Positions 1 to 64,000 of a stretch of 64,000 nucleotides of DNA are shown here, one piece after another. The position numbers and the translations under genes are program-made. The notes beneath the pieces were generated by a model. The model saw only the letters and a list, made by a program, of their open reading frames with translations. It had not been told where the DNA came from and made no database searches. Numbering within the stretch: position 1 is the first letter of the stretch; each line of letters opens with the position of its first letter. The stretch lies in the NCBI GenBank assembly GCA_024239035.1, contig JANBVK010000001.1, forward strand, positions 506,202 to 570,201, written 5' to 3'. This stretch comes from Patescibacteria group bacterium (GTDB taxonomy: Bacteria; Patescibacteriota; Minisyncoccia; UBA6257; GWB1-50-10).

Positions 1-324
1 CGCGGGCTTTTGGGATCAGGCGGTGAATCCGAGTTATCAACATTAATCCTCCCGTTTTTAGATGTTATAATACAAGAAGTGAAATACGCTCGCGATTCTT
101 ATGAGCGCCGTTATTCAAAAAAAGTTGAGAAGTTAATTCTTGTCGGTGGCGGCGCTAATTTACTGGGCATTGAGAAATATTTTGGAAACCAGATGGATTT
201 GGTCATCACTGCTCCGCCGACGTTTGCCAATCTTGAATATAACCCCGAGCTTGAACCAGCGGTTAAAGGTCTAGCGCGGCAGCTGCCCGTCGCTCTTGGA
301 TTAGCGAAGAAATATTTCACGTAA
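1..324 (+). CDS. pilM: Type IV pilus assembly protein PilM, C-terminal fragment (5' end lies outside the window)
   Basis: ORF runs in from the window edge. C-terminal actin-like ATPase segment (LILVGGGANLLGIEKYFG). Directly followed by pilN/pilO-like genes. Confidence 0.55.
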   Translation, partial: RGLLGSGGESELSTLILPFLDVIIQEVKYARDSYERRYSKKVEKLILVGGGANLLGIEKYFGNQMDLVITAPPTFANLEYNPELEPAVKGLARQLPVALGLAKKYFT

Positions 325-540
325 AGGGCTTTGTATAAATTTTAGAGCTAACAGTGATGAAAATTTATGACTTCGACTGAGCTCAGCCGAATGTCCTACA
401 AAATCTTTATCCCCTCCTTTTCGCGCTTGCGCAAAAGAAGGGGGTGCACAAATTTATGATAAAATTTATTTCACCAAAGGCCCGCCCCATTAGATGTATA
501 AAGCTATCTAACGGGGTGAATAAATTTTAATAAATTTGGC
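325..540 (+). promoter_or_regulatory. Conserved pilus-gene leader module, copy A. It has an extended -10 (TGTATAAAT at 332-340) right after the pilM stop, AAAATTTAT blocks and TTTGGCATG at the start codon.
   Basis: Shares ordered sequence blocks with 1999-2210 and 7145-7280 (AGGGCTTTGTATAAATTTT, GATGAAAATTTAT, CAAAACCTTTATCC, AAATTTGGCATG). Confidence 0.5.
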
Positions 541-1128
541 ATGCCTGAAACAAAATCTCCAACAATACCAACAACCCCTCCGTCTCCGAATAATTTAAAA
601 GAACAGTTTGTATCTGAGGCTATTCCTGTTGGACTTCCTTGGCGACTGCTCATTTTTTCACTTATTCTCTTTGGTTTTTCCCTTTTTGTATTTTTTGGTC
701 TGCGTTTCGGGTACAACTCTTACATTGATACCAGAACCGGGGACCTTGATGAAAAAATTGGGAATCTAAGTGGGCAGGTCAGTCAGGAAGAGCAACAAAG
801 TTTTATTAACTTTTATTCTCAACTCGTCAATCTCAAGAAAGTTCTCGATCGCCACGATTTCACTGCCAGTATTTTCAGCTTTCTTGAAAAGAACACTCTT
901 GGGAAAATTTCTTACATTGATGCTGATTTTACCGTTCTAGACAGTTCGTTAACTTTAAAGGGAGCTGCTGCATCAAGTGAGTCACTAATCAATCAACTCA
1001 CTTTATTTGATGAATCCCTGGAAGTGGATCGGGTTGTTTTAAATCAAATGAACTCTAGTAAGGATGGAGTAACTTTTGGCGTAACGCTATTTTTCAATCC
1101 AGATTTTTTTAAGAAGCCAGCATTATAA
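541..1128 (+). CDS. pilN: PilN-like pilus assembly protein (single N-terminal TM helix)
   Basis: 195 aa. TM helix LLIFSLILFGFSLFVFF followed by a periplasmic coiled region. Sits between pilM and pilO. Confidence 0.5.
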   Translation: MPETKSPTIPTTPPSPNNLKEQFVSEAIPVGLPWRLLIFSLILFGFSLFVFFGLRFGYNSYIDTRTGDLDEKIGNLSGQVSQEEQQSFINFYSQLVNLKKVLDRHDFTASIFSFLEKNTLGKISYIDADFTVLDSSLTLKGAAASSESLINQLTLFDESLEVDRVVLNQMNSSKDGVTFGVTLFFNPDFFKKPAL

Positions 1129-1129
1129 C

Positions 1130-1699
1130 ATGAAAACATCAACCAAAAGAATTTTGAGCATCGGTTTAGCAGGACTTTTCTTTATTGGTATTCTTGTAGT
1201 CTTTGGCAGCCTTATCCGGCCGGAGATGACGAAAATCAACGAGAAGAGAGCTCTTCTAAGTTCCAAAGAAACTCTTTTTAGCAACGAGCAGGATGCCGTC
1301 AGTCAGGTAAGGGATCTTATTGGTCAATTTCAGAGTATCGTCAAGCTTCAAGAGACCGTTTCTTTAGCCCTTCCTTTAGAGGAGAACATTACTCAGATTT
1401 TAAACCAACTGCAATCTATTGCTAATTTATCTAATGTTGAGATGAGGTCTTTTTCTATAAGACCCCTTGCTTTTGAGGCGTCAAGGCAGCCTTTAGTAAA
1501 AAGGTTGGGTGTTTTGGAATTAGATATCTCTATTGATGGTCCATATGATAATATTAAAAATTTCCTAAGATCACTTGAGACGAACGTCCGGGTAGTCAAT
1601 GCAAAGAGTTTTCGTCTTGCCACCATTAGTGGTGAAGGTTCACCACCTGGCGAAGATTTTAATATGACATTAACAGTCGAGGTATACCATCAAGAATAA
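1130..1699 (+). CDS. pilO: PilO-like pilus assembly protein
   Basis: 189 aa. N-terminal TM helix then coiled coil. Operon position after pilN with a 1-nt spacer. Confidence 0.45.
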   Translation: MKTSTKRILSIGLAGLFFIGILVVFGSLIRPEMTKINEKRALLSSKETLFSNEQDAVSQVRDLIGQFQSIVKLQETVSLALPLEENITQILNQLQSIANLSNVEMRSFSIRPLAFEASRQPLVKRLGVLELDISIDGPYDNIKNFLRSLETNVRVVNAKSFRLATISGEGSPPGEDFNMTLTVEVYHQE

Positions 1700-1707
1700 C
1701 CAGCGTT

Positions 1708-1998
1708 ATGGCCATCACCATTGAACAAGAAAAAAAACCAGTTAATTGGGTCGCTATTCTTACAGCGGTTGTTATTGTCGTTGTTTTGTTTATTGGGACT
1801 TATTTCCTCTTTTTCAAAAAACCCGAGCTGATTGAAATAGTGACTCCAGGAACGCTTCAGGACGTAAGTAAAATTTCCAAACTTTCTTTTGATCCTGAGA
1901 GTGTCTTGAATTCGCCCACCTTCAAGCTTTTGAGGCAGTACGGTACGGGCGTTACGGTTCCTACTCCTGGTCGGAGTAACCCGTTTAAGCCGTTTTAA
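1708..1998 (+). CDS. Small membrane protein at the end of the pilMNO operon (PilP-like?)
   Basis: 96 aa. TM helix ILTAVVIVVVLFIGTYFLFF. Tightly coupled to pilO. Confidence 0.3.
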   Translation: MAITIEQEKKPVNWVAILTAVVIVVVLFIGTYFLFFKKPELIEIVTPGTLQDVSKISKLSFDPESVLNSPTFKLLRQYGTGVTVPTPGRSNPFKPF

Positions 1999-2210
1999 AG
2001 GGCTTTGTATAAATTTTCAAGCTAAGGGCGATAAAAATTTATGTACAAAACCTTTATCCTGAGCCAGTCGAAGGATTATAATTTAAAAGGTGACTCTTCG
2101 ACTCCGCTCAGAGTGCTCAATGTTGTAGGACATTCGGCTGAGCTCAGTCGAAGCCATAAATCTTCTTCACTGCGCATTGAACTCCGTTCGAAAATTTATA
2201 CAACATTGGC
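1999..2210 (+). promoter_or_regulatory. Conserved pilus-gene leader module, copy B, upstream of pilB
   Basis: Starts AGGGCTTTGTATAAATTTT immediately after a stop codon, as copy A does. Contains the 28-mer 2123-2150, which is the exact reverse complement of 374-401. Confidence 0.5.
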
Positions 2211-3944
2211 ATGACAGATCAAGCTTTATTTAAAGAACTAGTTGAGAAGAAAGTTTTAGATAAGTCATTAGCAGAGAAAACACTAAGAGACGCCGGTTTT
2301 ACTGGTCGTTCGGCTGAGGAGATTTTGTACGAGAAGCGACTAGTTGACGAAATTGTCACTGCGAAGGTTAAAAGTGAACTCTTAGGAGCCCCTTACAAAA
2401 AAATTGATCCAACAGCTATTCCCGACGATCTGCTTAAAATTATCCCTTACGAAACTTCAAAAACGTATCGGGTTATTCCCATTGAGAAGCAGAAGGATAT
2501 GCTTGTTGTTGGAATGCTGCGTCCGGATGACGTGAGAGCGCAAGAAGCCCTTCGCTTTATCGCCAAACGTGAGCGTTTGTCTTTAGGTGTTTTTATTATT
2601 ACCCCCTCAGACTTAACGGCTGTTTGGCGCCGCTACACACCTTACCGGAGTGAGATTGAATCCGCTGTTAAGGAACTGAGCGTGAAACCGGACGAAGAAG
2701 AGCGCCTCATTTCTCTAGAAGAAGGAACAAAGAGCGCCGAAGAAGCGCCTATCATAAAAATTGTTGCTTCAACTCTGCGGCAGGCAGTTGAGGTTTCTGC
2801 CTCAGATGTTCATATTGAACCGCAGCGTTCACGTTTGAGATTAAGGTTTAGGGTTGATGGCAAGCTTCAAGAAGTTGCTTCTCTACCTCTCTCACTCAGT
2901 AAGCCGATTGTTTCTCGGGTTAAAGTGCTCTCTCGCCTCCGACTTGATGAGACACGTATTCCCCAAGACGGACGCTTTAGAACCTTGGTTTTTGGCAGGG
3001 ATATTGATTACCGTGTCTCCACTTTCCCGACGCCCTCCGGTGAAAAGGTGGCTATCAGGGTGCTTGATCCTACTACCGGTCTTCGGGGGTTGAAAGAGAT
3101 AGGACTTAGTGATTACAATTTTAAAATTTTAGACAAAGCAATAAAAGCCCCTTATGGAATGATTTTGATCACCGGCCCTACTGGTTCGGGTAAGACAACA
3201 ACTCTTTATGCAATAATGCAGAAGATTAACAGAGAAAGTCTGAATATTGTGAGTTTAGAAGACCCGGTAGAGTATTTTATGGATGGTATTAACCAGTCTC
3301 AAGTTAGACCTAAGATCGGTTATGATTTTGCCTCCGGTCTTCGTCAAATTCTTCGTCAGGACCCGGACGTGATTATGGTTGGCGAGATTCGTGACTCCGA
3401 AACAGCTTCATTAGCAGTAAACGCCGCGCTTACCGGGCATATGATGCTGTCAACGCTGCATACGAATAATTCTGTCGGCGTCATTCCTCGTTTGGTTGAT
3501 CTTGACGTGCCGGGCTTTCTTTTGTCTTCAGCGCTAAACTTAATGTTGGCCCAGCGATTAGTTGCGCGGCTTTGTCCGGATTGCAGAGAAAAAAGTAAAG
3601 CGCCGCCGGAGGCACAAAAAGTTATAGCTCTTAACCTGGATTCGTTATCACCGGTATTGAAAAAAAATATAAAGTTCACTTCTCCCTATAATACTTATCA
3701 TACTAACCCTAAAGCTGACTGTAAGTCTTGTGGTGGTAAGGGTTTTGTTGGTCGGATAGCAATTTTTGAAATTTTCAGAATGACCCGAGAGTTGGGAGAG
3801 ATTATTAACGCCGGATTTACGGAAGGAAAACTTCGGGATGAGGCTCGTCGCCAGGGGATGGTTAATCTAAGGCAAGACGGTATTATTAAAGCACTAGAAG
3901 GAGATGTTTTATTAGAAGAAGTACTTAAAGAAACAGAGCAATAA
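2211..3944 (+). CDS. pilB: Type IV pilus assembly ATPase PilB (GspE family)
   Basis: 577 aa. Walker A ITGPTGSGKTTTLYA and a GspE N-terminal domain. C-terminal tetra-Cys (CPDC...CKSCGGKG). Confidence 0.9.
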   Translation: MTDQALFKELVEKKVLDKSLAEKTLRDAGFTGRSAEEILYEKRLVDEIVTAKVKSELLGAPYKKIDPTAIPDDLLKIIPYETSKTYRVIPIEKQKDMLVVGMLRPDDVRAQEALRFIAKRERLSLGVFIITPSDLTAVWRRYTPYRSEIESAVKELSVKPDEEERLISLEEGTKSAEEAPIIKIVASTLRQAVEVSASDVHIEPQRSRLRLRFRVDGKLQEVASLPLSLSKPIVSRVKVLSRLRLDETRIPQDGRFRTLVFGRDIDYRVSTFPTPSGEKVAIRVLDPTTGLRGLKEIGLSDYNFKILDKAIKAPYGMILITGPTGSGKTTTLYAIMQKINRESLNIVSLEDPVEYFMDGINQSQVRPKIGYDFASGLRQILRQDPDVIMVGEIRDSETASLAVNAALTGHMMLSTLHTNNSVGVIPRLVDLDVPGFLLSSALNLMLAQRLVARLCPDCREKSKAPPEAQKVIALNLDSLSPVLKKNIKFTSPYNTYHTNPKADCKSCGGKGFVGRIAIFEIFRMTRELGEIINAGFTEGKLRDEARRQGMVNLRQDGIIKALEGDVLLEEVLKETEQ

Positions 3945-3954
3945 TGAATACTCC

Positions 3955-5028
3955 ATGATGGATTACAAGAAAAAATTAGATGAGTTGTTGCTTATCACCG
4001 CTCGTCAAAACGCCTCTGATCTTCACATAGCGGTTGGTCGCCGTCCGACTATCCGGATAGATAGTGTTCTCGTTCCTCTTGCTAAGGAAACTATTCTCAC
4101 TAAGGAGGATGCCGAAGGTTTAGTGCTTACTCTTTTGACAGAGGAACAAAAAAAAGCTTTCTCTCTGAAGAAACAAGTTGATTTTTCATACAGCCTTGAA
4201 GACAAAGCCCGATTCCGGGTTAATGTTTACATGCAGCGAGCTTTTATGGCCGCCGCACTTCGTTTAATTCCAGCTCAGATTAGAACGATTGAGGAACTGA
4301 ATCTACCACCGCTTATCCACGATTTCACTAGACTTAATCAGGGATTCATTTTAGTAGTTGGGCCGGCTGGTCACGGCAAGTCTACCACCTTAGCGGCTCT
4401 TCTTGATGAAATTAACCACAAACGGACAGACCATATCATTACCGTGGAAGACCCGATTGAGTATTTATTTTCACAGGACCGGTGCATTATCTCTCAGCGA
4501 GAAGTGGGACTTGATACCCTTTCTTTTGGTGATGCTCTTCGTTCGGTTTTACGTCAGGATCCAGACGTAATTATGATTGGTGAGGTTCGGGATCCGGAGA
4601 CAATGGCAACGGCTATGACGGCGGCTGAGACTGGCCATTTAGTGTTCTCCACCATGCACACGAATTCCGCCTCTCAAACAATTGACAGAATAATTGATAG
4701 TTTCCCGCCTAGTCAGCAGGGTCAGATTATTTCACAACTCGCATCAACACTTGTTGCCGTTGTCTCCGAGCGTTTGATTCCACGTGTTGGGGGTGGCAGG
4801 ATCCCAGCTACCGAGATTATGTTGGCCAACCCCGCCATCAGAAACCTTATTCGGGAGAAGAAAATTTATCAGATTGACTTGGTTATTGAAACGAGTGTTC
4901 AGGAGGGGATGTTGTCACTAAACCGTTCGCTCGTGAATTTAATAAAGAGCAAGGAAGTTTCCTTAGAACAAGCAAAGGGTTATTCCCTAAACCCGGCCGA
5001 GCTGGGAATATTACTTGAAAGAACATGA
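3955..5028 (+). CDS. pilT: Twitching-motility retraction ATPase PilT
   Basis: 357 aa. Walker A VVGPAGHGKSTTLAAL. PilT-type length with no N-terminal GspE domain. Confidence 0.85.
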   Translation: MMDYKKKLDELLLITARQNASDLHIAVGRRPTIRIDSVLVPLAKETILTKEDAEGLVLTLLTEEQKKAFSLKKQVDFSYSLEDKARFRVNVYMQRAFMAAALRLIPAQIRTIEELNLPPLIHDFTRLNQGFILVVGPAGHGKSTTLAALLDEINHKRTDHIITVEDPIEYLFSQDRCIISQREVGLDTLSFGDALRSVLRQDPDVIMIGEVRDPETMATAMTAAETGHLVFSTMHTNSASQTIDRIIDSFPPSQQGQIISQLASTLVAVVSERLIPRVGGGRIPATEIMLANPAIRNLIREKKIYQIDLVIETSVQEGMLSLNRSLVNLIKSKEVSLEQAKGYSLNPAELGILLERT

Positions 5029-6230
5029 AATTTGGCTATAAAGCTAGAACTAAAGAAGGAGAGCTTCAAATCGGCAATGTTGAAGCAGCTAATCGTGACA
5101 GCGCGTTAAGTATCCTTTTGGGGCACGGACTTTTTGTTTTGAGTTTGGAGCTGATTTTGGAAGTTCACTGGTACGCAAGAATACTTGATTTCTTCAAGCG
5201 GGTTAAGTCGACTCATCTGATGATTTTTACCCGGCAGTTTGCTACTCTTCTTGCTTCCCAAGTACCCCTTTCAGATAGTCTAGCCAACCTTTATCGTCAG
5301 ACCAGTCACCCGCTTCTTAAAGAAACTATTGCTGATATTGCCAATGACATTGATGCTGGCTTCTCCTTATCACAGTCTCTTGAGCGACACACGAGTATTT
5401 TCTCTGAGTTTTACGTCAATATGGTAAAGTCAGCTGAGGTAACTGGCCGCCTTTCCGAGGTGCTCGACTTCTTAGCAGATTATCTGGAAAAACAAGCTGC
5501 ACTGTTTGCTAAAGTTAAAAATGCACTAATTTATCCGATTTTTGTGATTGCACTTTTTATAGTGGTAGTGATTGTTATGGTTTCCGTAGTTTTACCTCAA
5601 ATCACTCCTATCTTTTCAGAGGCAAACATTGAATTACCTATTTTTACTCAAATTTTACTTAGCCTCGGTAACTTCATTTCTCGCTGGTGGTGGGCTGTTG
5701 GTATTGTACTTTTCGTGTTTCTTCTCATGATTATTGATTATTTCCAGACCGAAGAAGGAAAAGTGGTTTTTGATGAATTGAGTTTACGGGTACCTGTAAT
5801 CGGATTGCTTTTTCGGAAGCTCTACATTGCCCGTTTTGCCGAATCAAGCCGGGTGTTAATTAAGGGAGGCCTTACCATTCCCCAAGCAATTGAAATATCA
5901 TCTCATACCATCGGTAACACCGTTTACCAAGGATTACTCCACGAAGCATCAGGTCAGATCCGAAAAGGACAACTTCTTTCTAAAACACTTGAGGCGATGC
6001 CGGAGTTCCCACCGCTTGTTTCTCAGCTCATTAGCGTGGGGGAGACAACCGGTCGTTTGGAACAGCTTTTAGAAAAGGTTAGCGATTTTTATACTCGGGA
6101 GGTGGAAGACATGGTTAATAACTTAGTTACCCTTATCCAACCTGCGTTGATGGTTGTAATTGGCGGGATGGTGGCGCTCCTTTTTGCTTCAATTCTTCTG
6201 CCGCTCTATAATCTTTCGAGAGCTTTCTAA
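5025..6230 (+). CDS. pilC: Type IV pilus inner-membrane platform protein PilC (GspF family)
   Basis: 401 aa. Two GspF repeats and TM segments. ATGA overlap with pilT. Confidence 0.85.
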   Translation: MKFGYKARTKEGELQIGNVEAANRDSALSILLGHGLFVLSLELILEVHWYARILDFFKRVKSTHLMIFTRQFATLLASQVPLSDSLANLYRQTSHPLLKETIADIANDIDAGFSLSQSLERHTSIFSEFYVNMVKSAEVTGRLSEVLDFLADYLEKQAALFAKVKNALIYPIFVIALFIVVVIVMVSVVLPQITPIFSEANIELPIFTQILLSLGNFISRWWWAVGIVLFVFLLMIIDYFQTEEGKVVFDELSLRVPVIGLLFRKLYIARFAESSRVLIKGGLTIPQAIEISSHTIGNTVYQGLLHEASGQIRKGQLLSKTLEAMPEFPPLVSQLISVGETTGRLEQLLEKVSDFYTREVEDMVNNLVTLIQPALMVVIGGMVALLFASILLPLYNLSRAF

Positions 6231-6305
6231 ATAGATGAGATTGGCAATTATGCTATAATATTTTAAGAAAAGGTCGGCGAACGATAAATAGTTAACGAAA
6301 GTAAA

Positions 6306-6683
6306 ATGTTAAATAATAAAGGATTTACCTTAATTGAAACATTAGTCGTTATAGCGATTATCGGGCTTTTAAGCTCAGTTGTAGTAATTGGTCTCGGCGG
6401 AGCAAGATCAAAAGCCAGAGACGCTCGCCGGATTGCGGATATCCGATCAATTCAGAGCGGTCTTGAGGTTGATTATACTGCAGTCGCTGGATACCCTGCC
6501 ACTATTCCGGCAAATGCCCCACAGACGGATCCGCAAGGTACGAGCTATGCTTATGAAATAGTTGGTACCGAAGGCTATCTACTGGGGATTTGTTTGGAAA
6601 ACACAGAAGGAACTACCGGTGCCGCTCCCTGCCCCGCTGCGGGTGTCAGTTGTGTTGGTAACGAGTACTGTGTTTCTCAATAA
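6306..6683 (+). CDS. Type IV pilin (prepilin N-terminal cleavage/methylation domain)
   Basis: Leader MLNNKG|FTLIETLVVIAIIGLL. C-terminal Cys-rich tail. Confidence 0.7.
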   Translation: MLNNKGFTLIETLVVIAIIGLLSSVVVIGLGGARSKARDARRIADIRSIQSGLEVDYTAVAGYPATIPANAPQTDPQGTSYAYEIVGTEGYLLGICLENTEGTTGAAPCPAAGVSCVGNEYCVSQ

Positions 6684-6703
6684 CACTCGATTATATACAC
6701 GAA

Positions 6704-7144
6704 ATGAATAATAAAGGATTCACTCTTATTGAAATGCTTGTCGTTATTGCGATTATTGGTCTTCTCTCTTCAACAATTTTGATTGGTTTGGGGAACGCGC
6801 GGACTCGGGCACGGGACGCGCGGCGTATCTCTGATTTGCGCCAAGTACAGAACGGTTTGGAAAATCATTATGTGGAGAGTAATCAAACTTACCCTCAGGA
6901 TGTCTACAATTCCATCTCCGGCCTGCCCGTTGACCCACAAGGAGGAGAGTACGGTTATGTGAGGATTAGTACCCAAAGTTATGTGCTGGGAGCGTGTCTT
7001 GAAAATGACAGATCAAGCGACATTCAGAGCTTTAGTAGTAACTATGATGTGAGTCCTATTGGCAGTCCACTTATACCGCCGCCTACTTGTAACTGCGAAG
7101 ATTCTGATTCTTACTGCGTCGCAATTGGAATAGGCGGCCGTTAA
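6704..7144 (+). CDS. Type IV pilin, second paralogue
   Basis: Leader MNNKG|FTLIEMLVVIAIIGLL. C-terminal Cys residues. Confidence 0.7.
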   Translation: MNNKGFTLIEMLVVIAIIGLLSSTILIGLGNARTRARDARRISDLRQVQNGLENHYVESNQTYPQDVYNSISGLPVDPQGGEYGYVRISTQSYVLGACLENDRSSDIQSFSSNYDVSPIGSPLIPPPTCNCEDSDSYCVAIGIGGR

Positions 7145-7280
7145 GGGGCTTGGTATAAATTTTCGAGGCCTACTCGATGAAAATTTATTTACCAAACCTT
7201 TACCCGCCTAAATTTTTGCGAAGTAAAAACTTGGGTGGGTGCTCAAATTTATAACTTCGCTTTACTCAGATAAATTTGGC
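7145..7280 (+). promoter_or_regulatory. Conserved pilus-gene leader module, copy C, upstream of pilD
   Basis: GGGGCTTGGTATAAATTTT after the stop, GATGAAAATTTAT, CCAAACCTTTACCC, and AAATTTGGCATG at the start codon. Confidence 0.45.
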
Positions 7281-8180
7281 ATGTCGTATATTTATTATTT
7301 AATCCTCTTTTTATTCGGGCTCTCGGTGGGGAGTTTTTTGAATGTCGTTGCTCTGCGGTATCAACCATCACGTAGTGTTTTTGATCCTCGAAGTTTAAGT
7401 GGACGGTCTAATTGCCCTTACTGCAGAGCGAAACTTGAGTGGTTTGAATTAATTCCAATAATCTCTTTTCTTATTCAGAAAGGGAAGTGTCGAAGGTGTG
7501 GTCACCGATTATCTTTCCAGTATCCTGTTGTTGAACTTTTATCGGGACTAATTTTCATTGCCGTCCCTTTTTATTTTCATAGATTTTACGGTGTTCTTAA
7601 TCTCTTTTCCTTTGATTCTTCGCTTCACTCTTTTTATGGGTTCCTAGTTGTTTGGGTTTTAGTATTTATTGTCTGGCTTTTAATTAGTATTATTGACAGC
7701 CGCCATTATCTTATTCCTAATGAGTTGAACGTGAGCTTGGGGATACTAGGAGTAATTATCGTTCTTATTAAAAGCTTCCCTTCCTCATGGCTTCTGCCTT
7801 TTCATAATACTTTTTTGCGGCATTATGAACTTTTGTTTTCACCTTTTCAAAACGTAATTGCAAACCATTTGTTAGGAGCTTTGTTAGGAGCTCTTTTTTT
7901 CGGGATTTTAATAGTTGTGAGTCGCGGTCGGGCAATGGGATTAGGTGATGTAAAACTTGCCTTGGCTTCTGGTTTAGTGCTTGGCTGGCCTGATATTGGT
8001 TTGGCAACGCTTTTGGCTTTTATTTTTGGTGGGGCGTGGGGTGTAATTTTACTGCTTACAAAGAAAAAGACTATGCGCGATAAAATTCCTTTTGCCCCTA
8101 TTTTTATTTTAGGTGTCGTTGTTACAGTATTTTTTGGCTTTGGAATTGTAAACGGCTACTTTAGTTTGTTTAATATTTAG
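7281..8180 (+). CDS. pilD: Prepilin peptidase PilD (A24 family)
   Basis: Polytopic membrane protein with a CPYC...CRRCGH zinc motif. The ATG at 7281 follows the conserved TTTGGCATG. The ORF track starts at an upstream GTG at 7239, which lies inside the leader. Confidence 0.8.
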   Translation: MSYIYYLILFLFGLSVGSFLNVVALRYQPSRSVFDPRSLSGRSNCPYCRAKLEWFELIPIISFLIQKGKCRRCGHRLSFQYPVVELLSGLIFIAVPFYFHRFYGVLNLFSFDSSLHSFYGFLVVWVLVFIVWLLISIIDSRHYLIPNELNVSLGILGVIIVLIKSFPSSWLLPFHNTFLRHYELLFSPFQNVIANHLLGALLGALFFGILIVVSRGRAMGLGDVKLALASGLVLGWPDIGLATLLAFIFGGAWGVILLLTKKKTMRDKIPFAPIFILGVVVTVFFGFGIVNGYFSLFNI

Positions 8181-8257
8181 CGTCCGAGCTTCGCTAGCTT
8201 TTTAGCTTCGCTAGCCTATTAGCTGTATAATAATAAGAGTGGCTATTTATTGGTCTA

Positions 8258-8860
8258 GTGAGTCAGGTTCTAATGAAGTTAATGAAGCTAATTAAGCTAA
8301 AAGCTAGTAACGGCTTTACGTTGGTTGAAATAATGGTGGTTATTGCGATCACCGTACTTCTCTCTAGTATAGCAATTACCTACAATCGTTCGGGAGAGCG
8401 GCAGATTGTCCTGTTCCGCGATCAGGCACTTGTTGTGGGACTTTTAAACAGGACGAAATCCCTTGCTATTCAAAAGTACCGTGATCCGGACATCTCAGGA
8501 GATTACTCGACCTGCGCCTTTGGCTTGCACTTTGAGTCGGGTTCGCGCGATTTTATTCTTTTTCAAGATTTCGGAGAGGGTGGCTGTAGTCTGGCTAATT
8601 ATGCATATGGCCCGACAGATCCTACCGCTACCCCCCCGCCACCACTCGAGGAACTGGAAAGTTTTTCTCTGGATTCTAAACTGGAGTTCTCTGGAATACC
8701 AATAGGCGGTTTGGACATTCTTTTTGTCCCCCCCGAGCTTACTGCGACGACTACACACGCGAGTGGATTTCCAGTGACTATTACTATTCAAACAGTGGGT
8801 GGTGGGTCTACTGTTCCCATCACCGTCTTTTCAATTGCCGGTCAGATTATCACGGATTAA
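8258..8860 (+). CDS. Minor pilin / pseudopilin (FimT/GspH-like)
   Basis: SNGFTLVEIMVVIAITVLLSSIAI prepilin motif. An extended -10 (TGTATAATA) lies upstream at about 8225. Confidence 0.55.
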   Translation: MSQVLMKLMKLIKLKASNGFTLVEIMVVIAITVLLSSIAITYNRSGERQIVLFRDQALVVGLLNRTKSLAIQKYRDPDISGDYSTCAFGLHFESGSRDFILFQDFGEGGCSLANYAYGPTDPTATPPPPLEELESFSLDSKLEFSGIPIGGLDILFVPPELTATTTHASGFPVTITIQTVGGGSTVPITVFSIAGQIITD

Positions 8861-8866
8861 AATTCA

Positions 8867-9379
8867 ATGAAATATTTTTTAAAAAATAGAGAAGGAAACT
8901 TGTTAATTGAATCCATGGTTGGAATCAGCATCGCGGTAGTGGGACTTTTAGGTATCTTGGGTTTACTCTCCCGGTCTTTAGCTATTAATAAGGACGTTGG
9001 TCAAAAATTTATTGCAACTTATCTGGCTGCGGAAGGTATTGAAGTAGTAAAGAGCTTGATTGATAAGGACTATGCAGACGGAAATGCGTGGAATACTACA
9101 GTAACGGGCGGCAGTCACGAGGTGAGTTATGATAGCACCGCGCTTACAACATTGGTTGGTAGTCCTAATACCTTACTTTTCGATTCAACCGACAGAACGT
9201 ATAGTTACGCGGGTGGCAACCCAACCCTTTTTACGAGAACTGTTGATATTGTGGAAATAGATAATAATGGCGACGGTGGGACTGATGAGATAAAAGTAAA
9301 TTCCATTGTCCAGTGGTTGGCACGGGGAGTTACCCAAGAAGTTAATCTTGAGGACCATTTTTTTGACTGGCGACCATGA
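8867..9379 (+). CDS. Minor pilin (PilV-like)
   Basis: N-terminus GNLLIESMVGISIAVVGLLGIL, a degenerate class III signal. Sits in the minor-pilin operon. Confidence 0.45.
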   Translation: MKYFLKNREGNLLIESMVGISIAVVGLLGILGLLSRSLAINKDVGQKFIATYLAAEGIEVVKSLIDKDYADGNAWNTTVTGGSHEVSYDSTALTTLVGSPNTLLFDSTDRTYSYAGGNPTLFTRTVDIVEIDNNGDGGTDEIKVNSIVQWLARGVTQEVNLEDHFFDWRP

Positions 9380-9939
9380 AGAAAGTAGAACTAAAAACTA
9401 GTCGGGGATTCACTTTAGTTGAATTAATTGTTGCTATGTCTATTTTTTTAATTGCTATTGTGATTATCGTCGGAGTATTTGTCCGCTCTTTAAGAACTCA
9501 GCGGATCGTGAACCACTTAATGGCTGTTAACAGCAATACCAGTTTGGTTATTGAGCAGATGGCGCGAGAGGTCAGGACTGGTTATGAATTTAGACTTAAC
9601 CCTGCGGGTAGTGCATGCGTTGGTGGACAGAGAGAAGAGCTGGAGTTTACAAACTCTAAAGGTAATAAGGTTTTCTATCATGAAGAAAGTGGCGCTATTG
9701 CGCGTGAGGAGTGTGCCGGAGGGGATTGTACAAGTTCAAGTTTTGAACCGCTGACGGCTTCTAATATAACGGTGGATCGTTTGTGTTTTTTAAATACCGG
9801 TAACCCGAATAATAATAGGGATCCATGGCGGATCACAATATTTTTAACGGTTGATTCATCCAATCCTCAGCTCGCGGGCAATATTATTAATTTTCAGACT
9901 ACGGTGGGTGCAAGAATTTTACCCGAAGATCTGGAGTAG
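9376..9939 (+). CDS. Minor pilin (PilW-like)
   Basis: SRGFTLVELIVAMSIFLIAIVII motif. ATGA overlap with the upstream gene. Confidence 0.55.
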   Translation: MKKVELKTSRGFTLVELIVAMSIFLIAIVIIVGVFVRSLRTQRIVNHLMAVNSNTSLVIEQMAREVRTGYEFRLNPAGSACVGGQREELEFTNSKGNKVFYHEESGAIAREECAGGDCTSSSFEPLTASNITVDRLCFLNTGNPNNNRDPWRITIFLTVDSSNPQLAGNIINFQTTVGARILPEDLE

Positions 9940-9945
9940 AGTAGT

Positions 9946-10374
9946 ATGCAAATCCGAAATAAACATACAAACGCGAAAGGGAGTGAGGGGCAGGCCCTTC
10001 AACGCAATTCAGGGCAGGTAATGCTTATTAGTGTCATCATGCTCGGCGGTATACTTTTAAGTGCCGCTGCAATTGCAGGGCTTCTCACAATTTATCAGAT
10101 CCGAGCCGCTAATGACGTAGTAAACTCCGCTAAGGCCATTTTTGCTGCAGATACTGGTATTGAGGTGGTAAGTTGGTGTTTCTTTAAAGGGTGCTCTCCG
10201 AATGAAGCGCAAAACCCCCCGGCTATTCCCTTTGATGACGCATCCGTTTCTTTCGAAGTTAATTCAAGCATTGACCCCGTCAACTTTGAATTGAACATTG
10301 TTTCAAGAGGTCTTGCAGCGAATGGAAAAGCAATTAGGATTTTGGAAGCCATTTTTGAGACACCAGCTCCTTGA
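9946..10374 (+). CDS. PilX-like minor pilin
   Basis: N-terminal GQALQ...VMLISVIMLGGILLSAAAIAGL hydrophobic segment. Last gene of the pilin operon. Confidence 0.4.
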   Translation: MQIRNKHTNAKGSEGQALQRNSGQVMLISVIMLGGILLSAAAIAGLLTIYQIRAANDVVNSAKAIFAADTGIEVVSWCFFKGCSPNEAQNPPAIPFDDASVSFEVNSSIDPVNFELNIVSRGLAANGKAIRILEAIFETPAP

Positions 10375-12438
<2,064 letters not shown>

Positions 12439-12447
12439 TTAAGTCCC

Positions 12448-12738
12448 ATGAGTGCAATTGACAAGAAAACAATTAAAGATTTAGCAGAACTTTCCCGAAT
12501 TAAACTTACAGAAAGTGAGGAGAAAAACTTGCTTAGTGACTTGGAGAAGATATTGGATTACTTTGAGGAATTAAAAGAGGTTAATACGGACAATGTTTCA
12601 CCAATGACAGGCGGCACTTTTTCTAGAAATATTTTTAGGAACGATGAGGACGATAACTCCCTGCCAAAAGAGCGTGCAATTGAAGCGTTTCCAGAGAAGA
12701 AAAAAGGTTTTTTGAGAGTTCCTCCGGTTTTTGAATAA
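12448..12738 (+). CDS. gatC: Asp/Glu-tRNA amidotransferase subunit C
   Basis: 96 aa GatC-like, immediately upstream of and overlapping gatA. Confidence 0.75.
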   Translation: MSAIDKKTIKDLAELSRIKLTESEEKNLLSDLEKILDYFEELKEVNTDNVSPMTGGTFSRNIFRNDEDDNSLPKERAIEAFPEKKKGFLRVPPVFE

Positions 12739-14203
12739 TATGACCCATTTGCGTGATCTTACTATCAAATCTTTCCACGAAGGTCTTTTGAATAAAGACT
12801 TTTCTGCGCTCGAAATTGTCCGGGCAACTTTCTCGCATATTGAGAATCGAGATAAAGAAATAGGCGCTTATCTGGACTTGCATAAAGATGAAGCGATGAC
12901 TCAAGCTTCACGTGTTGATGTCGCTGTTGCTGAAGGAGGAGATATTCATCCGCTTGCCGGCGTGCCAATTGCGATTAAGGACAACATTCTAATTGAAGGA
13001 ACTCGCACCACAGCAGCTTCTAAAATTCTGAAAGACTACAGTGCCAGCTATGATGCAACAGTTGTAAAGAAGCTAAAAGAGACTCAGGTAGTGTTCCTTG
13101 GGAAAACTAATTTAGATGAATTCGCGATGGGGTCTTCGACTGAAAACTCGGGATTTCAATTAACTCGCAACCCCCACGATACAGAGAGGGTGCCGGGTGG
13201 TTCTTCGGGGGGGTCGGCGGCAGCGGTGGCCGCTAATATGGCGGTTGCGGCATTAGGGTCTGACACAAGCGGTTCTGTCCGCCAACCGGCAGCTTTTTGT
13301 GGGGCGGTGGGTTTAAAACCTACCTACGGTGCGGTTTCCCGTTTTGGTTTGATTGCTATGGCTTCAAGTTTAGATCAAATCGGTCCTATTACTAAAACTG
13401 TAGAAGACGCTATCATCCTTTTTAAAGCCATAAGAGGTAAGGATAATTTTGATGCAACGAGCGTTAATCCTCCGGCTGGCGGAGAGTATAGAGATGAACT
13501 TTTAAACCCTCCCCTTGAGAATGTGAGAAAACTGCGGATCGGTGTCCCCAAAGAGTATTTCATTGATGGTCTTGATCCAATGGTAGAGGTGGCAATACGG
13601 GGAGTTATTAATAAATTAGAAACCTTAAAACTTGAGTTTAAAGAAATTAGTTTACCTCACACTAAGTATACTACCTCGTGCTACTACATCATTATGCCTG
13701 CGGAACTTAGCACTAATCTTGCCCGCTTTGATGGTATCCGTTATGGAACGAGGAACGAGGGACGAGAGATAAAAAACTTGATAGATTTATACAAAAGCAA
13801 TCGTGGAGAAGGATTTGGCGAAGAAGCGAGACGTCGAATTCTCTTGGGGGCGTTTGTGCTCTCTGCGGGTTATTATGAGGCCTATTATGCCAAGGCACAG
13901 AAAGTCAGACGACTTGTTGCACGAGATTTTGATGAAGCATTTAAAGACGTTGATGTTATTCTTACTCCATCAACGCCGACACCAGCTTTTAAGATAGGCG
14001 AGAAAGTAAATGATCCAATTGCGATGTATCTCTCTGATGTTTTCACAGGTTCGGTGAACCTTGCCGGGCTTCCGGCGATTTCTATCCCGGTAAAAAAATA
14101 TGAATTGAGCGACGGCGAGTTGCCGATCAGTTTTCAACTCATCGGCCGTCACTTCCGCGAAGCCGACATTTTGGGAATTGGTCAGTACTACGAGCGATTG
14201 TAA
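12731..14203 (+). CDS. gatA: Asp/Glu-tRNA amidotransferase subunit A (amidase family)
   Basis: Amidase signature GGSSGGSAAAVAA, Ser-cisSer-Lys triad region. 490 aa. Confidence 0.9.
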   Translation: MNNMTHLRDLTIKSFHEGLLNKDFSALEIVRATFSHIENRDKEIGAYLDLHKDEAMTQASRVDVAVAEGGDIHPLAGVPIAIKDNILIEGTRTTAASKILKDYSASYDATVVKKLKETQVVFLGKTNLDEFAMGSSTENSGFQLTRNPHDTERVPGGSSGGSAAAVAANMAVAALGSDTSGSVRQPAAFCGAVGLKPTYGAVSRFGLIAMASSLDQIGPITKTVEDAIILFKAIRGKDNFDATSVNPPAGGEYRDELLNPPLENVRKLRIGVPKEYFIDGLDPMVEVAIRGVINKLETLKLEFKEISLPHTKYTTSCYYIIMPAELSTNLARFDGIRYGTRNEGREIKNLIDLYKSNRGEGFGEEARRRILLGAFVLSAGYYEAYYAKAQKVRRLVARDFDEAFKDVDVILTPSTPTPAFKIGEKVNDPIAMYLSDVFTGSVNLAGLPAISIPVKKYELSDGELPISFQLIGRHFREADILGIGQYYERL

Positions 14204-14874
14204 ATCACCTCTTCTGCTTTTTTGAGATCATCAGGAGTTGCTATTGGGAACCAGAACTCTGCTTCAACTTGGAAGATTTTGTGATCGCGAGCCATACTAG
14301 CGATTGCTACTGATAAATATTGCTCTCCGTTTTGGTTTGGCGCTGGGGCATAGCTAAAGATGTGTTTACTGAGCACTTGGCCATTTGTAAGCGCGAGGTT
14401 TGACTCGGGTTTTTGGGGTTTTTCAACAATGTTTTTTATGCTGCCGTCGTCATTTAGCACGACTACGCCGAATTTGCGGGGATCATTTACTCTTTTAGCA
14501 ATCACTGCCAGATCGTGTGCGAGGCAATTTTCGATAGTTGCTTGGTCTAGGAGATCATCCGCGAGGAAGACAGCAAATGACTCGTTTGGATCTAGTAGAT
14601 CTTTACAGATCTCAAGTGCGTGATAGGTACCCTTTTTCTCTTTTTGCCAGACATAAGTAACGGGTCTTCCGCAGAAAGTGTCACCACAATGGCTTTTGAT
14701 CTGTTCTCCTAAATAACCAACGACAATAATAAGATCAGTGATCTTTTTTGGGAAGTTTGAAACCAAGCGCTCTAAGAGCGGCTTGCCGCCTAATTTAATA
14801 AGCGGTTTTGGGGTGGTATATGTAAGCGGCCGCATGCGAGTTCCTTCGCCAGCTGCCAGAATTATAGCTTTCAT
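14188..14874 (-). CDS. Sugar-phosphate nucleotidyltransferase (NTP_transferase fold)
   Basis: N-terminus MKAIILAAGEGTRMRPLTYTTPKPLIKLGGKPLL is the classic GxGxR nucleotidyltransferase motif. Confidence 0.7.
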   Translation of the reverse strand: MKAIILAAGEGTRMRPLTYTTPKPLIKLGGKPLLERLVSNFPKKITDLIIVVGYLGEQIKSHCGDTFCGRPVTYVWQKEKKGTYHALEICKDLLDPNESFAVFLADDLLDQATIENCLAHDLAVIAKRVNDPRKFGVVVLNDDGSIKNIVEKPQKPESNLALTNGQVLSKHIFSYAPAPNQNGEQYLSVAIASMARDHKIFQVEAEFWFPIATPDDLKKAEEVIYNRS

Positions 14875-14887
14875 AACTTATTTTTTG

Positions 14888-14962
14888 CGGACCCGACCGG
14901 ATTTGAACCGGCGATCTCCTCCGTGACAGGGAGGCGTGTTAACCGGGCTACACCACAGGTCC
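14888..14962 (-). tRNA. tRNA-Asp (GTC)
   Basis: Reverse complement folds as a cloverleaf. Acceptor GGACCTG/CGGGTCC, D-stem GTGT/ACAC, anticodon stem CCTCC/GGAGG, loop CTGTCAC, T-arm GCCGG-TTCAAAT-CCGGT. CCA is not encoded. Confidence 0.85.
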
Positions 14963-15006
14963 ATCAGGAATTTTGACCTGATTTCATGTTAAATTCCTAG
15001 TCATTG

Positions 15007-15080
15007 TACCAGGGGTGGGATTTGAACCCACAACCTCAGCTTTATGAGTGCTGTGCTCTAACCAATTGAGCTACCCTGGC
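15007..15080 (-). tRNA. tRNA-Met/Ile2 (CAT)
   Basis: Reverse complement GCCAGGGTAGCTCAATTGGTTAGAGCAC...CTCATAA...GTGGGTTCAAATCCCAC. Anticodon CAT. G1-U72 pair. Confidence 0.8.
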
Positions 15081-15248
15081 ACTTTTGTTGCAGCTGTTTT
15101 ACAGAACTGGAATCAGCTCATTGCTACTATAAAGGAATTTGCCCTGTTAAATCAAGGGTGGAAGAGTGGATTTTATTAGAACCTGTTTTACTTTAATCTA
15201 TTCTAATGCTTAAATAAAGATGGTTCATTTAGATAATAGGAGAGAATT

Positions 15249-15641
15249 ATGACCCTTCAAGATTTTGTCGATTCTCTCTTCGGAGGGGACGAACACGGGT
15301 TCGCTGGGAAAATCTGGCTAGAGGATATACAAGAAGAGTTGGGTTCCGAAGCGTGGCAAGAATGGACGTCCTCTTCTGTGAGTAGAGAGTCTGTCATACT
15401 TCTCGCCAGAGTAATGTCACGCCAGATCTCGAGACGTTTAATGGGGATTTGCACAGACGACCTTTATAAGAGAACGTACGATTGGGGACGTGCTGTTCTC
15501 CAAGAAATCTATGAGAAAGCGATTGCCCACGGCATTGAAGTTGGCCCAGAAGAAATTCATCCATCTCTTACGCCCACTGAGCTTTTTGTGGCAAAGGGGC
15601 TTATACGCCAAGACAAAAAAGGAGGGGTTCACCTCACCTAA
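15249..15641 (+). CDS. Hypothetical protein (130 aa) on a tRNA-flanked islet
   Basis: SD AGGAGAG 7 nt before the ATG. Clean rho-independent terminator downstream. No recognisable motif. Locally higher G+C. Confidence 0.5.
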   Translation: MTLQDFVDSLFGGDEHGFAGKIWLEDIQEELGSEAWQEWTSSSVSRESVILLARVMSRQISRRLMGICTDDLYKRTYDWGRAVLQEIYEKAIAHGIEVGPEEIHPSLTPTELFVAKGLIRQDKKGGVHLT

Positions 15642-15698
15642 AAAGGCCTTAGGATAGCCAAAGAGATAAAATCTCAACTGGGTGACGAACAATCGTAG

Positions 15699-15732
15699 GG
15701 GTGTGCTAAACGGCACATCCCTCATCTTTTTT
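15699..15732 (+). terminator. Rho-independent terminator (GGGTGTGC-taaacg-GCACATCCC then TCATCTTTTTT)
   Basis: Stem-loop plus T-run seen directly in the sequence. Confidence 0.7.
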
Positions 15733-15789
15733 CAAGGTCTAGTGGCGGATACAGCACAAATCTCATAAGAACATAAAACTTATCACAAG

Positions 15790-15814
15790 AGCTTCCACAA
15801 GGAAGCTTTTTTTG
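15790..15814 (+). terminator. Second plus-strand terminator (AGCTTCC-acaa-GGAAGCT-TTTTTTTG), about 60 nt after the first
   Basis: Perfect 7-bp stem plus a T7 run. May end a short transcript. Confidence 0.55.
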
Positions 15815-15982
15815 TTTACAAAAATCGCTGGCAGGATATGAACGTTGAACAAAAACAGCGGCTCCAGAGATTAATTTTTCCTAATGGAATCATTTTTAAT
15901 AAATCCACAGGAAGTTATGGAACCGCTGTCTTGTCGCCTATATTCGAGCTTTCTCGCTCTTACACAGGCAATGCGTCACACT

Positions 15983-16057
15983 TGGTTGCGGGAGCGGGAG
16001 TCGAACCCGCTACCTCAAGGTTATGAGCCTCGCGTGCAACCGGTACACTTCCCCGCA
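15983..16057 (-). tRNA. tRNA-Met (CAT) with encoded CCA
   Basis: Reverse complement ...CGAGG-CTCATAA-CCTTG...GCGGG-TTCGACT-CCCGC-TCCCGCA-A-CCA. Resembles an E. coli Met tRNA 3' half. Confidence 0.8.
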
Positions 16058-16131
16058 GGGTCATTCTACCCAATTGGATTTTAATTTGCAACAAAACTAG
16101 AATGAAATTAGAATAATGAAATCCACCGGGT

Positions 16132-17265
16132 ATGAGCAATATAATCATCGAATCACAAGAAGAAATTAGATTACGCAGTGAATTAGAAAAAAAGAATGAC
16201 GCGGAATCAAAGCGTCTGAAGCGTTTTTTGGGCATGCCCGATCTTTCGCGTACGGAAGAGAGTCCCCTAGCTGCCATCATCAGACGGGTTAAAAAAATCG
16301 AAACGTTTAAGAACTTTGACGACATTAAAATTCCGGAAGTCATCCCGACGAAAATATTATTCGACCTGTTCAATATGCCCCCGGGTCACCCCGCCCGCAG
16401 CAGATCGGACACTTATTACGTGGATGAAGATAACGCTTTGCGGACCCACGATACTGTTTTCTGGTATTATTATCTGAATCATCCGAAAATACGCGAAAGA
16501 ATATCAGCGGGTCAGGATTTCGGCGCTATCTGTTACGGTAAGGTCTACCGGAAGGATGAGATTGACCGCCATCACATGAACGTATTTCACCAGTTTGGCG
16601 GACTCTACCTTGCTCCTGACGATAAAAAAACCACGATCCTTGACGACCTAAAAAATGTTTTGGGAGAGGTCGCTAAAAGTGTTTTCGGGCCCGACATTAA
16701 ATATAATTTCACCCCCGAAATTTTCCCGTATACGGATCCAAGTATCGAAATGAATATTAAAATTAGGGGAGAATGGGTGGAAGTGGTGGGTTCCGGGTTG
16801 CCGCGCAAAGACGTGTTAGTTAATTTTGGAGTGACCGGCTATAACGGTTGGGCTTTCGGTTTCGGTTTGGAGCGACTGGCAATCGTTAGCATGGACCTTC
16901 CCGACATTCGCCTTCTTTGGTCAAATGACGAGCGGATCAAGCGCCAACTCCGACTCGGCAATTCTTATAAAGAGGTAAGTAAATACCCGCCGGTCACGCG
17001 AGACATTTCCTTCGTTGTGGACAAGGGTTTTGTGCCAAACGACTATTTCGATCTAATTCGGGACATCGGCGGAGAATTAGTGGAAGAGGTGAAGCTCATT
17101 GATACCTACGAGAACGAAGAAAAATTCGGTAAAAACAAAGTAAGTTATGCTTTTCGCATTACCTATCGTTCAACCGAGCGGACGCTCACGAATGAAGAGG
17201 TGGATAAGATACATAACGAAGTGGAAGAACGCACCAAACAGGATTTCGGCGGGGTGGTGCGTTAA
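16132..17265 (+). CDS. pheS: Phenylalanine--tRNA ligase, monomeric mitochondrial-type (class II catalytic core fused to a C-terminal FDX-ACB anticodon-binding domain)
   Basis: Motif PPGHPARS...DTYY and motif 3 GFGLERLAIV. The C-terminal 110 aa (KYPPVTRDISFVV...DYFDLIRDIGGELVEEVKLID...FRITYRSTERTLTNEEV) match the FDX-ACB domain of PheT and of human FARS2 almost motif-for-motif. Confidence 0.85.
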   Translation: MSNIIIESQEEIRLRSELEKKNDAESKRLKRFLGMPDLSRTEESPLAAIIRRVKKIETFKNFDDIKIPEVIPTKILFDLFNMPPGHPARSRSDTYYVDEDNALRTHDTVFWYYYLNHPKIRERISAGQDFGAICYGKVYRKDEIDRHHMNVFHQFGGLYLAPDDKKTTILDDLKNVLGEVAKSVFGPDIKYNFTPEIFPYTDPSIEMNIKIRGEWVEVVGSGLPRKDVLVNFGVTGYNGWAFGFGLERLAIVSMDLPDIRLLWSNDERIKRQLRLGNSYKEVSKYPPVTRDISFVVDKGFVPNDYFDLIRDIGGELVEEVKLIDTYENEEKFGKNKVSYAFRITYRSTERTLTNEEVDKIHNEVEERTKQDFGGVVR

Positions 17266-17276
17266 CTGAAGAGTTT

Positions 17277-19427
17277 TTATTCCCGGTGAATTTCTTTTCT
17301 GAATCGTTCCAAATTTTCGGCAAGTAGCGGGTAGTTTTTTAAAGAAGAATCCTTTTCCAAAATTTTGGTTGCTGCCTCCCGTGCGCTTTGTACTAGTCCA
17401 GGGTTTTGGAGAGCTTTCATTGCAAGATCCGGTATGCCAGTCTGACCGGTGCCCAAGAATTCTCCAGGTCCCCGGATTGCCAAGTCCTTCTCGGCGAGCT
17501 CAAGACCGTTTTTAGCCTCAACAATTGACTTTAATCTTTGATGAGTGGCTTTAGCCGAAGAGTCAGTAAAGAGGAAACAAAATGATTGATGTTTTCCCCG
17601 GCCGACTCTGCCCCGAAACTGATAAAGTTGAGCTAGTCCAAATCTGTCGGCGCCTTCAATCATCATAATGACGGCGTTGGGTATATCTACGCCCACCTCA
17701 ATAACTGAGGTGGATACAAGAATGTCTATTTTCTCTTCGCTGAAATCTCTCATAATATTCTCTTTCTCTTTCGCTTTCATCTTGCCGTGAAGCATTACTA
17801 CGCTCAGATCAGGAAATACTTTTTTGGATAACTTTTCATACTCTTCTTTAACCGATTTAAGTTCTAGTTTACTTAACTCCTGCTGGGAATTCGCAACTCC
17901 CGGTTCTTGATCTGGTTCGATTCTTGGACAAACAACAAAGGCCTGTCGTCCTTTTTTAATTTGGCCGTGAATAAAAGCATATGCTTTCTCTCGGTTTACT
18001 GGTGCTACTACTTTCGTGATGATTGGTCTCCGGTTTTTTGGCAATTCAGTGATAAGAGAGAGATCGAGGTCGCCAAAAAGAGTTAAGGAAAGCGTACGTG
18101 GAATCGGAGTGGCCGACATTGAAAGAAAATGAGGTAAGAATTTTTGCGAGTCTTGAGTCTTGCTGTATACAAGCAGTGATTGGCGTTGCTTTACGCCAAA
18201 TCTGTGCTGTTCGTCTACTACCACCAATACTAATTTTGGAAAAGTAACGTTTTTCTGTATTAAGGCATGAGTGCCAACCGCTATTTTCACTTTTCCGTCG
18301 GCAATTTCCTTAATCAGCGAAGGTTTTTTAAGAACTGTCTCCAAATTGTGACCGTAGGAAACCCTCGCTTCGCTGCTTGTAAGTAGAGCGATTCCCCCCT
18401 CAAAGTTTTGGAATAAGTTGGTTAGTGTTTGATAATGCTGTCTGGCTAAAATTTCGGTTGGAGCCATAAAAGCAGTTTGGTAACCGAGGCGGCCCGCTGT
18501 AATGGCGGCGATTGCAGCAACGATTGTTTTACCGGAGCCGACGTCACCTTGGAGCAAACGGTTCATTGGGTGCGGTTTTCCAATGTCTTGTAGAATTTCC
18601 CAGAGCGATTTTTTTTGAGTGGAGGTAAGTTCGAAAGTTAGGGCGCTGGTAAGTTTTCTTATCTCTTCAATGTCCGTGGTAACGGAAACAGCTTTCTCCT
18701 TAGATAGCTTTAGTCGTTCTAATAAGTTGTAGAGTTGGAGAAAAAATAGATCCTCAAAAGCGAAGCGTTTTTTTGCAATCAGTGCCTTATCTAAACTTGG
18801 GGGAAAATGAACGTCCCGGATGGCAATGTTTATCTCCGGAAGCGACTCTCGTTTCAGAATTTCTTGGGGTATGGTTTCAGGAGGTTTTATACCGGCGCCC
18901 AAAATTGGTTTTATAAGGTAACGCAAGCCTTTTGAAGTTAATCCTCTTGTTTCGGGATAAATAGGCACGATTCTGCCTGTGTGTTTTGTTTCCTGTTGAC
19001 CGATGTCTATAAGTTCGTAAACAGGATTAGAGAGATAAATTTCGTCCTCTCCAGTAGTGATTTTTCCGGAGAAGTTTGCAGTCCGGCCAGGCCTTAAAAT
19101 GTTTCTAATGTAAGGCTGATTAAACCAAACTGCCCTAATGGAACCGGAGTCGTCACTAACTAGGGCCTCTACTATAAATAAGCGCCGCCGCCAGGTGCGG
19201 CGGCCGCCGACGTCTTTGATTATTCCTTGAATAGTGGCGTTCTGGTTCGGCTGGAGGTCAGCAATTTTATATATTTGGGAGTAATCTTCGTAGCGCGTCG
19301 GAAAATGCCAAAGTAAATCTTTTACCGTTTCGATTTTTAATTTCTTAAGTTTGTCTAAGAAACGGGGACCGATGCCTTGAACTTCCGTGAGTAGGGTTGA
19401 GGGTTGTATCCTACCCATAGCGCGCAT
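17277..19427 (-). CDS. recG: ATP-dependent DNA helicase RecG
   Basis: 716 aa. Wedge/OB N-terminal region, Walker A GDVGSGKT, DEQH box. Confidence 0.9.
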   Translation of the reverse strand: MRAMGRIQPSTLLTEVQGIGPRFLDKLKKLKIETVKDLLWHFPTRYEDYSQIYKIADLQPNQNATIQGIIKDVGGRRTWRRRLFIVEALVSDDSGSIRAVWFNQPYIRNILRPGRTANFSGKITTGEDEIYLSNPVYELIDIGQQETKHTGRIVPIYPETRGLTSKGLRYLIKPILGAGIKPPETIPQEILKRESLPEINIAIRDVHFPPSLDKALIAKKRFAFEDLFFLQLYNLLERLKLSKEKAVSVTTDIEEIRKLTSALTFELTSTQKKSLWEILQDIGKPHPMNRLLQGDVGSGKTIVAAIAAITAGRLGYQTAFMAPTEILARQHYQTLTNLFQNFEGGIALLTSSEARVSYGHNLETVLKKPSLIKEIADGKVKIAVGTHALIQKNVTFPKLVLVVVDEQHRFGVKQRQSLLVYSKTQDSQKFLPHFLSMSATPIPRTLSLTLFGDLDLSLITELPKNRRPIITKVVAPVNREKAYAFIHGQIKKGRQAFVVCPRIEPDQEPGVANSQQELSKLELKSVKEEYEKLSKKVFPDLSVVMLHGKMKAKEKENIMRDFSEEKIDILVSTSVIEVGVDIPNAVIMMIEGADRFGLAQLYQFRGRVGRGKHQSFCFLFTDSSAKATHQRLKSIVEAKNGLELAEKDLAIRGPGEFLGTGQTGIPDLAMKALQNPGLVQSAREAATKILEKDSSLKNYPLLAENLERFRKEIHRE

Positions 19428-19486
19428 ATTTTACCATGTTTTATTCCAGTTAACAAATTAAAAAAGTTGCGGTGTTATTATCCAGT

Positions 19487-19687
19487 TTAATCTTTAGTCA
19501 AAAATCCCTGAGTCACACCCAATGCCCAACTTCTTATTTCTTGGTCTGATTTATTAGGAACCCTTTCTTTTAATTGCGTGAAGAGCGTATCACGCGCTTT
19601 AATTTTTTCTTTGTTTCGCGGGTCAAGGTATACTGTCGCCAGTGCAGTAACGTACTCTAGTGCTTGGATTGTAATATTTGAAATCAT
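19487..19687 (-). CDS. Hypothetical small protein (66 aa)
   Basis: ORF only. Co-directional with and 8 nt downstream of the 150-aa ORF. Confidence 0.3.
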   Translation of the reverse strand: MISNITIQALEYVTALATVYLDPRNKEKIKARDTLFTQLKERVPNKSDQEIRSWALGVTQGFLTKD

Positions 19688-19694
19688 AGGTGGA

Positions 19695-20147
19695 TCAAGC
19701 CGCGGCTGCTTCAGGAATTAACTCTCTCGACAGTGTGCCGAGGGCGATATGTATTGCCCATTCTTCAATGGATTCACGAGAGGAGAATTGTTCTCGCCAC
19801 CGGTTATCGAGACCTCTTTTTAAGAATGCTCTAGATATCATATTTACGTCATCTATCACAACGTTGTGGGTTCGGCGTCTTAGCTCATCGATGTTTTGGA
19901 CACTTTCGCGGTATCGTTCAGGGTCGTAGGAAAGCCTTTTGCTAAAAACCGCAAGCCTGAGGATTGTTTCAATATATCGTATACAATCCTCTTTGAGTGT
20001 TTCAAGTTGTTCTGTGAGCGTCTCGTCTTCTCTTGTCTCAGCAGTCGATTCTAATTGCTGTAGAAGCGGGTCGTATTCTACCGGCACGGGTTCTTTTCCC
20101 AGTACTTCTTCATGGAATTCTCCAAATAATTCTGGTCCTTTTTCCAT
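19695..20147 (-). CDS. Hypothetical acidic protein (150 aa) abutting tRNA-Lys
   Basis: The ORF start is 2 nt from the 3' end of tRNA-Lys(CTT). Acidic Glu/Leu-rich N-terminal half. Confidence 0.4.
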   Translation of the reverse strand: MEKGPELFGEFHEEVLGKEPVPVEYDPLLQQLESTAETREDETLTEQLETLKEDCIRYIETILRLAVFSKRLSYDPERYRESVQNIDELRRRTHNVVIDDVNMISRAFLKRGLDNRWREQFSSRESIEEWAIHIALGTLSRELIPEAAAA

Positions 20148-20148
20148 G

Positions 20149-20221
20149 TCCGCCCGGTAGGGCTCGAACCTACGACCGTTTGCTTAAGAGGCAACTGCTC
20201 TACCAACTGAGCTACGGGCGG
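20149..20221 (-). tRNA. tRNA-Lys (CTT)
   Basis: Reverse complement CCGCCCG-TA-GCTCAGTTGGTAGAGC...CTCTTAA...GTAGG-TTCGAGC-CCTAC-CGGGCGG-A. Anticodon CTT. Confidence 0.8.
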
Positions 20222-20274
20222 TTGTTGATAAGTCGCGCCTTACAGTATACGGGATTTGTTATAATTATCAAAGA

Positions 20275-20559
20275 ATGAACGGAGAATTAAAACCGACGGC
20301 GGGGTCAAAGACTCCACTTATCATTGTAATTGTTGTCGTTATTCTTGTCATTGCGGCAGTTATTTATTGGTATCTAGTCTTAAGGGGTCCCGCAACCCCA
20401 CCCGTAGTCGAGACACCAACGGCGGAGATTACCTCGCCGGATTTAGGAAGTGAACTTTTTGAGAGATCGTCCAACCCTGTAAGCGGTCAGCTGCCGGATA
20501 CCATTGCTCCGGTTCCAAACCCGCTTGAAGGTATTTATGAAAATCCGTTCGGGGGTTAA
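20275..20559 (+). CDS. Small membrane-anchored Pro/Thr-rich protein
   Basis: TM helix LIIVIVVVILVIAAVIYWYLVL. Lies immediately upstream of the Cys-rich protein. Confidence 0.4.
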   Translation: MNGELKPTAGSKTPLIIVIVVVILVIAAVIYWYLVLRGPATPPVVETPTAEITSPDLGSELFERSSNPVSGQLPDTIAPVPNPLEGIYENPFGG

Positions 20560-20571
20560 ACGTGGAAACCT

Positions 20572-22650
20572 ATGACTTACAACTTAAAGTTTTTAATTAG
20601 GCACTTTAGATTAATTCTCTCCGTTGCCGTTTTGGTCGCGGGGATTATTTTATCTTATGTTGTATTTGCCCAAGATTTAGGTTCCGGCGAACCGACCGAT
20701 GAAGAACTCCGAGTTGCCGGCATTACGTTTCCTATTGCCGAGTTGGGTAATTGTGCGAGCAAAAGCGAATGCCACGATTACTGTAATGACACTGCGAACA
20801 TGGGTGTCTGCATTTCTTTTGCAAAAGCGCATGGCCTTATGAATGAGACAGAGGCAGCTCATGCAGAACAATTTAGAGGGCGGATGGAGTCCGAAGGTGG
20901 GCCTGGCGGATGTCGAAGTCCGGTGGATTGTGAGGCGTACTGCAGTAATATCACTCACATAGAGGAATGTATTGCCTTTGCTGATGAGCAAGGCTTTGAT
21001 GAACCTGAAATTAAGGAAGCGAGAAAGATCGCAGCTTACTTAAGAGCGGGTGGAGAGATGCCTGGCGGTTGTACCTCTGAAGCATCTTGTATGGAGTACT
21101 GTGGTGACTTCAGTCACGCTAGGGAATGTTTTGAGTTTGCGACACGTGCCGGCCTTGCACAAGAGGATGAATTCGGAGATGAAGATGATATACCTTCGCC
21201 AGAACAGTTCCAAAAGCTTATAGAATTAACAGAGCGAGGTGAGACGCCTGGAGGGTGTCAAGGAAGACTCGAATGTGAGTCGTATTGCCGAGACTCCGCG
21301 CACTTTGAGGAATGTATCGCTTTTGGTGAGAAGATGGGTTTTATTGGTCCTGAGGAGGCAGCGATGGCACGGAGGACCGGGGGAGTCGGTCCTGGTGGGT
21401 GTAACTCTCATGAGTCCTGCACGGCGTACTGTAATAATCCCGCGAATCAGGAAAGTTGTTTCAAATTTGCCGAGGATCATGGACTTATTCCCGAAGATGA
21501 GCTAAGACATGCGCGCGAAGGATTTGTAAGCTTGCGTCAGGGGCTTGAGCAAGCACCGCCAGAGGTACACGCCTGTCTGAGGTCAGTCTTAGGTCCAAAC
21601 ATTATTGAGGACATTCAGGCGCAAAGACTTACACCAGGTCCTGAGATTGGTGAGCGAGTTCGTGGCTGCTTTGAAGATTTTGGTCATCGGAATGACCCGC
21701 GCGAGGCATTCGGAGACGCGCCACCAGAGGTGATTGCTTGTCTTCAAGATAAGCTGGGGGTTAATACTTTCAGTGGTATACGTAGCGGTGAAATATTTCC
21801 GACTCCTGAGATGGGGGACGTGTTCCGCGTGTGTTTCGAGAGCGTGCGGTTTGAAGAGAAGGGATTCTTTAGTGGGTCCGATGGCCCGGGGGAGTTTGGT
21901 GGCCCCCCGCCGCAGGAAATTCGGAATTTTATAAGAAGTGCCCCACCTGAGGTTAAGGTTTGTTTGAGAGAAAAACTAGGAGGAGATCTTGAAAGATTGG
22001 GGAGCGGAGACGCGTCATTTCCTCCCGAGTTTGGGGAGTATATGCGTGGTTGCTTCGAGTCATTCGGCCCACCAGAACACGAAGGGGATGAAAGTTTCCG
22101 CCCACCCGGGTTTCAACCCGGAGTCCCTCCCTCCGATGTTTTTGAACCGCGTGTCGCGCCGCTAGATTTTAGTAATTTACCTCCGGAAGTAATTGAGTGT
22201 GTCAAATCAACGGTAGGGGTGAATCTTTTAGATACTGTGCGGGGGGAAGAACTTACTCCTGATATAGGGGAACGTGTTAAGTTATGTTTTGAGAAGCTGC
22301 AGTCAAATATTGCTCCGTTCCCGCGACCTGGTGATAGTGTAGTTTGCATTCAAGTAATTACTCCGGCCCACGATCCTGCAACAGGAGTTTGTAAGAAATT
22401 TTCCACCCCCTGTGATGTACCATCCGGTTGGCTCAGTGGTTGCCCGGTAAAGAGCGATTTATCATTACCTCCGACAACAGTAGTAGAACCTACTCCGGAA
22501 CCGACTACGATTCAGTTTGATCCGGTTGAGGAATGTACTAAATCCGGCGGCACTTTTATACTAGAGGACGGGTCGTGTGTATTATCATCTACAGAAACGG
22601 GGGGAGGAAGCCTTTTAGACGCAACAAAGAGATTTCTTTTCGGACGATGA
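20572..22650 (+). CDS. Secreted/anchored Cys-rich modular protein (5 C-x5-C-x3-C-x9,10-C modules plus 4 PPEV..C...CFE modules plus a C-terminal Cys-rich region)
   Basis: N-terminal signal/anchor, then internal tandem repeats visible in the translation. No known family recognised. Confidence 0.6.
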   Translation: MTYNLKFLIRHFRLILSVAVLVAGIILSYVVFAQDLGSGEPTDEELRVAGITFPIAELGNCASKSECHDYCNDTANMGVCISFAKAHGLMNETEAAHAEQFRGRMESEGGPGGCRSPVDCEAYCSNITHIEECIAFADEQGFDEPEIKEARKIAAYLRAGGEMPGGCTSEASCMEYCGDFSHARECFEFATRAGLAQEDEFGDEDDIPSPEQFQKLIELTERGETPGGCQGRLECESYCRDSAHFEECIAFGEKMGFIGPEEAAMARRTGGVGPGGCNSHESCTAYCNNPANQESCFKFAEDHGLIPEDELRHAREGFVSLRQGLEQAPPEVHACLRSVLGPNIIEDIQAQRLTPGPEIGERVRGCFEDFGHRNDPREAFGDAPPEVIACLQDKLGVNTFSGIRSGEIFPTPEMGDVFRVCFESVRFEEKGFFSGSDGPGEFGGPPPQEIRNFIRSAPPEVKVCLREKLGGDLERLGSGDASFPPEFGEYMRGCFESFGPPEHEGDESFRPPGFQPGVPPSDVFEPRVAPLDFSNLPPEVIECVKSTVGVNLLDTVRGEELTPDIGERVKLCFEKLQSNIAPFPRPGDSVVCIQVITPAHDPATGVCKKFSTPCDVPSGWLSGCPVKSDLSLPPTTVVEPTPEPTTIQFDPVEECTKSGGTFILEDGSCVLSSTETGGGSLLDATKRFLFGR

Positions 22651-22683
22651 TACAGGAGTTTAGAATTTTGGATTCAAAACTAA

Positions 22684-22709
22684 AAAACCGCCAACGAGGC
22701 GGTTTTTTA
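22684..22709 (+). terminator. Rho-independent terminator (AAAAAACCGCC-aacga-GGCGGTTTTTT), bidirectional
   Basis: A-run, GC stem and T-run. Lies between the Cys-rich gene and the convergent tRNA. Confidence 0.75.
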
Positions 22710-22714
22710 TTATG

Positions 22715-22786
22715 TGCCCCCGCCAGGATTCGAACCCGGAATTCAACGTCCGAAGCGTCGCGTGATATCCGTTTCACTACGGGGAC
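22715..22786 (-). tRNA. tRNA-Arg (TCG), tentative isotype
   Basis: Reverse complement GTCCCCG-TA-GTGA...TCAC-G-CGACG-CTTCGGA-CGTTG-AATT-CCGGG-TTCGAAT-CCTGG-CGGGGGC-A. Loop read gives anticodon TCG. Confidence 0.65.
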
Positions 22787-22866
22787 TTGTAATGCTTTAC
22801 CGTTGAGCGTGTATATGAGTTGATTCTCTCTCACTCACCGTAATTTAATATTAGCAAAATCTCAAG

Positions 22867-24384
22867 TTGGGTATTAAAATTAAGTTAGTGAGATTTACTA
22901 TTCCAAAGGAAATTAAAGATATTGCCGACGTCCTTGAAAAGGCCGGTTACCGGGCATATTTAGTTGGTGGCTCTGTACGTGACCTGCTGCTTAGCCGTGA
23001 ACCAAAAGATTGGGATATTGCGACCGATGCCAAGCCCGATGAGGTTCAGAAATTATTTTTCACATTCGCTAAAGCTACGGCGGACAAGCCCGCCACAATT
23101 TACGAAAATCAATTCGGCACGGTCGGGGTAAAAACCAGTTCAGAGGATGAGCGGCTAAAAGTGGTGGAGATAACCACATTTCGCATTGAAGGCAAATATA
23201 CTGATAAGCGCCATCCCGACGAGATTAAATTTGCAGAAACTATTGAAGAGGATTTAAGCCGCCGCGACTTCACCGTAAATGCACTTGCCCTGAGCTTTGT
23301 TGAAGGGATTGCGGGGGAGATTATTGATCCTCACGGCGGCCAGAAAGATTTAAAAGAAAAAATCATCCGGACTGTCGGTAACCCTCGAGAGAGATTTAGT
23401 GAAGATGCTCTCAGGCTTATGCGGGTGGTGCGGCTTGCGGCAGAGCTTGGATTTAAAGTAGATAAAGAGACTGCAAAAGCCATTCAAGACGAAGCCGGTT
23501 TATTGGAAATGATTGCTAAAGAGCGGATTCGTGAAGAATTAGTGAAGATTATTATGACTCTCCGTGCTGCTACCGGAATTGTTATGTTGGAAGACTACAA
23601 ACTTCTCCGCTACATTATGCCCGAGCTCCGAGAAGGTATCGGTTGTGGTCAGAACAAGCATCACATCTATACTGTTTTTGATCACAACGTGCGGGCCCTA
23701 AACTACACCGCCGAGAAAAAGTACCCGTTTCACATTCGGTTGGCGGCGCTTCTTCACGACGTGGGAAAACCAAGGACGAAACGCGGTGAAGGGCCGAATT
23801 CCACCTTTTATAATCACGAAGTAGTTGGTGCTAAACTTACTATTAAGATATTAGACAGGCTTCATTTTTCAAAAGATATAGTGGAGAAAGTTGCCCATTT
23901 GGTTCGCTCACATCTTTTTTATTACAATGTAGGCGAGGTGACTGAGGGGGGCGTCCGGCGATTTTTGCGCCGGGTGGGCCCGGAAAACGTCGATGACTTA
24001 ATAAAAGTGCGTGAGGCCGACCGGATTGGCTCTGGTGTTCCTAAAGCGGTCCCTTACAAAATTCGCCATCTTCTCTTTATGGTTGAGAAAGTAAAAAATG
24101 ATCCGATAAGTCCGAAGATGTTAAAAGTTGATGGTGGGGATGTGATGAGAGTTTTAGGAATCAAACCAGGACCAGAGATAGGACAGATTTTATCCATTCT
24201 TCTTGAAGAGATTCTTGACGACCCATCTAAAAACACGAGTGAGCATTTAGAGTTACGGTTGAGCGAACTTGGGAAACTAAAGGAGGACAAGCTTAGTGAA
24301 CTCTCCCGCAGAGCGCAAGAGAGAAAAGAAGAATTCGAGAGCGGGGTTGAGAGAGAGATAAAGAAGAAATACTATGTGAAATAA
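22867..24384 (+). CDS. cca: CCA-adding tRNA nucleotidyltransferase (PolyA_pol head plus HD domain)
   Basis: GGSVRDLLL...DWDIAT nucleotidyltransferase motif and HD motif LLHDVGK. Most tRNAs in the window lack an encoded CCA. The start may be a downstream GTG. Confidence 0.8.
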   Translation: MGIKIKLVRFTIPKEIKDIADVLEKAGYRAYLVGGSVRDLLLSREPKDWDIATDAKPDEVQKLFFTFAKATADKPATIYENQFGTVGVKTSSEDERLKVVEITTFRIEGKYTDKRHPDEIKFAETIEEDLSRRDFTVNALALSFVEGIAGEIIDPHGGQKDLKEKIIRTVGNPRERFSEDALRLMRVVRLAAELGFKVDKETAKAIQDEAGLLEMIAKERIREELVKIIMTLRAATGIVMLEDYKLLRYIMPELREGIGCGQNKHHIYTVFDHNVRALNYTAEKKYPFHIRLAALLHDVGKPRTKRGEGPNSTFYNHEVVGAKLTIKILDRLHFSKDIVEKVAHLVRSHLFYYNVGEVTEGGVRRFLRRVGPENVDDLIKVREADRIGSGVPKAVPYKIRHLLFMVEKVKNDPISPKMLKVDGGDVMRVLGIKPGPEIGQILSILLEEILDDPSKNTSEHLELRLSELGKLKEDKLSELSRRAQERKEEFESGVEREIKKKYYVK

Positions 24385-24389
24385 TCCGG

Positions 24390-24460
24390 CGGGGCATAGT
24401 ATAGTGGTAGTACGCAGGCTTCGGGAGTCTGTAGTCTGGGTTCGATTCCCAGTGCCCCGA
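24390..24460 (+). tRNA. tRNA-Pro (CGG)
   Basis: CGGGGCA-TA-GTAT...GTAC-G-CAGGC-TTCGGGA-GTCTG-TAGT-CTGGG-TTCGATT-CCCAG-TGCCCCG-A. Confidence 0.8.
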
Positions 24461-24545
24461 CAAAAAAAGTTATCGGTATCGTAGTTTAGCTTTTCTTCTC
24501 CTCTTTTTTCTGTGTTTTTTCTTTGCTAGTTTTGATTTTTTATTC

Positions 24546-24670
24546 ATCCCGTTAGAAACAGGATGTGCTTGAAAAGCGCATCCGTGATATGCTGTCTAAC
24601 TCAACCCTTAATACATCTCTTAATGATTTGGCAGATGTAAGGTTTATAGTCTGATTGTTTCTAACGGGAT
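24546..24670. repeat. MITE-like element with perfect 15-bp terminal inverted repeats ATCCCGTTAGAAACA / TGTTTCTAACGGGAT and about 95 bp internal sequence
   Basis: The inverted repeat is seen directly. Its core matches the inverted repeats at 34537-34631 and 484-516. An internal GGATGTGC...GCGCATCC hairpin is present. Confidence 0.55.
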
Positions 24671-24689
24671 TCATAGGTATCTAAATTAT

Positions 24690-25349
24690 ATGGAAAAGGT
24701 GTCTTTAAAAACAAGTGACGGAGTAGAAATTATCGGAGATTACTATACCGGGTTAGGTAGTAGAGGCGTATTACTTCTGCATATGATGCCCACAACGCGC
24801 GTTTCGTGGCGGGGTTTTGCGCCAAAACTTGTCGAGCACGGTTACCACGCACTAGCCATTGATCTTCGTGGCCATGGCGAGTCTGCCAACGGACCGGAAA
24901 ATTATAAAAGTTTCTCTGACAAAGAACATCAAGCGAGCATTCACGACGTTGAATCCGGCGTACAGTTTTTAAAAGAAAAAGGAACCGTAGATGGGGAACT
25001 TGTGATAGTAGGTGCGTCTATCGGTGCAAATCTTGCATTATGGTATGCGTCGGATCATACAGAAATAAAACAGATTGTTTTACTCTCGCCGGGTCTGAAT
25101 TACAAAGGCATAGAAACCAAGCCGCTTATCAGGCGGCTGGAAGTCGGTCAAGGGGTGTTTTTTGCCTCTTCCGAAGACGACGAGCGCTCCAACGGAATAA
25201 ACGCTGACATGAATCGTGAACTTCATAAACTGATTCCTCAAGGAGTAGAGAAAAAACTTGTTATTTACCAAGCTGTTGGTCACGGCACGGATATGTTCGG
25301 TAAGGAGAAACCAGATCTTGAATCGGAGATTCTTGAATGGATAAAGTAA
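24690..25349 (+). CDS. Alpha/beta hydrolase (dienelactone-hydrolase-like)
   Basis: Nucleophile elbow VGASIGANL, HG...HG pattern, 219 aa. Confidence 0.6.
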   Translation: MEKVSLKTSDGVEIIGDYYTGLGSRGVLLLHMMPTTRVSWRGFAPKLVEHGYHALAIDLRGHGESANGPENYKSFSDKEHQASIHDVESGVQFLKEKGTVDGELVIVGASIGANLALWYASDHTEIKQIVLLSPGLNYKGIETKPLIRRLEVGQGVFFASSEDDERSNGINADMNRELHKLIPQGVEKKLVIYQAVGHGTDMFGKEKPDLESEILEWIK

Positions 25350-25350
25350 T

Positions 25351-26043
25351 ATGGATCAAGAAAAAGTAACTCAGAGTTTTGAAGAGAAACGTCCAGTACT
25401 CCGCGTTATACACAGTACCGTTGCTCTTTTTGTTATCGCAGGGCTAATTTATATTTCGGGGATCCAACAATATTTTTTTTACCAAAAGACCCCCGCCGCC
25501 TTAGAGCAGGTAGTTGTTGATAGCGTAGTTGACGCTGATATTCTCACCGTTCCCCTTACGGTATTTATTCTTATAAATAATGAATCAGACGGGTCCAAGC
25601 GGAGCAACGAGAACACAAAGCATCTTATAGAAAACGCCTCCCGCGTATGGAGTCAAGCGAGTATTGTGCTTGAGATAAAAAATTTGTATCGTATATCAAC
25701 AAGCGATGAAGAACTGGAAAATTTCTATCACACCCCCGGAGTATTTATTAGAAACGTTAGAGAATTTGATGAGACAACCATAAACGTATTCTTAGTGGGC
25801 CGCCTGAGAGGAATAAATGGCATTGCTTTTAGCGGGTTACAGAGCGTCGCGGTGGCAGATATCACAACCGTTTATGACTTCCGGGCGTTAGCTCACGAGA
25901 TCGGTCATATCTTGGATTTAAACCACGTGCCGGCAGTAAGAGAACGGCTTATGTTCCAGGGCGCAAATGGTTTTCTGCTCTCGCTTGGGGAAATTATACA
26001 AGCTCGCGAATCAACCGAAGAACTTTTTATACGGAAATTCTAA
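25351..26043 (+). CDS. Membrane-anchored metzincin-like zinc metalloprotease
   Basis: N-terminal TM helix and the motif HEIGHILDLNH (HExxHxxxxxH). Confidence 0.45.
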   Translation: MDQEKVTQSFEEKRPVLRVIHSTVALFVIAGLIYISGIQQYFFYQKTPAALEQVVVDSVVDADILTVPLTVFILINNESDGSKRSNENTKHLIENASRVWSQASIVLEIKNLYRISTSDEELENFYHTPGVFIRNVREFDETTINVFLVGRLRGINGIAFSGLQSVAVADITTVYDFRALAHEIGHILDLNHVPAVRERLMFQGANGFLLSLGEIIQARESTEELFIRKF

Positions 26044-26049
26044 CAATAT

Positions 26050-26604
26050 ATGAATATTACAAGAGAAGACGCTTGGGAACTGCTAAATGAATACGTAAAA
26101 TCAGAAAGTTTAATAAGGCACTGCTTGTCAGTGGAGGCGGCAATGAAAGCATACGCTAAAAAGTACAATGGAGATGTTGAGAAATGGGGTATTGCCGGAT
26201 TGCTTCATGATTTTGATTACGAGAAATTTCCCTCGTTAGAAAAGCATCCGTTTGAGGGCTCTAAGATTTTAAAAGAAAAAGAATATCCAGAAGACATTAT
26301 TCGGGCTATTTTAGGACATGGGAACCATACCGGAGTAGAGCGGGAAAGCCAGATGGCAAAGTGCCTCTTTGCGGTAGATGAACTCTGTGGTTTTATTGTT
26401 GCTCTTGCTCATATCCGGCCGGGGCACCTTGAGGGTATGGCTGCTAAATCCGTCAAGAAAAACCTGAAGAAAAAAGGTTTTGCTGCCGCAATAAGTAGGG
26501 AGGAGATTGAGCAGGGAATTTCAGAGTTGGGGATTGACAGAGAGAGCCATATTAATTTAGTTATTCAAGCCTTACAAGACATATCTAAGGAGCTCGGGTT
26601 TTAA
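26050..26604 (+). CDS. HD-domain phosphohydrolase
   Basis: H...HD pattern (GLLHDFDYEKF, ILGHGNHTG). 184 aa. Confidence 0.55.
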   Translation: MNITREDAWELLNEYVKSESLIRHCLSVEAAMKAYAKKYNGDVEKWGIAGLLHDFDYEKFPSLEKHPFEGSKILKEKEYPEDIIRAILGHGNHTGVERESQMAKCLFAVDELCGFIVALAHIRPGHLEGMAAKSVKKNLKKKGFAAAISREEIEQGISELGIDRESHINLVIQALQDISKELGF

Positions 26605-26644
26605 TTAACTTTTAACGCAGGGATAGTGTATTATAATATGCTAT

Positions 26645-27208
26645 ATGGAGAGACTGAACGTTTTGGCTCTTTCGGGAAGTTTACGTACCGATTCGTACAA
26701 TAGAAAAGCACTGCAGATCGCGAAGCGTTTTGCAAGCGAGTGGGGAGCAAATGTTACTGAGGTTGATTTGCGTGAACTAGACCTCCCAATCTACGACGGC
26801 GATATCGAAGCAAAAGGATTTCCCGAATCAGTTTTAAAAATTAAATCAGCAGTTGAGGCAGTAGAGGTGCTTCTTATTGCATCTCCAGAGTACAACCATT
26901 CAATCTCTGGAGCGCTGAAAAATGCAATTGATTGGCTGTCAAGAGGCGATAATTCATTAAACGGTAAAATTGCTGCGGTCTTTGGGGCATCTGCCGGGGG
27001 ATTCGGCACGGTTCGGGCGCAACCCCATCTCCGCCAAATACTTGAGGCATTAAACGTTCTGATTCTACCGCAGCCGCAATTATTTATTAAAACAGCTCAC
27101 GAGGCGTTTGACTCCGATGGTTCTTTAAAGGACAAGAAAACGGAGGAGCGGTTGAAAAAACTAGTACATCAAACGCTTGAGATCGCTAGTAAGCTTGCTC
27201 AAAAATAA
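26645..27208 (+). CDS. NAD(P)H-dependent FMN reductase
   Basis: N-terminus LNVLALSGSLRTDSYNRKAL is the typical flavodoxin-like FMN reductase start. 187 aa. Confidence 0.7.
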   Translation: MERLNVLALSGSLRTDSYNRKALQIAKRFASEWGANVTEVDLRELDLPIYDGDIEAKGFPESVLKIKSAVEAVEVLLIASPEYNHSISGALKNAIDWLSRGDNSLNGKIAAVFGASAGGFGTVRAQPHLRQILEALNVLILPQPQLFIKTAHEAFDSDGSLKDKKTEERLKKLVHQTLEIASKLAQK

Positions 27209-27210
27209 TC

Positions 27211-27432
27211 ATGGAACAAATTTTAACGGATAATCAGCTTATCATCACTCTTATAATTCTCTGGACCTTGCCGTGGAAAGGAGTATCGCTCTGGAAGGCA
27301 GCCCAACTTAAAGACAAATGGTGGTTTATCGCACTTTTAGTTATTAATACGCTTGCAGTTTTGGAAATTCTATACATCTTTGTGTTTAGTAAAAGAAAAA
27401 AGCGTCTCCAAGATTCTTTTCAGAGATCTTAA
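27211..27432 (+). CDS. Small two-TM membrane protein
   Basis: 73 aa with two hydrophobic helices and a basic C-terminus. ORF-level evidence only. Confidence 0.3.
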   Translation: MEQILTDNQLIITLIILWTLPWKGVSLWKAAQLKDKWWFIALLVINTLAVLEILYIFVFSKRKKRLQDSFQRS

Positions 27433-27440
27433 AAAATTAA

Positions 27441-28109
27441 ATGCAGCACGTTTTCGCTGTCTATAAACCTAAAGGCCCTACGTCGCATGATGTTGTTAAC
27501 GAGATTCGAAAGATAACAGGCGTAAGAAGGGTGGGACATGCCGGTACCCTGGACCCGCTTGCCTCCGGCGTGCTTGTAGTTGGAGTAGGGAGAGACGCAA
27601 CACGAACTCTAGGGCGGGTGTTGCAAGAAGAGAAAGAATATATTGCCCGGATAAAACTTGGAGAGGAGAGTGTAACCGATGACGCGGAAGGAGAAAAAAC
27701 GGTTTATAAAGTTTCTGTCCCGCCAACGCGTCATGAGGTGGAAGATGCGACGTCAAAATTTTGTGGCAACATTTTGCAAATGACGCCTATCTACAGCGCG
27801 GCAAAAGTAAGAGGTAAACGCTCTTACAAACACGCGCGGCAGGGCAGACCGCTCTCACCGGGGGCTCGGCAGGTTGAAATAAAAGAAATTGAGATTTTAA
27901 AATATGAGTGGCCGTATCTTACACTCCGCGTAGTGACCGGTTCGGGAGTGTATATTCGTGCTCTTGCTCGCGATATCGGCCGGGAACTCAAAACCGGCGG
28001 TTATCTTTTTGAATTGGAGCGCACGCGTGTAGGAGAATTTACTAAAGACAAGGTAATTCAACTGAGAGATCTAGCTGAATTTTGGAAAACAAAAGAGAAA
28101 GTGCAATGA
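27441..28109 (+). CDS. truB: tRNA pseudouridine(55) synthase
   Basis: VYKPKGPTSHDVVNEIRK...GHAGTLDPLASGVLVVGVG, with the catalytic Asp in the TLDP motif. Confidence 0.9.
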   Translation: MQHVFAVYKPKGPTSHDVVNEIRKITGVRRVGHAGTLDPLASGVLVVGVGRDATRTLGRVLQEEKEYIARIKLGEESVTDDAEGEKTVYKVSVPPTRHEVEDATSKFCGNILQMTPIYSAAKVRGKRSYKHARQGRPLSPGARQVEIKEIEILKYEWPYLTLRVVTGSGVYIRALARDIGRELKTGGYLFELERTRVGEFTKDKVIQLRDLAEFWKTKEKVQ

Positions 28110-28375
28110 AGAAACATTTAAGCATCAAAGTGTTCGGGGACGTGCAGGGAGTTATTTTTCGCGCGTCCGCGGAGCGCCTCGCAAAAAAACTCGGTATCAC
28201 GGGTTTTGCACGGAACGAGCCGGACGAATCGGTCTACATCGAGGCCGAAGGTGAAGAGTTATCGCTTCAGGAGTTTGTAAGGTGGTGCAGACAGGGCCCT
28301 GATTTTTCTAAGGTCAGAAGCATAGAGACTAAGGAAGGCGAACTGAAAAATTTTACCGATTTTCGTATATCTTGA
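28106..28375 (+). CDS. acyP: Acylphosphatase
   Basis: VFGDVQGVIFRASAERLAKKLGITGFARNEPDESVYIEAEG matches the acylphosphatase signatures. The ATG at 28106 overlaps the truB stop. The ORF track starts at an upstream ATG at 28082. Confidence 0.8.
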   Translation: MKKHLSIKVFGDVQGVIFRASAERLAKKLGITGFARNEPDESVYIEAEGEELSLQEFVRWCRQGPDFSKVRSIETKEGELKNFTDFRIS

Positions 28376-28387
28376 TAGACTATAACT

Positions 28388-28603
28388 ATGCCTGATGTAG
28401 CATCTGTTCACGGTAAAAAAGTGGTTTACGAGAAGAACGCCTATGAAGGTATTAAGTATTTGCGGGATGACTTGGATTCTCGGGAAGCAATGGTGTTTTT
28501 TGGGGCTGCGCGCAGAGCCGGATCTGCGCCATTTGAGGATGATGATGACAGGCAATTTACTTTGATATACAAGAATGGTACATATACGTTGGTACGACGT
28601 TAA
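28388..28603 (+). CDS. Hypothetical small protein (71 aa)
   Basis: ORF only. Acidic DDDD stretch. Sits between acyP and tRNA-Ala. Confidence 0.3.
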   Translation: MPDVASVHGKKVVYEKNAYEGIKYLRDDLDSREAMVFFGAARRAGSAPFEDDDDRQFTLIYKNGTYTLVRR

Positions 28604-28664
28604 TTTTGGGGATATAGTAAAGTGGCATTACGCGGCATTTTCACCCCGTTAGACATAAACAAGA

Positions 28665-28735
28665 GGGCCTATGGTCTAGTGGTACGACACCACATTCGCA
28701 TTGTGGAGACGGGAGTTCGATTCTCCCTAGGTCCA
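28665..28735 (+). tRNA. tRNA-Ala (CGC)
   Basis: GGGCCTA with the G3:U70 identity pair, anticodon arm CCACA-TTCGCAT-TGTGG, T-arm GGGAG-TTCGATT-CTCCC. Preceded by a solo CCCCGTTAGACAT motif at 28644-28656. Confidence 0.8.
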
Positions 28736-28740
28736 CAAAC

Positions 28741-28778
28741 AAAATCAACTCACTTTTATGGTGAGTTGATTTTGTTTT
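28741..28778 (+). terminator. Rho-independent terminator (AAAATCAACTCAC-tttta-TGGTGAGTTGATTTT-GTTTT)
   Basis: Long stem and T-runs directly after the tRNA. Confidence 0.7.
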
Positions 28779-28832
28779 ATGATTAAGGAGAATCGAACAG
28801 GCAAAATATTTATTAAGTATCATAATAAAAAT

Positions 28833-29396
28833 ATGACTAAAAAATATTTAATAATAGGTGTTGTCATTATTATAGTTGGAGTAATCGGCTACGTTGTTTT
28901 TGTGCTCGTTAGTTCTAGTGAGTTAAACGAACTATCACCAATTGAGAGTAGCTCCTTAATCGCCGTTAATGACTCTTTTGACACTATGACCTCCGACGAG
29001 ATGGCAGAATTTAATAAGGCGGTAGACGCTATGAAAGATGACATTATGATCAAAGACGAAGACATGCCTTCTGCTCCGACTGCTCCGAGTGTCACTGCTC
29101 AGGGAGAATTTAGACGACGAGCTCATAGTGTGGAAGGAAAAGCTTTAATCATCGAACATGACGGTGAGCGCGTGCTGCGATTTGAAGATTTTGAAACAAG
29201 TAATGGCCCCAATTTACATATCTATCTTTCGTCAGGACTTGGCATTGGTGATTCAATTGATCTAGGGAAAATCCGCGCCACAAAAGGAAATGTGAACTAC
29301 CCGATTGACCCCGGTATAGATACTAAAAAGTACAATAAGGTTTTAGTGTGGTGCGTACCTTTCCGCGTACTCTTCAGTTATGCGGAATTACAATAA
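28833..29396 (+). CDS. Membrane-anchored DM13-domain protein
   Basis: TM helix after MTKKYL. C-terminal ...GERVLRFEDFETSNGPNLHIYL...KGNVNYPI...VWCVPFRVLFSYAEL matches the DM13 pattern. The ORF track starts at an upstream in-frame ATG at 28779. Confidence 0.5.
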   Translation: MTKKYLIIGVVIIIVGVIGYVVFVLVSSSELNELSPIESSSLIAVNDSFDTMTSDEMAEFNKAVDAMKDDIMIKDEDMPSAPTAPSVTAQGEFRRRAHSVEGKALIIEHDGERVLRFEDFETSNGPNLHIYLSSGLGIGDSIDLGKIRATKGNVNYPIDPGIDTKKYNKVLVWCVPFRVLFSYAELQ

Positions 29397-29401
29397 CCCC
29401 C

Positions 29402-29434
29402 AAACGGCTCAACGATGAGTGCCGTTGAGCCGTT
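29402..29434. repeat. Hairpin AACGGCTCAACG-N8-CGTTGAGCCGTT, also a likely terminator, copy 1
   Basis: Perfect 12-bp stem. An identical stem recurs at 32518-32550. Confidence 0.6.
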
Positions 29435-29532
29435 AGATTATTTGCAATTATATGCTCAGATAAGTATTCTAAAAGACAGTTATTTCACACGTAAAATTGT
29501 ATAATTCACGATAAGAAAGGCAGGGTAATCAG

Positions 29533-31035
29533 ATGTCCAAGGCAGAATTCTTTAGGACGATGGACAGTATCGGTTTAGCGTTGACTTTTGGCGATGTGCT
29601 CCTCAAGCCGGGATATTCCGAAGTTTTACCGGCAGATGTTGATGTTTCAACAATGTTCTCGCGACACGTATCACTGAAGATACCAATTGTAAGTGCCGCG
29701 ATGGACACTGTTACGGGGGATCTTATGGCAATTGAGCTCGCGAAGCTGGGAGGTTTGGGGGTTATTCACCGCGGGTTATCGGCCAGAGACCAAGCAAAAA
29801 CTGTGGTGCGCGTCAAAATGCATATGAACGGACGTATCAATACACCGATCTGTGTTCGTATGGATGACACAATCGGAAACGTTCTTACCATGCGAGAAGA
29901 AAGAAACTTTGAGTTCCACACTTTCCCGGTAACCGACAATGAGGGAAAACTTATTGGACTCTTGACACGACGGCGGTTTGAGATGTCTGAGGATGAAGAT
30001 ACTCTTGTGTCTTCAGCTATGACTACTGATCTGGTAACGGCGCCGGAAGGGACATCGCTAGCAGAAGCATACAGGATTATGATTGAGCAGGACGAGAAAG
30101 TACTGCCATTGATTGACGGCGGAGATCGTCTTGCTGGTATGTGTCTTTTCTCAGACGTCAAGCGCATTATGTCCAGCGATGCAGGTACTCACAACGTCGA
30201 CAGCAATGGCCAACTTATAACGGCCGCGGCTGTCGGTACCGGTGATGAGGCGCTTGAACGCGCCGAGCTTCTTGTGGGCAAAGGAGTTGATGTCATTGTA
30301 ATTGACACCGCACACGGTGACTCGAAAGATGTTTTTGAAACACTCAAAGAGCTCAAAAGTCACTATGGCGATAACGTTGATATCGTTGCAGGAAACATTT
30401 CTCAGGGCTCTGCGGCGAAGCGTCTGGTGGATGCTGGGGCAGACGGCATCAAAGTCGGGCAAGGGCCCGGATCCATCTGCACTACACGCATAGTCACCGG
30501 TGTAGGGTGCCCTCAAGTAAAAGCAGTATATAAATGCGTATCAGCCATCGAGGGATTAGGTGTTCCTGTGTGCGCCGACGGCGGGATCGAGAATTCCGGT
30601 GAGATTACCATTATTATTGGTGCCGGCGCTCACAGCGTAATGCTCGGTAGTCTTCTAGCCGGGACCGACGAAGCGCCTGGAACAATCACAACAGACCCTA
30701 GTAGTGGCCAGCGCGTCAAGTATATCCGAGGTATGGGCTCACTGAGCGCAATGCAAGAGAGTGAAGGTTCTCGTGGACGTTATAGGCAAGATGGAACACA
30801 CACTCTTGTACCGGAAGGGATTGAGGGTTATGTTGCGCTCCGAGGGTCGTTAGCCGATTTAGTTAAACAGCTCGTCGGTGGTTTGCGAGCAGGAATGGGC
30901 TATGTTGGTGCCGCGGACATCAAAGAGCTGCGGGAAAAAGGAGAATTTGATCTTCTTACGCAGGCTGGTGTGAAGGAGTCACATCCTCATGGTGTCACGG
31001 GAATCAGCGAAGCGCCAAATTATAGGAGGGGTTAA
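29533..31035 (+). CDS. guaB: IMP dehydrogenase with tandem CBS domains
   Basis: Catalytic loop [12 protein letters not shown] pair inserted in the TIM barrel. 500 aa. Extended -10 TTGTATAAT at about 29494. Confidence 0.9.
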
Positions 31036-31036
31036 C

Positions 31037-32500
31037 ATGAGCGCACCCAGTTTTGAGTCGTTCGTTGCCCAATACCTCCGTCTTGCTGTTTGCGGAACTT
31101 ACTGGGGTGACGAAGGGAAAGGGAAAATCGTAGATATCTGCAGCGAGTATTTTGATATCGTTGTGCGGTTTTCCGGAGGAGAAAACGCAGGCCATTCAGT
31201 GAATGACGAAAGCAAAAATTTCGCATTTCATCTGCTGCCCAGCGGTTTTGCGCGTGGTAAGACATGCGTGCTCGCCGGTGGCGTACTGCTGAAGTTACAG
31301 GCACTCGTAGCGGAGATTGCGGAGAATACACCCAAACTTTCTTGTACGGCGCCTGATGTGCTGATCGATGAGCGATGTCCGATCTGGACGCCGTACCACG
31401 CTCTATTTGAAGCATATATTGAGAGATTACGCGGGAAAGACGCAATCGGAACGACGGGGCGTGCAATGGGTCCATTGCAAGGATTTCACAGCATGCGAGA
31501 AGGTGTAATTGCCGCGCACTTGCGGGATAGACGGCAACTCATGCGTGTCGTGACCCAACTCCATGCAATACTTAAGCCATGCTTTGACAAGATGGTGGAT
31601 GAGGTTCCGACGCCGGCCTCTGTTGTGGACGAACTGGTTGCGCTCGCGCAGTCATCAGGGATACTCAAGAGCATCATTGATACCGGTGCGTATCTCTTTG
31701 ATGAGATTACCAAAGGTAGCAAGAGAGTTTTGTTTGAAGGTTCTCAAGCTACGGGGCTGGATGTCAATGCAGGCACGTGGCCGTTTACAACGTCAACTTC
31801 ATCAACCGCAGGAGGTATTGCTGCCGGAACGTTGCTTCCACCAGGAGCTCTTTCGGGGACGTTACTCGTTATGAAGCTGTTTCCGACGCGTGTCGGCGGC
31901 GGCAGTATGCCGAGCGAGTTATCCTCCAGAGAAGCAATCCAGCGTTTTGCAGATGCCAATCCGGAGCTTTTCGAGAACGGCAGCGCTCGCGCTGAATTCT
32001 TAGAAGATAGGCTGCGGCACTGCAACACCGATGACGCTACAAGCGCTGAACTGGGGGAGTATATAATGGTGAAGGCGCGTGAGATTGGCGTCAGTACCGG
32101 TCGAGGCAGGAGTCCTGGCAGGCCCGATCTTGCGTGGGCTCGATATGCGATTCGAGTCAATGATCCAATTGGCTGTGTGCTGAACGGTTTGGATGTTGTC
32201 TCAGGCCTTGAAATAATTGAGGTTGTCACCGGTTATCGGTACCGGGGTGTCGAATTAGCGCCGGGAATAGTGCCGGTTCTTGACTTAGCCAACGTCGAAC
32301 CGGTAATTGAGCAGTGGCCCGGGTGGAAAGAAGATATCACCGGAGCGGCGAGTATGAACCAATTACCGCAAAATGCCCGGCGTTTCATCGAGAGATTTGA
32401 AGAAGGGCTGGGACGTTCCATCATTTTGATAGGGACGGGGACAAAACGTCGCGACGTCATCTTCCGCGAACCTAAGGCTCGACTCAATGCAATTTTTTAA
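31037..32500 (+). CDS. purA: Adenylosuccinate synthetase-like protein (divergent, with insertions)
   Basis: P-loop YWGDEGKGKIVD and GGENAGHSV motifs. The ATG at 31037 sits 6 nt after AGGAGG. The ORF track's upstream start at 30989 overlaps guaB. Confidence 0.75.
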   Translation: MSAPSFESFVAQYLRLAVCGTYWGDEGKGKIVDICSEYFDIVVRFSGGENAGHSVNDESKNFAFHLLPSGFARGKTCVLAGGVLLKLQALVAEIAENTPKLSCTAPDVLIDERCPIWTPYHALFEAYIERLRGKDAIGTTGRAMGPLQGFHSMREGVIAAHLRDRRQLMRVVTQLHAILKPCFDKMVDEVPTPASVVDELVALAQSSGILKSIIDTGAYLFDEITKGSKRVLFEGSQATGLDVNAGTWPFTTSTSSTAGGIAAGTLLPPGALSGTLLVMKLFPTRVGGGSMPSELSSREAIQRFADANPELFENGSARAEFLEDRLRHCNTDDATSAELGEYIMVKAREIGVSTGRGRSPGRPDLAWARYAIRVNDPIGCVLNGLDVVSGLEIIEVVTGYRYRGVELAPGIVPVLDLANVEPVIEQWPGWKEDITGAASMNQLPQNARRFIERFEEGLGRSIILIGTGTKRRDVIFREPKARLNAIF

Positions 32501-32517
32501 CAAGGAGGTCTAAAAAC

Positions 32518-32550
32518 CAACGGCTCAACGACAATCATCGTTGAGCCGTT
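32518..32550. repeat. Hairpin CAACGGCTCAACG-N8-CGTTGAGCCGTT, also a likely bidirectional terminator, copy 2
   Basis: Same 12-bp stem as 29403-29434. Lies between the convergent purA and thioredoxin-like genes. Confidence 0.6.
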
Positions 32551-32571
32551 TAAATTTATAAGAAACAGGTA

Positions 32572-33783
32572 CTACCCAAACGTAAACGTAAAAGCGCGGA
32601 GGCCGGGGTTTTCAATAATGATTTCCAGGGTGTGTTCGCCGCTGCCTGCCGGGTCTTCGATAAGGCGATATAATCCGTCTTCTTTAACAAATACGGTTGT
32701 CTCACCGTTTTTAGTTTGTATATCAATCCCGGCAGCATCTCCCACGGGAACTCCGTCGCGGAGGATCCGAATATTTACTCCTTCTTCTGAACTTGCAACT
32801 ATAAAAACTTTCTGTGCCTGGTAGCGAAAGATAATTTTTGCACCGGCGCTTTTGTTCTCTGCGAATTCGCGTGTAAATTCCCAATCCCCGTCGAGATATA
32901 AAATATTAGTTTTTATGCCAATCGGCTTGGTAAGTGTTTGAATACCCTCTGTGCTGGATTTTCCATTTCCAAGGTAAAGATTTCGCCATGCGCCAAAGTA
33001 AATCTCCGGACTTCTGGGACTTAGAGCATCAACAGTTTCAACTCCCTCCGGTTTTGCAATTTCTTTTTCGATGCTGTCTTTGATTTCTAAGACTGTCATT
33101 CGTTCTTCCAAGAGTTCTTGAATTTTTCTCTCTGTCTCTTCGTATCTGCCTTCACCAATGTGGTCATAGACAATAAACCCGTCGATATCGATCAGATATT
33201 TCCTTGGCCAATAACGATTTTTATATGCATGCCAGGTTGAGAAATCATTGTCTAAAACCACGGGGTACTTTACGCCGAATTTTTCCACAGCAGCCTGGAC
33301 GTTTTCATACTTTTTTTCGAATTCAAACTCTGGGGTGTGCACGCCGATAATAGCTAATCCCTTGTCGCTGTATTTCTCATCCCACGCATTGAGGTACGGC
33401 AGGGTTCGTTGACAGTTAATGCAGCTGTATGTCCAGAAATCAACGAGGATTACTTTTTTTCCAATCAATTCTTTAATGGAAATTTTCGGTACATTAATAA
33501 ATCCGTCCGGAGTAGTTACCTCTTTTGCGGGCTCATATTGTTTCGCCTTTTCTTCGATGCGTTTTATAAAAAGAGATTTAACTTCCCCGGGCGTCGAAAT
33601 TCCAGCTCCACCAGACGGTAAGATTTCTTTATTTCTTTCGGTTACTATAGAACCTATGTCAATTTCTGCTTCTTTTAAATTTTCTGAGGTCGGTACCGGA
33701 AGCTTTTTTGATTGCAGGTAAAAGATCGCTCCTATAATTGCGATAACAGCCGTAATAAGAATAATTGTTTTTGGGTTTATCAT
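32572..33783 (-). CDS. Membrane-anchored thioredoxin-like thiol:disulfide oxidoreductase (TlpA/ResA-like, WTYSCINCQ) fused to a DipZ-C-terminal-like beta domain
   Basis: N-terminal TM helix, CxxC in a thioredoxin fold, and about 170 aa of C-terminal extension. Overlaps ccdA by 1 nt. Confidence 0.7.
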   Translation of the reverse strand: MINPKTIILITAVIAIIGAIFYLQSKKLPVPTSENLKEAEIDIGSIVTERNKEILPSGGAGISTPGEVKSLFIKRIEEKAKQYEPAKEVTTPDGFINVPKISIKELIGKKVILVDFWTYSCINCQRTLPYLNAWDEKYSDKGLAIIGVHTPEFEFEKKYENVQAAVEKFGVKYPVVLDNDFSTWHAYKNRYWPRKYLIDIDGFIVYDHIGEGRYEETERKIQELLEERMTVLEIKDSIEKEIAKPEGVETVDALSPRSPEIYFGAWRNLYLGNGKSSTEGIQTLTKPIGIKTNILYLDGDWEFTREFAENKSAGAKIIFRYQAQKVFIVASSEEGVNIRILRDGVPVGDAAGIDIQTKNGETTVFVKEDGLYRLIEDPAGSGEHTLEIIIENPGLRAFTFTFG

Positions 33784-34493
33784 TATCGTAAAAGAAAACG
33801 GTTTAAAAGTTCAAAGTTAGCGATGAGGTTTAAGCTTTGTGTGAAAACAAAGACGCCGAGAACAATAAGAACAACTCCAAAAGCAATATTGATGTATTTA
33901 AGTATATGCGCGTAGCGGTTGATTATGGTGGATGCCTGTGCGGCGAAGAACCCAACAACAAGAAAAGGGATACCAAGACCGAGTGAATAAGAAAGCAAGA
34001 GATAGAAGGTGATTCCGGGTTGCGTTGCTGCAAGACCTAGAATAGCCCCGAGGGCAGCGCCAACACACGGTGTCCATCCAGCACCAAAGGCGGAGCCGAA
34101 AACAAAAGATGTTATATACTTTGATTTAAATTGTTTTTTGACGGCAAATTTATGTTCTCTATCAAGGAAAGGGATTTTGATTAACCCAACGAGATATAGC
34201 CCAAAGAAAATAATAATAGCTCCGCCTATTCTTGAGAGCCAAATCAAGGCGTTGTATGCTACTGCCTCGAGAACGGTGTTTAGAAGAACTCCTAGGATTG
34301 CAAAGATTACAGAAAACCCTAAAACGAAGAACACGCTATTTAGAAACACATCTTTTCTTTTTGATCGAGAATCACTAAGTGACGTTCCTGACAAGTATGC
34401 TAGGAATCCGGGGATTATGGGCAGTACACAAGGAGAAAGAAAAGAAACTATCCCCGCAACGAAAGCAACAACAATTGTAATCTCTGCCATCAT
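33783..34493 (-). CDS. ccdA: Cytochrome c-type biogenesis / disulfide reductant transporter CcdA (DsbD core)
   Basis: Six TM helices. The two conserved Cys motifs LSPCVLPIIPGFLAY and GAGWTPCVGAAL. Confidence 0.85.
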   Translation of the reverse strand: MMAEITIVVAFVAGIVSFLSPCVLPIIPGFLAYLSGTSLSDSRSKRKDVFLNSVFFVLGFSVIFAILGVLLNTVLEAVAYNALIWLSRIGGAIIIFFGLYLVGLIKIPFLDREHKFAVKKQFKSKYITSFVFGSAFGAGWTPCVGAALGAILGLAATQPGITFYLLLSYSLGLGIPFLVVGFFAAQASTIINRYAHILKYINIAFGVVLIVLGVFVFTQSLNLIANFELLNRFLLR

Positions 34494-34531
34494 GACTCAC
34501 GTATAATATCACGCAGTGTTAGAAAAAAAAA

Positions 34532-34636
34532 GTTGACCCCGTTAGAAATCCGCCCTGCCAAGGGCATGGCGGCAGGCCCTCGACTGAGCTCGGTCGAAGT
34601 CCCACCTCGGGGCGGCTTATTTCTAACGGGGTTGAC
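34532..34636. repeat. MITE-like element with 12-13-bp terminal inverted repeats (C)CCCGTTAGAAAT / ATTTCTAACGGG(G) flanked by the direct 6-bp GTTGAC on both sides
   Basis: Inverted repeat and flanking direct repeat seen directly. The interior holds the TCGACTGAGCTCGGTCGA near-palindrome shared with the pilus leaders. Confidence 0.55.
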
Positions 34637-34724
34637 CCTCTCTGATATTTGAGTTAGTTTACCTACCAGCGGGAACCAAGACGGATTTCTAATTTACAAC
34701 CTAAAATGAATCGAGGGTAGGACA

Positions 34725-35672
34725 ATGAATGCAAGGAACTTTTTCAGATTGCTGGAGGCGCGATGGGCACAGGATCTTTTTGTGTGCGTGGGTTTGGACA
34801 GTGATTTAAGCAAGATCCCGGAAGCCGCCCAGGTTTCCGATAAAACCTATCCTGTGGGGCTGGATCCAACGGCAACCATCTTTGGATTCAACTCCGCCAT
34901 CGTGGATGCGACGAAGGATTTAGTTTGCGCATACAAACCGAACATCGCTTTCTACGAAGCGCATGGCGGTGCCGGTTGGCTCGCGCTCTACCAAACCGTC
35001 ACGTATATCCACGAGGTTGCGCCTGAAGTGCCGGTGATCTTGGATGCCAAGCGCGCCGATATCGGTAACACGAATAACGGCTATGTGCGCGCGTTCGAGC
35101 TTTTACAAGTCGATGCCATCACAGTGAACCCGTACTTGGGTGCCGAGGCGTTGCAGCCGTTCTTGGATCAGAAGGATAGGGGGATTATCGTCCTCTGTCG
35201 TACCTCTAATCCTGGTGCAGGCGAGTTTCAGGATATGGTTGTCTCTGTGAGCGAAGAGCAATTTGCTAATATCTCGCGGGGTCAGCCTGTCAGTGATTCC
35301 GAGTTCTCAATGCCGAGAACAATGCCGCTTTATCAGTATGTTGCATACCGAGTGGCGGCCCGTAGTACCGGCTGGAACAAGAACGGTAACTGTGCAATCG
35401 TCGTCGGGGCAACGTACCCCGGTGAACTTCGGGAAGTGCGCCAACAAATTGTCGGTGACATGCCGATTCTCATTCCGGGTATCGGAAAACAAGGCGGGGA
35501 TATCGAGAAAACCGTTGCCGCCGGCATTGACAGTCGGGGGCAGGGGATAATTGTCAACTCCTCGCGGGGGATTATCTTTGCATCCGGAGGGTCAGATTTT
35601 GCGGAAGCGGCTCGCAGGGAAACCGTTAAACTCAGCGACACAATTAACGATTGTCGTCAGAAAGGAGAGTGA
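34725..35672 (+). CDS. pyrF: Orotidine 5'-phosphate decarboxylase (long type 2 form)
   Basis: Motif ILDAKRADIGNT. 315 aa. Confidence 0.85.
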   Translation: MNARNFFRLLEARWAQDLFVCVGLDSDLSKIPEAAQVSDKTYPVGLDPTATIFGFNSAIVDATKDLVCAYKPNIAFYEAHGGAGWLALYQTVTYIHEVAPEVPVILDAKRADIGNTNNGYVRAFELLQVDAITVNPYLGAEALQPFLDQKDRGIIVLCRTSNPGAGEFQDMVVSVSEEQFANISRGQPVSDSEFSMPRTMPLYQYVAYRVAARSTGWNKNGNCAIVVGATYPGELREVRQQIVGDMPILIPGIGKQGGDIEKTVAAGIDSRGQGIIVNSSRGIIFASGGSDFAEAARRETVKLSDTINDCRQKGE

Positions 35673-35677
35673 GTGAC

Positions 35678-36346
35678 ATGACCAACCTACCTCTTGCCCA
35701 CCAGAGACTCGCGGCGACATTCTTTGATATCGGAGTGGTTAAGTTCGGAGAGTTCAGGTTGAAGCTTCACGAGGAGCACCCTGATGCACCGCTGTCCCCG
35801 ATTTACCTCAATCTCCGCACGGCAGATAATCTAGAACAGGGGCTCCTTACCTCGTCTGTCATTGCCTCGGTCGGTAGGATGCTTTACGAAATGGCCGGAG
35901 AACTTAGTCTCGACTATTCCTGCGTCGCCGGTGTGCCGCGGGCTGGTAATCTCTTTGCGAGAGCGTTTTCTGAGGCGTCACCAGGACAACCCGTGCCGCT
36001 CCTGCGTCTCGAGAAAACCGAGAAAGACGGCCTCCGCCGGGTGACCCGCCTTGTTGGTGGAGAGTACTCGCCGGGCGAGAGAGTTCTCGTTATTGACGAT
36101 TGTATCACGATGGGTGAGAGCAAACTGGAGGGTATCCAGGTTCTCGAGAGAGCCGGACTTGTGGTAAATGATGTTCTCATCATTGTGGATCGTGAAGGAG
36201 GCGGTGACAGAGAGCTTGAAAAAGCTGGCTACAGGTTGCATGCTATGTTCACTCTCTCAGCGTTACTTGAGTTCTATCTAGAGAGCGGTAGAATTTGCCA
36301 AGATAGGTATGAGGAAGTAAGAACCTACCTCGCTGCCAATTCATGA
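35678..36346 (+). CDS. pyrE: Orotate phosphoribosyltransferase
   Basis: PRPP-binding motif VLVIDDCITMGES. The ATG at 35678 is preceded by AGGAGAG. The ORF track's start at 35651 overlaps pyrF. Confidence 0.8.
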   Translation: MTNLPLAHQRLAATFFDIGVVKFGEFRLKLHEEHPDAPLSPIYLNLRTADNLEQGLLTSSVIASVGRMLYEMAGELSLDYSCVAGVPRAGNLFARAFSEASPGQPVPLLRLEKTEKDGLRRVTRLVGGEYSPGERVLVIDDCITMGESKLEGIQVLERAGLVVNDVLIIVDREGGGDRELEKAGYRLHAMFTLSALLEFYLESGRICQDRYEEVRTYLAANS

Positions 36347-36390
36347 CTTTCTTCTCAACAAGACGGGAGGAAAAATACCTGCATCAGACA

Positions 36391-36420
36391 GCGGTCCGAG
36401 AAAATCGGACCGCTTTTTGT
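36391..36420 (+). terminator. Rho-independent terminator (GCGGTCCGA-gaaaat-CGGACCGC-TTTTTGT)
   Basis: Stem plus T-run after pyrE. Confidence 0.7.
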
Positions 36421-36455
36421 TTCCTTAAACACTTATAGTATCATTATATAAATAA

Positions 36456-38135
36456 ATGACTGCCGGTGTTTTTGAACTTACAATTGTTATTTTAATTGCT
36501 GCTGTATTGGGGGTTGTAGCTAAATTTTTGCGCCAGCCGATTATTCTGGCTTATCTTGCCGCCGGAGTCGTTATTGGTTACTTTGGTTTTTTTAATCTGG
36601 CCGATAAGGAAACGTTCCGGGTGTTTTCAGATTTGGGAATTATGTTTCTCCTTTTCCTGGTAGGGCTTGAGATTAATTACACCTCATTGAAGATATCGGG
36701 AAAAGCCTCCGTACTCGTGGGCCTGGGCCAGATTATATTTACCTTTGCTATTGGCTTCTTAATAGCCACCGCTCTTAATTTCAGTTACTTTCACGCCGCC
36801 TACATTGCGATAGCGCTTACGTTCTCGAGCACTATTATTGTAATAAAACTACTCTCCGACAAAAAAGACCTAAACAGTCTTTATGGAAAAATCAGCGTCG
36901 GTTTTCTCTTGGTTCAGGATTTTGTAGCAATTTTAATCCTAATACTCTTAGCCGGCATTGATTCGGGTCAAGGATTGCTTTTAGGGAGTATGGTGTTCGC
37001 GGTTCTGAAAGGTCTTGTGCTCTTTGCGGTGATGCTCTGGCTCGGTCGTAAAATATTACCATGGCTATTTGATAAGATTGCCCGTTCTCAGGAGCTGCTC
37101 TTTCTCGCCAGTCTTGGTTGGGTATTTCTACTTGCGGTAATCGTCAGCAGATTAGGATTCTCAATTGAGATTGCCGGACTCTTAGCCGGTGTCGCGCTTG
37201 CGAACTCTTCAGAGAATCTCCAAATAGCCAGTCGTATCAGACCGCTTCGCGATTTCTTCATTCTTATATTTTTTGTTATTTTGGGGTCTTCGGTTGTGTT
37301 TTCGAACTTTGGCGGATTGATAATTCCCATTATTATCCTTTCGGCATTTGTTTTAATTGGTAACCCGCTTATCGTTTTAATTATTATGGGGCTTATGGGA
37401 TACCGCAGGCGGACAAGTTTCTTGGCGGGTGTAACCGTTGCTCAAATTTCTGAATTTAGTCTTATTTTGGCGGCGTTAGGGTTTAAGCTTGGGCACATTA
37501 ACGAAGGAGTGGTGGCGCTTATTACTGCGGTTGGTGTTGTAACAATAACTCTCTCAACATACTTAATTGTGCATGCCGACTGGATTTTTAAACGTCTCTC
37601 GCGGCTCTTGCGTATTTTTGAGCGCCGGAATACAAAAAAAGAGGCTTTTATAGCGGAAGAATTCAAGAAACCAATTGTTTTAATCGGTTGCGGCCGGACG
37701 GGGGCGAGTATAGCCTTTAACTTACCCAAAGAAAAACTTTTGATCATTGAGTTTGATCCGGAGGTAATTGATCAGTTAAAACGACATGGTATTGATTATA
37801 TATTCGGTGATATAACCGACTCCGAGATTTTTGAGAAAGCCAATTTTAAAGAGGCGCGTTTAGTTGTCTCAACAAGCCCTAACTTAGAAGACAACCTGAC
37901 TCTTCTTACCGAACTTAAATTGCTGGAAAAAAGGCCTAGAATCATCCTTCGGGCCCAAACCGAGAGGGAAGCAGAGGTTTTGTATCGCGAGGGCGCGGAC
38001 TACGTTCTGCTTACAACTTTTACCTCCGGCCAGTATTTAGGCAAAACCATTGCCATTGATCCGGATATGAAGATTTTAGACACCTTAAAAGAACGAGACA
38101 TTGCTCTTATGGGGCGAATGAACCGTGCGGCGTAG
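36456..38135 (+). CDS. CPA2-family cation:proton antiporter with a C-terminal TrkA-N (KTN) domain (KefB-like)
   Basis: About 12 TM helices, then the Rossmann motif IVLIGCGRTGASIA. Confidence 0.8.
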   Translation: MTAGVFELTIVILIAAVLGVVAKFLRQPIILAYLAAGVVIGYFGFFNLADKETFRVFSDLGIMFLLFLVGLEINYTSLKISGKASVLVGLGQIIFTFAIGFLIATALNFSYFHAAYIAIALTFSSTIIVIKLLSDKKDLNSLYGKISVGFLLVQDFVAILILILLAGIDSGQGLLLGSMVFAVLKGLVLFAVMLWLGRKILPWLFDKIARSQELLFLASLGWVFLLAVIVSRLGFSIEIAGLLAGVALANSSENLQIASRIRPLRDFFILIFFVILGSSVVFSNFGGLIIPIIILSAFVLIGNPLIVLIIMGLMGYRRRTSFLAGVTVAQISEFSLILAALGFKLGHINEGVVALITAVGVVTITLSTYLIVHADWIFKRLSRLLRIFERRNTKKEAFIAEEFKKPIVLIGCGRTGASIAFNLPKEKLLIIEFDPEVIDQLKRHGIDYIFGDITDSEIFEKANFKEARLVVSTSPNLEDNLTLLTELKLLEKRPRIILRAQTEREAEVLYREGADYVLLTTFTSGQYLGKTIAIDPDMKILDTLKERDIALMGRMNRAA

Positions 38136-39090
38136 AAGATTAAAGTTAGTGCTTTGGTTCTTGTTGTTTATCGTCCCTATTACTGCTGTTTGGGTTCTTG
38201 GTAGTGAGTATCTTGTATCTCGGCAAATTCCCGAACGAATCCCTGAAGTTATCACATCTGAGGCAACCGTTCTTGAGGTAGTTGTTCCTAAAGTGGTTGT
38301 CCCCAAAGTAGTCGCCGTGCCGCAAGGGGAGATTCGATTGGTCCTCGTTCCTCGAAACATTTCTTTAAATCCAGGGATTACTCGTGCGATTTTTGATGGC
38401 GCAGAGGTTCCGATTTTTGATTATAGCGGATATGTCTATGTGCTTCTTCCGGTTAGTGCACAAAAACCCGTTGGCGCGTACGATCTTGAAGTTCTTGAAG
38501 GTGAACGAGTTGTGAATTCACTACTTGTTAATGTTGTCCATAAAGAATTTCCTAAGGATGTACTGAATGTCTCGTATGAGTTTGTAGAATTTCCACAAGA
38601 AGTTAAGGACAGCATTCGGGAAGTTAAGCAACCATTCCTTGAAGCGCTTCAGCGAACGGTTGCGATACGGCGTTGGAGTACGGGATTTAGTCACCCGCTC
38701 GAGGTAATTGATATAACGGATTTTTTCGGTCAGCAGAGAGTGTACACGAATTACACCACACCGTTTCATAGCGGTGTTGATTTAAGAGCCGCTCCGGGAA
38801 CCTCTGTACGCGCCATCTCCGAGGGACGGGTGCTCTGGGGAGGAGACAGCAAATTATACTTTGAAGGGAACGCAGTTGTTATTGATCACGGTCAGAAAAT
38901 TATTTCAATGTATCTCCACCTCGATTCCGTTGAGGTGGAGGTTGGCGATATAGTTAGGCGAGGTCAGGTGGTCGGGCGGTCAGGTGCAAGCGGTTTCGGA
39001 ACCGGGCCGCATCTTCACTTCGCGGTAAAGGTGGGAGGAAAATACGTTGGCCCACTCCAGTTTATTGGAGCATTTCAAGACATCCGCTGA
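38125..39090 (+). CDS. M23-family metallopeptidase
   Basis: HSGVDL...(H)xxxD and HLHF motifs (GTGPHLHFAVK). N-terminal TM anchor. Confidence 0.75.
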   Translation: MRRRRLKLVLWFLLFIVPITAVWVLGSEYLVSRQIPERIPEVITSEATVLEVVVPKVVVPKVVAVPQGEIRLVLVPRNISLNPGITRAIFDGAEVPIFDYSGYVYVLLPVSAQKPVGAYDLEVLEGERVVNSLLVNVVHKEFPKDVLNVSYEFVEFPQEVKDSIREVKQPFLEALQRTVAIRRWSTGFSHPLEVIDITDFFGQQRVYTNYTTPFHSGVDLRAAPGTSVRAISEGRVLWGGDSKLYFEGNAVVIDHGQKIISMYLHLDSVEVEVGDIVRRGQVVGRSGASGFGTGPHLHFAVKVGGKYVGPLQFIGAFQDIR

Positions 39091-39091
39091 A

Positions 39092-39517
39092 TCAATTTCC
39101 TTCAAGAAGCCAGCCGCGGGATTTAATGTAGAGAGCTGCAGCAATTCCGCCTAAAGTGTCAATAATTAAGTCTAAGAGCGTGTCGAGCGGCGATCCCTGA
39201 ACCCCAGGAATAAAACCCCACCTGAAGAACGCATAGCGGTCAATGGAGAATTCAAAAATTTCCCAAAGGACACCGATGAAAAGCGCAAGAAGTGCAAGTG
39301 ATAGAACAAACCTTGCCTTACTCATCAAATTCAAATTTTCCCGGAGGACAGGAAGAAAAGCGAAGGCAGCAAAGATAATCCAGGCTCCGCCCGAGAAATG
39401 GACAATTATGTCAAAAAAGAAGTATTTATTATACCAGTGAAGTAATATTCCCAGGGCATGTCCTGCCACTACAACCAAAGTTATAAACAGGAGCTCCTTT
39501 TCAAGCTTCTTCTCCAT
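39092..39517 (-). CDS. Hypothetical integral membrane protein
   Basis: 141 aa with 4 predicted TM helices. ORF-level evidence only. Confidence 0.35.
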   Translation of the reverse strand: MEKKLEKELLFITLVVVAGHALGILLHWYNKYFFFDIIVHFSGGAWIIFAAFAFLPVLRENLNLMSKARFVLSLALLALFIGVLWEIFEFSIDRYAFFRWGFIPGVQGSPLDTLLDLIIDTLGGIAAALYIKSRGWLLEGN

Positions 39518-39617
39518 AAGTTATAATGTGAATAATACTACCAAGACTGTGATATAATAAAAAGGTAGTTAAAGTTAAAAGGTCGATTTTCTAATTGCTA
39601 ATTACTAATCATATCAT

Positions 39618-40301
39618 ATGGTTATCCAGGATTGGGTATCAGTTGTAGTTAGTTCGCTCCAGAACTTGTGGGTAGGCGCGGTTGGAGTGCTGGGCAGCAT
39701 TATCGGGGCGCTTATAGTGCTCATCGTCGGTTTAATTGTTGCCTCGGGCTTGGCAGCGTTAGTGGAAAGGATTGTTGGTCTTCTTAAGATAGACAAACTC
39801 TTAATGAACCTTGGGCTCCAGGAGTACTTTGAACGAGCGAGTCTTAAAATAAACAGTGGCCGATTCTTCGGAAGAATCGTGTACTGGTTTTTGGTAGTAG
39901 TATTCCTATTAGCGGCTACTGACATCCTTGGGTTTTTCACTCTCTCTAATTTCTTAAGAGATGTGCTTCTCTACATTCCGAACGTGATTGTAGCGGTTTT
40001 GATTATGCTGGCAGCGGTTATTGTTGGAAACCTCTTGAGGAATCTTGTTAGGGCGTCTGTGGAAAGCGCAAAGCTTCACGCAGCAAGTTTCCTGTCATCA
40101 CTTACCTGGTGGGCGGTTATTGTCTTCGGATTTTTTGCCGCTCTCTCTCAGCTTGGGATTGCTGTTTCCATCATTAACTCTCTAGTTACCGGTTTTGTTG
40201 CAATGCTTGCCCTCGCTGGCGGTATTGCCTTCGGCCTTGGTGGTAAGGATTACGCTACGTCACTCCTTAATAAATTAAGGCATCACGTCGGAGATAAGTA
40301 A
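39618..40301 (+). CDS. Hypothetical integral membrane protein (internally duplicated TM pairs)
   Basis: 227 aa with multiple TM helices. Strong stem-loop terminator downstream at 40319-40380. Confidence 0.35.
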   Translation: MVIQDWVSVVVSSLQNLWVGAVGVLGSIIGALIVLIVGLIVASGLAALVERIVGLLKIDKLLMNLGLQEYFERASLKINSGRFFGRIVYWFLVVVFLLAATDILGFFTLSNFLRDVLLYIPNVIVAVLIMLAAVIVGNLLRNLVRASVESAKLHAASFLSSLTWWAVIVFGFFAALSQLGIAVSIINSLVTGFVAMLALAGGIAFGLGGKDYATSLLNKLRHHVGDK

Positions 40302-40393
40302 GTATCGCGAGACGCTTTTGTGCCCGGCGGTGAGATCGTGACCGTGGTTTGCCTCGGTTGCGGTTCTACCGCCGGGCACATTTATTTTTATTT

Positions 40394-40452
40394 TACGTAA
40401 TTGATTACGTAAGAGGAGGCTTGACTTTGCTTTTACCACGCGTTTTAATAGG
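40394..40452 (+). promoter_or_regulatory. rplU promoter region. Tandem palindromic TTACGTAA boxes (40394-40413), then -35 TTGACT (40424-40429), a 17-nt spacer, and -10 TTTAAT (40447-40452).
   Basis: Read directly from the sequence. The spacing fits a sigma-70-type promoter. Confidence 0.45.
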
Positions 40453-40459
40453 AATCAAT

Positions 40460-40768
40460 ATGTTTGCAATAATCGAAACCGGAGGGAAGCAATACAAAGT
40501 TGAACTCGGTGAGAAAATTCAAGTAGAGAAACTTGATGTTAAAGATGGCGAGACCGCGGTCTTTGATCAAGTTCTCCTTAGAACCGATGAGAAGGAAGTA
40601 GTAATAGGTAATCCTTATATCAAGGGTGCCCGTGTTGAGGCAAAAGTTTTGAAGTCAGGAAAAGGTGTTAAGAAAATTGTTTTTAAGTATCACCCGAAAA
40701 CCCGTTACCGCAAGAAAAAAGGCCACCGTCAACCCTACACAGAGGTGGAAATTTTAAAAATTAAATAG
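40460..40768 (+). CDS. rplU: 50S ribosomal protein L21
   Basis: MFAIIETGGKQYKV...KFKYHPKTRYRKKKGHRQPYTEVEI. The ORF track's longer version, 40349-40768, includes the leader. Confidence 0.85.
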   Translation: MFAIIETGGKQYKVELGEKIQVEKLDVKDGETAVFDQVLLRTDEKEVVIGNPYIKGARVEAKVLKSGKGVKKIVFKYHPKTRYRKKKGHRQPYTEVEILKIK

Positions 40769-40772
40769 CTTT

Positions 40773-41369
40773 TTAATTTCTTCGCTCCAGAGCTTGCTTC
40801 AATGTTTCCTCGTCTGCGAACTCAATTTCACCGCCGGTAGGAATCCCCCGGCCTAGGCGAGTAATTTTTTCGGACAGTCCTTGAAATTCTTTACGAATAA
40901 GATCGGCAGTGAAATCACCGAATGCGGTAGGACTCAAGGCTAGAATAATTTCCTTTGCCTTGCCGCCTAGTTCCTGAGAGATCCTCTCTCTTAAGTGTTG
41001 GAATCGCAGTTTTTGGTTACTGGTGAGAGTTCCGTGTTCAACCAACTCTCCTAAAATAAGGTAGTGTCCCATAAAGTTTCCAGCCTTTTCAATAGAGAGG
41101 AGATCAGCTTCTTTTTCAACAATAGTAATGATGTTTTTATCACGCTTAGGATCAGTACAAATTGAACACAGGCGTCCGCCGCTTTTCATAAAAAAACACC
41201 TCGGGCAGCGATTGACTCTTTTTAGGCCGGAGAAGGCCGACTCCAGCTCTCCTAAATTGTTTTTATCAATACTCAATAGATAAAAAGCGAGCCGTGTCGC
41301 CATCCGCGGTCCGATTGAAGGGAGTTTGGAAAAAACCTCAATAAATTTTTTAATAGGATCGGGAAGCAT
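40773..41369 (-). CDS. recR: Recombination protein RecR
   Basis: HhH, C4 zinc finger (CPRC...CSIC) and Toprim domain. Confidence 0.9.
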   Translation of the reverse strand: MLPDPIKKFIEVFSKLPSIGPRMATRLAFYLLSIDKNNLGELESAFSGLKRVNRCPRCFFMKSGGRLCSICTDPKRDKNIITIVEKEADLLSIEKAGNFMGHYLILGELVEHGTLTSNQKLRFQHLRERISQELGGKAKEIILALSPTAFGDFTADLIRKEFQGLSEKITRLGRGIPTGGEIEFADEETLKQALERRN

Positions 41370-41381
41370 TACATTTAGAAA

Positions 41382-42728
41382 CTAAACTTTGTCTGTGTGT
41401 CGGGTGTCAATGTTTCTAAAACTCACTTTTTCCGCGTCAAATTTCAGTTTCACGGTTCCTAAAGGACCGTTTCGGTGTTTAGAGATGATAACCTCAACTA
41501 GATTTTGTTCTTCTTCAGAGACATCAATTCCTCCCCGGTCTTTACGGTAGAGAAAGAGGACAACGTCGGCATCCTGCTCAAGCGAGCCTGATTCCCGGAG
41601 ATCTGAGAGGCGGGGAACTTTTCCTTCTCTTTGATCAACGGCTCGGGAAAGCTGAGAGACGGCAAGCAACGGAATTTTTAGTTCTCTTGCTAGCGATTTT
41701 AAGCCGCGGGATATCTCAGTTACTTGTTGGACCATGTTGTCGCTCCCGGTCCGGGGGCGAACGAGTTGTAAATAGTCAACAATTAATAAATCTAAACCGT
41801 GATCTATTTGAAGTCGGCGCGCCATTGATCTCATCTGGAGAATATTAGGGGACGGTGTGTCGTCAATAAAAAGGCGGGTTTTGGAGATCTCATCAAGAGC
41901 TTGTTGGATAAGAGCAAAATCCATATCTTCGTTAAGTCGGCCGGTTCGGAGACGCCAGAGCGGTATTTGGGCCTGAGTCGCAATTACTCGGTCTATAACT
42001 TGGTCGCGGGACATCTCAAGGGAAAATACTCCAACCGAGAGACCGTTAAGAGCAGCTCCCCGGGCAATATCAAGAACAAAAGCAGTTTTACCAAAAGAGG
42101 GTCTTGCTCCAATTATAATGAGATCGGATTTTTGCAGTCCCGAGAGAATTGAATCTAGGCCGTGAAATTCGGTAGCAACACCTCTTAGTTTTCCTCCTTC
42201 GCCGTGGTGGAGTTTTTCTAATCTTTCATAGGCGGCCGGTAGCTCATCTTTAATGTGGATAAATTTTTGACTTTTGGATCGTCCCGAAATATCAAAAACC
42301 TTTTGTTCCGCCAGATCGAGAAGGTTCTCAAAATCGTCTTGTTCCAGGGCTTCTTCGTTGATCTCTGATGAGATTCGAATCAAGTCGCGTCGCACTCTCT
42401 TTTCTCTGACAATATTAGCGTAGGGAATAACATGAGCGGCGGTCGGGACACTGTTTATAAGTTCTGTTAAATAATTGGCTCCGCCAACTTCTTTGAGTTG
42501 ATGCTTTTCTTTCAGCCGACTTGAAACAGTTAGGAGATCTACTGGTTCACCCTGTTCAAAGAGATCTAAGACGCTCTCGTAGATCTTTTGGTGGTTAGGA
42601 TGGTAGAAGTCTGTTGGCTGTATAACGTCAACGACTTTCAGGATCGCGTTTTTATCGAGGACAAGCGAACCGAGCACTGAACGCTCGGCCTCTAAATCCT
42701 GAGGTGGAAGCTTAAGATTTTTAGGCAT
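41382..42728 (-). CDS. dnaB: Replicative DNA helicase DnaB
   Basis: DnaB N-terminal domain plus a RecA-like core with Walker A GARPSFGKTAF. Confidence 0.9.
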   Translation of the reverse strand: MPKNLKLPPQDLEAERSVLGSLVLDKNAILKVVDVIQPTDFYHPNHQKIYESVLDLFEQGEPVDLLTVSSRLKEKHQLKEVGGANYLTELINSVPTAAHVIPYANIVREKRVRRDLIRISSEINEEALEQDDFENLLDLAEQKVFDISGRSKSQKFIHIKDELPAAYERLEKLHHGEGGKLRGVATEFHGLDSILSGLQKSDLIIIGARPSFGKTAFVLDIARGAALNGLSVGVFSLEMSRDQVIDRVIATQAQIPLWRLRTGRLNEDMDFALIQQALDEISKTRLFIDDTPSPNILQMRSMARRLQIDHGLDLLIVDYLQLVRPRTGSDNMVQQVTEISRGLKSLARELKIPLLAVSQLSRAVDQREGKVPRLSDLRESGSLEQDADVVLFLYRKDRGGIDVSEEEQNLVEVIISKHRNGPLGTVKLKFDAEKVSFRNIDTRHTDKV

Positions 42729-42736
42729 AAAGGCAG

Positions 42737-44146
42737 TTAAACCGCCTTTCGGATAAAGGGTCCGAAGGGGGTATCTTCTACCTCATATCCTACCCGCTTT
42801 ATTTTTTTTCTCAAGGCATCAGCTTGAGTAAACTGTTTATTATGTCTGAATAACTCGCGTTGCCTGGCAAGAACTTGGAGTTTTTTCGGTACTTTTGCGG
42901 GCCTTAGAGTCAAGCCGAAAATTGCGAGTGCTGACTCAATAAATTCTTTAATGATCTTAGCGTTGCGTTTCGGGAGGCTCCAAACGTTTTTTTGGAATCG
43001 GCTGATTAAACTAAAAATAACCGCTAAAGCCTCGGGGGTATTCAGATCATCTTGAAGCACTCGGTGGAGAACTTGTTCTTTTTGTTTAACTACTTTACTG
43101 ACGTTGAATTTTGGTAAACTAGAAGATTTTTTCGGGGATTTATGTTTTATAATAACGGCTAGTTTTTCTAAAAATTCTTGAATGGTTTGAAGTGAAGCGC
43201 GGGCTTGAGACGCAAGATTGGGGGTATAATTTATGGGTGTTCGGTAATGATGACTAAGTACGATCCAGCGAAGCACTTCAGGCGGGTATTTTTTAAGAAA
43301 ATCGCGAATTGTTATGAAGTTCTTTAAGCTCTTTGACATTTTCTTACGATGGACAAGCAGGAAACCGGTGTGCATCCAAATTTTCACAAAAGGTTTTCGG
43401 CCCGACGCTGCTTCTTGTTGAGAAATTTCTGCTTCATGGTGGGGAAATTTTAAATCAATTGCACCGCCGTGAACATCGTATTGGGGTCCGAAGAAACTTT
43501 CTGAAATTGCAGTGTCTTCTATGTGCCACCCCGGTCGTCCCCGGCCAAGCGGTGTATCCCAAGCGGGTTCTCTACCTCCCTTTGTTTTTACGAATTTCCA
43601 TAGCGCGAAATCACCCTTGTTTCTTTTATGTGACGATTCGTCAATTCGCGTGACGGCGTCCTCGGCCTGGGCCGCGGTGCGCTTTGAGAGTTTGCCGTAA
43701 TCGCTGAATTTAGCAATATCAAAATAGTACCCGTCTTTTGCTTCATAAGCGTACCCCTTTCTGGTTAAAGTTCGGATTTGCCGTATTATTTGGGGGATGA
43801 AGTCGCTAGCACGGGCATACCGATTTACTGAGGTAATCTTTAATCTTTTTATGTCCTCTAAATATTTCTTTTCAAAGGATTTGGCGAGAGTGAGTGGGTT
43901 TTTACGTTTTCTGCGCGCTCGGTCAATAATTCTATCCTCAACATTAGTGATGTTTTGTAAATAAAAGACACGCCATCCCAAAAAACGGAGATAACGGACG
44001 AAGATATCAAAAGCCAGATAAGTGCGACCGTGGCCGATGTGAGAATAATCATAGACGGTCGGTCCGCAGACAAATAGTTGCAGAGGACGTCCCTTAGGCT
44101 TTGTTAGCTTTTCTTTTTTGCCGGTGAGAGAGTTATAAATGCGCAT
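42737..44146 (-). CDS. cysS: Cysteine--tRNA ligase
   Basis: HIGH (HIGHGRT) and KMSKS motifs. 469 aa. Confidence 0.9.
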   Translation of the reverse strand: MRIYNSLTGKKEKLTKPKGRPLQLFVCGPTVYDYSHIGHGRTYLAFDIFVRYLRFLGWRVFYLQNITNVEDRIIDRARRKRKNPLTLAKSFEKKYLEDIKRLKITSVNRYARASDFIPQIIRQIRTLTRKGYAYEAKDGYYFDIAKFSDYGKLSKRTAAQAEDAVTRIDESSHKRNKGDFALWKFVKTKGGREPAWDTPLGRGRPGWHIEDTAISESFFGPQYDVHGGAIDLKFPHHEAEISQQEAASGRKPFVKIWMHTGFLLVHRKKMSKSLKNFITIRDFLKKYPPEVLRWIVLSHHYRTPINYTPNLASQARASLQTIQEFLEKLAVIIKHKSPKKSSSLPKFNVSKVVKQKEQVLHRVLQDDLNTPEALAVIFSLISRFQKNVWSLPKRNAKIIKEFIESALAIFGLTLRPAKVPKKLQVLARQRELFRHNKQFTQADALRKKIKRVGYEVEDTPFGPFIRKAV

Positions 44147-44148
44147 TT

Positions 44149-45105
44149 TTACTGGCTCCAGTTCAGAATAATGTCGTCTATTCTGGGTGTCATACTCTGG
44201 GCAAGATTACTCTCAAGAGTGACCCTGTAGCGGAGATATCGGTTGTCTTTTATCCATTCTCTGTCGCAGCTTTTTATCTCAATTGCACTGTTGGGCCCGG
44301 GGCAAGTGGCACCAAAGAATTGGTCGGTATCTCCTTGACCATCACAGGCGATATCCGGTCCCCAAAAGCTCCAAGGTCCGCTTGAGCTGTTTGATGCTGC
44401 AATTTGGAATTTAGTGCAAGTTCCGGCTGGCTGACTACCCTGCCAGATGATGCTGTTTAGAGTTACTCCACCCGCTATCTGGGCATCAAAAATTGATGAT
44501 TCCAAGATTGCGGTGAGTTTGCCTGCTCTCCAACTTGTTTCGACTTTATAATCAGAGATGCCGCAGCCGTTGTTGTTAGCGCAGTTAAAACTAATCCAGC
44601 CCTCATCGTCGTTCCAAGCGTATCCCTGGAAGATTCCATTAGCGTCTATGGTTACCCGGTAGTTTGAACTAGAACACGTGCTTGAGGCATCCTCAACTCC
44701 TGAACCATCGCAGTCACCATCGCCGCACCAAAAACTAATCCAGCTAATTTGGTCATTCCAGGCGCAACCGGAGAGATTGCCGCTGCCGTCCGGATTTGTG
44801 ACTTGGTAATCACTGGTTGAGCAAATGTCTCCGATTGGACTTGTGGCGCAGTCAAGAGAAATTTCTTCGATTGACGAGCTGGCATAACCGACAAGTGTTG
44901 AGGTGCCGACAATAACGGTGTGGGTCTTATGAAAATCCCACCAACCGCTTATATCACTCCACGCCATGCTACTGGTGGCATTTGAGCTAATGTTAGTTCC
45001 GGGGTTACTGTCCGCCGCCGCTTTTTGGGATTGAAAAAACAAAACAATCGTGAGAGTAACAGTCATTACTACAAGGATCCAAAAAATGACTTTTGCAACT
45101 TTCAT
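44149..45105 (-). CDS. Secreted Cys-rich repeat protein (3 copies of GxAWND..xWISFxC)
   Basis: Signal/anchor VIFWILVVMTVTLTIVLFF, then repeats SGCAWNDQISWISFWC, QGYAWNDDEGWISFNC and others. Its stop is 2 nt upstream of cysS. Confidence 0.5.
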   Translation of the reverse strand: MKVAKVIFWILVVMTVTLTIVLFFQSQKAAADSNPGTNISSNATSSMAWSDISGWWDFHKTHTVIVGTSTLVGYASSSIEEISLDCATSPIGDICSTSDYQVTNPDGSGNLSGCAWNDQISWISFWCGDGDCDGSGVEDASSTCSSSNYRVTIDANGIFQGYAWNDDEGWISFNCANNNGCGISDYKVETSWRAGKLTAILESSIFDAQIAGGVTLNSIIWQGSQPAGTCTKFQIAASNSSSGPWSFWGPDIACDGQGDTDQFFGATCPGPNSAIEIKSCDREWIKDNRYLRYRVTLESNLAQSMTPRIDDIILNWSQ

Positions 45106-45167
45106 TGATTAAATTATAACAGAACTCGAATTGGGGGCATTTATGGTACTATTAAAATAAATACAGC

Positions 45168-48100
45168 ATGAAGATAAGAACCAAAAAAGCTATTATAATA
45201 GGATTTTGTTTGCTTTTCGGACTTGGATTTTTTCTCCCAGCATTCGTTTTTGCTCAAGACGCTATTTCTGCGGTGGATCCAATTTTTCCTTCTTGGATGA
45301 TTGATGAGAGCGGAACGCATTTTGAGATAAACAATAACCCCTTTCTTGACCTCACGGTTGATAGCTCGGAGAATGTCCAGCTACAAATAGAGTCGATGCC
45401 GGAGATGGTAGTGATGATAATCGAGTCGGACTCTTCCGCTATTTCAAGCCAGATAAGTGTAAAAGGTCTTGAACCATCAACTACCTACTATAAATATGAA
45501 GATAGCTACCAAAATAGCGTGACTATCGATACTAGCAGTTCAGGAACCCTTACGTTTAGTCAGGATTTGTCGGTTCCACATATTATCTTTATACAAAAGA
45601 ATAAAAGCACCAAATTCATAAGAGATGACCTAACTGGTGGCGATTGTACAACAATAGGAATTTGGGATGTGACTACAAAAACTTGTACTCTCACTACCGA
45701 TGTTTTTGAGACGATTCAGATAGATAGTAACGATATCACACTCGACGGTAACGGTCATAGTATCTTTGGGGGAGGCATAGGAGTTTTTCTAGTTAGGAAG
45801 ACCGGAGTCACTGTTGAAAATCTTAACGTCAGAGGGTTTAATTCAGGAATTCTCTTATTCAGTTCGAATTTCAATAACTTACTCAATAATTCTTTGAGAC
45901 CCAACCTTACTGGAATTTCTCTATCGGGGACTAGCAATAATAATACAATTAGTGGTAATAACGTCTCATTAGGTGAGATAGGAATTTCTCTTCTGAGAGG
46001 TACAGGTAACAATAATGTTATTAACAATACTACATCGAATAATCGAAACGGCATCTCTCTCGGTCAGTCCGATGGTAATAGTTTAATAAACAACGTTGCC
46101 AATTCGAATAGTCGTTCTGGGATTAGCCTATCCGCTTCTAAGGATAACGTTCTAACTGATAATATCGTGCAGGAGAACGGGGAGGTTGATTTGGGTTTCG
46201 GAGCAAGTCAGCTCATCGATTGTGCTAATACAATTCAAGGGACTATTGGTTCTGGCAATAAACCGTTTGAGTATTTTAATTCTGTTGTAGATTTAAACAA
46301 CAAAACTCTTTCGGGATTAATACTTTGTGATGCTGACGATTCTAAAATTAGTGGTGTAGCAGTTGCTGGTTCAGGTACTAAGAAGAATAACGGTATATCA
46401 CTCCATTTTACGGATAATTCAATTATTGAGAACACTACTTCATCGGATAATCGCCAAGGCATTTCCTTTTTTAATTCAACTAATAACATTGTTAATAACA
46501 GCACCTTCGCAGAGAATGCTCTTCGGGGAATTTTTGTTGTTTCCAGGTCACCGTCTAATGAAATTGTTAATAATAATTTCATTAATAATGCCTTTCCACC
46601 TTTTGTTCAGACGAGGAGTGAGAGCGTCTTTAATTTACCCTTACCTGTTGGCGGTAATCACTGGAGTCGTTTCGATTCTCCGGCGGAAGGATGCGGTGAT
46701 GCTGATAACAACAGTATTTGCGACGCTCCGTTCGTCTTTTCGGGAGGGCAGGATAATTTCCCATTCGTGAATCGGGATGGCTGGAAAATACCTATAGTTA
46801 GAGAGCCGGTGGTTATTGTGCCAGGGATTATAGGCACAAAACTAAATAGAGTTTTGGATGGTAAGGAAGTTTGGCCACGAGTAAATACAATGATTACTTC
46901 CAGTACCGATGACTATTTAGACGAACTCAAGCTTACTGTAAACGGTACTCAGACGACAGGAAAAGAAATGAACCCTTCTAGAGTTATTGAAGAAGAATCT
47001 GTTTTGTTTTTTAACTTTGTATTCTACAAGAACCTCATAGATAACTTCAAAAATCAAGGATACGTGGAAGGCACAACACTTTTCACGGTTCCCTACGACT
47101 GGCGACTGGATATTCAAGATGAAGTAAATAGGTTAGACAGTGTAATCCAGCAGGCAATCGCAGAGTCCCTGAACGGCAAGATAGACATTATTGCCCACAG
47201 CATGGGAGGCCTGTTGGTAAAAGAGTTATTGGCAAACGCCACAAGCACAGTTTTCGTGAATAAACTTATTCTTGCGGGAGTGCCACAACTAGGTGCATCC
47301 GGAACATTTAAAATATTAAATTTCGGTGACAACCTTGGTTTTGAACTTGGACCGATTGATATCTTGAATTCTGAACGAGTGAAAATCATTTCCCAGAACA
47401 TGCCAGGTGTGCATGAACTTCTTCCAAGCGAGCGATACGTCCAAATAAACGGTGGCTATGTAAAAGATTTTAGAAACGGAATACAGATATTGGACTTTGA
47501 TCAAACAGAACAATTTATGATTGATGACGGAAGAAACCCTCTCTTGCTTAGTGAAGCCGATGCGTTTCACCAAGGATTAGACAATCAAGCGTTCAATGCA
47601 CCCGAGGTACACAATATAATGGGGTGCCAAAATCCTGAAACAATTTTTGGATTCAATATTTATGATAACAATGTAATTGATGTAACCCGAGATCAGGGGG
47701 ATGGCACAGTGCCACTCACGAGTGCCATCAATCTTTCCGGAGATTTTACTAATTATTTTGCTCTTCACAACGAAACAAACATAGATCATCTTGATTTGAT
47801 ACGAGACAGTCGTCCGATTGATCTTATCAATGACATTATCAATGAAACAGGAGATCCTCTACCGCAAGGAATCTCAACATCCACCATTGATTGTTTTGAT
47901 ACACCTGCCGTATCCGGAAACGAAACAACCATATCTTTCAGCCTCCATAGTCCTGCACAGCTTAATGTCTTTGATTCACAAAACAATCATACGGGGTTCA
48001 ACGAAGATGGTGATATCGACTTGCAAATTCCTGGAAGCAGCTTTGAAACAATAAACGGAAACAGCTTCGCGCTTGTGCCAGCAGGCGACACCTACCGAGT

Positions 48101-48944
48101 AGAAATCCAAGCGTTATCAGAGGGTGACTTTACCTTGAAAACCAAAACCTTCAACGGCGTCGCGATTATAGACGCGGTGACTTACGTAAACATCCCGCTC
48201 CCAAGCAATCAAACTCAGGCAGAACTTACCTTTACAGACACACAAGGAAATTTGACATTGAACGTTGATAATGACGGAGATGATATTATTGATGTTACTT
48301 TCCAACCAAACGCTATACTTGACGCTACGAGTAGTTTGGATATTACGCCGCCCGATATCACCATAGTATCTATTCCACCCGAAATCCTCTTGAACACAGA
48401 CTTCGTGTTTACTTTTAATGCAACTGATGATCTCTCGGGTGTTGAGGTACTCAAAGCCACGCTTGATGGTAACCCTGTAAGCAGCGGAGATACGATTACG
48501 TTGTCAGAAGTTGGCGACCACCTTTTCAGAGTTGAGGTTACAGACAAAGCAGGCAACCCCAGAGTAGAAGAAATAGGATTTAAAGTAGTTTATGATTTTG
48601 GTGGTTTTCTTTCGCCACTGCAGAAAAAAACTCTGGTATTCCAAGCGGGACGCAGTATACCAGTGAAGTTTCAATTACGAGACGTGAATAATAGTGTTAT
48701 TTCAAACGCGAGTGCATCTCTCTTTTTCGCTTTTCTCACTAATGGGGAATCAGGCACTTTCCAACCAGCAGTATCAAAAGGAAAAGCAAATATAGAAAAT
48801 CAATTCAGATTTGATCAAGAAGAACAGCAATATGTCTATAACTTGAATACAAAATCTTTAACTCCTGGAGATTACCGCTTAAGAGTTGATTTAGATGACG
48901 AAACCTCGAAATTCATAGACGTAGAACTGCGGAGCAATAAGTAA
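45168..48944 (+). CDS. Giant secreted multidomain protein: signal peptide, parallel beta-helix repeat region, a PGAP1/LCAT-like alpha/beta-hydrolase (lipase-like) domain, and Ig-like/Big domains
   Basis: 1258 aa. N-rich beta-helix repeats (NNTISGNNVSLGEIGISL...). Nucleophile elbow IIAHSMGGLL at about aa 670. C-terminal ...ATDDLSGVEVLKATLDGNPV...VTDKAGNP Ig-like pattern. Confidence 0.7.
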   Translation: MKIRTKKAIIIGFCLLFGLGFFLPAFVFAQDAISAVDPIFPSWMIDESGTHFEINNNPFLDLTVDSSENVQLQIESMPEMVVMIIESDSSAISSQISVKGLEPSTTYYKYEDSYQNSVTIDTSSSGTLTFSQDLSVPHIIFIQKNKSTKFIRDDLTGGDCTTIGIWDVTTKTCTLTTDVFETIQIDSNDITLDGNGHSIFGGGIGVFLVRKTGVTVENLNVRGFNSGILLFSSNFNNLLNNSLRPNLTGISLSGTSNNNTISGNNVSLGEIGISLLRGTGNNNVINNTTSNNRNGISLGQSDGNSLINNVANSNSRSGISLSASKDNVLTDNIVQENGEVDLGFGASQLIDCANTIQGTIGSGNKPFEYFNSVVDLNNKTLSGLILCDADDSKISGVAVAGSGTKKNNGISLHFTDNSIIENTTSSDNRQGISFFNSTNNIVNNSTFAENALRGIFVVSRSPSNEIVNNNFINNAFPPFVQTRSESVFNLPLPVGGNHWSRFDSPAEGCGDADNNSICDAPFVFSGGQDNFPFVNRDGWKIPIVREPVVIVPGIIGTKLNRVLDGKEVWPRVNTMITSSTDDYLDELKLTVNGTQTTGKEMNPSRVIEEESVLFFNFVFYKNLIDNFKNQGYVEGTTLFTVPYDWRLDIQDEVNRLDSVIQQAIAESLNGKIDIIAHSMGGLLVKELLANATSTVFVNKLILAGVPQLGASGTFKILNFGDNLGFELGPIDILNSERVKIISQNMPGVHELLPSERYVQINGGYVKDFRNGIQILDFDQTEQFMIDDGRNPLLLSEADAFHQGLDNQAFNAPEVHNIMGCQNPETIFGFNIYDNNVIDVTRDQGDGTVPLTSAINLSGDFTNYFALHNETNIDHLDLIRDSRPIDLINDIINETGDPLPQGISTSTIDCFDTPAVSGNETTISFSLHSPAQLNVFDSQNNHTGFNEDGDIDLQIPGSSFETINGNSFALVPAGDTYRVEIQALSEGDFTLKTKTFNGVAIIDAVTYVNIPLPSNQTQAELTFTDTQGNLTLNVDNDGDDIIDVTFQPNAILDATSSLDITPPDITIVSIPPEILLNTDFVFTFNATDDLSGVEVLKATLDGNPVSSGDTITLSEVGDHLFRVEVTDKAGNPRVEEIGFKVVYDFGGFLSPLQKKTLVFQAGRSIPVKFQLRDVNNSVISNASASLFFAFLTNGESGTFQPAVSKGKANIENQFRFDQEEQQYVYNLNTKSLTPGDYRLRVDLDDETSKFIDVELRSNK

Positions 48945-49024
48945 ATAGCAGCCTTTATCTTTCTATTTGATGAGATCTCCGATGCGTTGAGATCCTTATT
49001 AGCAGCATTGAACAGATATATAAT

Positions 49025-49384
49025 ATGAAAAAATATCTTATTGATTTAGGAGTGGGGTTGCTTTGGGGTTTCGTACTTTTTTTAGGGCCTAGTTTATTTT
49101 CTGGACTGTATGGGTTTTTATTTTTTGATAAAATAGGGAATTTGTTTCCATTTCTACAAGGCAACCTTCTCTTAACTCTGTTCTCGTTAAGCCTTGTCTA
49201 TTTAATACTTTCATTACCGATTTTTATTCTTTACCTTATAACCCCCTTTTATAAGAAGAGCCATCAAGAGCCCCGCCGCCTTCTCCTCTCCCTCTTGTCC
49301 TTTTCTTTAGGGGTTTATATTGCTTTATTCTTATACGTCGGAATAGGACTGATTGGTTTCTCGAGAGGTAGTTTTATTTTGTAA
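49025..49384 (+). CDS. Hypothetical integral membrane protein (119 aa)
   Basis: Four hydrophobic helices. Preceded by the GATGAGATCTC motif. Confidence 0.35.
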   Translation: MKKYLIDLGVGLLWGFVLFLGPSLFSGLYGFLFFDKIGNLFPFLQGNLLLTLFSLSLVYLILSLPIFILYLITPFYKKSHQEPRRLLLSLLSFSLGVYIALFLYVGIGLIGFSRGSFIL

Positions 49385-49568
49385 TCTATGATTAGGTAAC
49401 GGTCAACTTACTGCACTCGCCTTTGTTCTTGATGAGATCTCTGATGTGTTGTGTTCACTATTAGAATTATTGAGGTAAATATGAATAAAAGGATATATCT
49501 ATATAGTTTTTTGTTGGGGCTTAAGGAAAGAACATATTTTTATACTTTTCTAGATCGGCTCAAGCCCA

Positions 49569-50852
49569 ATGGACCTTAACCTCAAGAGACCAAAAAATTT
49601 GTTTATTGCATTTTTGGTGATTGGCGTTCTTATTGTGGTGGGACAGCGCATCAAGATAGTTAATTTATTCAATCAAACATTCTTTTCTGAAGAAAGCTTA
49701 GTTGAGGAAATTTCTTTGAGCGGATCTCTTAGTGCATCTGTTTTGAAAAGTGAATCTTTGGGTGGAACAAACAGGAACACGCGGGGTGGGGTCGTAGTTT
49801 CGTGTTTGTCTAACGCGAAGACACCAACCCGCGACAAGGTAATCATTAACGAAGTTGCTTGGATGGGGACTACAGAAAGTTTTAGTAATGAATGGATCGA
49901 ACTGAAAAACATTTCGAATGATCCCGTCTCCATCTCCGGTTGGCAGTTTATGGATAAAGACGAACAAATAAAAATTATTTTCCCAGACTCGGCCGAAATT
50001 CCGACGAGTGGACTTTATCTTTTAGAAAGAGGTGAAGAAGCAATTGCCGGAGTCGAAGCTGACATCATCTACGCCGGTAATTTAAGAAATAGTGAAGAAG
50101 GTTTAAGATTATTTAACAATAAATGCGACTTAGTTGATGAAGTTTTAGCAAATCCTGATTGGCCGGCGGGGAATAACAAAGATAAAAGTCCCATGGAGCG
50201 GAATATTAAAGATTTTTCTTGGTACACCTCCACTATTATCGGCGGTACTCCGGGGAATGTAAATTCTCAGCCGCCCTTTAATGGATCTTTAGCTGTTTTA
50301 AATTTAGATACGGTTACAACCTTAGGCGATGACACCAAAGAGAGTGGAGAATTGGTTGAAGTTGAAGTTACTGTAATCCCGGAACAAAACTTCTCGCCTC
50401 CCCCTCCTTTCACTGGCTCGCAAGTATTAATAAGTGAAATAATGGCGGGAATTAACGGTAACGCAAAGCATGAGTTTATTGAACTTTACAATCCGGCGTC
50501 AAGTCCGGTTGATTTAAGCGGCTGGACACTGAAAAAGAAAAGTTCAACCGGAAGAGAGTCGTCTCTTGTTGTCTCGAGTCGTTTGGAAAGTAAAATTATT
50601 CCGCCCGGGAGCTATTTTCTTCTCGTAAACAGCGGAGGATGGACTGGCAGCATGATACCTGATGTGGAATGGCCCTCTTCATACAACCTTGCTTATACCA
50701 ACAATGCTATTTCCATCTACAACAAGGATGGAGAAGTAGTTGATGAAGTAAACTGGCAGGAAATCCCGAAAGGTAGGAGCTTCGAACGCCCATCTTGGGT
50801 GGACGATCAGTTTATAATTCAAATATCACCCAATCCTCAAGGTTCTAACTAG
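49569..50852 (+). CDS. Secreted protein with two lamin-tail-domain (LTD) repeats
   Basis: Repeats VIINEVAWMGT...NEWIELKNISNDPVSISGW and VLISEIMAGINGNAKHEFIELYNPASSPVDLSGW. N-terminal TM anchor. Confidence 0.6.
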   Translation: MDLNLKRPKNLFIAFLVIGVLIVVGQRIKIVNLFNQTFFSEESLVEEISLSGSLSASVLKSESLGGTNRNTRGGVVVSCLSNAKTPTRDKVIINEVAWMGTTESFSNEWIELKNISNDPVSISGWQFMDKDEQIKIIFPDSAEIPTSGLYLLERGEEAIAGVEADIIYAGNLRNSEEGLRLFNNKCDLVDEVLANPDWPAGNNKDKSPMERNIKDFSWYTSTIIGGTPGNVNSQPPFNGSLAVLNLDTVTTLGDDTKESGELVEVEVTVIPEQNFSPPPPFTGSQVLISEIMAGINGNAKHEFIELYNPASSPVDLSGWTLKKKSSTGRESSLVVSSRLESKIIPPGSYFLLVNSGGWTGSMIPDVEWPSSYNLAYTNNAISIYNKDGEVVDEVNWQEIPKGRSFERPSWVDDQFIIQISPNPQGSN

Positions 50853-50980
50853 TCCGAAGAGGGAAAAATTTGCCAACTCGGAAAATTTGTGTCGCCTTGG
50901 AAGTTATCCCCAAAAATATGTGTTTCGGCCGCCTTTCAATTTAATTTTAAAAACCTAAAATAAGAAAAGGTCACTCATTA

Positions 50981-51030
50981 AAGTATTTTAAAGTATTTTA
51001 AAGTATTGCAAAGTATTTTAAATTATTGCC
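50981..51030. repeat. Tandem 10-bp repeat array (AAGTATTTTA x2, AAGTATTGCA, AAGTATTTTA, AATTATTGCC) ending 23 bp upstream of nrdJ
   Basis: Five head-to-tail units with helical-turn periodicity, seen directly. Confidence 0.6.
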
Positions 51031-51052
51031 ACCACTTATAAAATTTTAAAAC

Positions 51053-53512
51053 ATGAAAGAGAAAAAAAATACTCTTCGTAGCGAGGTTAAATTAAGCGAC
51101 GCGAGAATTAACAGAAGTTTTTCGGAAAATGCCTTGAAGATGATGCGCAAGCGTTATCTTTTTACCGACGAAAAAGGTAATCAGGAGACTTCCGCCCAGA
51201 TGTTTCATCGGATTGCCCGCACTTTAGCTGAAGTTGAGAAAAATTACGGTCACAATGCGCAATTTGTAAAGAAAGTTGAGCGCGACTTCTTTGAAATTAT
51301 GGCTGGTAAGGAATATACACCCGCTGGGCGGACGATTACAAACGTCGGAACACCTACATCCCTTATCGCGAACTGTATTGTTTTGCCAATTCACGATTCA
51401 ATGGAGAGTATTTTTCAAACCTTAAAGGATGCATCTCTTCTGCAGCAAGCCGGTTCGGGTTTAGGCTTTTCTCTTGATGAACTCAGGCCGTCAATGTCGC
51501 CGACAAAACGGTCGCGAGGTTCCTCGTCCGGTCCGGTTTCATTTTTAAAAATTTACAACGAAGCTTTTAGTACAATTAAACAGCAGGGGCGTCACGGTGC
51601 GAACATGGCAATGATGAGCGTTGATCATCCCGACGTTTTGGACTTTATCCGTTCAAAAGCAGTAGAAGGAGAGATTAGAAACTTTAATATATCTATTAAG
51701 GTGACTGATAAGTTTATGAGAATGGTGGAGGAGGAACCGGATGAGCAATGGTATTGTACGTGGAAAGGTAAAAAGTCAAAACCCAGTAAAGTTCTTCGGC
51801 ACCCGAACGGAAGTGTTTACGGGTCAGAGGATATCAACATTACGGTTGGCGAACTTTTTAACGAAATTGTTGAATACGCTTGGACAAACGGGGAACCGGG
51901 TATAGTTTTTATTGATACTGTAAACAAATCAAATCCTTTGCCGGGCTTAGGGCGAATTGAGTGTTCTAATCCTTGCGGTGAACAGTTTTTACACTCCTAC
52001 GATAATTGTAATTTGGGATCGATTAATCTGGCCACCCTTGTTAAAGATAAGCAAGTTGATTACGAGCGACTTAGATTTGTGGTGAAGACTGCAGTACGGT
52101 TTATGGATAACGTGATTGATAAGTTTGATTTCCCGGTTAAGAAAGTTACCGCCTTAGCGCGTAAGAATCGCCGGATCGGTTTGGGAATTATGGGGTTTGC
52201 TGACATGCTTTTCCAACTCGGCATTAAATACAATTCTGAAGAAGGATACGCTACAGCAGGAAAAATAATGTCAGTCATTCAAGAATCAGCTCATAGAATG
52301 TCTCAGGAGCTTGCTGAGGAGAAAGACGTTTTTCCCAATTACCCAAAGAGTATTTTTGCAGAAAAGAAAATAAAAATGAGAAACGCTGCCCTGACTACCA
52401 TTGCTCCAACTGGTTCTATTGCTATGATGTTTGATTCTTCTTCCGGTGTGGAACCGAACTTTGCTTTAGCCTACATCAAACAAGATAAGGATGGTGTGCA
52501 GTACCAATATCTCAATAGATATTTTGAGGAAGAACTTCGGCGTCGGACATTTGATGAGGTAACCATTTCAGAGATTAAAAAGGAGATTGTTAAAACCGGC
52601 AGTATTCAAAACCTTGATTATCTACCCCAGGATCTCCGTGATACGTTTGTGGTTGCAATGGATATACCAGGTGAAGATCACATTGGAATGCAGGCCGCGT
52701 TTCAAAATCATATTGATAATTCTATTTCCAAGACTATTAATCTCCCGAATAGTGCAACCCGGGAGGACGTTAAGTCCAGCTTTCTTCAGGCGTGGAAGTT
52801 GGGGTGCAAGAGCTGCACGGTCTATCGGGACGGCAGCCGCAACATTCAAATTTTAAACCTGGGAACGGGAGAGAATATAAAATCAACCACTGAGGCACCG
52901 ACAGGAGAGAATTCACCGGAAGAAACTAACCTTGACCTAGAGATAGACAAAGGGAAGCTCTCGCCAAGAGCTCGGCCGATGGTTATGGAGGGAAAGACCT
53001 ATAGGGTAAAAACCGGCTATGGCAAGCTTTATATCACAGTTAATAATGACGAAACCGGAGTGCCTTTTGAGGTATTCGCGACAATTGGGAAGAGCGGCGG
53101 TTTTTTCCAGGAGCAAAGCGAGGGTATTTGCCGGCTTATTTCCTTGTCTCTCCGAGCCGGCATTAAAGTTGAAGAAATTATCGATAACTTAAAAGGCATT
53201 CGCGGACCAATGCCTGTGTTTTCTGATAAGGGAACAATTCTTTCATTGCCGGATGCTATCGGGCAAATACTGGAAGAACATGTTCGGAAAGAAATACCAA
53301 AAGCGGAACTGCCGGCGGGTTCTAAAGTTTCTGAGGCGGCCGTGGTAGCAGCAAAAGTAGATTTGGATTTTCTTAAGAAAGAAAATGAAATTAAAGGAGA
53401 ATCACTAGCCGATAACGGAATGATGCCAGGTTGCCCGGATTGTGGTGCGTCCCTTCAGGTAAGTGAAGGGTGCTTGAATTGCCGAAGCTGCGGCTTTACG
53501 AGATGTACGTAG
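51053..53512 (+). CDS. nrdJ: Adenosylcobalamin-dependent (class II) ribonucleotide reductase with a C-terminal zinc ribbon
   Basis: 819 aa monomeric RNR core (…NCIVLP…, GLGFS, active-site Cys region). C-terminal CPDC...CLNCRSC. Confidence 0.85.
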   Translation: MKEKKNTLRSEVKLSDARINRSFSENALKMMRKRYLFTDEKGNQETSAQMFHRIARTLAEVEKNYGHNAQFVKKVERDFFEIMAGKEYTPAGRTITNVGTPTSLIANCIVLPIHDSMESIFQTLKDASLLQQAGSGLGFSLDELRPSMSPTKRSRGSSSGPVSFLKIYNEAFSTIKQQGRHGANMAMMSVDHPDVLDFIRSKAVEGEIRNFNISIKVTDKFMRMVEEEPDEQWYCTWKGKKSKPSKVLRHPNGSVYGSEDINITVGELFNEIVEYAWTNGEPGIVFIDTVNKSNPLPGLGRIECSNPCGEQFLHSYDNCNLGSINLATLVKDKQVDYERLRFVVKTAVRFMDNVIDKFDFPVKKVTALARKNRRIGLGIMGFADMLFQLGIKYNSEEGYATAGKIMSVIQESAHRMSQELAEEKDVFPNYPKSIFAEKKIKMRNAALTTIAPTGSIAMMFDSSSGVEPNFALAYIKQDKDGVQYQYLNRYFEEELRRRTFDEVTISEIKKEIVKTGSIQNLDYLPQDLRDTFVVAMDIPGEDHIGMQAAFQNHIDNSISKTINLPNSATREDVKSSFLQAWKLGCKSCTVYRDGSRNIQILNLGTGENIKSTTEAPTGENSPEETNLDLEIDKGKLSPRARPMVMEGKTYRVKTGYGKLYITVNNDETGVPFEVFATIGKSGGFFQEQSEGICRLISLSLRAGIKVEEIIDNLKGIRGPMPVFSDKGTILSLPDAIGQILEEHVRKEIPKAELPAGSKVSEAAVVAAKVDLDFLKKENEIKGESLADNGMMPGCPDCGASLQVSEGCLNCRSCGFTRCT

Positions 53513-53592
53513 TTTAGTTTTTGGGTGGGTCGTTTAATGACGTAACTGAATCCCTTTATAGGGATTTTTTCTTTCTATTTTTTTCGATTTAT

Positions 53593-54192
53593 CTACTTTC
53601 CGGCGTCTGGGATTTTCAGCCACTTATTTGCGGTTATGTGCCAGTCGGCCGCATCAACCACCTGTAATGTATCCCAAAGATCTTTGGCTGATTTTGTATA
53701 GAGTTTTTCATCGCGGATCATCCTGCGGAACTTCACCCACTTTTTTGGTAATTTAGAACCTCGTTCTTCCAGTTCTTTTATTTCCAAATCAATATCTAGA
53801 TTATCAGCGTCCTTAATAATTTTTGCTTCTATAGATTCCCTTTTTTCGTATTCTTGGAGAACGTCACTGTAGAAATTTTGAACCTCGGTTCCTTCAAATA
53901 AATCGCGTGCTGATGCATTCTCATCTGCATCAACGTAAACCTTTTGAATATAGCTCAAGTCGGTCGTCCTGGTCTCGGCAATGTCGTGAACCAAAGCCAT
54001 TTTCAAAATTTTTTCCTCATTCTTCACTCCTTCTTTTCTTGCGATAATGAGTGCTAACCAAATAACTCTTAATGTGTGCTCAAGGACGTTGGCGCAGTCC
54101 ATTCCGAGATGTTGCCTCCACCCTCGTTGGATATTGTGCAGAGAACCTATTTCAAATAGAAACTCAATATCCCTCTTATTATTTTTCTCCAT
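53593..54192 (-). CDS. HD-domain 5'-deoxynucleotidase (YfbR-like)
   Basis: Motifs H...LVHDIAETRTTDL...D. 199 aa. Confidence 0.6.
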   Translation of the reverse strand: MEKNNKRDIEFLFEIGSLHNIQRGWRQHLGMDCANVLEHTLRVIWLALIIARKEGVKNEEKILKMALVHDIAETRTTDLSYIQKVYVDADENASARDLFEGTEVQNFYSDVLQEYEKRESIEAKIIKDADNLDIDLEIKELEERGSKLPKKWVKFRRMIRDEKLYTKSAKDLWDTLQVVDAADWHITANKWLKIPDAGK

Positions 54193-54597
54193 AAAATCAT
54201 TCAGCTGGTGGACTCATTCCAACACAGGGAGAACCCAACTTCTACCCGACACTCTCTAGTGTTCGTCTTTGCTTTGCAAAATAAACCTATTTGTGTCTTT
54301 TGCTGGCTTTTTTTGCCAACATTTCACGCTTTATCGCAAGTCGTTTTTTGGTCTTTTTTGAATGTGATTTTTTTCTTTTTGGTGTTCCTGTGTTTCTTTT
54401 CGCCATAGATATAACTATACACTTTATTTATAGCTTCGAACACTGAACGAAATTCGAACTTTTTTCGGGGATATATTCTATAAAGAAAGCTCCTCGCCTC
54501 GATTTGAGTCGAAGGGTTCTGCCATAAGCAACAATTTGACAGACAACAAACAGGGGCTATATCATTTGTGCAGAACATACACATTAGGAGGTGTCTA

Positions 54598-54774
54598 GAT
54601 GAGCGATCAGGAGAAGTCGGAAAAGAAGAAGATTCCTCCGCACAACTGCGAGGAGCACAAGGTTTCGGACGGCGGAGGGCTTGACCCGCGGAATCCGGGA
54701 AAAACGTGGGTTACCACCTACCGTTGCGGGAAATGCGGAGCGTTCTTGGGTCGGGAAACAGAGCAACTCGACTA
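54598..54774 (+). CDS. Small zinc-ribbon-like protein (58 aa, below the ORF-track cutoff)
   Basis: AGGAGGTG SD 6 nt upstream of the ATG. HNCEEH...CGKCG motif. Markedly higher G+C than its flanks. Hairpin terminator at 54857-54885. Confidence 0.4.
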
Positions 54775-55049
54775 ATTAGTGAGAAAGGCGCTTAGGTATG
54801 GTCTCGTTCGTACCTTTCCCTGTTCGAATCCCTACCCACAAAAAACAGAAGTTAAAGAGGAGTGGTTTATGCCACTCCTTTTTAATTTTACTCCCCCTAC
54901 AGGACGCGTTCAGAACTCTAGATTGGGCTGTTATTAGGAAAGAGTTGCTTGAGTTTGAAGGTGTATAAAAAGGAGTATGTTTATATACCTGATTTGAGGT
55001 TGTAATGTATAATTCATAAATGAAACCAACTCCTTTTGTTCGAGTCCTG

Positions 55050-56807
55050 TTATCGCTTTAGTACTTTTTTTCTGAGTCGAATGGACTTCGGAGTAATTTC
55101 CAACAATTCATCATTAGCCATAATTTCTAAACCGCACTCTAAAGTGAGCTTAACCGGAGGTGTCAAATTCAGGGCATCATCGGATCCGGATGCGCGCATG
55201 TTGGTTAACTGCTTTCCCTTGGTTGGATTAACGGTCATGTCCATTCCTTTACTGACATTTCCAATAACCATACCTTCATACACTTCTGTGTTTGGGCCAA
55301 TATAAAGAGTTCCACGATCTTGTAAATTATAAAGGGAAAACCCCAGCGATTTGCCGGTTGCCATCGAAATCATGGAACCAACTTCGCGGTGTTTAATCTC
55401 ACCCACATGCGGCCGAAAGCCAATAACGCGCGATGCCATGATCCCTTCTCCTCGTGTGTCAATCACAAATTCTGAGCGAAGCCCAAGCAGACCGCGTGTT
55501 GGGATTTCAAACGCTAGTCGAGTGTTCATATGATGCGATTTCATTCCTATCATAATTCCTTTACGCTTAGCAACCCTTTTAATAACAACACCGGATAAAG
55601 ATTCTGGTATGTCAATAATAAGTTCTTCAAATGGCTCAAGGGTCTGCCCCTCCTTTTCTTTTAAAATCACGTGCGGTTGAGAAACTTGTATTTCATAACC
55701 TTCGCGGCGCATGTTTTCCAAGAATATTGCGATATGCATTTCTCCGCGTCCATAAACGATATATTGGTCTACTTGGGAAAAATCTATCTTAATTCCAACA
55801 TTCACCTCTAATTCTTTTTCTAAACGTTCCTTTAACTGTGAGTTTGTTACAAACTTTCCTTCCCGACCGGAAAAAGGGGAGTTATTGACCATAAATCCAA
55901 GAGAGAGAGTTGGTTCATCGACGGCGATATGCGGTAAAAGTTCAGCTGATTCATCTATTGCCATTGTGTCGCCAATGTAGATTTCAGGAAATCCTGCAAT
56001 AACAACAATATCTCCTGCCTCAGCGCGCTCGACTTCTTTTCTTGTAAAACCCTCAAACGTAAAAAGCTTGGTTACTGTACCTTTTTGCACTGTTCCATCA
56101 ACTCGTTTGATAAAGAGTTGATCCTTTTCTTTTACTGCCCCTTCATAAATACGAGCGATCGCTAAACGACCAAGATAGTTGTCATAATCCAAGTTGAACG
56201 ATTGCATACGCAATGGTTTATCCGTCTCTGCCGGTGCCGGAGCAATATTTTCTATTATTGCATCAAGTAATGGCGTCATATCTTTTGAATCCTGGTTCAA
56301 TTCCTTTTTAGCTATCCCACGTTTTCCAACAGTATAAACTGTCTGAAAATTCAGCTGATCATCATTGGCTCCTAAATCCATAAACAGCTCAAGTATTTCC
56401 TCAACAGCTTCTTCTGGTTGACTCCCTGGTTTGTCGATTTTATTTAAAACAACCAGCGGTTTAAGGCCAATTTCTAATGATTTTCTCAAAACAAATTTTG
56501 TTTGCGGCATGGGACCTTCTTGCGCGTCAACAACAAGAAGCACGGAATCAATTGAGCGCAAAACACGTTCCACTTCTGAACCAAAGTCCGCATGCCCTGG
56601 AGTGTCAACAATATTGATCTTTGTGCCTTTATAAAACATGGAAGCATTTTTAGCATAAATTGTAATACCACGCTCTTTTTCCAGCACGTTACTGTCCATA
56701 CTGACGGACTCATTAGTCGTCGCTCCTGTTTGACGCATTAATGCATCAGTAATTGTTGTTTTCCCATGGTCAACATGGGCAATGATTGCAATGTTTCTTA
56801 TTTCCAT
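55050..56807 (-). CDS. typA: Translational GTPase TypA/BipA
   Basis: N-terminus [14 protein letters not shown]...[13 protein letters not shown]. 585 aa, BipA length. Confidence 0.9.
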
Positions 56808-56823
56808 AAAATTATTTCACAGA

Positions 56824-58104
56824 TCATCCTCGGTGACGGGTACTGTTATGACGCTTTCGAGACGATCGTTGGTACTTTTTTGTAGAACTTTGCCTTGGAC
56901 GATCTCGTCCTGTAAAGTGCTTTCGGCTCCGAGCAAGAAAATGTTTTTTAGGGGTCGTCTTTTTCCTTTCTGGGGGAAGCATTGGCAGAGATAATATTGG
57001 CAATGATTTACGGATTAGTCGTTCAATTTTTTTAACATCGGCTTTCTGAGACGAAGTAACAAAAGAAATGGCTTTTCCATAACAGCCTGCTCGTCCGGTT
57101 CTTCCGATGCGGTGGACATAATCTTCTGAATTATCCGGGAGATCAAAGTTAATCACTAACGAGATATTTTTCACGTCAATGCCGCGAGCGGCAATATCTG
57201 TTGCGACCATGGCACGAAAACGCCCGTTGATAAATCCTTCAAGCGCTGCTTTTCGTTGTGCTTGAGAACGATTGGAATGTATTTCTGTTGCTGTATGACC
57301 CATGTTACGAATATCGCGTGCAATACGTTTTGCTCCATATTTAGTTCGTGAAAAAATAAGAGTTGTGTCCTTTTGATATTGTTGCAGTAAAGAATCAAGC
57401 AAGCGCATCTTATTCTCTTTTGTGACAACAAATACTTCTTGTTCTACGTTTTCCGCCGACGTCCCTTGTGGAGCAATTTCAATTCTAAGCGGCAGTTTCA
57501 TAAACGTGCTAGCCAGCAATGAAATGGACTTCGGCATCGTTGCAGAAAATAACATCGTTTGCCGTTCTTTTGGCGCAGTTTGTAGAACTCGTTTAATTTG
57601 TGGCAAAAACCCGACGTCAAGCATGCGATCTGCTTCGTCAAGAACAATAATATTTACCTGATTGGGCGTATATATTCTTTGATTCATTAAATCAACCAAG
57701 CGTCCCGGAGTAGCAACAACGATATGAGGATTACGTTTCAGAGCTTTCACTTGTGCATATTGAGGAATTCCTCCAATAACTACCGCACAACGCAATCCCA
57801 ATGGAGTACAGATTTGTTTGAGCGCTCGTTCTACCTGAAGCGCGAGTTCACGTGTAGGAACTAAAACTAACCCCTGTCCCTTAAGCAGAGTAATGCGTTG
57901 AATCATCGGTATACCAAACGCCAAAGTCTTTCCTGTTCCGGTTTGGGCAATGCCGACAACATCTTTACCTTCCAAAGCACCTGGAATAACCTGGTGTTGG
58001 ATTGGTGTTGGGATATTGAATTCCTTTTGTTTGAGGACAGCGAGAAGATTTCTTGCTATCCCAAGGTCGTGAAAGTGACCAGTAAACTGCTCTTTTTTTG
58101 TCAT
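56824..58104 (-). CDS. DEAD-box ATP-dependent RNA helicase with a basic C-terminal tail
   Basis: Q-motif, AQTGTGKT, DEAD, SAT and HRIGRTGR motifs. Lys/Arg-rich tail. Confidence 0.9.
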   Translation of the reverse strand: MTKKEQFTGHFHDLGIARNLLAVLKQKEFNIPTPIQHQVIPGALEGKDVVGIAQTGTGKTLAFGIPMIQRITLLKGQGLVLVPTRELALQVERALKQICTPLGLRCAVVIGGIPQYAQVKALKRNPHIVVATPGRLVDLMNQRIYTPNQVNIIVLDEADRMLDVGFLPQIKRVLQTAPKERQTMLFSATMPKSISLLASTFMKLPLRIEIAPQGTSAENVEQEVFVVTKENKMRLLDSLLQQYQKDTTLIFSRTKYGAKRIARDIRNMGHTATEIHSNRSQAQRKAALEGFINGRFRAMVATDIAARGIDVKNISLVINFDLPDNSEDYVHRIGRTGRAGCYGKAISFVTSSQKADVKKIERLIRKSLPILSLPMLPPERKKTTPKKHFLARSRKHFTGRDRPRQSSTKKYQRSSRKRHNSTRHRG

Positions 58105-58411
58105 AAATTTAATGTGTAACCCGATGTTCTTGGAGGGTCACATGAATGACGCAAAAAGAGTCGAGTTGCTCGGAGTAATTCAACCAAGCTTTGGTCAATA
58201 GTATATCAAAAAGATAATATTCTGTCAAGCATTTTCTTTTTTCTGTTTTGAATCCTAACAAGAAATAAAAATACAGGTGACAAAAGCTATCTGGATTTTT
58301 ACTGCTCCGCAGGCAGGAACAAGTTCCCAAGGGACTCTCACGCGCTCACTAGAGTTCGCTTTTGAAAATCGCAAACCAAAAACACCCACGGGGGTGTTCT
58401 GGATTTGCGAG

Positions 58412-58483
58412 CTCCGCGGGCAGGACTCGAACCTGCAACCTAGTGGTTAACAGCCACCCGCTCTACCGTTGAGCTACCGCGGA
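58412..58483 (-). tRNA. tRNA-Asn (GTT)
   Basis: Reverse complement TCCGCGG-TA-GCTC...GAGC-G-GGTGG-CTGTTAA-CCACT...GCAGG-TTCGAGT-CCTGC-CCGCGGA-G. Minus-strand terminator at about 58374-58398. Confidence 0.85.
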
Positions 58484-58655
58484 ATATTACTAATCTACCA
58501 AATATTGCAATTAGTGCAAGGTTTAATATAATAGAGCGATGGATAGAAAAGAACTAATTAGAACAATTTACCTATATCGTTGGGGGAAAATTCAGAAAGG
58601 GAAACACTCGTAAAACACATGCTGTACCGGCACACTCCGTAGTCGGGGTGTGATT

Positions 58656-58728
58656 CCCCCGTTAGCTCAGTTGGTAGAGCAGCTGCCTTTTAAGCAGACG
58701 GTCGTAGGTTCGAATCCTACACGGGGGA
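58656..58728 (+). tRNA. tRNA-Lys (TTT)
   Basis: CCCCCGT-TA-GCTCAGTTGGTAGAGC...CTTTTAA...GTAGG-TTCGAAT-CCTAC-ACGGGGG-A. Upstream -35 TTGCAA / -10 TATAAT at about 58512-58539. Terminator at 58752-58786. Confidence 0.85.
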
Positions 58729-58849
58729 CAAGGAAGGTGAGTTTTTTCACAAAGCCGCCCGGCACAACCGAGGCGGCTTTTCTTTAAAATTAGCTCGTGT
58801 TATGTTGATTGTGTAGCCCTGAGATACGACCTCTTATTTTGATTAAAGC

Positions 58850-60283
58850 GTGATTAATTTTATTAAAAAACCGATTGTTATCTTGATTGCCGTGCTGGTT
58901 ATTGTTTTTGGCGTCTATTTTCTTTTTATAAAAGACAAGAAATCTGCTCACGAGTTTGTCGTCGTTCGACGAGGTGATCTTCTGCAGGAGGTCAGTGTTA
59001 CGGGTCGGGTGAAACCTGTCGCGGACGTTGACCTCGCCTTCGAAAATAGCGGGAGGATAGCAAGGGCAAGCGTTGACATCGGTGATAAGGTATTTGCCGG
59101 TCAGGTTTTAGTTCGGTTGGACAGCTCCGAATTATCCGCCGAATTAACAAAAGCTGAATCAGATTTAGTAACCCAGGAGGCAAAATTAAGTAAGTCAGAA
59201 ACCGATTTAACTAATCTTTACGCCAGCATTATTGATATTTTAAATGACGCTTTCATCAAAGCTGATGATGCCGTCCGCGCGAAAACAGCCGCAATCTTCA
59301 GTGGTTCGAGAACGTCCGCTTATCAATTGACTTTTTCTACATGCGACGATCAGGCAAAGATAGATTCTATTAATGGGCGTCTTGTCTCTGAGAGCATTTT
59401 GGATAAATGGGAGACGGAGCTTGCCACGCTGACGAGCGAGTCGTCTGATGCTGAACGTGACCAGGCACTTAAAAACGCCAAAGGGCACCTCATAGACATT
59501 AGGGGATTCGTTGATCGATTGAACGACGTGTTGACTGATGATTGTGTGCTCGGTCAAAGCTCATTAGATATCTACCGAACCAACGTTAATAGCAGTCGAA
59601 CCAATATAAATACTGCTCTGACCAACATCAATGATCAGGAACAGAGCATTAATTCGCAGAAGGCTGCGGTTGTCTCGGAGGAGGCAACAATTAAAAGTTA
59701 TCAAGCAGCCGTTCAAACTATCAAGGCACAGCTCTCCAAAACCGTTCTTTATTCTCCCATTACCGGTGTTGTCACGGTGCAAAACGCTGAGAGAGGGGAG
59801 ATTGTAGGTGCCAACGAGGTAATAGTTTCAATTATTTCCATTACCCAACTTGAAATTGAAGCGAATATACCAGAAGCAGATATTGCGAAAGTAGAAATCG
59901 GCGATGTGGCAAAGGTAACTCTGGACGCTTACGGCAGCGACGTGATTTTTAATATAGAAGTTGCCGCCATTGATCCTGCAGAAACCATTGTTGAAGGAGT
60001 GGCAACATACAAAACTACATTTCAGTTTATAGGAGAGGACGAACGCATTAAATCAGGAATGACTGCTAACATTGACGTGTTAACCGACAAGCGCGAGAAC
60101 GTTATCACCGTTCCCCAGCGAGCAGTCATTACAAGAAGCGGAGAGAAAATAGTGAGATTGCTTCGCGATGGAATAGTTGAAGAAAGAAAAGTTATTACGG
60201 GTCTTCGCGGCTCTCTCGGGAATATAGAAATTATCGAAGGAGTGGAGAGCGGGGATAAAGTTATTATTTTTCTTCAACCTTAG
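58850..60283 (+). CDS. Efflux periplasmic adaptor (HlyD/MacA-type membrane fusion protein)
   Basis: GTG start. N-terminal TM helix, long coiled coil and beta-barrel/lipoyl motifs. Followed by an ABC ATPase and an FtsX permease. Confidence 0.7.
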   Translation: MINFIKKPIVILIAVLVIVFGVYFLFIKDKKSAHEFVVVRRGDLLQEVSVTGRVKPVADVDLAFENSGRIARASVDIGDKVFAGQVLVRLDSSELSAELTKAESDLVTQEAKLSKSETDLTNLYASIIDILNDAFIKADDAVRAKTAAIFSGSRTSAYQLTFSTCDDQAKIDSINGRLVSESILDKWETELATLTSESSDAERDQALKNAKGHLIDIRGFVDRLNDVLTDDCVLGQSSLDIYRTNVNSSRTNINTALTNINDQEQSINSQKAAVVSEEATIKSYQAAVQTIKAQLSKTVLYSPITGVVTVQNAERGEIVGANEVIVSIISITQLEIEANIPEADIAKVEIGDVAKVTLDAYGSDVIFNIEVAAIDPAETIVEGVATYKTTFQFIGEDERIKSGMTANIDVLTDKRENVITVPQRAVITRSGEKIVRLLRDGIVEERKVITGLRGSLGNIEIIEGVESGDKVIIFLQP

Positions 60284-60310
60284 TGCGCCGGGTTTTGGGA
60301 TTGTTCATAT

Positions 60311-61027
60311 ATGCATTTAATTGAGGTAAAAGATTTAGAGAAAACATATTATATTGATAGTGTTCAAACCCCGGCTCTTCGCGGGGTATCTTTTAAAATT
60401 AAAGAAGGAGAGTTTGTAGCCATAGTCGGTCCTTCGGGCTCGGGTAAATCAACCCTACTCCATGTTTTAGGGTTTTTAGACAGGCACACGGCGGGCGAGT
60501 ACCACTTTGATGGCAAAACTATTAATGATTATTCAGAAGAAGAAATTGCCCGTGTAAGGAATAAAGAGATGGGATTTATTTTCCAAACCTTTAATTTACT
60601 TCCTCGCACAACCGTTCTTGAGAACGTTAAACTTCCTCTTCTTTATTCCGGTGTTAAAGAGTCGTTGTGGGAGAAAAAAGCTCGGCAGGTTATTGATTCA
60701 GTCGGTCTTTCTCATCGGCTTCACCACGAATCTTCTCAGCTCTCAGGTGGAGAAATACAAAGAGTTGCCATTGCCCGCGCTCTTGTAAATAACCCGAGAA
60801 TTATTTTTGCTGATGAGCCTACCGGTAATCTTGATTCTAAGTCGGGGAAAGTAATCATGGAGCTTATTCAGAAACTTAATAATGACGGGCATACTGTCAT
60901 ATTAATCACGCACGAGACCTACACCGCCAAGCACGCAGAGCGTTTAATCCGCTTAAGCGATGGAGCGATAAAGGAGGACGCTCCCGTTGACCATCGTCTT
61001 GTCGCCGCTGACCACTTTACGAAATAA
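60311..61027 (+). CDS. ABC transporter ATP-binding protein (MacB/LolD type)
   Basis: Walker [10 protein letters not shown], signature LSGGEIQR, Walker B IIFADEPT. Confidence 0.9.
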
Positions 61028-61038
61028 ACGCATTTTTC

Positions 61039-62295
61039 ATGTTGATTAAATACAGCGTCAAAACAGCCCTTACGGGACTTATAACCAATAAATCCCGCTC
61101 AATTCTCACTATTCTCGGGATTGTAATAGCCATCGCTGCCATCGTGCTTATCGTTTCCATCGGCCAAGGAGCTAAGGATTTGATTTTACAACAAATCCAG
61201 GGACTTGGATCAAAAACTATAGTGGTTATTCCTGGCAGAGAGCCGGAGGGGCCCTCTGATTTTGTAAACGTATTTCTAGACTCTTTAAAAGAAAAGGATT
61301 ATAAACTTTTAAAAAATAAAAACAACGTTCCTGGCGCAGAAGACATCATGCCTTTGGTGATCAGCTCAGTTAAATTATCTTATTTTGATGAGACATACCA
61401 AGCTACAATATTGGGCGGCGGAGACGATGAAATAAACAATCTGATGGCCAGAATATTTGATATTTTTCCTGATCGTGGGTCTTTCTTCACGCCGCAAGAC
61501 GTTTCTTCAAGAGCAAGCGTTATTGTTATAGGCGACAATGTCCGTGAGGAACTTTTTGGAGAAAGCATTAATCCTTTGGGGGAGAAGATAAAAATCAATG
61601 GACGCAATTTTAGGGTTATTGGCATTTTACCTTCAAAGGGGCAAGTTTCTTTTTTTAACTTTGATGATATGGTGTTAGCTCCGTACACTACAGCTCAGCA
61701 GTACATATTGGGGCGAAAATATTTTGACCGCATTATTGTTGTGGCAAAATCAGAAAAAGTCATTGCGAGAACGGTTAGCGACATAGAGATTACTTTGCGA
61801 AGTTCTCATGGTATAACTGATCCAGATAAAGATGATTTTTTTGTTGAAACTCAAGCGGATCTGGTTGAGCGTGTAGGTTTTATTACAAATATTTTAACTT
61901 TGTTTTTAGTAACTATTGCTGCCATATCTTTACTTGTTGGCGGAATAGGAATTATGAATATAATGTTGGTTTCCGTTACCGAAAGAACTAAAGAGATAGG
62001 TCTTCGTAAGGCGGTGGGAGCGACAAACAAAGACATACTAAGACAATTTTTATTAGAATCGGTTTTACTCACCGCGATCGGCGGGATAGTAGGAATTGCA
62101 CTTGGGGTAGCGCTCTCTTTTGTTGTCTCTTTAATATTAACTTACTCTCTGGGTCTAAACTGGGAATTTACTTTTCCTCTATCGGCGGCTGCTCTAGGGT
62201 TAGGAGTTTCCGCCGCGGTGGGGCTTGTGTTTGGAATCTATCCTGCAAGGCAAGCCGCTAAGAAAACCCCAATAGATGCTCTGCGGTATGAATAA
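61039..62295 (+). CDS. ABC transporter permease, FtsX/MacB type
   Basis: N-terminal TM, large periplasmic MacB_PCD-like domain, C-terminal 3-TM FtsX domain. Confidence 0.85.
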   Translation: MLIKYSVKTALTGLITNKSRSILTILGIVIAIAAIVLIVSIGQGAKDLILQQIQGLGSKTIVVIPGREPEGPSDFVNVFLDSLKEKDYKLLKNKNNVPGAEDIMPLVISSVKLSYFDETYQATILGGGDDEINNLMARIFDIFPDRGSFFTPQDVSSRASVIVIGDNVREELFGESINPLGEKIKINGRNFRVIGILPSKGQVSFFNFDDMVLAPYTTAQQYILGRKYFDRIIVVAKSEKVIARTVSDIEITLRSSHGITDPDKDDFFVETQADLVERVGFITNILTLFLVTIAAISLLVGGIGIMNIMLVSVTERTKEIGLRKAVGATNKDILRQFLLESVLLTAIGGIVGIALGVALSFVVSLILTYSLGLNWEFTFPLSAAALGLGVSAAVGLVFGIYPARQAAKKTPIDALRYE

Positions 62296-62405
62296 ATAAA
62301 AGACTTATTAATTCAGATTTATAACGCGTGAACGGAAGTAATATGGTATAATGTTTGTAAATTTAAAAATATATAAAGGTCGGTATTGATAAAGAGAATA
62401 TTTAT

Positions 62406-62663
62406 ATGAAAGGTCTTCATTACGTAACGTATACATTGTTGGTCGTCGGTGGCCTTAACTGGCTGCTTGTTGGTCTTATAGGTTGGGATATTGGTGCTCT
62501 TTTCGGTGGAATGGATGCGGTTGTTTCAAGAATTATTTACATTCTTATTGGTGTCTCCGCTGTTGTTGAGATCGTGACTCACAAGAGTTGTTGTCGGGGA
62601 TGCGGGAAAGGCGCCGCTGCTTCTAGTGCTCCCGTCCCTGGTCAGGGAACGGGCACAACCTAG
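62406..62663 (+). CDS. DUF378-like small membrane protein
   Basis: VVGGLNWLLVGLIGWDIGALFGG pattern. Extended -10 TGGTATAAT at about 62343-62352 upstream. Confidence 0.45.
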   Translation: MKGLHYVTYTLLVVGGLNWLLVGLIGWDIGALFGGMDAVVSRIIYILIGVSAVVEIVTHKSCCRGCGKGAAASSAPVPGQGTGTT

Positions 62664-62760
62664 TAATAACTTATTGAATTTAAATTAACAAAAACGGTCG
62701 GTGTTTATGCGCCGATCGTTTTTGTTTGAAAACATCAGGAAATTGTTTCATTATTAATAA

Positions 62761-63585
62761 ATGCTTATTACAAAATTATCGGGTGAGACGGAACAATTCT
62801 CTCACAGCAAACTTCAAAGGTCATTAACGAACGCCGGTGCCCCACCCGAACGCGTTAAAGCAATCGTCCGGGAAGTAGAGAAGGGATTGAAAAAAGGGGT
62901 GACTACGCAAGAAATTTACCGAAGAGCATTTTCTCTTCTGAAGCGGGAGAAAGGGCCGTTTGCAGCGCGATACAGTTTGAAGAGGGCAATTTTTGAGTTG
63001 GGTCCGCATGGATATCCTTTTGAGAAATTTATCGGCAAATTATTGGAAAGAAAAGGGTACAAAGTAGAGATTGGTAAATATATCCGCGGGAAGTGCGTTA
63101 CCCACGAAGTTGACGTAGTTGCCAAGAAAGAGAACAAACACTTCCTTATTGAGAGTAAATTTCATAATCGGCAAGGTACTAAATCCGACGTGAAAGTGGC
63201 GCTCTACATTAAAGCGCGATTTGATGACATCCAAAGTAAATTAAAAAACGTGCCGGGTCACACCGTGTTTCACCAAGTATGGCTTATAACAAACACAAAG
63301 TTCACTAGTAATGCAATCCGCTATGCTAACTGCGTGCACATGAAAATGACGGGGTGGAATTATCCGAAGCGTGGGGGTCTTGAAGATCTTATTGAACAAT
63401 CCGGTCTCCATCCTCTCACAGCTCCTACGAGCTTGTCTTCTCCTCAAAAAAAAGCGCTTCTAAATAAAGGAATTGTTCTTTGTCGGGAAATAATAGAAAA
63501 ACCCCGACTCCTTAAAGAGATCGGTTTAAGAGGCGATAAACATCAACGAGTGATAGAGGAAATTGAAAGTATATGCTCAGTATAG
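62761..63585 (+). CDS. ATP-cone domain fused to an Mrr-cat-like (PD-(D/E)xK) restriction-endonuclease domain
   Basis: N-terminal about 95 aa fits the ATP-cone pattern. The middle region GYPFEKFIGKLLERKGYKVEIG...HEVDVVAKKENKHFLIESKFHN fits Mrr catalytic-domain architecture. Confidence 0.55.
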   Translation: MLITKLSGETEQFSHSKLQRSLTNAGAPPERVKAIVREVEKGLKKGVTTQEIYRRAFSLLKREKGPFAARYSLKRAIFELGPHGYPFEKFIGKLLERKGYKVEIGKYIRGKCVTHEVDVVAKKENKHFLIESKFHNRQGTKSDVKVALYIKARFDDIQSKLKNVPGHTVFHQVWLITNTKFTSNAIRYANCVHMKMTGWNYPKRGGLEDLIEQSGLHPLTAPTSLSSPQKKALLNKGIVLCREIIEKPRLLKEIGLRGDKHQRVIEEIESICSV

Positions 63586-63594
63586 TTAAAAACA

Positions 63595-64000
63595 ATGAAG
63601 AATAAGGAAATAATTGTTGTCGTTGTTATTCTTATTCTCTTTTTGCTGGCCGGATATTTTGCCCGGGAGTATTCTGAAGCCCTAAAAGGACTGATTCAGT
63701 TTCAGGGTCCCTCCGGAATGCTGCTATATGTTTTAGGGGCAATAGTGGCGACGGTTATTGCTCCTCTTAGTTTTTTACCCTTTTTACCCGTGGCGGTTGC
63801 TCTTTGGGGCAGCTTTATAGCGGCGGTTTTGAGTATTATTGCCTGGACAGCCGGGGCAATAATTGCTTTTACTCTGGCCCGGCGTTACGGTCACCCGCTG
63901 GTTCATAAGATTGTGAATATGAAAAAAATTGAACGATTTGAAAATCTGATTCCACCCCAGAATCTTTTCTGGAGCGTTGTTTTTATGCGCGTTGCCTTAC
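63595..64000 (+). CDS. DedA/TVP38-family membrane protein (3' end outside the window)
   Basis: Hydrophobic helices and ...FLPFLPV... in a DedA-like arrangement. Runs off the window edge. Confidence 0.55.
   Translation, partial: MKNKEIIVVVVILILFLLAGYFAREYSEALKGLIQFQGPSGMLLYVLGAIVATVIAPLSFLPFLPVAVALWGSFIAAVLSIIAWTAGAIIAFTLARRYGHPLVHKIVNMKKIERFENLIPPQNLFWSVVFMRVAL

Follow-up and report, generated by a model that had tools for sequence, protein, structure and literature searches.

The gene at 20572..22650 of the 64,000-nt window, the whole stretch of DNA analysed here, encodes a secreted cysteine-rich repeat protein that a preliminary description could place in no recognisable family. The locus raises the question of what the repeated modules are, what holds them together and with which partner they might act. 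The source, then taken for a reduced-genome, episymbiont-like organism, is indeed a Patescibacteria/Parcubacteria metagenome-assembled genome. The protein is identical to MCP6720221.1 (hypothetical protein KJI72_02810) and very acidic, having 115 Glu and Asp against 59 Lys and Arg residues. Judged by gene order across its relatives, the locus is a two-gene cassette of Parcubacteria (class Paceibacteria), in which a small membrane protein is encoded directly upstream of the large one.

Anatomy of the exported protein

The features of the cassette are given below; the i-E values of the modules come from HMMs built from the family, with the window's own modules in the training sets, and are therefore partly circular.

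20275..20559, plus strand: partner gene, ORF of 94 aa, single-pass membrane protein directly upstream of the large gene
20572..22650, plus strand: main gene, ORF for the 692-aa secreted acidic protein with 34 Cys
20572..20670, plus strand: putative signal peptide, aa 1-33, with basic n-region, 20-aa hydrophobic core and V-F-A/Q
20731..20880, plus strand: module A1, aa 54-103, Cys 61/67/71/80, i-E 2.1e-19, pLDDT >90
20893..21039, plus strand: module A2, aa 108-156, Cys 114/120/124/133, i-E 4e-21, pLDDT >90
21049..21183, plus strand: module A3, aa 160-204, Cys 167/173/177/186, with an acidic linker behind it, i-E 1.2e-18, pLDDT >90
21235..21381, plus strand: module A4, aa 222-270, Cys 229/235/239/248, i-E 1.9e-19
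21379..21522, plus strand: module A5, aa 270-317, Cys 277/283/287/296, i-E 1.2e-20
21550..21687, plus strand: module B1, aa 327-372, Cys 335/366, i-E 1.5e-20
21718..21852, plus strand: module B2, aa 383-427, Cys 390/421, i-E 1.2e-20
21937..22074, plus strand: module B3, aa 456-501, Cys 464/494, i-E 7.2e-20
22174..22305, plus strand: module B4, aa 535-578, Cys 543/572, i-E 2.5e-14
22342..22446, plus strand: four-Cys beta mini-domain, aa 591-625, C-IQVITPAHDPATGV-C-KKFSTP-C-DVPSGWLSG-C, predicted strands
22600..22647, plus strand: C-terminal tail GGGSLLDATKRFLFGR, short amphipathic helix after a Pro/Thr-rich stretch

The protein begins with a basic n-region and a hydrophobic helix spanning aa 5-32, seen in both the sequence and the structure model, which is followed by V-F-A/Q; the family consensus has A-x-A-Q at the same place. 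It is probably exported by the Sec pathway, with a putative signal-peptide cleavage after V-F-A. Five A modules of the pattern C-x5-C-x3-C-x8-C are followed by four B modules, PPEV-xx-C...C-F-E units with two cysteines each, and a six-frame scan of the window with the HMMs of both modules found nothing better than E of about 1 outside these units. At the protein level, the A units are 21-38% identical to each other, and the DNA repeats within the ORF consist of just 14-28 nt imperfect matches and one 21-nt tandem array with a period of 11; by this divergence the module repeats are old. A common origin of modules A and B was rejected by hhalign (probability 0.3%).

The structure model is confident and all-alpha, with a mean pLDDT of 80 and values above 90 in A modules, and predicts short alpha-helical hairpins and three-helix units. 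The four-Cys beta mini-domain behind the modules has predicted strands at 597-600 and 607-610 (pLDDT about 92-95). It occurs in a subset of relatives only, the same motif being found in relatives from L001, L005 and L015, and had no match in Pfam or the PDB. The tail is variable and contains six cysteines (592, 607, 614, 624, 655 and 669), including those of the mini-domain. It ends in a helix at 683-690 of low pLDDT, which has a family-wide counterpart, ...PPPP..SLLG.IL.PF..LL.R, in the C-termini of 84 relatives, and we infer a membrane- or partner-binding role for this amphipathic helix. A sortase signal of the LPXTG type was not found in the 692 residues; the protein terminates with GGGSLLDATKRFLFGR, and the C-termini of the family are amphipathic rather than transmembrane.

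Much of the preliminary description agrees with this anatomy: the N-terminal signal or anchor, the five A and four second-type modules with their cysteine pairs, and the cysteine-rich tail. Its C-x5-C-x3-C spacing for module A was correct, but the last gap is x8 instead of x9/10, and the GGC start does not apply to the first unit, which opens with 'LGNC'. The suggested disulfide knot or zinc knuckle gives way to helical hairpins and three-helix units in the model.

The absence of a recognisable family stood up to searches of Pfam, NCBIfam and the PDB by sequence, profile and fold, in which the modules of the large protein matched no described family. At E <= 10, the sole Pfam match was AtDEF-like (E 8.8, 7 bits against a cut-off of 25), and NCBIfam gave none. 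AtDEF-like matches in relatives lie mostly at or below threshold and are apparently driven by cysteine composition; one relative (P0048) reached 25.9 bits against the cut-off of 25, but no single stretch passed alone. None of the curated thresholds for EGF-like, anaphylatoxin, Sel1, TPR, DUF326/Csp, saposin and metallothionein domains was reached. The modules also do not belong to the twin CX3C/CHCH hairpins, which have two CX3C or CX9C motifs on antiparallel helices where each A module has one CX3C, nor to zinc knuckles or ribbons with two CxxC/CxxH motifs on beta-hairpins, as CxxC pairs are absent and the prediction is helical. Full-text literature searches found no description of the A/B-module family, and a protein-family survey of CPR bacteria mentions Parcubacteria-enriched hypothetical membrane families without identifying this one. 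By these searches, A and B are two sequence modules outside every curated family and solved structure.

Family breadth and the upstream membrane protein

Homologues of the large protein at E <= 1e-3 number 554 and come from many independent assemblies, and its gene family is present in 183 species-level genomes. Module A alone accounts for about 1,909 protein clusters (50% identity), with up to 13 copies per protein, and all the clusters with names are from Parcubacteria. By this distribution, the A/B-module family is large and confined to one lineage, within which at least 13 candidate phyla have the gene pair. Members of the family, as we define it, have four or more A modules, in most cases one or more B modules, and directly upstream the gene for a small membrane protein with an NPF tail; the window locus, with five A modules, four B modules and the partner gene, belongs to it. 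Among 84 relatives, the numbers vary from 4 to 7 A and from 0 to 4 B modules, and both modules retain about 40-57% identity across candidate phyla. Some relatives add Laminin_G_3 (LamG, lectin-like; E 1e-25 to 2e-28) or Kazal domains, suggesting that the helical array is used in extracellular, binding-type proteins.

There is one copy of the large gene within each +/-6 kb locus, and in many lineages its position near recG and the str operon is conserved; the large protein is 43% identical in comparisons in which RecG is 62% identical. Some members of the family repeatedly have recG, an M50 peptidase and rpsL-rpsG-fusA-tuf, or a CCA-adding enzyme, nearby, whereas in other lineages the neighbours are unrelated, for example NiFe hydrogenase, PMT glycosyltransferase or fmt/def. 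The wider neighbourhood was therefore rejected as a functional clue, the small gene being the sole constant neighbour.

The small protein consists of a short cytoplasmic N-terminus, a transmembrane helix whose last residues are YWY, and an external tail that is rich in Pro, contains three NP[VLF] motifs and finishes with ...YENPFGG. Only 12 nt separate its stop from the ATG of the large gene, in the same frame. The preliminary description had noted a small membrane-anchored Pro/Thr-rich ORF here, and gene order across the relatives gives it weight: the small gene stands directly upstream of the large gene in all 83 assessable loci, and small-gene homologues were not found elsewhere within +/-6 kb of these loci. 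The reciprocal check of the pairing held in three of three cases. The gap between the two genes is 3-27 nt in most in-frame cases and 3-108 nt over all 23; in a LamG-bearing variant, the small gene is also present and overlaps the large gene by 4 nt. Residues N82, P83, N90 and P91 of the small protein are invariant, and the C-terminal motif of its family, (Y/F)KNPF(E/Q), lies 0-2 residues from the end. As a new observation, this constancy of gene order identifies the small ORF as an obligate partner of the large gene.

Cysteine bonding and possible roles of the array

In 78 relatives, all 20 cysteines of the A modules and Cys 335, 366, 390, 421, 464 and 494 are invariant, and C543 and C572 are nearly so (at least 90%). 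All four cysteines are kept in 2,197 of 2,232 A-module instances. The total cysteine count is even in 314 of 332 relatives, as are the 34 of the large protein, and the number of cysteines outside the modules is even in 229 of 249 (92%), although parity is partly built into modules of four and two cysteines and the compared sequences are related to each other. A quartet that is almost never lost and overwhelmingly even counts favour disulfides, and we consider the module cysteines best read as predicted disulfides rather than metal ligands. Of the earlier alternatives of metal binding or a disulfide knot, parity thus supports the disulfides, the knot is abandoned and the metal becomes a rival. 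The large protein has the signal peptide and the even, paired cysteines of the Sec-exported disulfide-bonded class. Disulfide connectivity could not be derived from natural losses of cysteine pairs, as the A-module quartet is almost never broken. Many Parcubacteria dwell in anoxic groundwater, where reduced metal-binding thiols are possible, which speaks against the disulfides. MdbA-like oxidoreductases, frequently with VKOR as a neighbour, have been reported from CPR bacteria (bioRxiv 10.1101/335083).

The reading we prefer, to which we give an even chance of being correct, is a disulfide-stapled extracellular scaffold or adhesion protein acting with an NPF-tailed membrane anchor. The large protein would be exported by the Sec pathway, with its signal peptide cut after V-F-A, and would fold outside the cell into a chain of small alpha-helical modules. 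Two disulfides would hold each A module and one each B module, and their probable source is the oxidation system of MdbA/VKOR type that CPR bacteria are reported to have. The product would be an elongated, acidic array of helices on the cell surface that resists proteases and stress and is continued by a Pro-rich segment and the short C-terminal amphipathic helix. The small protein could serve as the membrane-anchored partner or tether of this array. The array may thereby act as a conserved envelope scaffold or binding platform, to which some lineages have added lectin-like or inhibitor-like domains. From these features we infer that the array is retained at the surface, that the two proteins touch each other and that the array serves as a scaffold or in adhesion.

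Known systems offer partial parallels to such a scaffold. The Hcp/Sel1-like repeat proteins of Helicobacter are likewise secreted bacterial proteins of tandem alpha-helical hairpins, with disulfides in every repeat, thought to be binding scaffolds. The twin CX3C/CX9C proteins (CHCH; Tim9/10, Cox17, Mia40 substrates) share the short helix-turn-helix, two likely disulfides and C-x3-C on one helix with module A, which however places its other two cysteines in the pre-helix loop and in helix 2; moreover, the proteins here are tandem, extracellular and bacterial, and match them in neither sequence nor fold. Gram-positive LPXTG surface proteins are similarly laid out, with a signal peptide, N-terminal functional repeats and a Pro-rich segment before a C-terminal anchoring element, but the large protein lacks the LPXTG, the C-terminal transmembrane segment and the basic tail, ending instead in the short amphipathic helix.

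A bolder idea, which we regard as unlikely, is that module A, module B or both bind the NP-x motifs and the C-terminal (Y/F)KNPF(E/Q) of the small protein, forming a system of peptide recognition or tethering, shared by all Paceibacteria, that builds an envelope layer or attachment organ. TPR proteins reading C-terminal peptides (Hsp70/Hsp90 EEVD) likewise combine a helical repeat with a partner bearing a conserved extreme C-terminal peptide; the likeness is purely a functional analogy for the NPF tail, as neither homology nor docking in the fusion model was found. In this AlphaFold model of the large and small proteins, the tail of the small protein had a pLDDT below 50 and no docking was predicted, which is a weak test of docking, given a cis fusion, a monomer model and an unpaired 81-row alignment with three small-protein homologues only. 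Counts of NP motifs rise only weakly with those of A modules (rho 0.27-0.36) and show a negative correlation with B-module counts, both relations being confounded by phylogeny.

The array could instead be a host-specific adhesin, an attachment organ of an episymbiont binding a host surface molecule, with the small protein unrelated to tethering. An exported repeat protein in a lineage thought to be symbiotic, the varying module number (among the 84 relatives 4-7 A and 0-4 B modules, in other proteins as many as 13 A modules) and the LamG lectin-like additions in relatives are in its favour. Such adhesins, however, usually diverge fast and are often multi-copy, whereas the A and B modules are well conserved across candidate phyla (about 40-57% identity) and one gene copy occurs within each +/-6 kb locus, often kept next to recG and the str operon; nor does this explanation account for the strict coupling to the small gene. 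Single copy, conserved position and 43% identity against 62% for RecG resemble a conserved envelope component more than a fast-evolving host-specific adhesin, and the host-interaction factor proposed earlier does not find support here. The lectin-like relatives leave room for an adhesive role, but as a whole this explanation seems unlikely to us. We think it distinctly unlikely that the protein binds or stores metals. In that case each A module would hold Zn, Cu(I), Fe or Ni by four thiolates with the nearby His and Glu-Glu, and the protein, comparable to a metallothionein of helical build or to the Csp copper stores, would buffer or scavenge metals on the cell surface. The essentially unbroken quartet (2,197/2,232), the consensus His four positions before Cys4 in H-x-E-E-C, with H182 at least 90% conserved and E185 invariant in the full-length alignment, and the strong acidity would suit metal binding. 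The gene occurs in anaerobes, and exported thiols can remain in reduced form in such organisms. Against this, the pattern C-x5-C-x3-C-x8-C is without the CxxC knuckles that typically occur in pairs at Zn sites, the two B-module cysteines about 30 residues apart fit a disulfide staple and not a metal site, and cysteines outside the modules are also even in 92% of relatives. At E <= 10, neither metallothionein nor Csp/DUF326 nor any other metal-binding family of Pfam was matched, and CPR bacteria carry a disulfide-forming system (bioRxiv 10.1101/335083). Csp1 and Csp3 are helical and cysteine-rich with C-x3-C on helices, and Csp1 is exported, but Csp proteins are single four-helix bundles of DUF326 with cysteines lining the core, whereas A modules are separate four-Cys mini-domains without a DUF326 match.

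A role in carrying lipids or other hydrophobic ligands, as prosaposin, plant nsLTPs and insect odorant-binding proteins do, by which host lipids would be extracted or shuttled to a bacterium unable to make its own, appears very improbable. Small helical two-disulfide domains in tandem in an exported protein bear a general resemblance to such carriers, one relative has a very weak PBP_GOBP match (E 0.0097, below cut-off), and a large LCAT-domain protein is encoded in the same window. CPR bacteria generally lack lipid synthesis, which would also speak for a carrier. But with some 50 residues, three short helices and a handful of conserved hydrophobic positions (Y, F, A), an A module is too small for a ligand cavity, and the surface of the large protein is highly charged. 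Prosaposin, saposin-like proteins and nsLTPs also hold several small disulfide-stabilised helical domains in one exported precursor, but saposins (six Cys) and LTPs (eight) have other patterns and enclose a lipid cavity, and neither matched the A or B modules by profile or fold. The chance of a spurious ORF or a collapsed-repeat assembly artefact is practically nil. The 554 homologues, the 183 species-level genomes, a GC3 normal for the genome and the confident structure prediction all oppose it; the artefact, which the preliminary description had named as a possible refutation, is excluded by the divergence of the repeats, the lack of near-identical DNA repeats and the hundreds of independent assemblies that share the architecture.

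Parcubacteria rank with the most abundant uncultured bacteria of groundwater, and their cell surface and cell contact are almost undescribed. The cassette is a concrete candidate for a core envelope or attachment component and an easy target for new Pfam entries and structural work. Should helical repeats read the NPF tail, this would be a new motif-and-reader pair in bacteria. The peptide-recognition reading would bring two new domain families, a new short linear motif system in bacteria and a lineage-specific envelope layer or attachment organ on cells without a conventional outer membrane, and thereby a handle on the surface architecture of uncultured symbionts. If the protein is merely a lineage-specific structural surface protein, the gain would be better annotation of thousands of 'hypothetical proteins'.

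Flanking elements and base composition

The cassette is bordered by the following elements:

20257..20265, plus strand: extended -10-like element TGTTATAAT, 9 nt upstream of the ATG of the small ORF, read from the sequence
22681..22709, no strand assigned: 12-bp hairpin AAAAAACCGCC-aacga-GGCGGTTTTTT between the stop of the large ORF and tRNA-Arg, flanked by an A-run and a T-run
22714-22786, minus strand: tRNA-Arg, downstream of the hairpin

The -10-like element is a possible promoter that would give a nearly leaderless transcript; a consensus promoter scan missed it because it has no good -35. The hairpin looks like a terminator in both directions, and both the terminator and the tRNA had been anticipated. 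A search with Rfam for regulatory RNA around the cassette returned just three tRNAs. The window also encodes a large LCAT-domain protein.

The large gene has a G+C content of 0.49 against a gene mean of 0.44, as had been remarked before. The excess resides in codon positions 1 (z +1.2) and 2 (z +2.3) and not in position 3 (z -0.07), which points to a composition rich in Gly, Pro, Ala and Glu rather than to foreign origin. Horizontal transfer was accordingly rejected, GC3 being normal for the genome, and the higher G+C reflects amino-acid composition instead of any special meaning.

Module architecture and family searches

The large and the small gene constitute a new, widespread, Parcubacteria-specific two-gene surface cassette containing two undescribed modules.

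Features of the cassette and its flanks (window coordinates; residue numbers refer to the large protein)
20148-20221, minus strand: tRNA-Lys
20257 onward (span 20257-20277): TGTTATAAT element, 9 nt upstream of the small-ORF ATG
20275-20559, plus strand: small protein, 94 aa, with a single TM helix (ending YWY) between a short N-terminal stretch and a Pro-rich tail
20572-22650, plus strand: large protein, 692 aa, 34 Cys (ORF listing)
Residues 61/67/71/80, 114/120/124/133, 167/173/177/186, 229/235/239/248, 277/283/287/296: Cys of the five A modules (C-x5-C-x3-C-x8-C)
Residues 335/366, 390/421, 464/494, 543/572: Cys of the four B modules (PPEV-xx-C, 28-30 residues, then C-F-E)
22342-22446: four-Cys beta hairpin mini-domain, aa 591-625, pLDDT about 92-95
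22681-22709: 12-bp hairpin flanked by an A-run and a T-run
22714-22786, minus strand: tRNA-Arg

The 34 Cys residues exactly fit the pattern proposed in the preliminary description, two kinds of tandem Cys modules and a Cys-containing tail. The five A units are indeed regular, but their last gap is 8 residues instead of the claimed 9-10, and the first unit opens with LGNC rather than GGC; six Cys lie in the tail. HMMs built from relatives, with the window's own A and B units in the training sets, matched all the A units (i-E 1e-19 to 4e-21) and all the B units (2.5e-14 to 1.2e-20); when all six frames of the 64-kb window were translated, no further module match better than E about 1 was found. 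The A units share only 21-38% identity, and repetition at DNA level is limited to a few imperfect matches of 14-28 nt and, inside the ORF, a single tandem array (21 nt, period 11), which ruled out an assembly artefact as the source of the repeats and points to their ancient origin.

The exact protein is deposited in GenBank as MCP6720221.1, 'hypothetical protein KJI72_02810', of a Patescibacteria group MAG, and the earlier view that it belongs to no recognisable family held in all our searches. Pfam-A at E <= 10 returned AtDEF-like alone (E 8.8), NCBIfam gave no match, and the best phmmer match among all PDB sequences had E 2.3. Against the PDB, the module A profile, drawn from 47 sequences, got no lower than E 2.1 and the module B profile, drawn from 32, no lower than 0.044; hhalign detected no relationship between the two modules. 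Foldseek of the predicted model against the PDB gave nothing below E 0.06, with generic PPR/TPR-type solenoids at TM about 0.1, and a full-text literature search found no description of the family. Judged by these comparisons, A and B are two undescribed modules.

Gene pairing and distribution among relatives

The new point of this analysis is that the small gene is an obligate partner of the large gene. Of 84 related loci, 83 have a match to a small-protein HMM immediately upstream and in the same orientation, and the remaining one begins at a contig edge; the HMM found no second copy within +/-6 kb of these loci. Both ORFs in the window share the same frame, with 12 nt between the small-gene stop codon and the big-gene ATG; the gap is typically 3-27 nt, and 3-108 nt over all 23 in-frame cases. 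Reciprocally, three small-protein homologues on long contigs, including Niyogibacteria and Giovannonibacteria, were each followed by a gene for 572-679 aa (3/3) bearing 6-7 A modules and one B module. The tail of the window's small protein contains ...NPVSGQLP...PNPLEGIYENPFGG, and strong conservation across the small-protein homologues is confined to the NP motifs and to the very C-terminal (Y/F)KNPF(E/Q), with 0-2 residues after the last NP-x. Three homologues (P0280, P0300 and P0312) were named 'flagellar basal body-associated protein FliL' by JGI. This name is probably a propagated mis-annotation, because the matches of the window copy to FliL were sub-threshold and confined to the TM helix.

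A word-indexed search retrieved 554 large-protein homologues at E <= 1e-3, the best with 39-57% identity across 67-100% of the length; all are unnamed or 'hypothetical', save one generic 'proline-rich domain-containing protein'. The named sources of these homologues or of the genome loci are Liptonbacteria, Colwellbacteria, Jorgensenbacteria, Lloydbacteria and other Parcubacteria. A peptide-pattern scan, narrow in scope and covering one genome for each species, picked out a relative in 183 species, adding Kaiser-, Nomura-, Wolfe-, Yanofsky-, Harrison-, Sung-, Niyogi-, Brenner- and Wildermuthbacteria. When 1.84 billion cluster representatives were searched exhaustively (HMMER, module A profile of 52 positions), 1,909 proteins reached E <= 1e-3 and 1,096 reached E <= 1e-30; single proteins have as many as 13 copies of the module, and all those proteins that bear a taxon name are from Parcubacteria. 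One cassette locus (L078, DYHP01000008.1) is labelled Candidatus Methylomirabilis and many others 'uncultured Candidatus Saccharibacteria'; as the distribution is otherwise strictly Parcubacteria, these labels look like placeholder taxonomy or mis-binning.

An alignment of 78 relatives shows no variation at any of the 20 A-module Cys or at the Cys of B1-B3, and almost none at those of B4; this conservation does not extend to the tail Cys. The architecture in 84 relatives varies from 4-7 A and 0-4 B modules, followed by Pro/Gln-rich low complexity and one of two C-terminal endings, either an amphipathic helix (...PPPP..SLLG.IL.PF..LL.R) or, in its place, a Cys-rich segment (C..FA.VPSCSYVPE..R..C.KCKG; L030, L035, L037, L039, L040, L044, L045) from Nomura-/Lloydbacteria-type and several further genomes. 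Two loci (L075, L083) have a related variant of the latter, ...AVPSCSYVGPAGSQNYNYCKQCFPDK. Some longer relatives have an additional Laminin_G_3 domain (concanavalin-like lectin; E 1e-25 to 2e-28) or Kazal domain; in others, the first A module is preceded by an N-terminal extension, or shortened A modules occur together with Gly-rich linkers. The array in relatives serves to carry lectin-like domains, and the small gene accompanies the LamG-bearing variant too, with a 4-nt overlap. Within the same genome pairs, the large protein shows 43% identity versus 62% for RecG and so diverges faster, although by the standards of a surface protein its conservation is still good.

Export, predicted fold and cysteine chemistry

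The large protein begins with a basic n-region, followed by a hydrophobic core of 20 residues and V-F-A|Q (A-x-A-Q at this position in relatives), an arrangement typical of Sec signal peptides, with a putative signal peptidase I site. The mature protein is strongly acidic (115 Asp+Glu vs 59 Lys+Arg). The AlphaFold2 model from the 78-sequence alignment (mean pLDDT 80, pTM 0.56) is all alpha-helical up to residue 580, with pLDDT >90 for A modules and mostly 70-95 for B modules. In the modelled A module, Cys1 sits in a P-G-G-C loop just ahead of a short helix with Cys2 and Cys3, which is followed by a turn, a longer helix with Cys4 and a third connecting helix. The B module has 3-4 helices, and its two Cys are placed on the first and last of these. 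The mini-domain at aa 591-625 (C-IQVITPAxDPxTGxC-xxFxTPC-DVPxGW-xxxC) occurs in some relatives only, including L001, L005 and L015, and Pfam and PDB searches gave no match for it; the remaining tail is Pro/Thr-rich and disordered, and closes with a short amphipathic helix GGGSLLDATKRFLFGR.

The preliminary description had envisaged an extracellular repeat protein, either metal-binding or disulfide-knotted, that could be a host-interaction factor. The extracellular location and probable disulfide bonding stand, but the modules are modelled as helical, not knotted, and the part in host interaction is a conjecture. Metal binding by the Cys quartet together with the H-x-E-E motif of module A is the less likely alternative to disulfides. 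All four Cys are kept in 2,197 of 2,232 module A instances, most others being truncated alignments, so that natural Cys losses give no handle on the connectivity. Of 332 family proteins, 314 have an even Cys total, and the non-module Cys are even in number in 229 of the 249 proteins having any, counts taken from related sequences in which the modules are even by construction. Parity of non-module Cys is a classical signature of an oxidising compartment, and the two Cys of module B, about 30 residues apart, suit a staple, not metal coordination. CPR bacteria have moreover been reported to be enriched in MdbA-like thiol-disulfide oxidoreductases, often adjoining VKOR (bioRxiv 10.1101/335083). 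Taken together, quartet retention, parity, the B modules and this report favour disulfides.

Proposed role and genomic surroundings

Our results show that the large protein is exported, modular, helical and Cys-invariant, occurs lineage-wide as one copy within each +/-6 kb locus, and is always co-encoded with a membrane-anchored protein bearing a conserved C-terminal peptide. The helical array would be disulfide-stapled and could be held at the surface via the Pro-rich segment and C-terminal helix, and/or via the small protein, as a conserved envelope scaffold or binding platform. That the helical repeats read the NPF peptides is an attractive specific idea, though of low probability: an AlphaFold prediction of the large-small fusion, with just three small-protein homologues in the alignment, lent it no support, as the small-protein tail had pLDDT <50, and NP-motif counts correlated weakly with module counts. 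A secreted Cys-stapled repeat protein is not unprecedented as a kind; what the cassette offers is a gain for annotation, novelty of structure and a hypothesis on partner binding that can be tested directly.

The gene is richer in G+C, as noted earlier (0.49 vs a mean of 0.44 over 47 window ORFs), but codon positions 1 and 2 account for the surplus (z +1.2 and +2.3), GC3 being average (z -0.07), a pattern expected of a Gly/Pro/Ala/Glu-rich protein. Foreign DNA was rejected as an explanation on the same figures.

The small upstream ORF, terminator-like hairpin and downstream tRNA were all present as first described. With its A-run and T-run, the hairpin could terminate transcription in both directions. 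The TGTTATAAT element is a possible extended -10 promoter; its distance of 9 nt from the ATG, with no Shine-Dalgarno ahead of the small ORF (20257-20277), suggests a leaderless or near-leaderless transcript. Outside the pair, gene order is inconstant: in many lineages the pair is preceded by recG and followed by an M50 peptidase plus rpsL-rpsG-fusA-tuf; in the window and some other loci a CCA-adding enzyme lies downstream, and further loci have unrelated neighbours. A 150-aa ORF at 19695-20147 (minus strand), between recG and tRNA-Lys, matches DUF3232 below threshold (E 3e-5; 24.4 bits, cut-off 27.4) and is missing from most related loci.

Elsewhere in the window, a class II-like ribonucleotide reductase (51053-53512, 819 aa, TSCPD domain) had no detectable intein domains; the ribonucleotide reductase near the cassette at L001 (1-3203) contains an intein with a LAGLIDADG endonuclease. 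The organism is expected to scavenge lipids, and a 1,258-aa protein (45168-48944, plus strand) with a NosD/right-handed beta-helix (aa 189-343) and an LCAT-type domain (lecithin:cholesterol acyltransferase/phospholipase-like; aa 566-755) is a candidate secreted lipid-acting enzyme.

Follow-up and report, generated by a model that had tools for sequence, protein, structure and literature searches.

The 64,000-nucleotide stretch of DNA analysed here (the window) carries a hairpin repeat of 105 bases between the divergent ccdA-like and pyrF genes, at a TTGACC box upstream of pyrF. Is this repeat a mobile element or a structured part of its gene neighborhood, and if it is mobile, what moves it? 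The repeat (34532-34636) reads GTTGAC, CCCGTTAGAAAT, a 69-nt interior, ATTTCTAACGGG and again GTTGAC. The initial annotation took it for a non-autonomous, MITE-like insertion with CCCGTTAGA-type ends, and this view is borne out by the direct-repeat flanks, by presence and absence at orthologous sites and by a coding partner with the same ends. We conclude that 34533-34635 is very probably a gene-less, MITE-like copy of a mobile family, the complete form of which measures about 277 bp and encodes an 86-aa GIY-YIG nuclease.

Between its ends (34537-34631) the element spans 95 bp and is free of ORFs. Its arms are perfect over 13 nt, with the pairing running one base past CCCG (C34537-G34631). A 6-bp duplication of GTTGAC and ends of 12-13 bp had originally been proposed. 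The duplication itself holds, but with a probable length of 4 bp (TNNA) and not 6 bp, and the ends hold at 13 bp and not at 12 bp; at this element, TTGA (4 bases) is a better candidate for the duplicated segment than GTTGAC (6 bases). A subterminal hairpin adjoins the left end on its inner side, and its position is matched in the second full element of the window and in many other family members. The features of all copies in the window are collected in the table.

Table. Coordinates of the family copies in the window and of their parts.
Feature	Position	Strand	Basis or remark
Short hairpin form, CCCCATTAGAT-N10-ATCTAACGGGG	485-516		11-nt arms, 10-nt loop
Second full element	24543-24673		Between tRNA-Pro and the hydrolase gene starting at 24690
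Second element, left TTCA	24543-24546
Second element, left end T+CCCGTTAGAAACA	24547-24560
Second element, subterminal hairpin	24561-24583
Second element, interior			AT-rich
Second element, right end TGTTTCTAACGGG+A	24656-24669
Second element, right TTCA	24670-24673
Solo left end TTCA+C+CCCGTTAGACAT	28640-28656	+	Right partner absent
GTTGAC, left flank as first annotated	34532-34537		Sequence
Left direct repeat TTGA	34533-34536		Inside the annotated GTTGAC; sequence and family-wide flank counts
Left terminal inverted repeat, C+CCCGTTAGAAAT, 13 nt	34537-34549		C34537 pairs with G34631
Left arm core CCCGTTAGAAAT	34538-34549		Sequence
Subterminal GC-rich hairpin (CCGCC-C-TGCC AAG GGCA-T-GGCGG)	34550-34572		Adjoins the left end on its inner side; RNA and single-strand DNA folds
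Remaining interior, GC-rich, non-coding	34573-34618		No ORF or Rfam match
Near-palindrome TCGACTGAGCTCGGTCGA	34580-34597		Also found at 372-391 and 2133-2152
Right arm core ATTTCTAACGGG	34619-34630		Sequence
Right terminal inverted repeat, ATTTCTAACGGG+G	34619-34631		Sequence
GTTGAC, right flank as first annotated	34631-34636		Sequence
Right direct repeat TTGA	34632-34635		With C34636 and C34637 forms TTGACC, kept in relative L123 upstream of pyrF

Overall, there are two full copies in the window, together with a short hairpin and a solo end. These are the four loci of the initial annotation, all recovered at their positions or within one base (485-516 instead of 484-516). In the second full element the arms ATCCCGTTAGAAACA and TGTTTCTAACGGGAT (24546-24670) are perfect, and ATTCAT stands on both sides (24542-24547 and 24669-24674). 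The short hairpin has a single G-to-A mismatch in its left arm, and 24 nt separate the end of its right arm from the ATG at 541; comparable short forms with loops of 3-10 nt are present in other genomes. The window also carries a type IV pilus / competence-like operon, within which this hairpin lies. The solo arm CCCCGTTAGACAT (28644-28656) ends 8 nt before tRNA-Ala(CGC) (28665-28736), and at one locus in another genome (L065) a tRNA-Ala(CGC) gene is enclosed by a complete arm pair. Six exact matches to the 9-mer CCCGTTAGA were counted in the window versus 0.31 expected, a number reached in 0/100 shuffles. When two mismatches are allowed, the 11-mer is not enriched (15 in the window versus 23.5 expected); therefore only exact and near-exact copies count. 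A one-mismatch site at 26232 was rejected as a chance match within a coding region. A tblastn search found no nuclease gene within the 64 kb.

The initial annotation had called for a comparison of empty and filled sites, and such sites exist. An orthologous element occupies the 24546 site in L206 (hydrolase 75% identical), while in L207 (84%) and L208 (70%) the order is tRNA-Pro, ATTCAT and the gene, with the element missing. The empty allele carries 6 extra bases at the junction (GTTTAT or GTTTAC) and is not a textbook exact empty site. Upstream of pyrF, GGGGTTGACCCTCTC... and the leader of the gene are preserved in the nearest relative, L123 (pyrF 78% identical), which lacks the element; in this comparison the right flank alone is alignable. 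The element is thus an insertion, present or absent at orthologous sites.

These sites also bear on the alternative that the element is a structured non-coding RNA or a cis-regulatory leader acting on pyrF or the ccdA-like gene, a regulatory hairpin having been offered at first as the other choice. Its fold is indeed very stable (z about -6 against shuffled controls), and within the conserved pyrF leader 16 nt (34677-34692) show 88% complementarity to 34542-34557. However, the two strands fold equally well (z = -6.0 for the RNA of the + strand, -6.2 for the - strand), as expected of a DNA inverted repeat; the single-strand DNA folds of the two full elements, at 34532 and 24546, gave z = -5.8 and -6.2 against shuffled controls. 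L123 dispenses with the element though it keeps the promoter-like region and the leader of pyrF. The element lies upstream of both the TTGACC box of pyrF and the TG-TATTAT box of the ccdA-like gene, and hence appears to be upstream of the likely promoters of both divergent genes, so that neither promoter as placed here would transcribe it. The placement of the pyrF promoter is based solely on conservation in L123, and a consensus promoter scan did not call TTGACC-17-TAGTTT upstream of pyrF. Rfam, searched with the whole window at the gathering score and with 34480-34730 at E up to 10, returned tRNAs and a chance snoRNA match only. Given further that the interiors are unrelated from copy to copy, we regard an RNA or leader function as very improbable. 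Any function of the 34532 copy itself is probably slight, if there is one.

The first description of a small family needs to be revised upwards. More than 120 loci in species-representative genomes, among the matches listed, have arms like those of the 34532 element, and they are spread over many phyla: the carriers listed include Patescibacteria/CPR with Saccharibacteria, Deltaproteobacteria, Planctomycetota, Omnitrophota and Nitrospirae. The family ends comprise 13 bp, Y-CCCGTTAGA[A/G]AT ... AT[T/C]TCTAACGGG-R (the 13-bp end can also be written YCCCGTTAGAAAT); since the scan demanded perfect arms, the conservation of the arms is overestimated. The closing pair is complementary in 115/120 of the matches listed, as C-G in 66 and as T-A in 49. 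The flanks, which stood outside the search pattern, point the same way as the window copies: the central dinucleotide of the flanking 6-mers is repeated directly in 77/121 of the matches listed and inverted in 3/121. An upstream ATGAAC paired with a downstream GTGAAx fits a 4-bp duplication plus end bases borne by the element. The family duplication is therefore most likely 4 bp of the form TNNA, which is TTGA at the 34532 element, with 2 bp or 6 bp as less likely lengths.

Tandem and nested copies were observed, and one interior subfamily is found in non-syntenic contexts across different species. Most interiors are nevertheless unrelated: 119 of 173 elements among the matches listed have no similar partner, and even neighboring copies of one genome differ. 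Exceptions are two interior clusters, one of 13 members centered on Deltaproteobacteria and one of 8 members in CPR. Neither the short nor the complete form was found in viral contigs, which leaves a phage vector unsupported. The family apparently represents widespread, previously undescribed mobile DNA elements.

What, then, moves them? A search of 0.93 Mb between facing ends found no transposase and no convincing long element; at one locus (L009) two inverted copies surround a lipoprotein-like gene, not a transposase. A cognate transposase, for example of the IS630/Tc1 or IS200/IS605 type, had been suggested, and the partner turned out instead to be a single-domain GIY-YIG nuclease of 86 aa. 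An IS630/Tc1-type MITE was rejected since the flanks are R-T-N-N-A-Y direct repeats, not TA, and no transposase lies between facing ends in the 0.93 Mb searched. An IS200/IS605-derived element was rejected because terminal inverted repeats and direct-repeat flanks are present and the partner protein is GIY-YIG.

The nuclease came to light at two loci (L037 and L070), where a GIY-YIG ORF with no other domain (Pfam PF01541, E 6e-14 and 4e-16) lies between the arms. Its relatives number 1746 as found by our searches. At 78 of 80 metagenome loci the family ends enclose the nuclease gene only, with a length of 273-278 bp in most, and the ends there read Y-CCCGTTAGAGAT ... ATCTCTAACGGG-R. The ends are thus common to the gene-less copies and the nuclease-bearing form. 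The right end of the complete form is at the same time the last codons of the nuclease (SLTG): all 24 aligned database relatives end in ...KNRLKRFLSLTG, with the stop directly after in most and some additional residues in seven. Within the last four codons the third positions show 76-100% conservation, versus about 60% upstream. Just inside the right end stands a 10-bp palindrome, GAAGCGCTTC. The alignment shows no variation at the usual catalytic residues of GIY-YIG enzymes (Tyr, Tyr, Arg, His, Glu, Asn), and some relatives begin with MNPVRD or MSPVRE. By sequence, the nearest solved structures are UPF0213 proteins (1zg2, E 7.5e-11); in NCBIfam the nuclease matches a group I intron endonuclease model weakly (E 6e-5, below the cut-off). 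Gene-less copies adjoin complete ones at 19/80 loci, and short copies with AGAAAT arms share the same contigs. A perfect 4-bp flanking repeat is seen in only 23/75 complete elements.

The content of the complete form also speaks to another alternative, in which the element is a site-specific recombination structure, either an integron attC-like site or an invertible, phase-variable segment. The combination of common arms and variable interiors recalls regulons served by one invertase, and GTTAGAA and TTCTAAC in the arms resemble attC core sites. These core sites are GTTRRRY and RYYYAAC, the latter placed 5' and the former 3' in the stem. Here the order is the opposite (GTTAGAA 5', TTCTAAC 3') on both strands, the arms being palindromic. 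Moreover, inversion is impossible with loops of 3-10 nt, the flanks repeat directly, and the sole protein found between the arms is a GIY-YIG nuclease and not a tyrosine or serine recombinase. A recombination structure is scarcely conceivable on these grounds.

Among the matches listed, an ORF of at least 100 codons begins at offset 0 from 46 of 122 elements and at most 25 nt away from 71 of 122. Some 40% of the short copies adjoin a host start codon, which is duplicated and regenerated by the insertion; the genes downstream are unrelated housekeeping genes. The idea that flanking 6-mers are in general -35 boxes or start codons was rejected, being true for subsets only, and neither full element of the window sits on a start codon. 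For the complete form, a host ORF follows directly after the right end in the same orientation in 17/75 cases and in the opposite orientation in 1. The host ATG is in frame with the nuclease in 9/12 of such cases that have a duplicated upstream start codon.

From this arrangement we infer how the complete form could live on host signals. In many genomes the family is placed precisely on a host start codon; insertion there duplicates TGAA, and the last base of the element (A or G) rebuilds ATG or GTG. The right end encodes S-L-T-G of the nuclease, and the stop codon TGA is supplied by the duplicated target. The nuclease would then be translated from the host's own start codon, and the overlapping stop-start (ATGA) would hand translation back. 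As for the movement itself, we suppose that it is driven by the nuclease, which would recognize the ends and make the breaks that move the complete form and, in trans, the gene-less copies. Together with the neighboring subterminal hairpin, the ends probably adopt a single-stranded hairpin fold, as described for Ssn nucleases. GIY-YIG enzymes are hydrolytic nucleases, for which we know of no strand-transfer or ligation activity. Therefore the nuclease alone cannot explain integration, and host repair or ligation would have to complete it.

Mobilization in trans has to be separated from the possibility that short copies, including 34532-34636, are dead relics of complete elements whose interior was lost or replaced in place and which were not mobilized as such. 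Several observations fit decay: interiors are largely unique even inside one genome, short forms with loops of 3-10 nt exist, and the right-end signature (CCT[A/G]TTTCTAACGGG) of short copies lies beside the host gene in 12 cases versus 3, the orientation seen in complete elements. The interior differences between neighboring copies, unlike a classical MITE burst, could themselves reflect in-situ decay of complete copies and not transposition of short ones. On the other hand, interior subfamilies recur across species and gene contexts (the clusters of 13 and 8 members), tblastn showed no likeness to the nuclease gene in any interior examined, and at one locus (L200) a short copy is nested in the start codon of the nuclease gene, which requires a separate insertion. 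Overall, we consider it unlikely that the short copies are relics only, and we prefer gene-less copies that may be moved in trans.

A bolder proposal, which we advance tentatively as a real possibility, is that the family is the smallest self-sufficient DNA transposon yet seen, about 275 bp with the 86-aa GIY-YIG nuclease as its sole protein. It would insert in the first codons of host genes, often leaderless, borrow the host promoter and start codon, and return the ribosome via a rebuilt ATG/GTG that overlaps its own stop; the hairpins of the window would be gene-less passengers. A nuclease-only class would then join the known transposase chemistries. If the nuclease does drive the movement, a mobile element whose hosts range from CPR bacteria to Deltaproteobacteria and Planctomycetes would owe its motion to an enzyme of only 86 residues, and the recently described Ssn-type nucleases would gain a selfish, transposon-like origin together with a concrete, testable life cycle. 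An element with no room for a promoter or ribosome-binding site would still be expressed while sparing essential genes, among them lysS, ftsK, topA and clpP, so its start-codon insertions would bear on how minimal genomes tolerate parasites. In carriers, duplicated start codons and MNPVR... N-terminal extensions would be annotation artefacts. The ends may also define new sequence-specific pairs of single-strand nuclease and site for use as tools.

How does the family compare with known systems? The Correia elements of Neisseria, enterobacterial ERIC and pneumococcal RUP are bacterial MITEs that form hairpins in DNA or mRNA. They resemble the present copies in being about 100-150 bp long, non-coding and intergenic near gene starts, with terminal inverted repeats and a short target duplication. 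Yet each is restricted to a single genus or family and originates from insertion sequences with DDE transposases, whereas the present family is spread over many phyla, most of its interiors are unrelated, and a nuclease-only element has the same ends. The free-standing and intron-borne GIY-YIG homing endonucleases, such as I-TevI and the Seg proteins, have the same catalytic domain and spread selfishly by cutting DNA. They possess an additional DNA-binding domain and enter a single cognate allele through recombination, unlike the bare 86-aa domain, which has inverted ends of its own and many unrelated sites. IS200/IS605 and REP/RAYT systems rely on HUH tyrosine transposases with covalent intermediates and lack terminal inverted repeats and target duplication; the present family has such repeats, direct-repeat flanks and a hydrolytic GIY-YIG enzyme. 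What they have in common is a small enzyme proposed to act on single-stranded hairpins at or near the ends, and the spread of short palindromic derivatives (discussed in PMC11893778).

The closest described system is that of the Ssn nucleases with their NTS/SRM hairpin repeats (Chenal et al., Nat Commun 2025, PMC11893778), the sole relevant find of our literature searches on GIY-YIG transposons, MITEs and CPR; searches with sequence strings returned nothing relevant. Ssn is a 94-aa single-domain GIY-YIG nuclease, its gene is bracketed by hairpin-forming inverted repeats, and further copies of these repeats are dispersed over the genome, for the most part outside of genes and close to their ends (PMC11893778). 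In Neisseria, the NTS/SsnA pair involves a single-strand-specific nuclease linked to natural transformation (PMC11893778). The likeness raises the alternative that the arms described here might be cleavage or recognition sites of a domesticated Ssn-type system, which would modulate natural transformation by cutting incoming or replicating single-stranded DNA, with the repeats kept for the benefit of the host. The small single-domain enzyme (about 94 aa) and the hundreds of hairpin repeats, rarely within genes, that accompany Ssn genes (PMC11893778) would agree with such a role, as would the type IV pilus / competence-like operon that holds the hairpin copy 485-516 and the intact arms in very diverse lineages among the matches listed. 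Against it, the published SRM motif (HGTCWY..YYVSBRH..WNVSBRG..RNCYNB, searched by regular expression on both strands) has no match in the 78 elements with 100 nt on each side, nor in the window, and the direct-repeat flanks, tandem and nested copies, start-codon duplication and presence/absence polymorphism are signatures of insertion, not of mere recognition sites. We consider domestication quite improbable as the explanation of the arms. The two readings are not exclusive, and a mobile origin can coexist with use by the host.

Set beside Ssn, then, the mobile family proposed here has a similarly small single-domain nuclease (86 aa versus 94 aa) and similar hairpin-forming inverted repeats, both around the gene and scattered in the genome, in a different geometry. 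The Ssn paper (PMC11893778) is silent on duplications at the flanks, on insertion at start codons and on the host ATG being used in frame, and makes no mention of Patescibacteria or Omnitrophota. In the present element the two ends are halves of one long stem and the right end is coding (SLTG), whereas in Ssn they are two complete hairpins. By the account of its authors, the repeat-gene-repeat layout of Ssn resembles an insertion sequence (PMC11893778).

The gene-less repeat at 34532-34636 agrees in sequence with the initial annotation, which had read it as two arms around an interior with a GTTGAC on each side. The three other loci proposed there, at 24546-24670, 485-516 and 28644-28656, were also confirmed. 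The 34532 element is hosted by a 231-bp spacer between a DsbD/CcdA-like gene and pyrF. The window contains the exact 9-mer CCCGTTAGA 6 times, compared with an expectation of 0.31. An 11-mer with two mismatches permitted showed no enrichment in the window; therefore, only near-exact copies count. Neither full copy in the window lies at a start codon. The 24546 copy is 21 nt upstream of a hydrolase ATG, and the 34532 copy sits at a TTGACC box upstream of pyrF, where it parts an A-tract from the box while the duplication keeps the box. The box is assigned to a putative pyrF promoter from its conservation in the nearest relative (L123); a consensus promoter scan made no call there. Most likely, the 34532 copy has no function of its own.

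Repeat copies in the window and the genes next to the 34532 element
Feature	Position	Strand or basis
34532 element, left flank GTTGAC	34532-34537	sequence
34532 element, left arm CCCGTTAGAAAT	34538-34549	sequence
34532 element, GC-rich interior, 69 nt	between arms	sequence
34532 element, right arm ATTTCTAACGGG	34619-34630	sequence
34532 element, right flank GTTGAC	34631-34636	sequence
DsbD/CcdA-like gene	33783-34493	minus
pyrF	34725-35672	plus
Second full element, ATTCAT on both sides	24546-24670	sequence
Short hairpin	485-516	sequence
Solo arm, 8 nt short of tRNA-Ala(CGC)	28644-28656	sequence

The window contains further repeats. At 40319-40380 lies the second-longest of the window's inverted repeats, a 29-nt GC-rich one (4-nt loop, 76% complementary), whose sequence bears no relation to the CCCGTTAGA arms. 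Two spacers in the type IV pilus operon (325-540 and 1999-2210) both open with AAGGGCTTTGTATAAATTTT and have in common a module that includes the near-palindrome TTCGACTGAGCTCAGCCGAA and, with it, TGTCCTACAA; its orientation at 370-400 is opposite to that at 2120-2153. The second of these spacers has a perfect 14-nt inverted repeat at its bounds (2005-2018 / 2190-2203), and the near-palindrome recurs inside the 34532 element (34580-34597). The module may represent a second small repeat family of the source genome.

The initial annotation had considered that the sequence might be conserved at orthologous positions in relatives. What we found instead was a polymorphic insertion, inherited in one relative. 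For the 24546 copy, we compared the three relatives whose hydrolase is closest to the one downstream. In two of them (L207, hydrolase 84% identity; L208, 70%), no element is present: tRNA-Pro is followed by the same T-rich spacer, one TTCAT and then the gene. In the third (L206, 75%), the orthologous element is present and its flanks are unchanged; the left arm differs by one substitution and the subterminal hairpin is re-paired. At the junction, the empty alleles show six additional bases (ATTCAT-GTTTAT in L207, 107-125; GTTCAT-GTTTAC in L208, about 200-222), a second 6-mer of the R-T-N-N-A-Y type standing where the filled alleles have the element and then ATTCAT. These bases could be an excision footprint, namely a diverged second repeat copy, or an unrelated indel. 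For the 34532 copy, L123, whose pyrF is 78% identical, lacks the element and has retained GGGGTTGACCCTCTC... together with the complete pyrF leader (about 88% identity); further upstream, it is unrelated to the window. The homology boundary is therefore the right end of the 34532 element, in a comparison that is not a two-sided empty site. The leader also holds a 16-nt stretch (CAAGACGGATTTCTAA, 34677-34692) that is 88% complementary to the inner left end of the element (34542-34557); it predates the insertion, because it is kept in L123, which is without the element.

The element matches no known structured RNA. Rfam matched nine tRNAs alone in the whole window and nothing in the spacer holding the 34532 element, even at E up to 10. 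The strong fold (z about -6) is equal on both strands and with DNA parameters, as expected from an inverted repeat in DNA. The reading as a MITE-like element stands, given the directly repeated flanks and the insertion polymorphism.

We scanned one genome per species with the pattern CCCGTTAGAAA, 70-100 nt, TTTCTAACGGG. At least 120 stretches matched, with about 2 chance matches expected as estimated from pattern size and collection size. The hosts among the matches listed span many Patescibacteria/CPR lineages (including Saccharibacteria), Deltaproteobacteria, Planctomycetota, Omnitrophota, Nitrospirae and others. Most interiors are unrelated: no similar partner exists for 119 of 173 elements. 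One interior subfamily of 13 members is centred on Deltaproteobacteria, with essentially non-syntenic contexts among the eight members whose flanks were compared, and another of 8 members occurs in CPR genomes. Many of the 8-kb loci contain several copies, and forms with 3-10 nt loops, resembling the 485-516 copy, exist in other genomes. Genome DX4.bin27 (L009 2167-2258 and 4942-5033; L007; L036) has identical 92-bp elements with identical extended flanks at least 4 times, twice at contig ends; in L009, two inverted copies surround a 686-aa lipoprotein-like gene. These copies may belong to a larger repeat or a composite arrangement. A Bdellovibrionales locus (L065, 5058-5165) has a whole tRNA-Ala(CGC) gene inside a complete arm pair, comparable with the solo arm and tRNA-Ala(CGC) at 28640-28736 in the window, and the arms may sometimes carry a tRNA gene as cargo.

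Since the flanks lie outside the search pattern, their statistics are unbiased. Among the matches listed, the bases adjoining CCCG and CGGG on the outside are complementary in 115 of 120 (C-G 66, T-A 49). The next four flank bases are direct repeats, not inverted; of the matches listed, 77 have a direct central dinucleotide and 3 an inverted one, 3 fit both descriptions and 38 fit neither. The flanks have R-T-N-N-A-Y as their consensus. They fit best with a 13-bp end (Y-CCCGTTAGAAAT) and a 4-bp TNNA duplication, whereby the first downstream base would be part of the element and pair with its first base. This explains why L010, L012, L046, L079 and L104 have ATGAAC upstream but GTGAAA downstream. 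In the 34532 copy, the duplication would be TTGA (34533-34536 / 34632-34635). A length of 2 bp or 6 bp is possible but less likely than 4 bp.

Two 'long' elements of 270 bp from different phyla, L037 (Omnitrophota) and L070 (Parcubacteria), encode between their arms a protein of 84-89 aa with a GIY-YIG domain (PF01541, E 6e-14 and 4e-16). At E <= 1e-5, the protein database yields 1746 relatives, most of them 86 aa long, and a profile search of 50%-identity clusters gave 2770 representatives at E <= 1e-10. The catalytic residues are conserved, and, by sequence, the closest proteins of solved structure belong to UPF0213. One end of the element doubles as coding sequence: all 24 aligned database relatives terminate ...KNRLKRFLSLTG, with the stop directly after in most and a few extra residues in seven. 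Distant members still terminate ...YLTG, so the CTAACGGG core is kept. Some relatives open with MNPVRD or MSPVRE, the translated left arm, and one continues ...SLTGVNPVRD into an adjacent element. In a metagenome scan, the gene lay within Y-CCCGTTAGAGAT ... ATCTCTAACGGG-R in 78 of 80 loci, most complete elements measuring 273-278 bp. Third positions of the last four nuclease codons are 76-100% conserved versus about 60% upstream, which demonstrates DNA-level constraint. The closing pair is complementary in 73/75 complete elements, and 23/75 have a perfect 4-bp flanking repeat, most commonly TGAA and TAAA. Short copies were present in 19 of the 80 nuclease loci, some with AGAAAT arms as in the window; the nuclease gene was not found within the 64-kb window. 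The 34532 element is an ordinary-looking MITE copy in an unusual family, and it is highly probable that it is mobile-element DNA of this nuclease-linked family, whose short and nuclease-bearing forms have common ends.

In one subfamily of complete elements (L126, L129, L131, L132, L142, L174, L196), the left flank is always GG(A/G)TTGGAC, while the right flanks vary and do not directly repeat it. This may be a longer left end or a preferred, unduplicated target. A different small GIY-YIG gene (L003 4340-4710, about 75 codons, minus strand) has no CCCGTTAGA arms and is flanked on both sides by CTACCGGATGAGCTATGGGCCC, a 22-bp direct repeat that is the 5' half of a tRNA in reverse complement. The nuclease gene appears to have inserted into or beside a tRNA gene.

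Among the matches listed, 46 of 122 elements have an ORF of at least 100 codons whose first base directly adjoins the right arm, and 71 have one beginning within 25 nt. At these start codons, the upstream flank is usually ATGAAT or ATGAGT as well; the start codon is duplicated, with ATG or GTG rebuilt by the element's last base. At many such sites, a -10-like box precedes the first ATG by 6-9 nt, which may mark leaderless-type genes. Downstream lie housekeeping genes that are unrelated to one another (lysS-, ppa-, ftsK-, ftsW-, topA-, uvrD- and clpP-like, by inspection), and the element is therefore not a gene-specific regulator. In L015 and L087, a tandem element pair separates a Shine-Dalgarno-plus-ATG from the gene body. 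For complete elements, a host ORF begins immediately behind the right end in the same orientation in 17/75 versus the opposite orientation in 1. Of the 12 such cases having a duplicated upstream start codon, 9 have this upstream host ATG in the reading frame of the nuclease, and in these the nuclease stop TGA overlaps the rebuilt host ATG. One nuclease has lost its own ATG, leaving only that of the host (L184); in another, a short copy sits within the start codon of the nuclease itself, with in-frame read-through (L200).

We propose that the nuclease would recognise the ends and make breaks. The ends would probably be in a single-stranded, folded state that includes the subterminal hairpin (34550-34572 and 24561-24583 in the window copies; GAAGCGCTTC in the complete form). 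A 4-nt stagger at TNNA would give the duplication. GIY-YIG enzymes are hydrolytic, and joining would therefore be left to host functions. More speculatively, start-codon copies might be expressed from the host promoter and ATG, with translation handed back to the host gene by the stop-start overlap. This nuclease-driven mechanism and start-codon life cycle is a tentative proposal, possible rather than probable.

A literature search of incomplete coverage gave no description of these ends, nor of a GIY-YIG element that combines inverted ends with duplications, and the family is apparently undescribed. The closest description is the Ssn family of 94-aa single-domain GIY-YIG nucleases, which cut single-stranded DNA only, beside the hairpin repeat NTS/SRM (PMC11893778). 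Such repeats flank Ssn genes and reach copies in the hundreds; the authors likened the repeat-gene-repeat layout to an insertion sequence and raised domestication as a hypothesis (PMC11893778). By contrast, the present family is without the published SRM motif, its two ends make one stem and one of them is coding; duplications, start codons and Patescibacteria go unmentioned in PMC11893778. Compared with classical bacterial MITEs, the general form is alike, whereas the enzyme, the breadth and the interior diversity differ.

What the first reader, a model, noticed from the sequence alone, without database searches (positions are those of the whole stretch)
44149..45105. Exported Cys-rich protein with a threefold GxAWND...WISFxC repeat, tightly coupled upstream of cysS-dnaB-recR
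Three repeats share the core (S/Q)G(C/Y)AWND(Q/D)xxWISF(W/N)C plus conserved Cys pairs (SGCAWNDQISWISFWCGDGDC, QGYAWNDDEGWISFNCANNNGC, and a degenerate third copy). There is an N-terminal signal/anchor. Its stop codon is only 2 nt before the cysS start, so an envelope protein appears to be co-transcribed with core replication and translation genes, which is an unusual pairing. A divergent promoter region at 45106-45167 is shared with the giant lipase/beta-helix protein.
Basis: seen in the sequence. Interest (0 to 1): 0.5.

Follow-up and report, generated by a model that had tools for sequence, protein, structure and literature searches.

The report
Secreted pilus-linked binding protein, new repeat
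The gene encodes a secreted, disulfide-rich protein built from a previously undescribed four-hairpin repeat plus a lectin-like sandwich; in related ultra-small (CPR) bacteria it is fused to, or encoded beside, a type IV pilus tip subunit, so it is most likely a pilus-associated adhesin, and its position next to cysS-dnaB-recR is inherited gene order rather than shared function.

Summary
The ORF (44149-45105, minus strand, 318 aa) is real. Its stop codon lies 2 nt before the cysS start. The repeat is real but fourfold, not threefold: a cryptic unit (GYASSSIEEISLDC) lies between copies 1 and 2.

The protein has a Sec-type signal peptide with an AxA cleavage site. It has a four-hairpin module with one conserved Cys pair in each of units 2-4, and a C-terminal galactose-binding-like beta-sandwich. 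Pfam, NCBIfam and PDB sequence searches match neither domain.

The family is large and confined, as far as named sources show, to Patescibacteria. There are 551 close homologues, and 6297 50%-identity clusters carry the module.

The X-cysS-dnaB-recR order is conserved in about 56 of 86 loci. A corA-like gene or a small four-helix-bundle gene sometimes interrupts it. In 27 loci the gene instead sits inside a type IV pilus operon between minor-pilin genes. At least 26 of the 150 best module-bearing cluster representatives are in-frame fusions of a PilV-like minor pilin to this whole protein.

My reading is that it is a stand-alone version of a modular-pilin payload, probably a pilus-tip adhesin. 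The cysS linkage looks like a relic of rearrangement in a very compact genome. This is a new variant of a known kind, of moderate interest.

The parts
44149..45105 (-). ORF 'X', 318 aa plus stop. It is an exported two-domain protein.
   Evidence: There are 551 homologues at E<=1e-3. The AF2 model has mean pLDDT 89.8.
45013..45105 (-). Residues 1-31, a Sec-type signal peptide: n-region MKVAK, a 19-residue h-region, and c-region QSQKAAA with predicted cleavage before D32. It is not a prepilin (class III) signal.
   Evidence: The sequence is and the helix at 2-26. An AxA-type site directly before the conserved TNIS motif is found in 70 of 84 homologues by a strict pattern. By eye, most of the other 14 also have one; three that do not (L018, L063, L081) are fusion proteins. 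There is no Gly(-1)/Glu(+5) and no PF07963 hit. The 45105 start is preferred over Met14 (P0001 annotation) because MK..K.IFW is conserved in homologues.
44890..44976 (-). Repeat unit R1 (residues 44-72): hairpin AWSDISGWWDF plus strand TVIVG. It has no Cys loop.
   Evidence: hhalign R1-R3 95.5%, R1-R4 96.9%
44770..44889 (-). Repeat unit R2 (residues 73-112): the cryptic unit GYASSSIEEISLDC...C..SDYQV, with the invariant pair C86/C95.
   Evidence: hhalign R2-R3 96.9%, R2-R4 96.9%.
44626..44769 (-). Repeat unit R3 (residues 113-160): GCAWNDQISWISFWC...C.SSNYRVTID, with the conserved pair C127/C144. C114 and C132 are extra Cys specific to this subfamily.
44530..44625 (-). Repeat unit R4 (residues 161-192): GYAWNDDEGWISFNC....CGISDYKVETSW, with the conserved pair C175/C181.
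   Evidence: hhalign R3-R4 99.4%, E 4e-21.
44152..44523 (-). C-terminal beta-sandwich (jelly-roll) domain, residues 195-318. It ends in the family-wide ...RYLRY.V.L.S....TP..DDI.LNWS motif.
42737..44146 (-). cysS. It starts 2 nt after the stop of X, and a GGAG lies 9 nt upstream of its ATG, inside X.
41382..42728 (-). dnaB, 8 nt after cysS.
40773..41369 (-). recR, 12 nt after dnaB. It is the end of the co-oriented block, because rplU converges from the other strand.
45106..45167 (.). 62-nt divergent intergenic region between X and the 1258-aa beta-helix/lipase gene. It contains TTATAAT 8 nt upstream of the X start. Promoter function is not verified.
   Evidence: The consensus scan listed no site here and found no more sites in the region than in shuffles.
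10..10374 (+). Context: a type IV pilus cluster in the same window, running off its 5' edge. Genes are the pilM 3' end, pilN, pilO, pilB 2211-3944, pilT 3955-5028, pilC 5025-6230, two pilins 6306-7144, pilD 7239-8180 and four minor pilins 8258-10374. X is not part of it.

Best explanation
X is a Sec-exported, signal-peptidase-I-processed, disulfide-stapled binding protein with two domains. The first is a compact module of four beta-hairpin repeats, predicted to form an eight-stranded up-and-down barrel-like unit. The second is a C-terminal galactose-binding-domain-like beta-sandwich.

At family level it is the stand-alone form of a 'payload' that other Patescibacteria display on a PilV-like type IV pilus minor pilin. 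It is therefore most likely presented at or near the pilus tip by non-covalent docking on the minor-pilin complex. This would work like PilY1/PilC or the ETEC secreted protein that acts with the type IVb pilus, though X is not related to them. There it would act as an adhesin or lectin for a surface ligand, presumably on a host cell.

In this lineage the gene was separated from the pilus operon by a rearrangement. It has since been inherited in front of cysS-dnaB-recR, with which it is probably co-transcribed but not functionally linked.

Shown: the ORF, the repeat, conservation, the signal-peptide features, both gene-order classes and the fusions. Inferred: tip docking, ligand binding, disulfides and co-transcription.
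For: (1) Gene fusion. Among the 150 best module-bearing cluster representatives, 33 start with a canonical prepilin motif (G-Q/F-S/T-L-I-E...). Of these, 26 have the complete pilin + four-repeat module + beta-sandwich architecture, for example P0134, P0141, P0154, P0171 and P0172. In-frame fusions are also seen in loci L081 and L085. The fusion partner family carries PF07963 and source names such as 'PilV family' and 'pseudopilin PulG'. A second pilin type (GFTLIE..., P0132 with PF07963, P0145, P0169, P0244, L005 3225-4613) carries the module alone at its C-terminus.

(2) Gene neighbourhood. In 27 of 86 loci the order is pilin-pilB-pilC-minor pilin-PilV-like minor pilin-X-minor pilin-pilM. In L006 the PilV-like gene overlaps the X start by 4 nt.

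(3) Intermediates. In 6-8 loci X lies divergent from a minor pilin + pilM pair while already upstream of (corA-)cysS-dnaB-recR. These loci form one subclade within the cysS-linked clade, and the pilus-embedded genes form the other clade.

(4) Export. An AxA site before the conserved TNIS is present in 70 of 84 homologues by a strict pattern, and by eye in most of the rest. Cys pairs are conserved in units R2-R4.

(5) Fold. The C-terminal domain resembles carbohydrate-binding and discoidin-type sandwiches. The module resembles small eight-stranded ligand-binding barrels in topology only.

(6) The window's genome does encode a type IV pilus machine.

(7) Precedents. Modular pilins are widespread, and many of their modules lack database signatures (PMC8179133). 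In Saccharibacteria TM7x, lectin-like PilX1 and PilX2 lack PilD signals and are proposed tip adhesins (PMC11623550). PilC/PilY1 docks on a tip minor pilin through a short motif (bioRxiv 10.64898/2026.09.18.752573).
Against: In this window X is 34 kb from the pilus cluster, and no PilV-like partner with the 'QTDWSGGPG...STNIDY' extension was found in the window. The window's 170-aa minor pilin belongs to a different family whose listed members are mostly 150-200 aa, with no module fusion apparent. The 120 listed of 757 partner-family hits include none from the 729-kb source scaffold. So in this genome X may have lost its pilus partner.

Confidence: 0.55

Rival explanations
1. X is a pilus-independent secreted or wall-associated lectin. 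After leaving the pilus operon, the cysS-linked clade (including this gene) functions as a free or envelope-bound binding protein with no pilus contact. It might bind its own wall, host glycans or matrix.
For: X is 34 kb from the pilus genes here, and no PilV-like partner was detected in the window. The module also occurs at the C-terminus of large non-pilin surface proteins carrying F5/8-C, DUF2341+fn3, Ig-like or beta-propeller-like regions (P0122, P0139, P0148, P0146, P0190). Simpler hairpin repeats fill giant surface proteins (P0123, P0187, P0254). The divergent neighbours of X are usually big surface proteins.
Against: Architecture and sequence are conserved between the cysS-linked and pilus-embedded clades (44-57% identity, same domains), which argues for a conserved role. 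Intermediates keep pilM and a minor pilin next to X. The genome retains a pilus machine.
Confidence: 0.25
2. X is a non-canonical minor pilin. The N-terminal hydrophobic helix is not removed and inserts into the filament like a pilin alpha-1N, so that X replaces a GspJ/PilW-type subunit in the tip complex.
For: In pilus-embedded operons X occupies the slot where the window's own cluster has a canonical 187-aa pilin (9376-9939). TM7x PilX1 and PilX2 are called minor pilins yet lack predicted PilD signals (PMC11623550).
Against: There is no Gly(-1)/Glu(+5) and no PF07963 hit. The helix is only about 25 residues, followed by a low-confidence linker (pLDDT <50 at 27-33), and no pilin globular domain packs on it. 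A well-conserved AxA site sits just after the helix. In the fusions the signal peptide is absent and the module follows a complete pilin domain.
Confidence: 0.08
3. X is a soluble cargo secreted through, or with the help of, the pilus machinery (like TcpF or CofJ of type IVb systems). It would act as a released effector rather than an adhesin fixed to the tip.
For: It is encoded within pilus operons, has a Sec signal and has no anchor after cleavage. The precedent is a secreted protein acting with the ETEC type IVb pilus (PMC6048534).
Against: Recurrent covalent fusion to a minor pilin means the domains work while tethered to the filament. Monoderm-like Patescibacteria have no outer membrane that would demand a dedicated secretion step (general knowledge).
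Confidence: 0.07
4. There is a functional or regulatory coupling with cysS-dnaB-recR. For example, translation of a Cys-rich upstream ORF could tune cysS expression, or an envelope protein could be coordinated with replication.
For: The spacer is 2 nt and a GGAG for cysS lies inside X. The protein has 12 Cys in 318 residues. The X-cysS-dnaB-recR order is conserved in about 56 of 86 loci.
Against: The junction is interrupted by a corA-like gene in 11 loci and by a four-helix-bundle gene in 4. Linkage is absent in 27 loci. Short spacers are the norm in this genome, with a median of 18 nt. cysS, dnaB and recR are themselves functionally unrelated. Ribosome stalling at Cys codons would lower, not raise, coupled cysS translation (inference).
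Confidence: 0.05

Closest known systems
Modular type IV pilins (e.g. Streptococcus sanguinis PilB with a vWA module and PilC with a ConA-like lectin module; PMC8179133, PMC9934059)
   Same: A binding module is presented by the pilus. Homologues of X are literally such proteins: a PilV-like or GspH-like pilin module followed by the X domains. LamG/ConA-like lectin inserts co-occur in some of them (P0143).
   Different: X itself has no pilin module and carries a Sec/SPase I signal instead of a class III signal. The grafted module is a four-hairpin Cys-stapled unit plus a beta-sandwich that has no database signature.
PilY1/PilC, the non-pilin tip adhesin of type IVa pili (PMC7541494; bioRxiv 10.64898/2026.09.18.752573)
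   Same: Both are non-pilin proteins. In some lineages X is encoded among minor-pilin genes. Both are proposed to sit on the minor-pilin tip complex as an adhesin. From my own knowledge, not checked here, PilY1/PilC also has an ordinary signal peptide and is encoded with the minor pilins.
   Different: There is no beta-propeller and no sequence or fold similarity. X is about 300 aa, against roughly 1000 aa or more. A C-terminal 'plug' was not tested, and the last strand of X is modelled as part of the sandwich.
Saccharibacteria TM7x PilX1 and PilX2 (PMC11623550)
   Different: PilX1 and PilX2 are described as having a pilin 'lollipop' N-terminal domain, which X lacks. The four-hairpin module is not reported there.
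Galactose-binding-domain-like sandwiches (CBM32, F5/8 type C/discoidin, ephrin-receptor LBD)
   Different: No Pfam F5_F8_type_C or CBM hit was found in any of 40 family members. Identity is 5-15%. No binding-site residues could be assigned.
Small eight-stranded up-and-down beta-barrels (NspA, OprF N-domain, the TbpB/HpuA barrel, YceI, avidin-like proteins)
   Different: The resemblance is in topology only, with 2-13% identity. X is a soluble exported domain built from four internal sequence repeats with disulfide-closed loops, and the matches give no sign of such repeats.

Membership tests
Type IV pilin / pseudopilin (class III signal peptide, PF07963 N_methyl) | A short charged leader ending in Gly (or Ala), then a hydrophobic alpha-1N with Glu at +5. 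The protein is cleaved and methylated by PilD. | tested here: not met
   The N-terminus MKVAKVIFWILVV... has no G(-1) or E(+5). There is no PF07963 hit in X or in 40 homologues, whereas fusion partners and neighbours do have it.
Type IV pilin / pseudopilin | A long N-terminal helix whose C-terminal half packs on a globular beta-sheet domain (the 'lollipop' fold). | tested here: not met
   In the AF2 model the helix spans residues 2-26 only. A disordered linker follows at 27-33, then the beta-rich repeat module.
Modular pilin (pilin module + grafted functional module) | An N-terminal pilin module covalently linked to an extra domain. | tested here: not met
   X lacks the pilin module. At least 26 homologous cluster representatives, and loci L081 and L085, have it. 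X is therefore the split-off payload, not a modular pilin itself.
PilY1/PilC tip adhesin | A C-terminal PilY1-type beta-propeller domain (IPR008707, Pfam Neisseria_PilC). | tested here: not met
PilY1/PilC tip adhesin | A C-terminal plug motif that binds a tip minor pilin by beta-strand augmentation. | not testable with these tools
   This needs multimer prediction or binding assays, and only single-chain prediction was available.
Sec-dependent secreted protein (signal peptidase I substrate) | A positively charged n-region, a hydrophobic h-region, and small residues at -3/-1 (AxA) before the mature N-terminus. | tested here: met
   The signal reads MKVAK / VIFWILVVMTVTLTIVLFF / QSQKAAA|D. The pattern is found in 70 of 84 homologues by a strict pattern, and by eye in most of the rest. 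No dedicated predictor was run. The h-region is long (19 aa), so an uncleaved anchor is not fully excluded.
Galactose-binding domain-like / CBM32 / F5_F8_type_C | A sequence match to the family profiles. | tested here: not met
   No Pfam hit was found in X or in 40 homologues, and no PDB sequence hit.
Galactose-binding domain-like / CBM32 / F5_F8_type_C | The jelly-roll beta-sandwich fold. | tested here: inconclusive
Choline-binding / cell-wall-binding hairpin repeats (CW_binding_1) | About 20-aa aromatic hairpin repeats that match PF01473 and form a solenoid. | tested here: not met

The most novel reading that the evidence does not exclude
The four-hairpin, disulfide-stapled module plus sandwich is a new, Patescibacteria-wide host-recognition cassette of type IV pili. 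It is used either grafted onto a PilV-like minor pilin or as a separately secreted subunit that docks on the tip complex. Its sequence variation would then set which host surfaces these episymbionts can attach to. In the cysS-linked clade it would be a constitutively expressed adhesin that rides on a housekeeping operon.
Probability: 0.3. Interest if true: 0.65.

Novelty: new variant of a known kind. Interest (0 to 1): 0.5.

Why it matters
Patescibacteria (CPR) appear to live attached to other microbes, and type IV pili are their best-supported attachment device. The parts that actually recognise the host are almost unknown outside one cultivated Saccharibacterium.

This family gives a concrete, very widespread candidate. 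At least 6297 sequence clusters at 50% identity carry the module, and neither the protein nor its repeat has a Pfam or NCBIfam profile or a relative of solved structure.

The split-versus-fused distribution is a natural experiment. It shows which minor pilin is the likely docking partner, which makes the interaction directly testable.

The case also carries a caution. In these compact genomes a tight, conserved gene junction, here X-cysS, need not mean shared function.

Tried and rejected
- **Pfam and NCBIfam.** Searches on X, on 40 homologues and on nine other module-bearing proteins found nothing covering the repeat or the sandwich.
- **PDB sequence searches.** Profiles of the module and of the whole family gave zero hits at E<=10.
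- **Foldseek.** The PDB search gave nothing below E 1e-3. The AlphaFold-database library was unavailable.
- **Literature.** Full-text searches for the motif strings (GWISF, AWSENIGW and others) found nothing relevant.
- **Promoter and terminator scan, 40300-45400.** Counts were no higher than in shuffled sequence, so it is uninformative.
- **Window's 170-aa minor pilin (8867-9379).** I tested whether it is the fusion partner. Only the N-terminal helix aligns (hhalign 92.8% over 65 columns). Its own listed homologues are mostly 150-200 aa, with no module fusion apparent, so I rejected it as the direct partner.
- **Partner family in the source scaffold.** A search with the PilV-like partner profile showed no protein from the 729-kb source scaffold among the 120 listed of 757 hits, which leaves the question open.
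- **Choline-binding-repeat idea.** This was a recollection from memory. I dropped it for lack of any profile or fold support.
- **Cys-sensing leader idea for cysS.** I rejected it because of the interrupted and absent junctions in relatives.
Full report
**Observation.** The window holds an ORF at 44149..45105 on the minus strand that encodes 318 residues. Its TAA stop (44149-44151) is followed by two bases and then the ATG of a 469-aa gene. Pfam identifies that gene as cysteinyl-tRNA synthetase. dnaB follows after 8 nt and recR after 12 nt, all on the same strand. Upstream, a 62-nt spacer separates the ORF from a divergent 1258-aa gene with NosD/beta-helix, LCAT-lipase and PxKF domains. These parts of the finding are correct.

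**The repeat.** Three copies of AW(S/N)D..(G/S)W(I/W)(S/D)F occur at residues 48, 115 and 163. The pattern occurs in no other six-frame ORF of the window. I cut an alignment of 40 homologues into units and compared the unit profiles:
- R3 against R4: 99.4% probability (E 4e-21).
- R1 against R3 and R1 against R4: 95.5% and 96.9%.
- R2 (residues 73-112, GYASSSIEEISLDC...C..S.Y.V) against R3 and against R4: 96.9% each.

The module is therefore four units of one plan: a beta-hairpin, a Cys-closed loop, then a short 'Y.V.ID..G.F.G' strand-turn. The first unit lacks the Cys loop, and the second has lost the tryptophans. Across the family C86/C95 are invariant, and C127/C144 and C175/C181 are at least 90% conserved. 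That is one Cys pair in each of units R2-R4.

**Conservation and known-family searches.** The protein has 551 homologues at E<=1e-3 in the 5.8-billion-protein collection. Where a source names them, they are 'hypothetical' proteins of Jorgensenbacteria, Brennerbacteria, Magasanikbacteria, Paceibacterota or 'Patescibacteria group'. The species-representative genome set holds 368 relatives. A profile of the module alone finds 6297 cluster representatives at E<=1e-3 among 1.84 billion.

No library match was found for any part of the protein:
- Pfam and NCBIfam give nothing for X, for 40 family members, or over the repeats of other module-bearing proteins.
- Profiles of the module and of the full family hit no PDB sequence at E<=10.
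- Full-text searches for the motif strings found nothing.

**Anatomy.** The N-terminus is MKVAK, then 19 hydrophobic residues, then QSQKAAA|D. In homologues the hydrophobic stretch is always followed by small residues at -3/-1 and then a conserved (A/S/E)TNI(S/D) motif. A strict pattern finds this in 70 of 84 sequences, and most of the rest show it by eye. This is a signal-peptidase-I site, not a prepilin site: there is no Gly(-1), no Glu(+5) and no PF07963 hit. The 45105 start is preferable to the Met14 start of the database entry P0001, because the charged MK..K n-region is conserved.

AlphaFold2 with the 40-sequence alignment gives mean pLDDT 89.8. It models a helix at 2-26, a disordered linker at 27-33, a beta-rich repeat region, and a C-terminal sandwich from about residue 195.

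Four hairpins forming eight strands fit that topology. I take it as a generic resemblance, not homology.

**Gene order in relatives.** I collected 86 loci. I located neighbours by tblastn, using the window's CysS, DnaB and RecR and the pilus proteins of two loci as queries. Three arrangements appear:

| Arrangement | Loci | Gene order |
|---|---|---|
| cysS-linked | 45 | X immediately upstream of cysS-dnaB-recR |
| cysS-linked, interrupted | 11 | the same, with a ~300-aa corA-like gene inserted between X and cysS |
| pilus-embedded | 27 | pilin-pilB-pilC-minor pilin-PilV-like minor pilin-X-minor pilin-pilM |

In four of the 45 cysS-linked loci (L003, L030, L033, L048) a small four-helix-bundle gene (23S_rRNA_IVP in L003) sits in a 430-nt gap between X and cysS. 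In the pilus-embedded arrangement there is no cysS nearby, and in L006 the PilV-like gene overlaps the X start by 4 nt.

In 6-8 loci X is already in front of (corA-)cysS, but its divergent upstream neighbours are a minor pilin and pilM. That is the pair which follows X in the pilus-embedded arrangement. A neighbour-joining tree of the X proteins puts all pilus-embedded genes in one clade and all cysS-linked genes in the other. The pilM-adjacent loci form one subclade of the latter.

The simplest history is an inversion or translocation that broke X out of a pilus operon next to cysS, followed by vertical inheritance.

**Fusions.** Of the 150 best module-bearing representatives, 33 begin with a canonical prepilin motif. 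Of those, 26 have the full architecture of a PilV-like pilin, the four-repeat module and the sandwich, and 73 are X-type. Some fusions also carry a LamG/ConA-like insert (P0143). Others place a second module inside a loop of the sandwich (P0150, P0153, and the 435-465-aa variants).

A different, GspH/FimU-like pilin carries the module alone at its C-terminus (P0132 with PF07963, P0145, P0169, P0244, and L005 3225-4613, which is 48% identical to X over residues 44-190). Two loci show in-frame PilV-like-X fusions (L081 and L085). The fusion partner family is labelled by its sources as a prepilin-type, PilV-family or PulG protein and often carries PF07963. This is a classical Rosetta-stone link between X and a pilus minor pilin.

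**Interpretation.** The literature supplies the frame:
- Pilins with grafted binding modules are widespread, and many modules have no database signature (PMC8179133).
- In the Saccharibacterium TM7x, two pilus-locus proteins with lectin-like domains and no PilD signal are the proposed host-binding tip adhesins (PMC11623550).
- The non-pilin adhesin PilC/PilY1 is held on a tip minor pilin by a short motif (bioRxiv 10.64898/2026.09.18.752573).
- A secreted protein cooperates with the ETEC type IVb pilus (PMC6048534).

X fits as the stand-alone form of such a payload. It would be exported by Sec, trimmed by signal peptidase I, oxidised, and docked non-covalently on the minor-pilin complex to bind an external ligand. 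The sandwich fold suggests a glycan ligand.

The family-level pilus link rests on shown facts, namely neighbourhood, fusions and the intermediate loci. Docking, the ligand and the disulfides are inferred.

**What remains uncertain for this genome.** The window contains a pilus cluster at 10-10374, running off the 5' edge of the window: the pilM 3' end, pilN, pilO, pilB, pilT, pilC, two pilins, pilD and four minor pilins. X is 34 kb away from it.

The window's 170-aa minor pilin aligns with the PilV-like partner only over the N-terminal helix. It belongs to a separate family whose listed members are mostly 150-200 aa, with no module fusion apparent. Members of that family occur in the same MAGs that also carry X (locus-tag prefixes WC475, AAB617 and ENH86). 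These organisms therefore seem to have two minor-pilin sets, as TM7x has two pili.

I could not find the second set within the window. None of the 120 listed partner-family hits (of 757) came from the 729-kb scaffold. X here may therefore dock on another pilin or work without the pilus, and I give that rival 0.25.

**The cysS question.** Co-transcription of X-cysS-dnaB-recR is likely, given the 2, 8 and 12-nt spacers and a GGAG for cysS inside X. It was not tested, and consensus promoter and terminator scans found no more sites than in shuffled sequence.

A functional link is unlikely for four reasons:
- The window is 90.6% coding, with a median same-strand spacer of 18 nt, and 24 of 46 junctions are 20 nt or less.
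- The last minor pilin gene is followed after 15 nt by ligA, then gatC and gatA, which is the same kind of 'envelope next to housekeeping' junction.
- The X-cysS junction is interrupted in 15 loci and absent in 27.
- cysS, dnaB and recR are themselves unrelated in function.

The protein is an undescribed but very widespread Patescibacterial family. Its best-supported role is a type IV pilus-associated binding protein. That makes it a new variant of a known kind (modular-pilin payloads and non-pilin tip adhesins), with a domain that has no described relative. Interest is moderate at 0.5. It offers a concrete, testable candidate for host recognition in uncultivated CPR lineages, but function and docking are still inferred.

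Noticed in passing
window 10-10374 (+): A type IV pilus gene cluster running off the 5' edge of the window: the pilM 3' end, pilN, pilO, a 96-aa ORF, pilB, pilT, pilC, two pilins, prepilin peptidase pilD and four minor pilins. ligA-gatC-gatA follow directly after a 15-nt gap.
   Followed up: partly
window 45168-48944 (+): A 1258-aa secreted protein that combines NosD/right-handed beta-helix repeats, an LCAT-type lipase/acyltransferase domain, an OmpL47/Ig-like region and a C-terminal PxKF domain. It is divergent from X. The divergent neighbour of X in relatives is usually a different large surface protein (LTD, Flg_new_2, cupredoxin).
   Followed up: partly
P0123, P0187, P0199, P0247, P0254: Large proteins (745-2159 aa) with 4-9 matched stretches of a simpler 'G(Y/W)AW(S/N)(E/D)N(I/L)GWI.F' hairpin repeat, interspersed with PKD, Ig-like or ALK/LTK glycine-rich domains. 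The hairpin unit is a general building block beyond the X family and has no Pfam model.
   Followed up: partly
L003 6969-7361; also L030 and L048; P0351, P0358, P0375, P0401, P0409, P0413: Small four-helix-bundle '23S rRNA-intervening sequence protein' (PF05635) genes are inserted between X and cysS in some genomes. They are also found fused or annotated together with minor pilins of both pilin families. This is a recurrent, unexplained association with pilus genes.
   Followed up: no
L021, L024, L034, L037, L060, L062-L064, L066, L069, L076: A conserved ~300-aa gene is inserted between X and cysS. Its N-terminus (…HPLI.DEL..PSDRSKVE.YDDY.F.VYHLP…) looks like the CorA magnesium transporter. 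That is my reading of the sequence, not a profile test.
   Followed up: no
L040 (JAUYPG010000040.1) and many loci titled 'uncultured Candidatus Saccharibacteria': A MAG labelled Nanoarchaeota carries the bacterial X-cysS-dnaB-recR block, so the contig is probably mis-binned. Many records titled Saccharibacteria group with Jorgensenbacteria/Paceibacteria-type genes, so the record titles are unreliable for taxonomy.
   Followed up: no
window 49569-50852 (+) and 51053-53512 (+): A lamin-tail-domain (LTD) secreted protein is followed by a ribonucleotide reductase with a TSCPD domain. The LTD-RNR pair upstream of X is also conserved in L002.
   Followed up: no
window 44149-45105 versus P0001: The public gene call for this protein (305 aa) starts at Met14 and removes the charged n-region of the signal peptide. 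Conservation in homologues favours the 318-aa start at 45105.
   Followed up: yes
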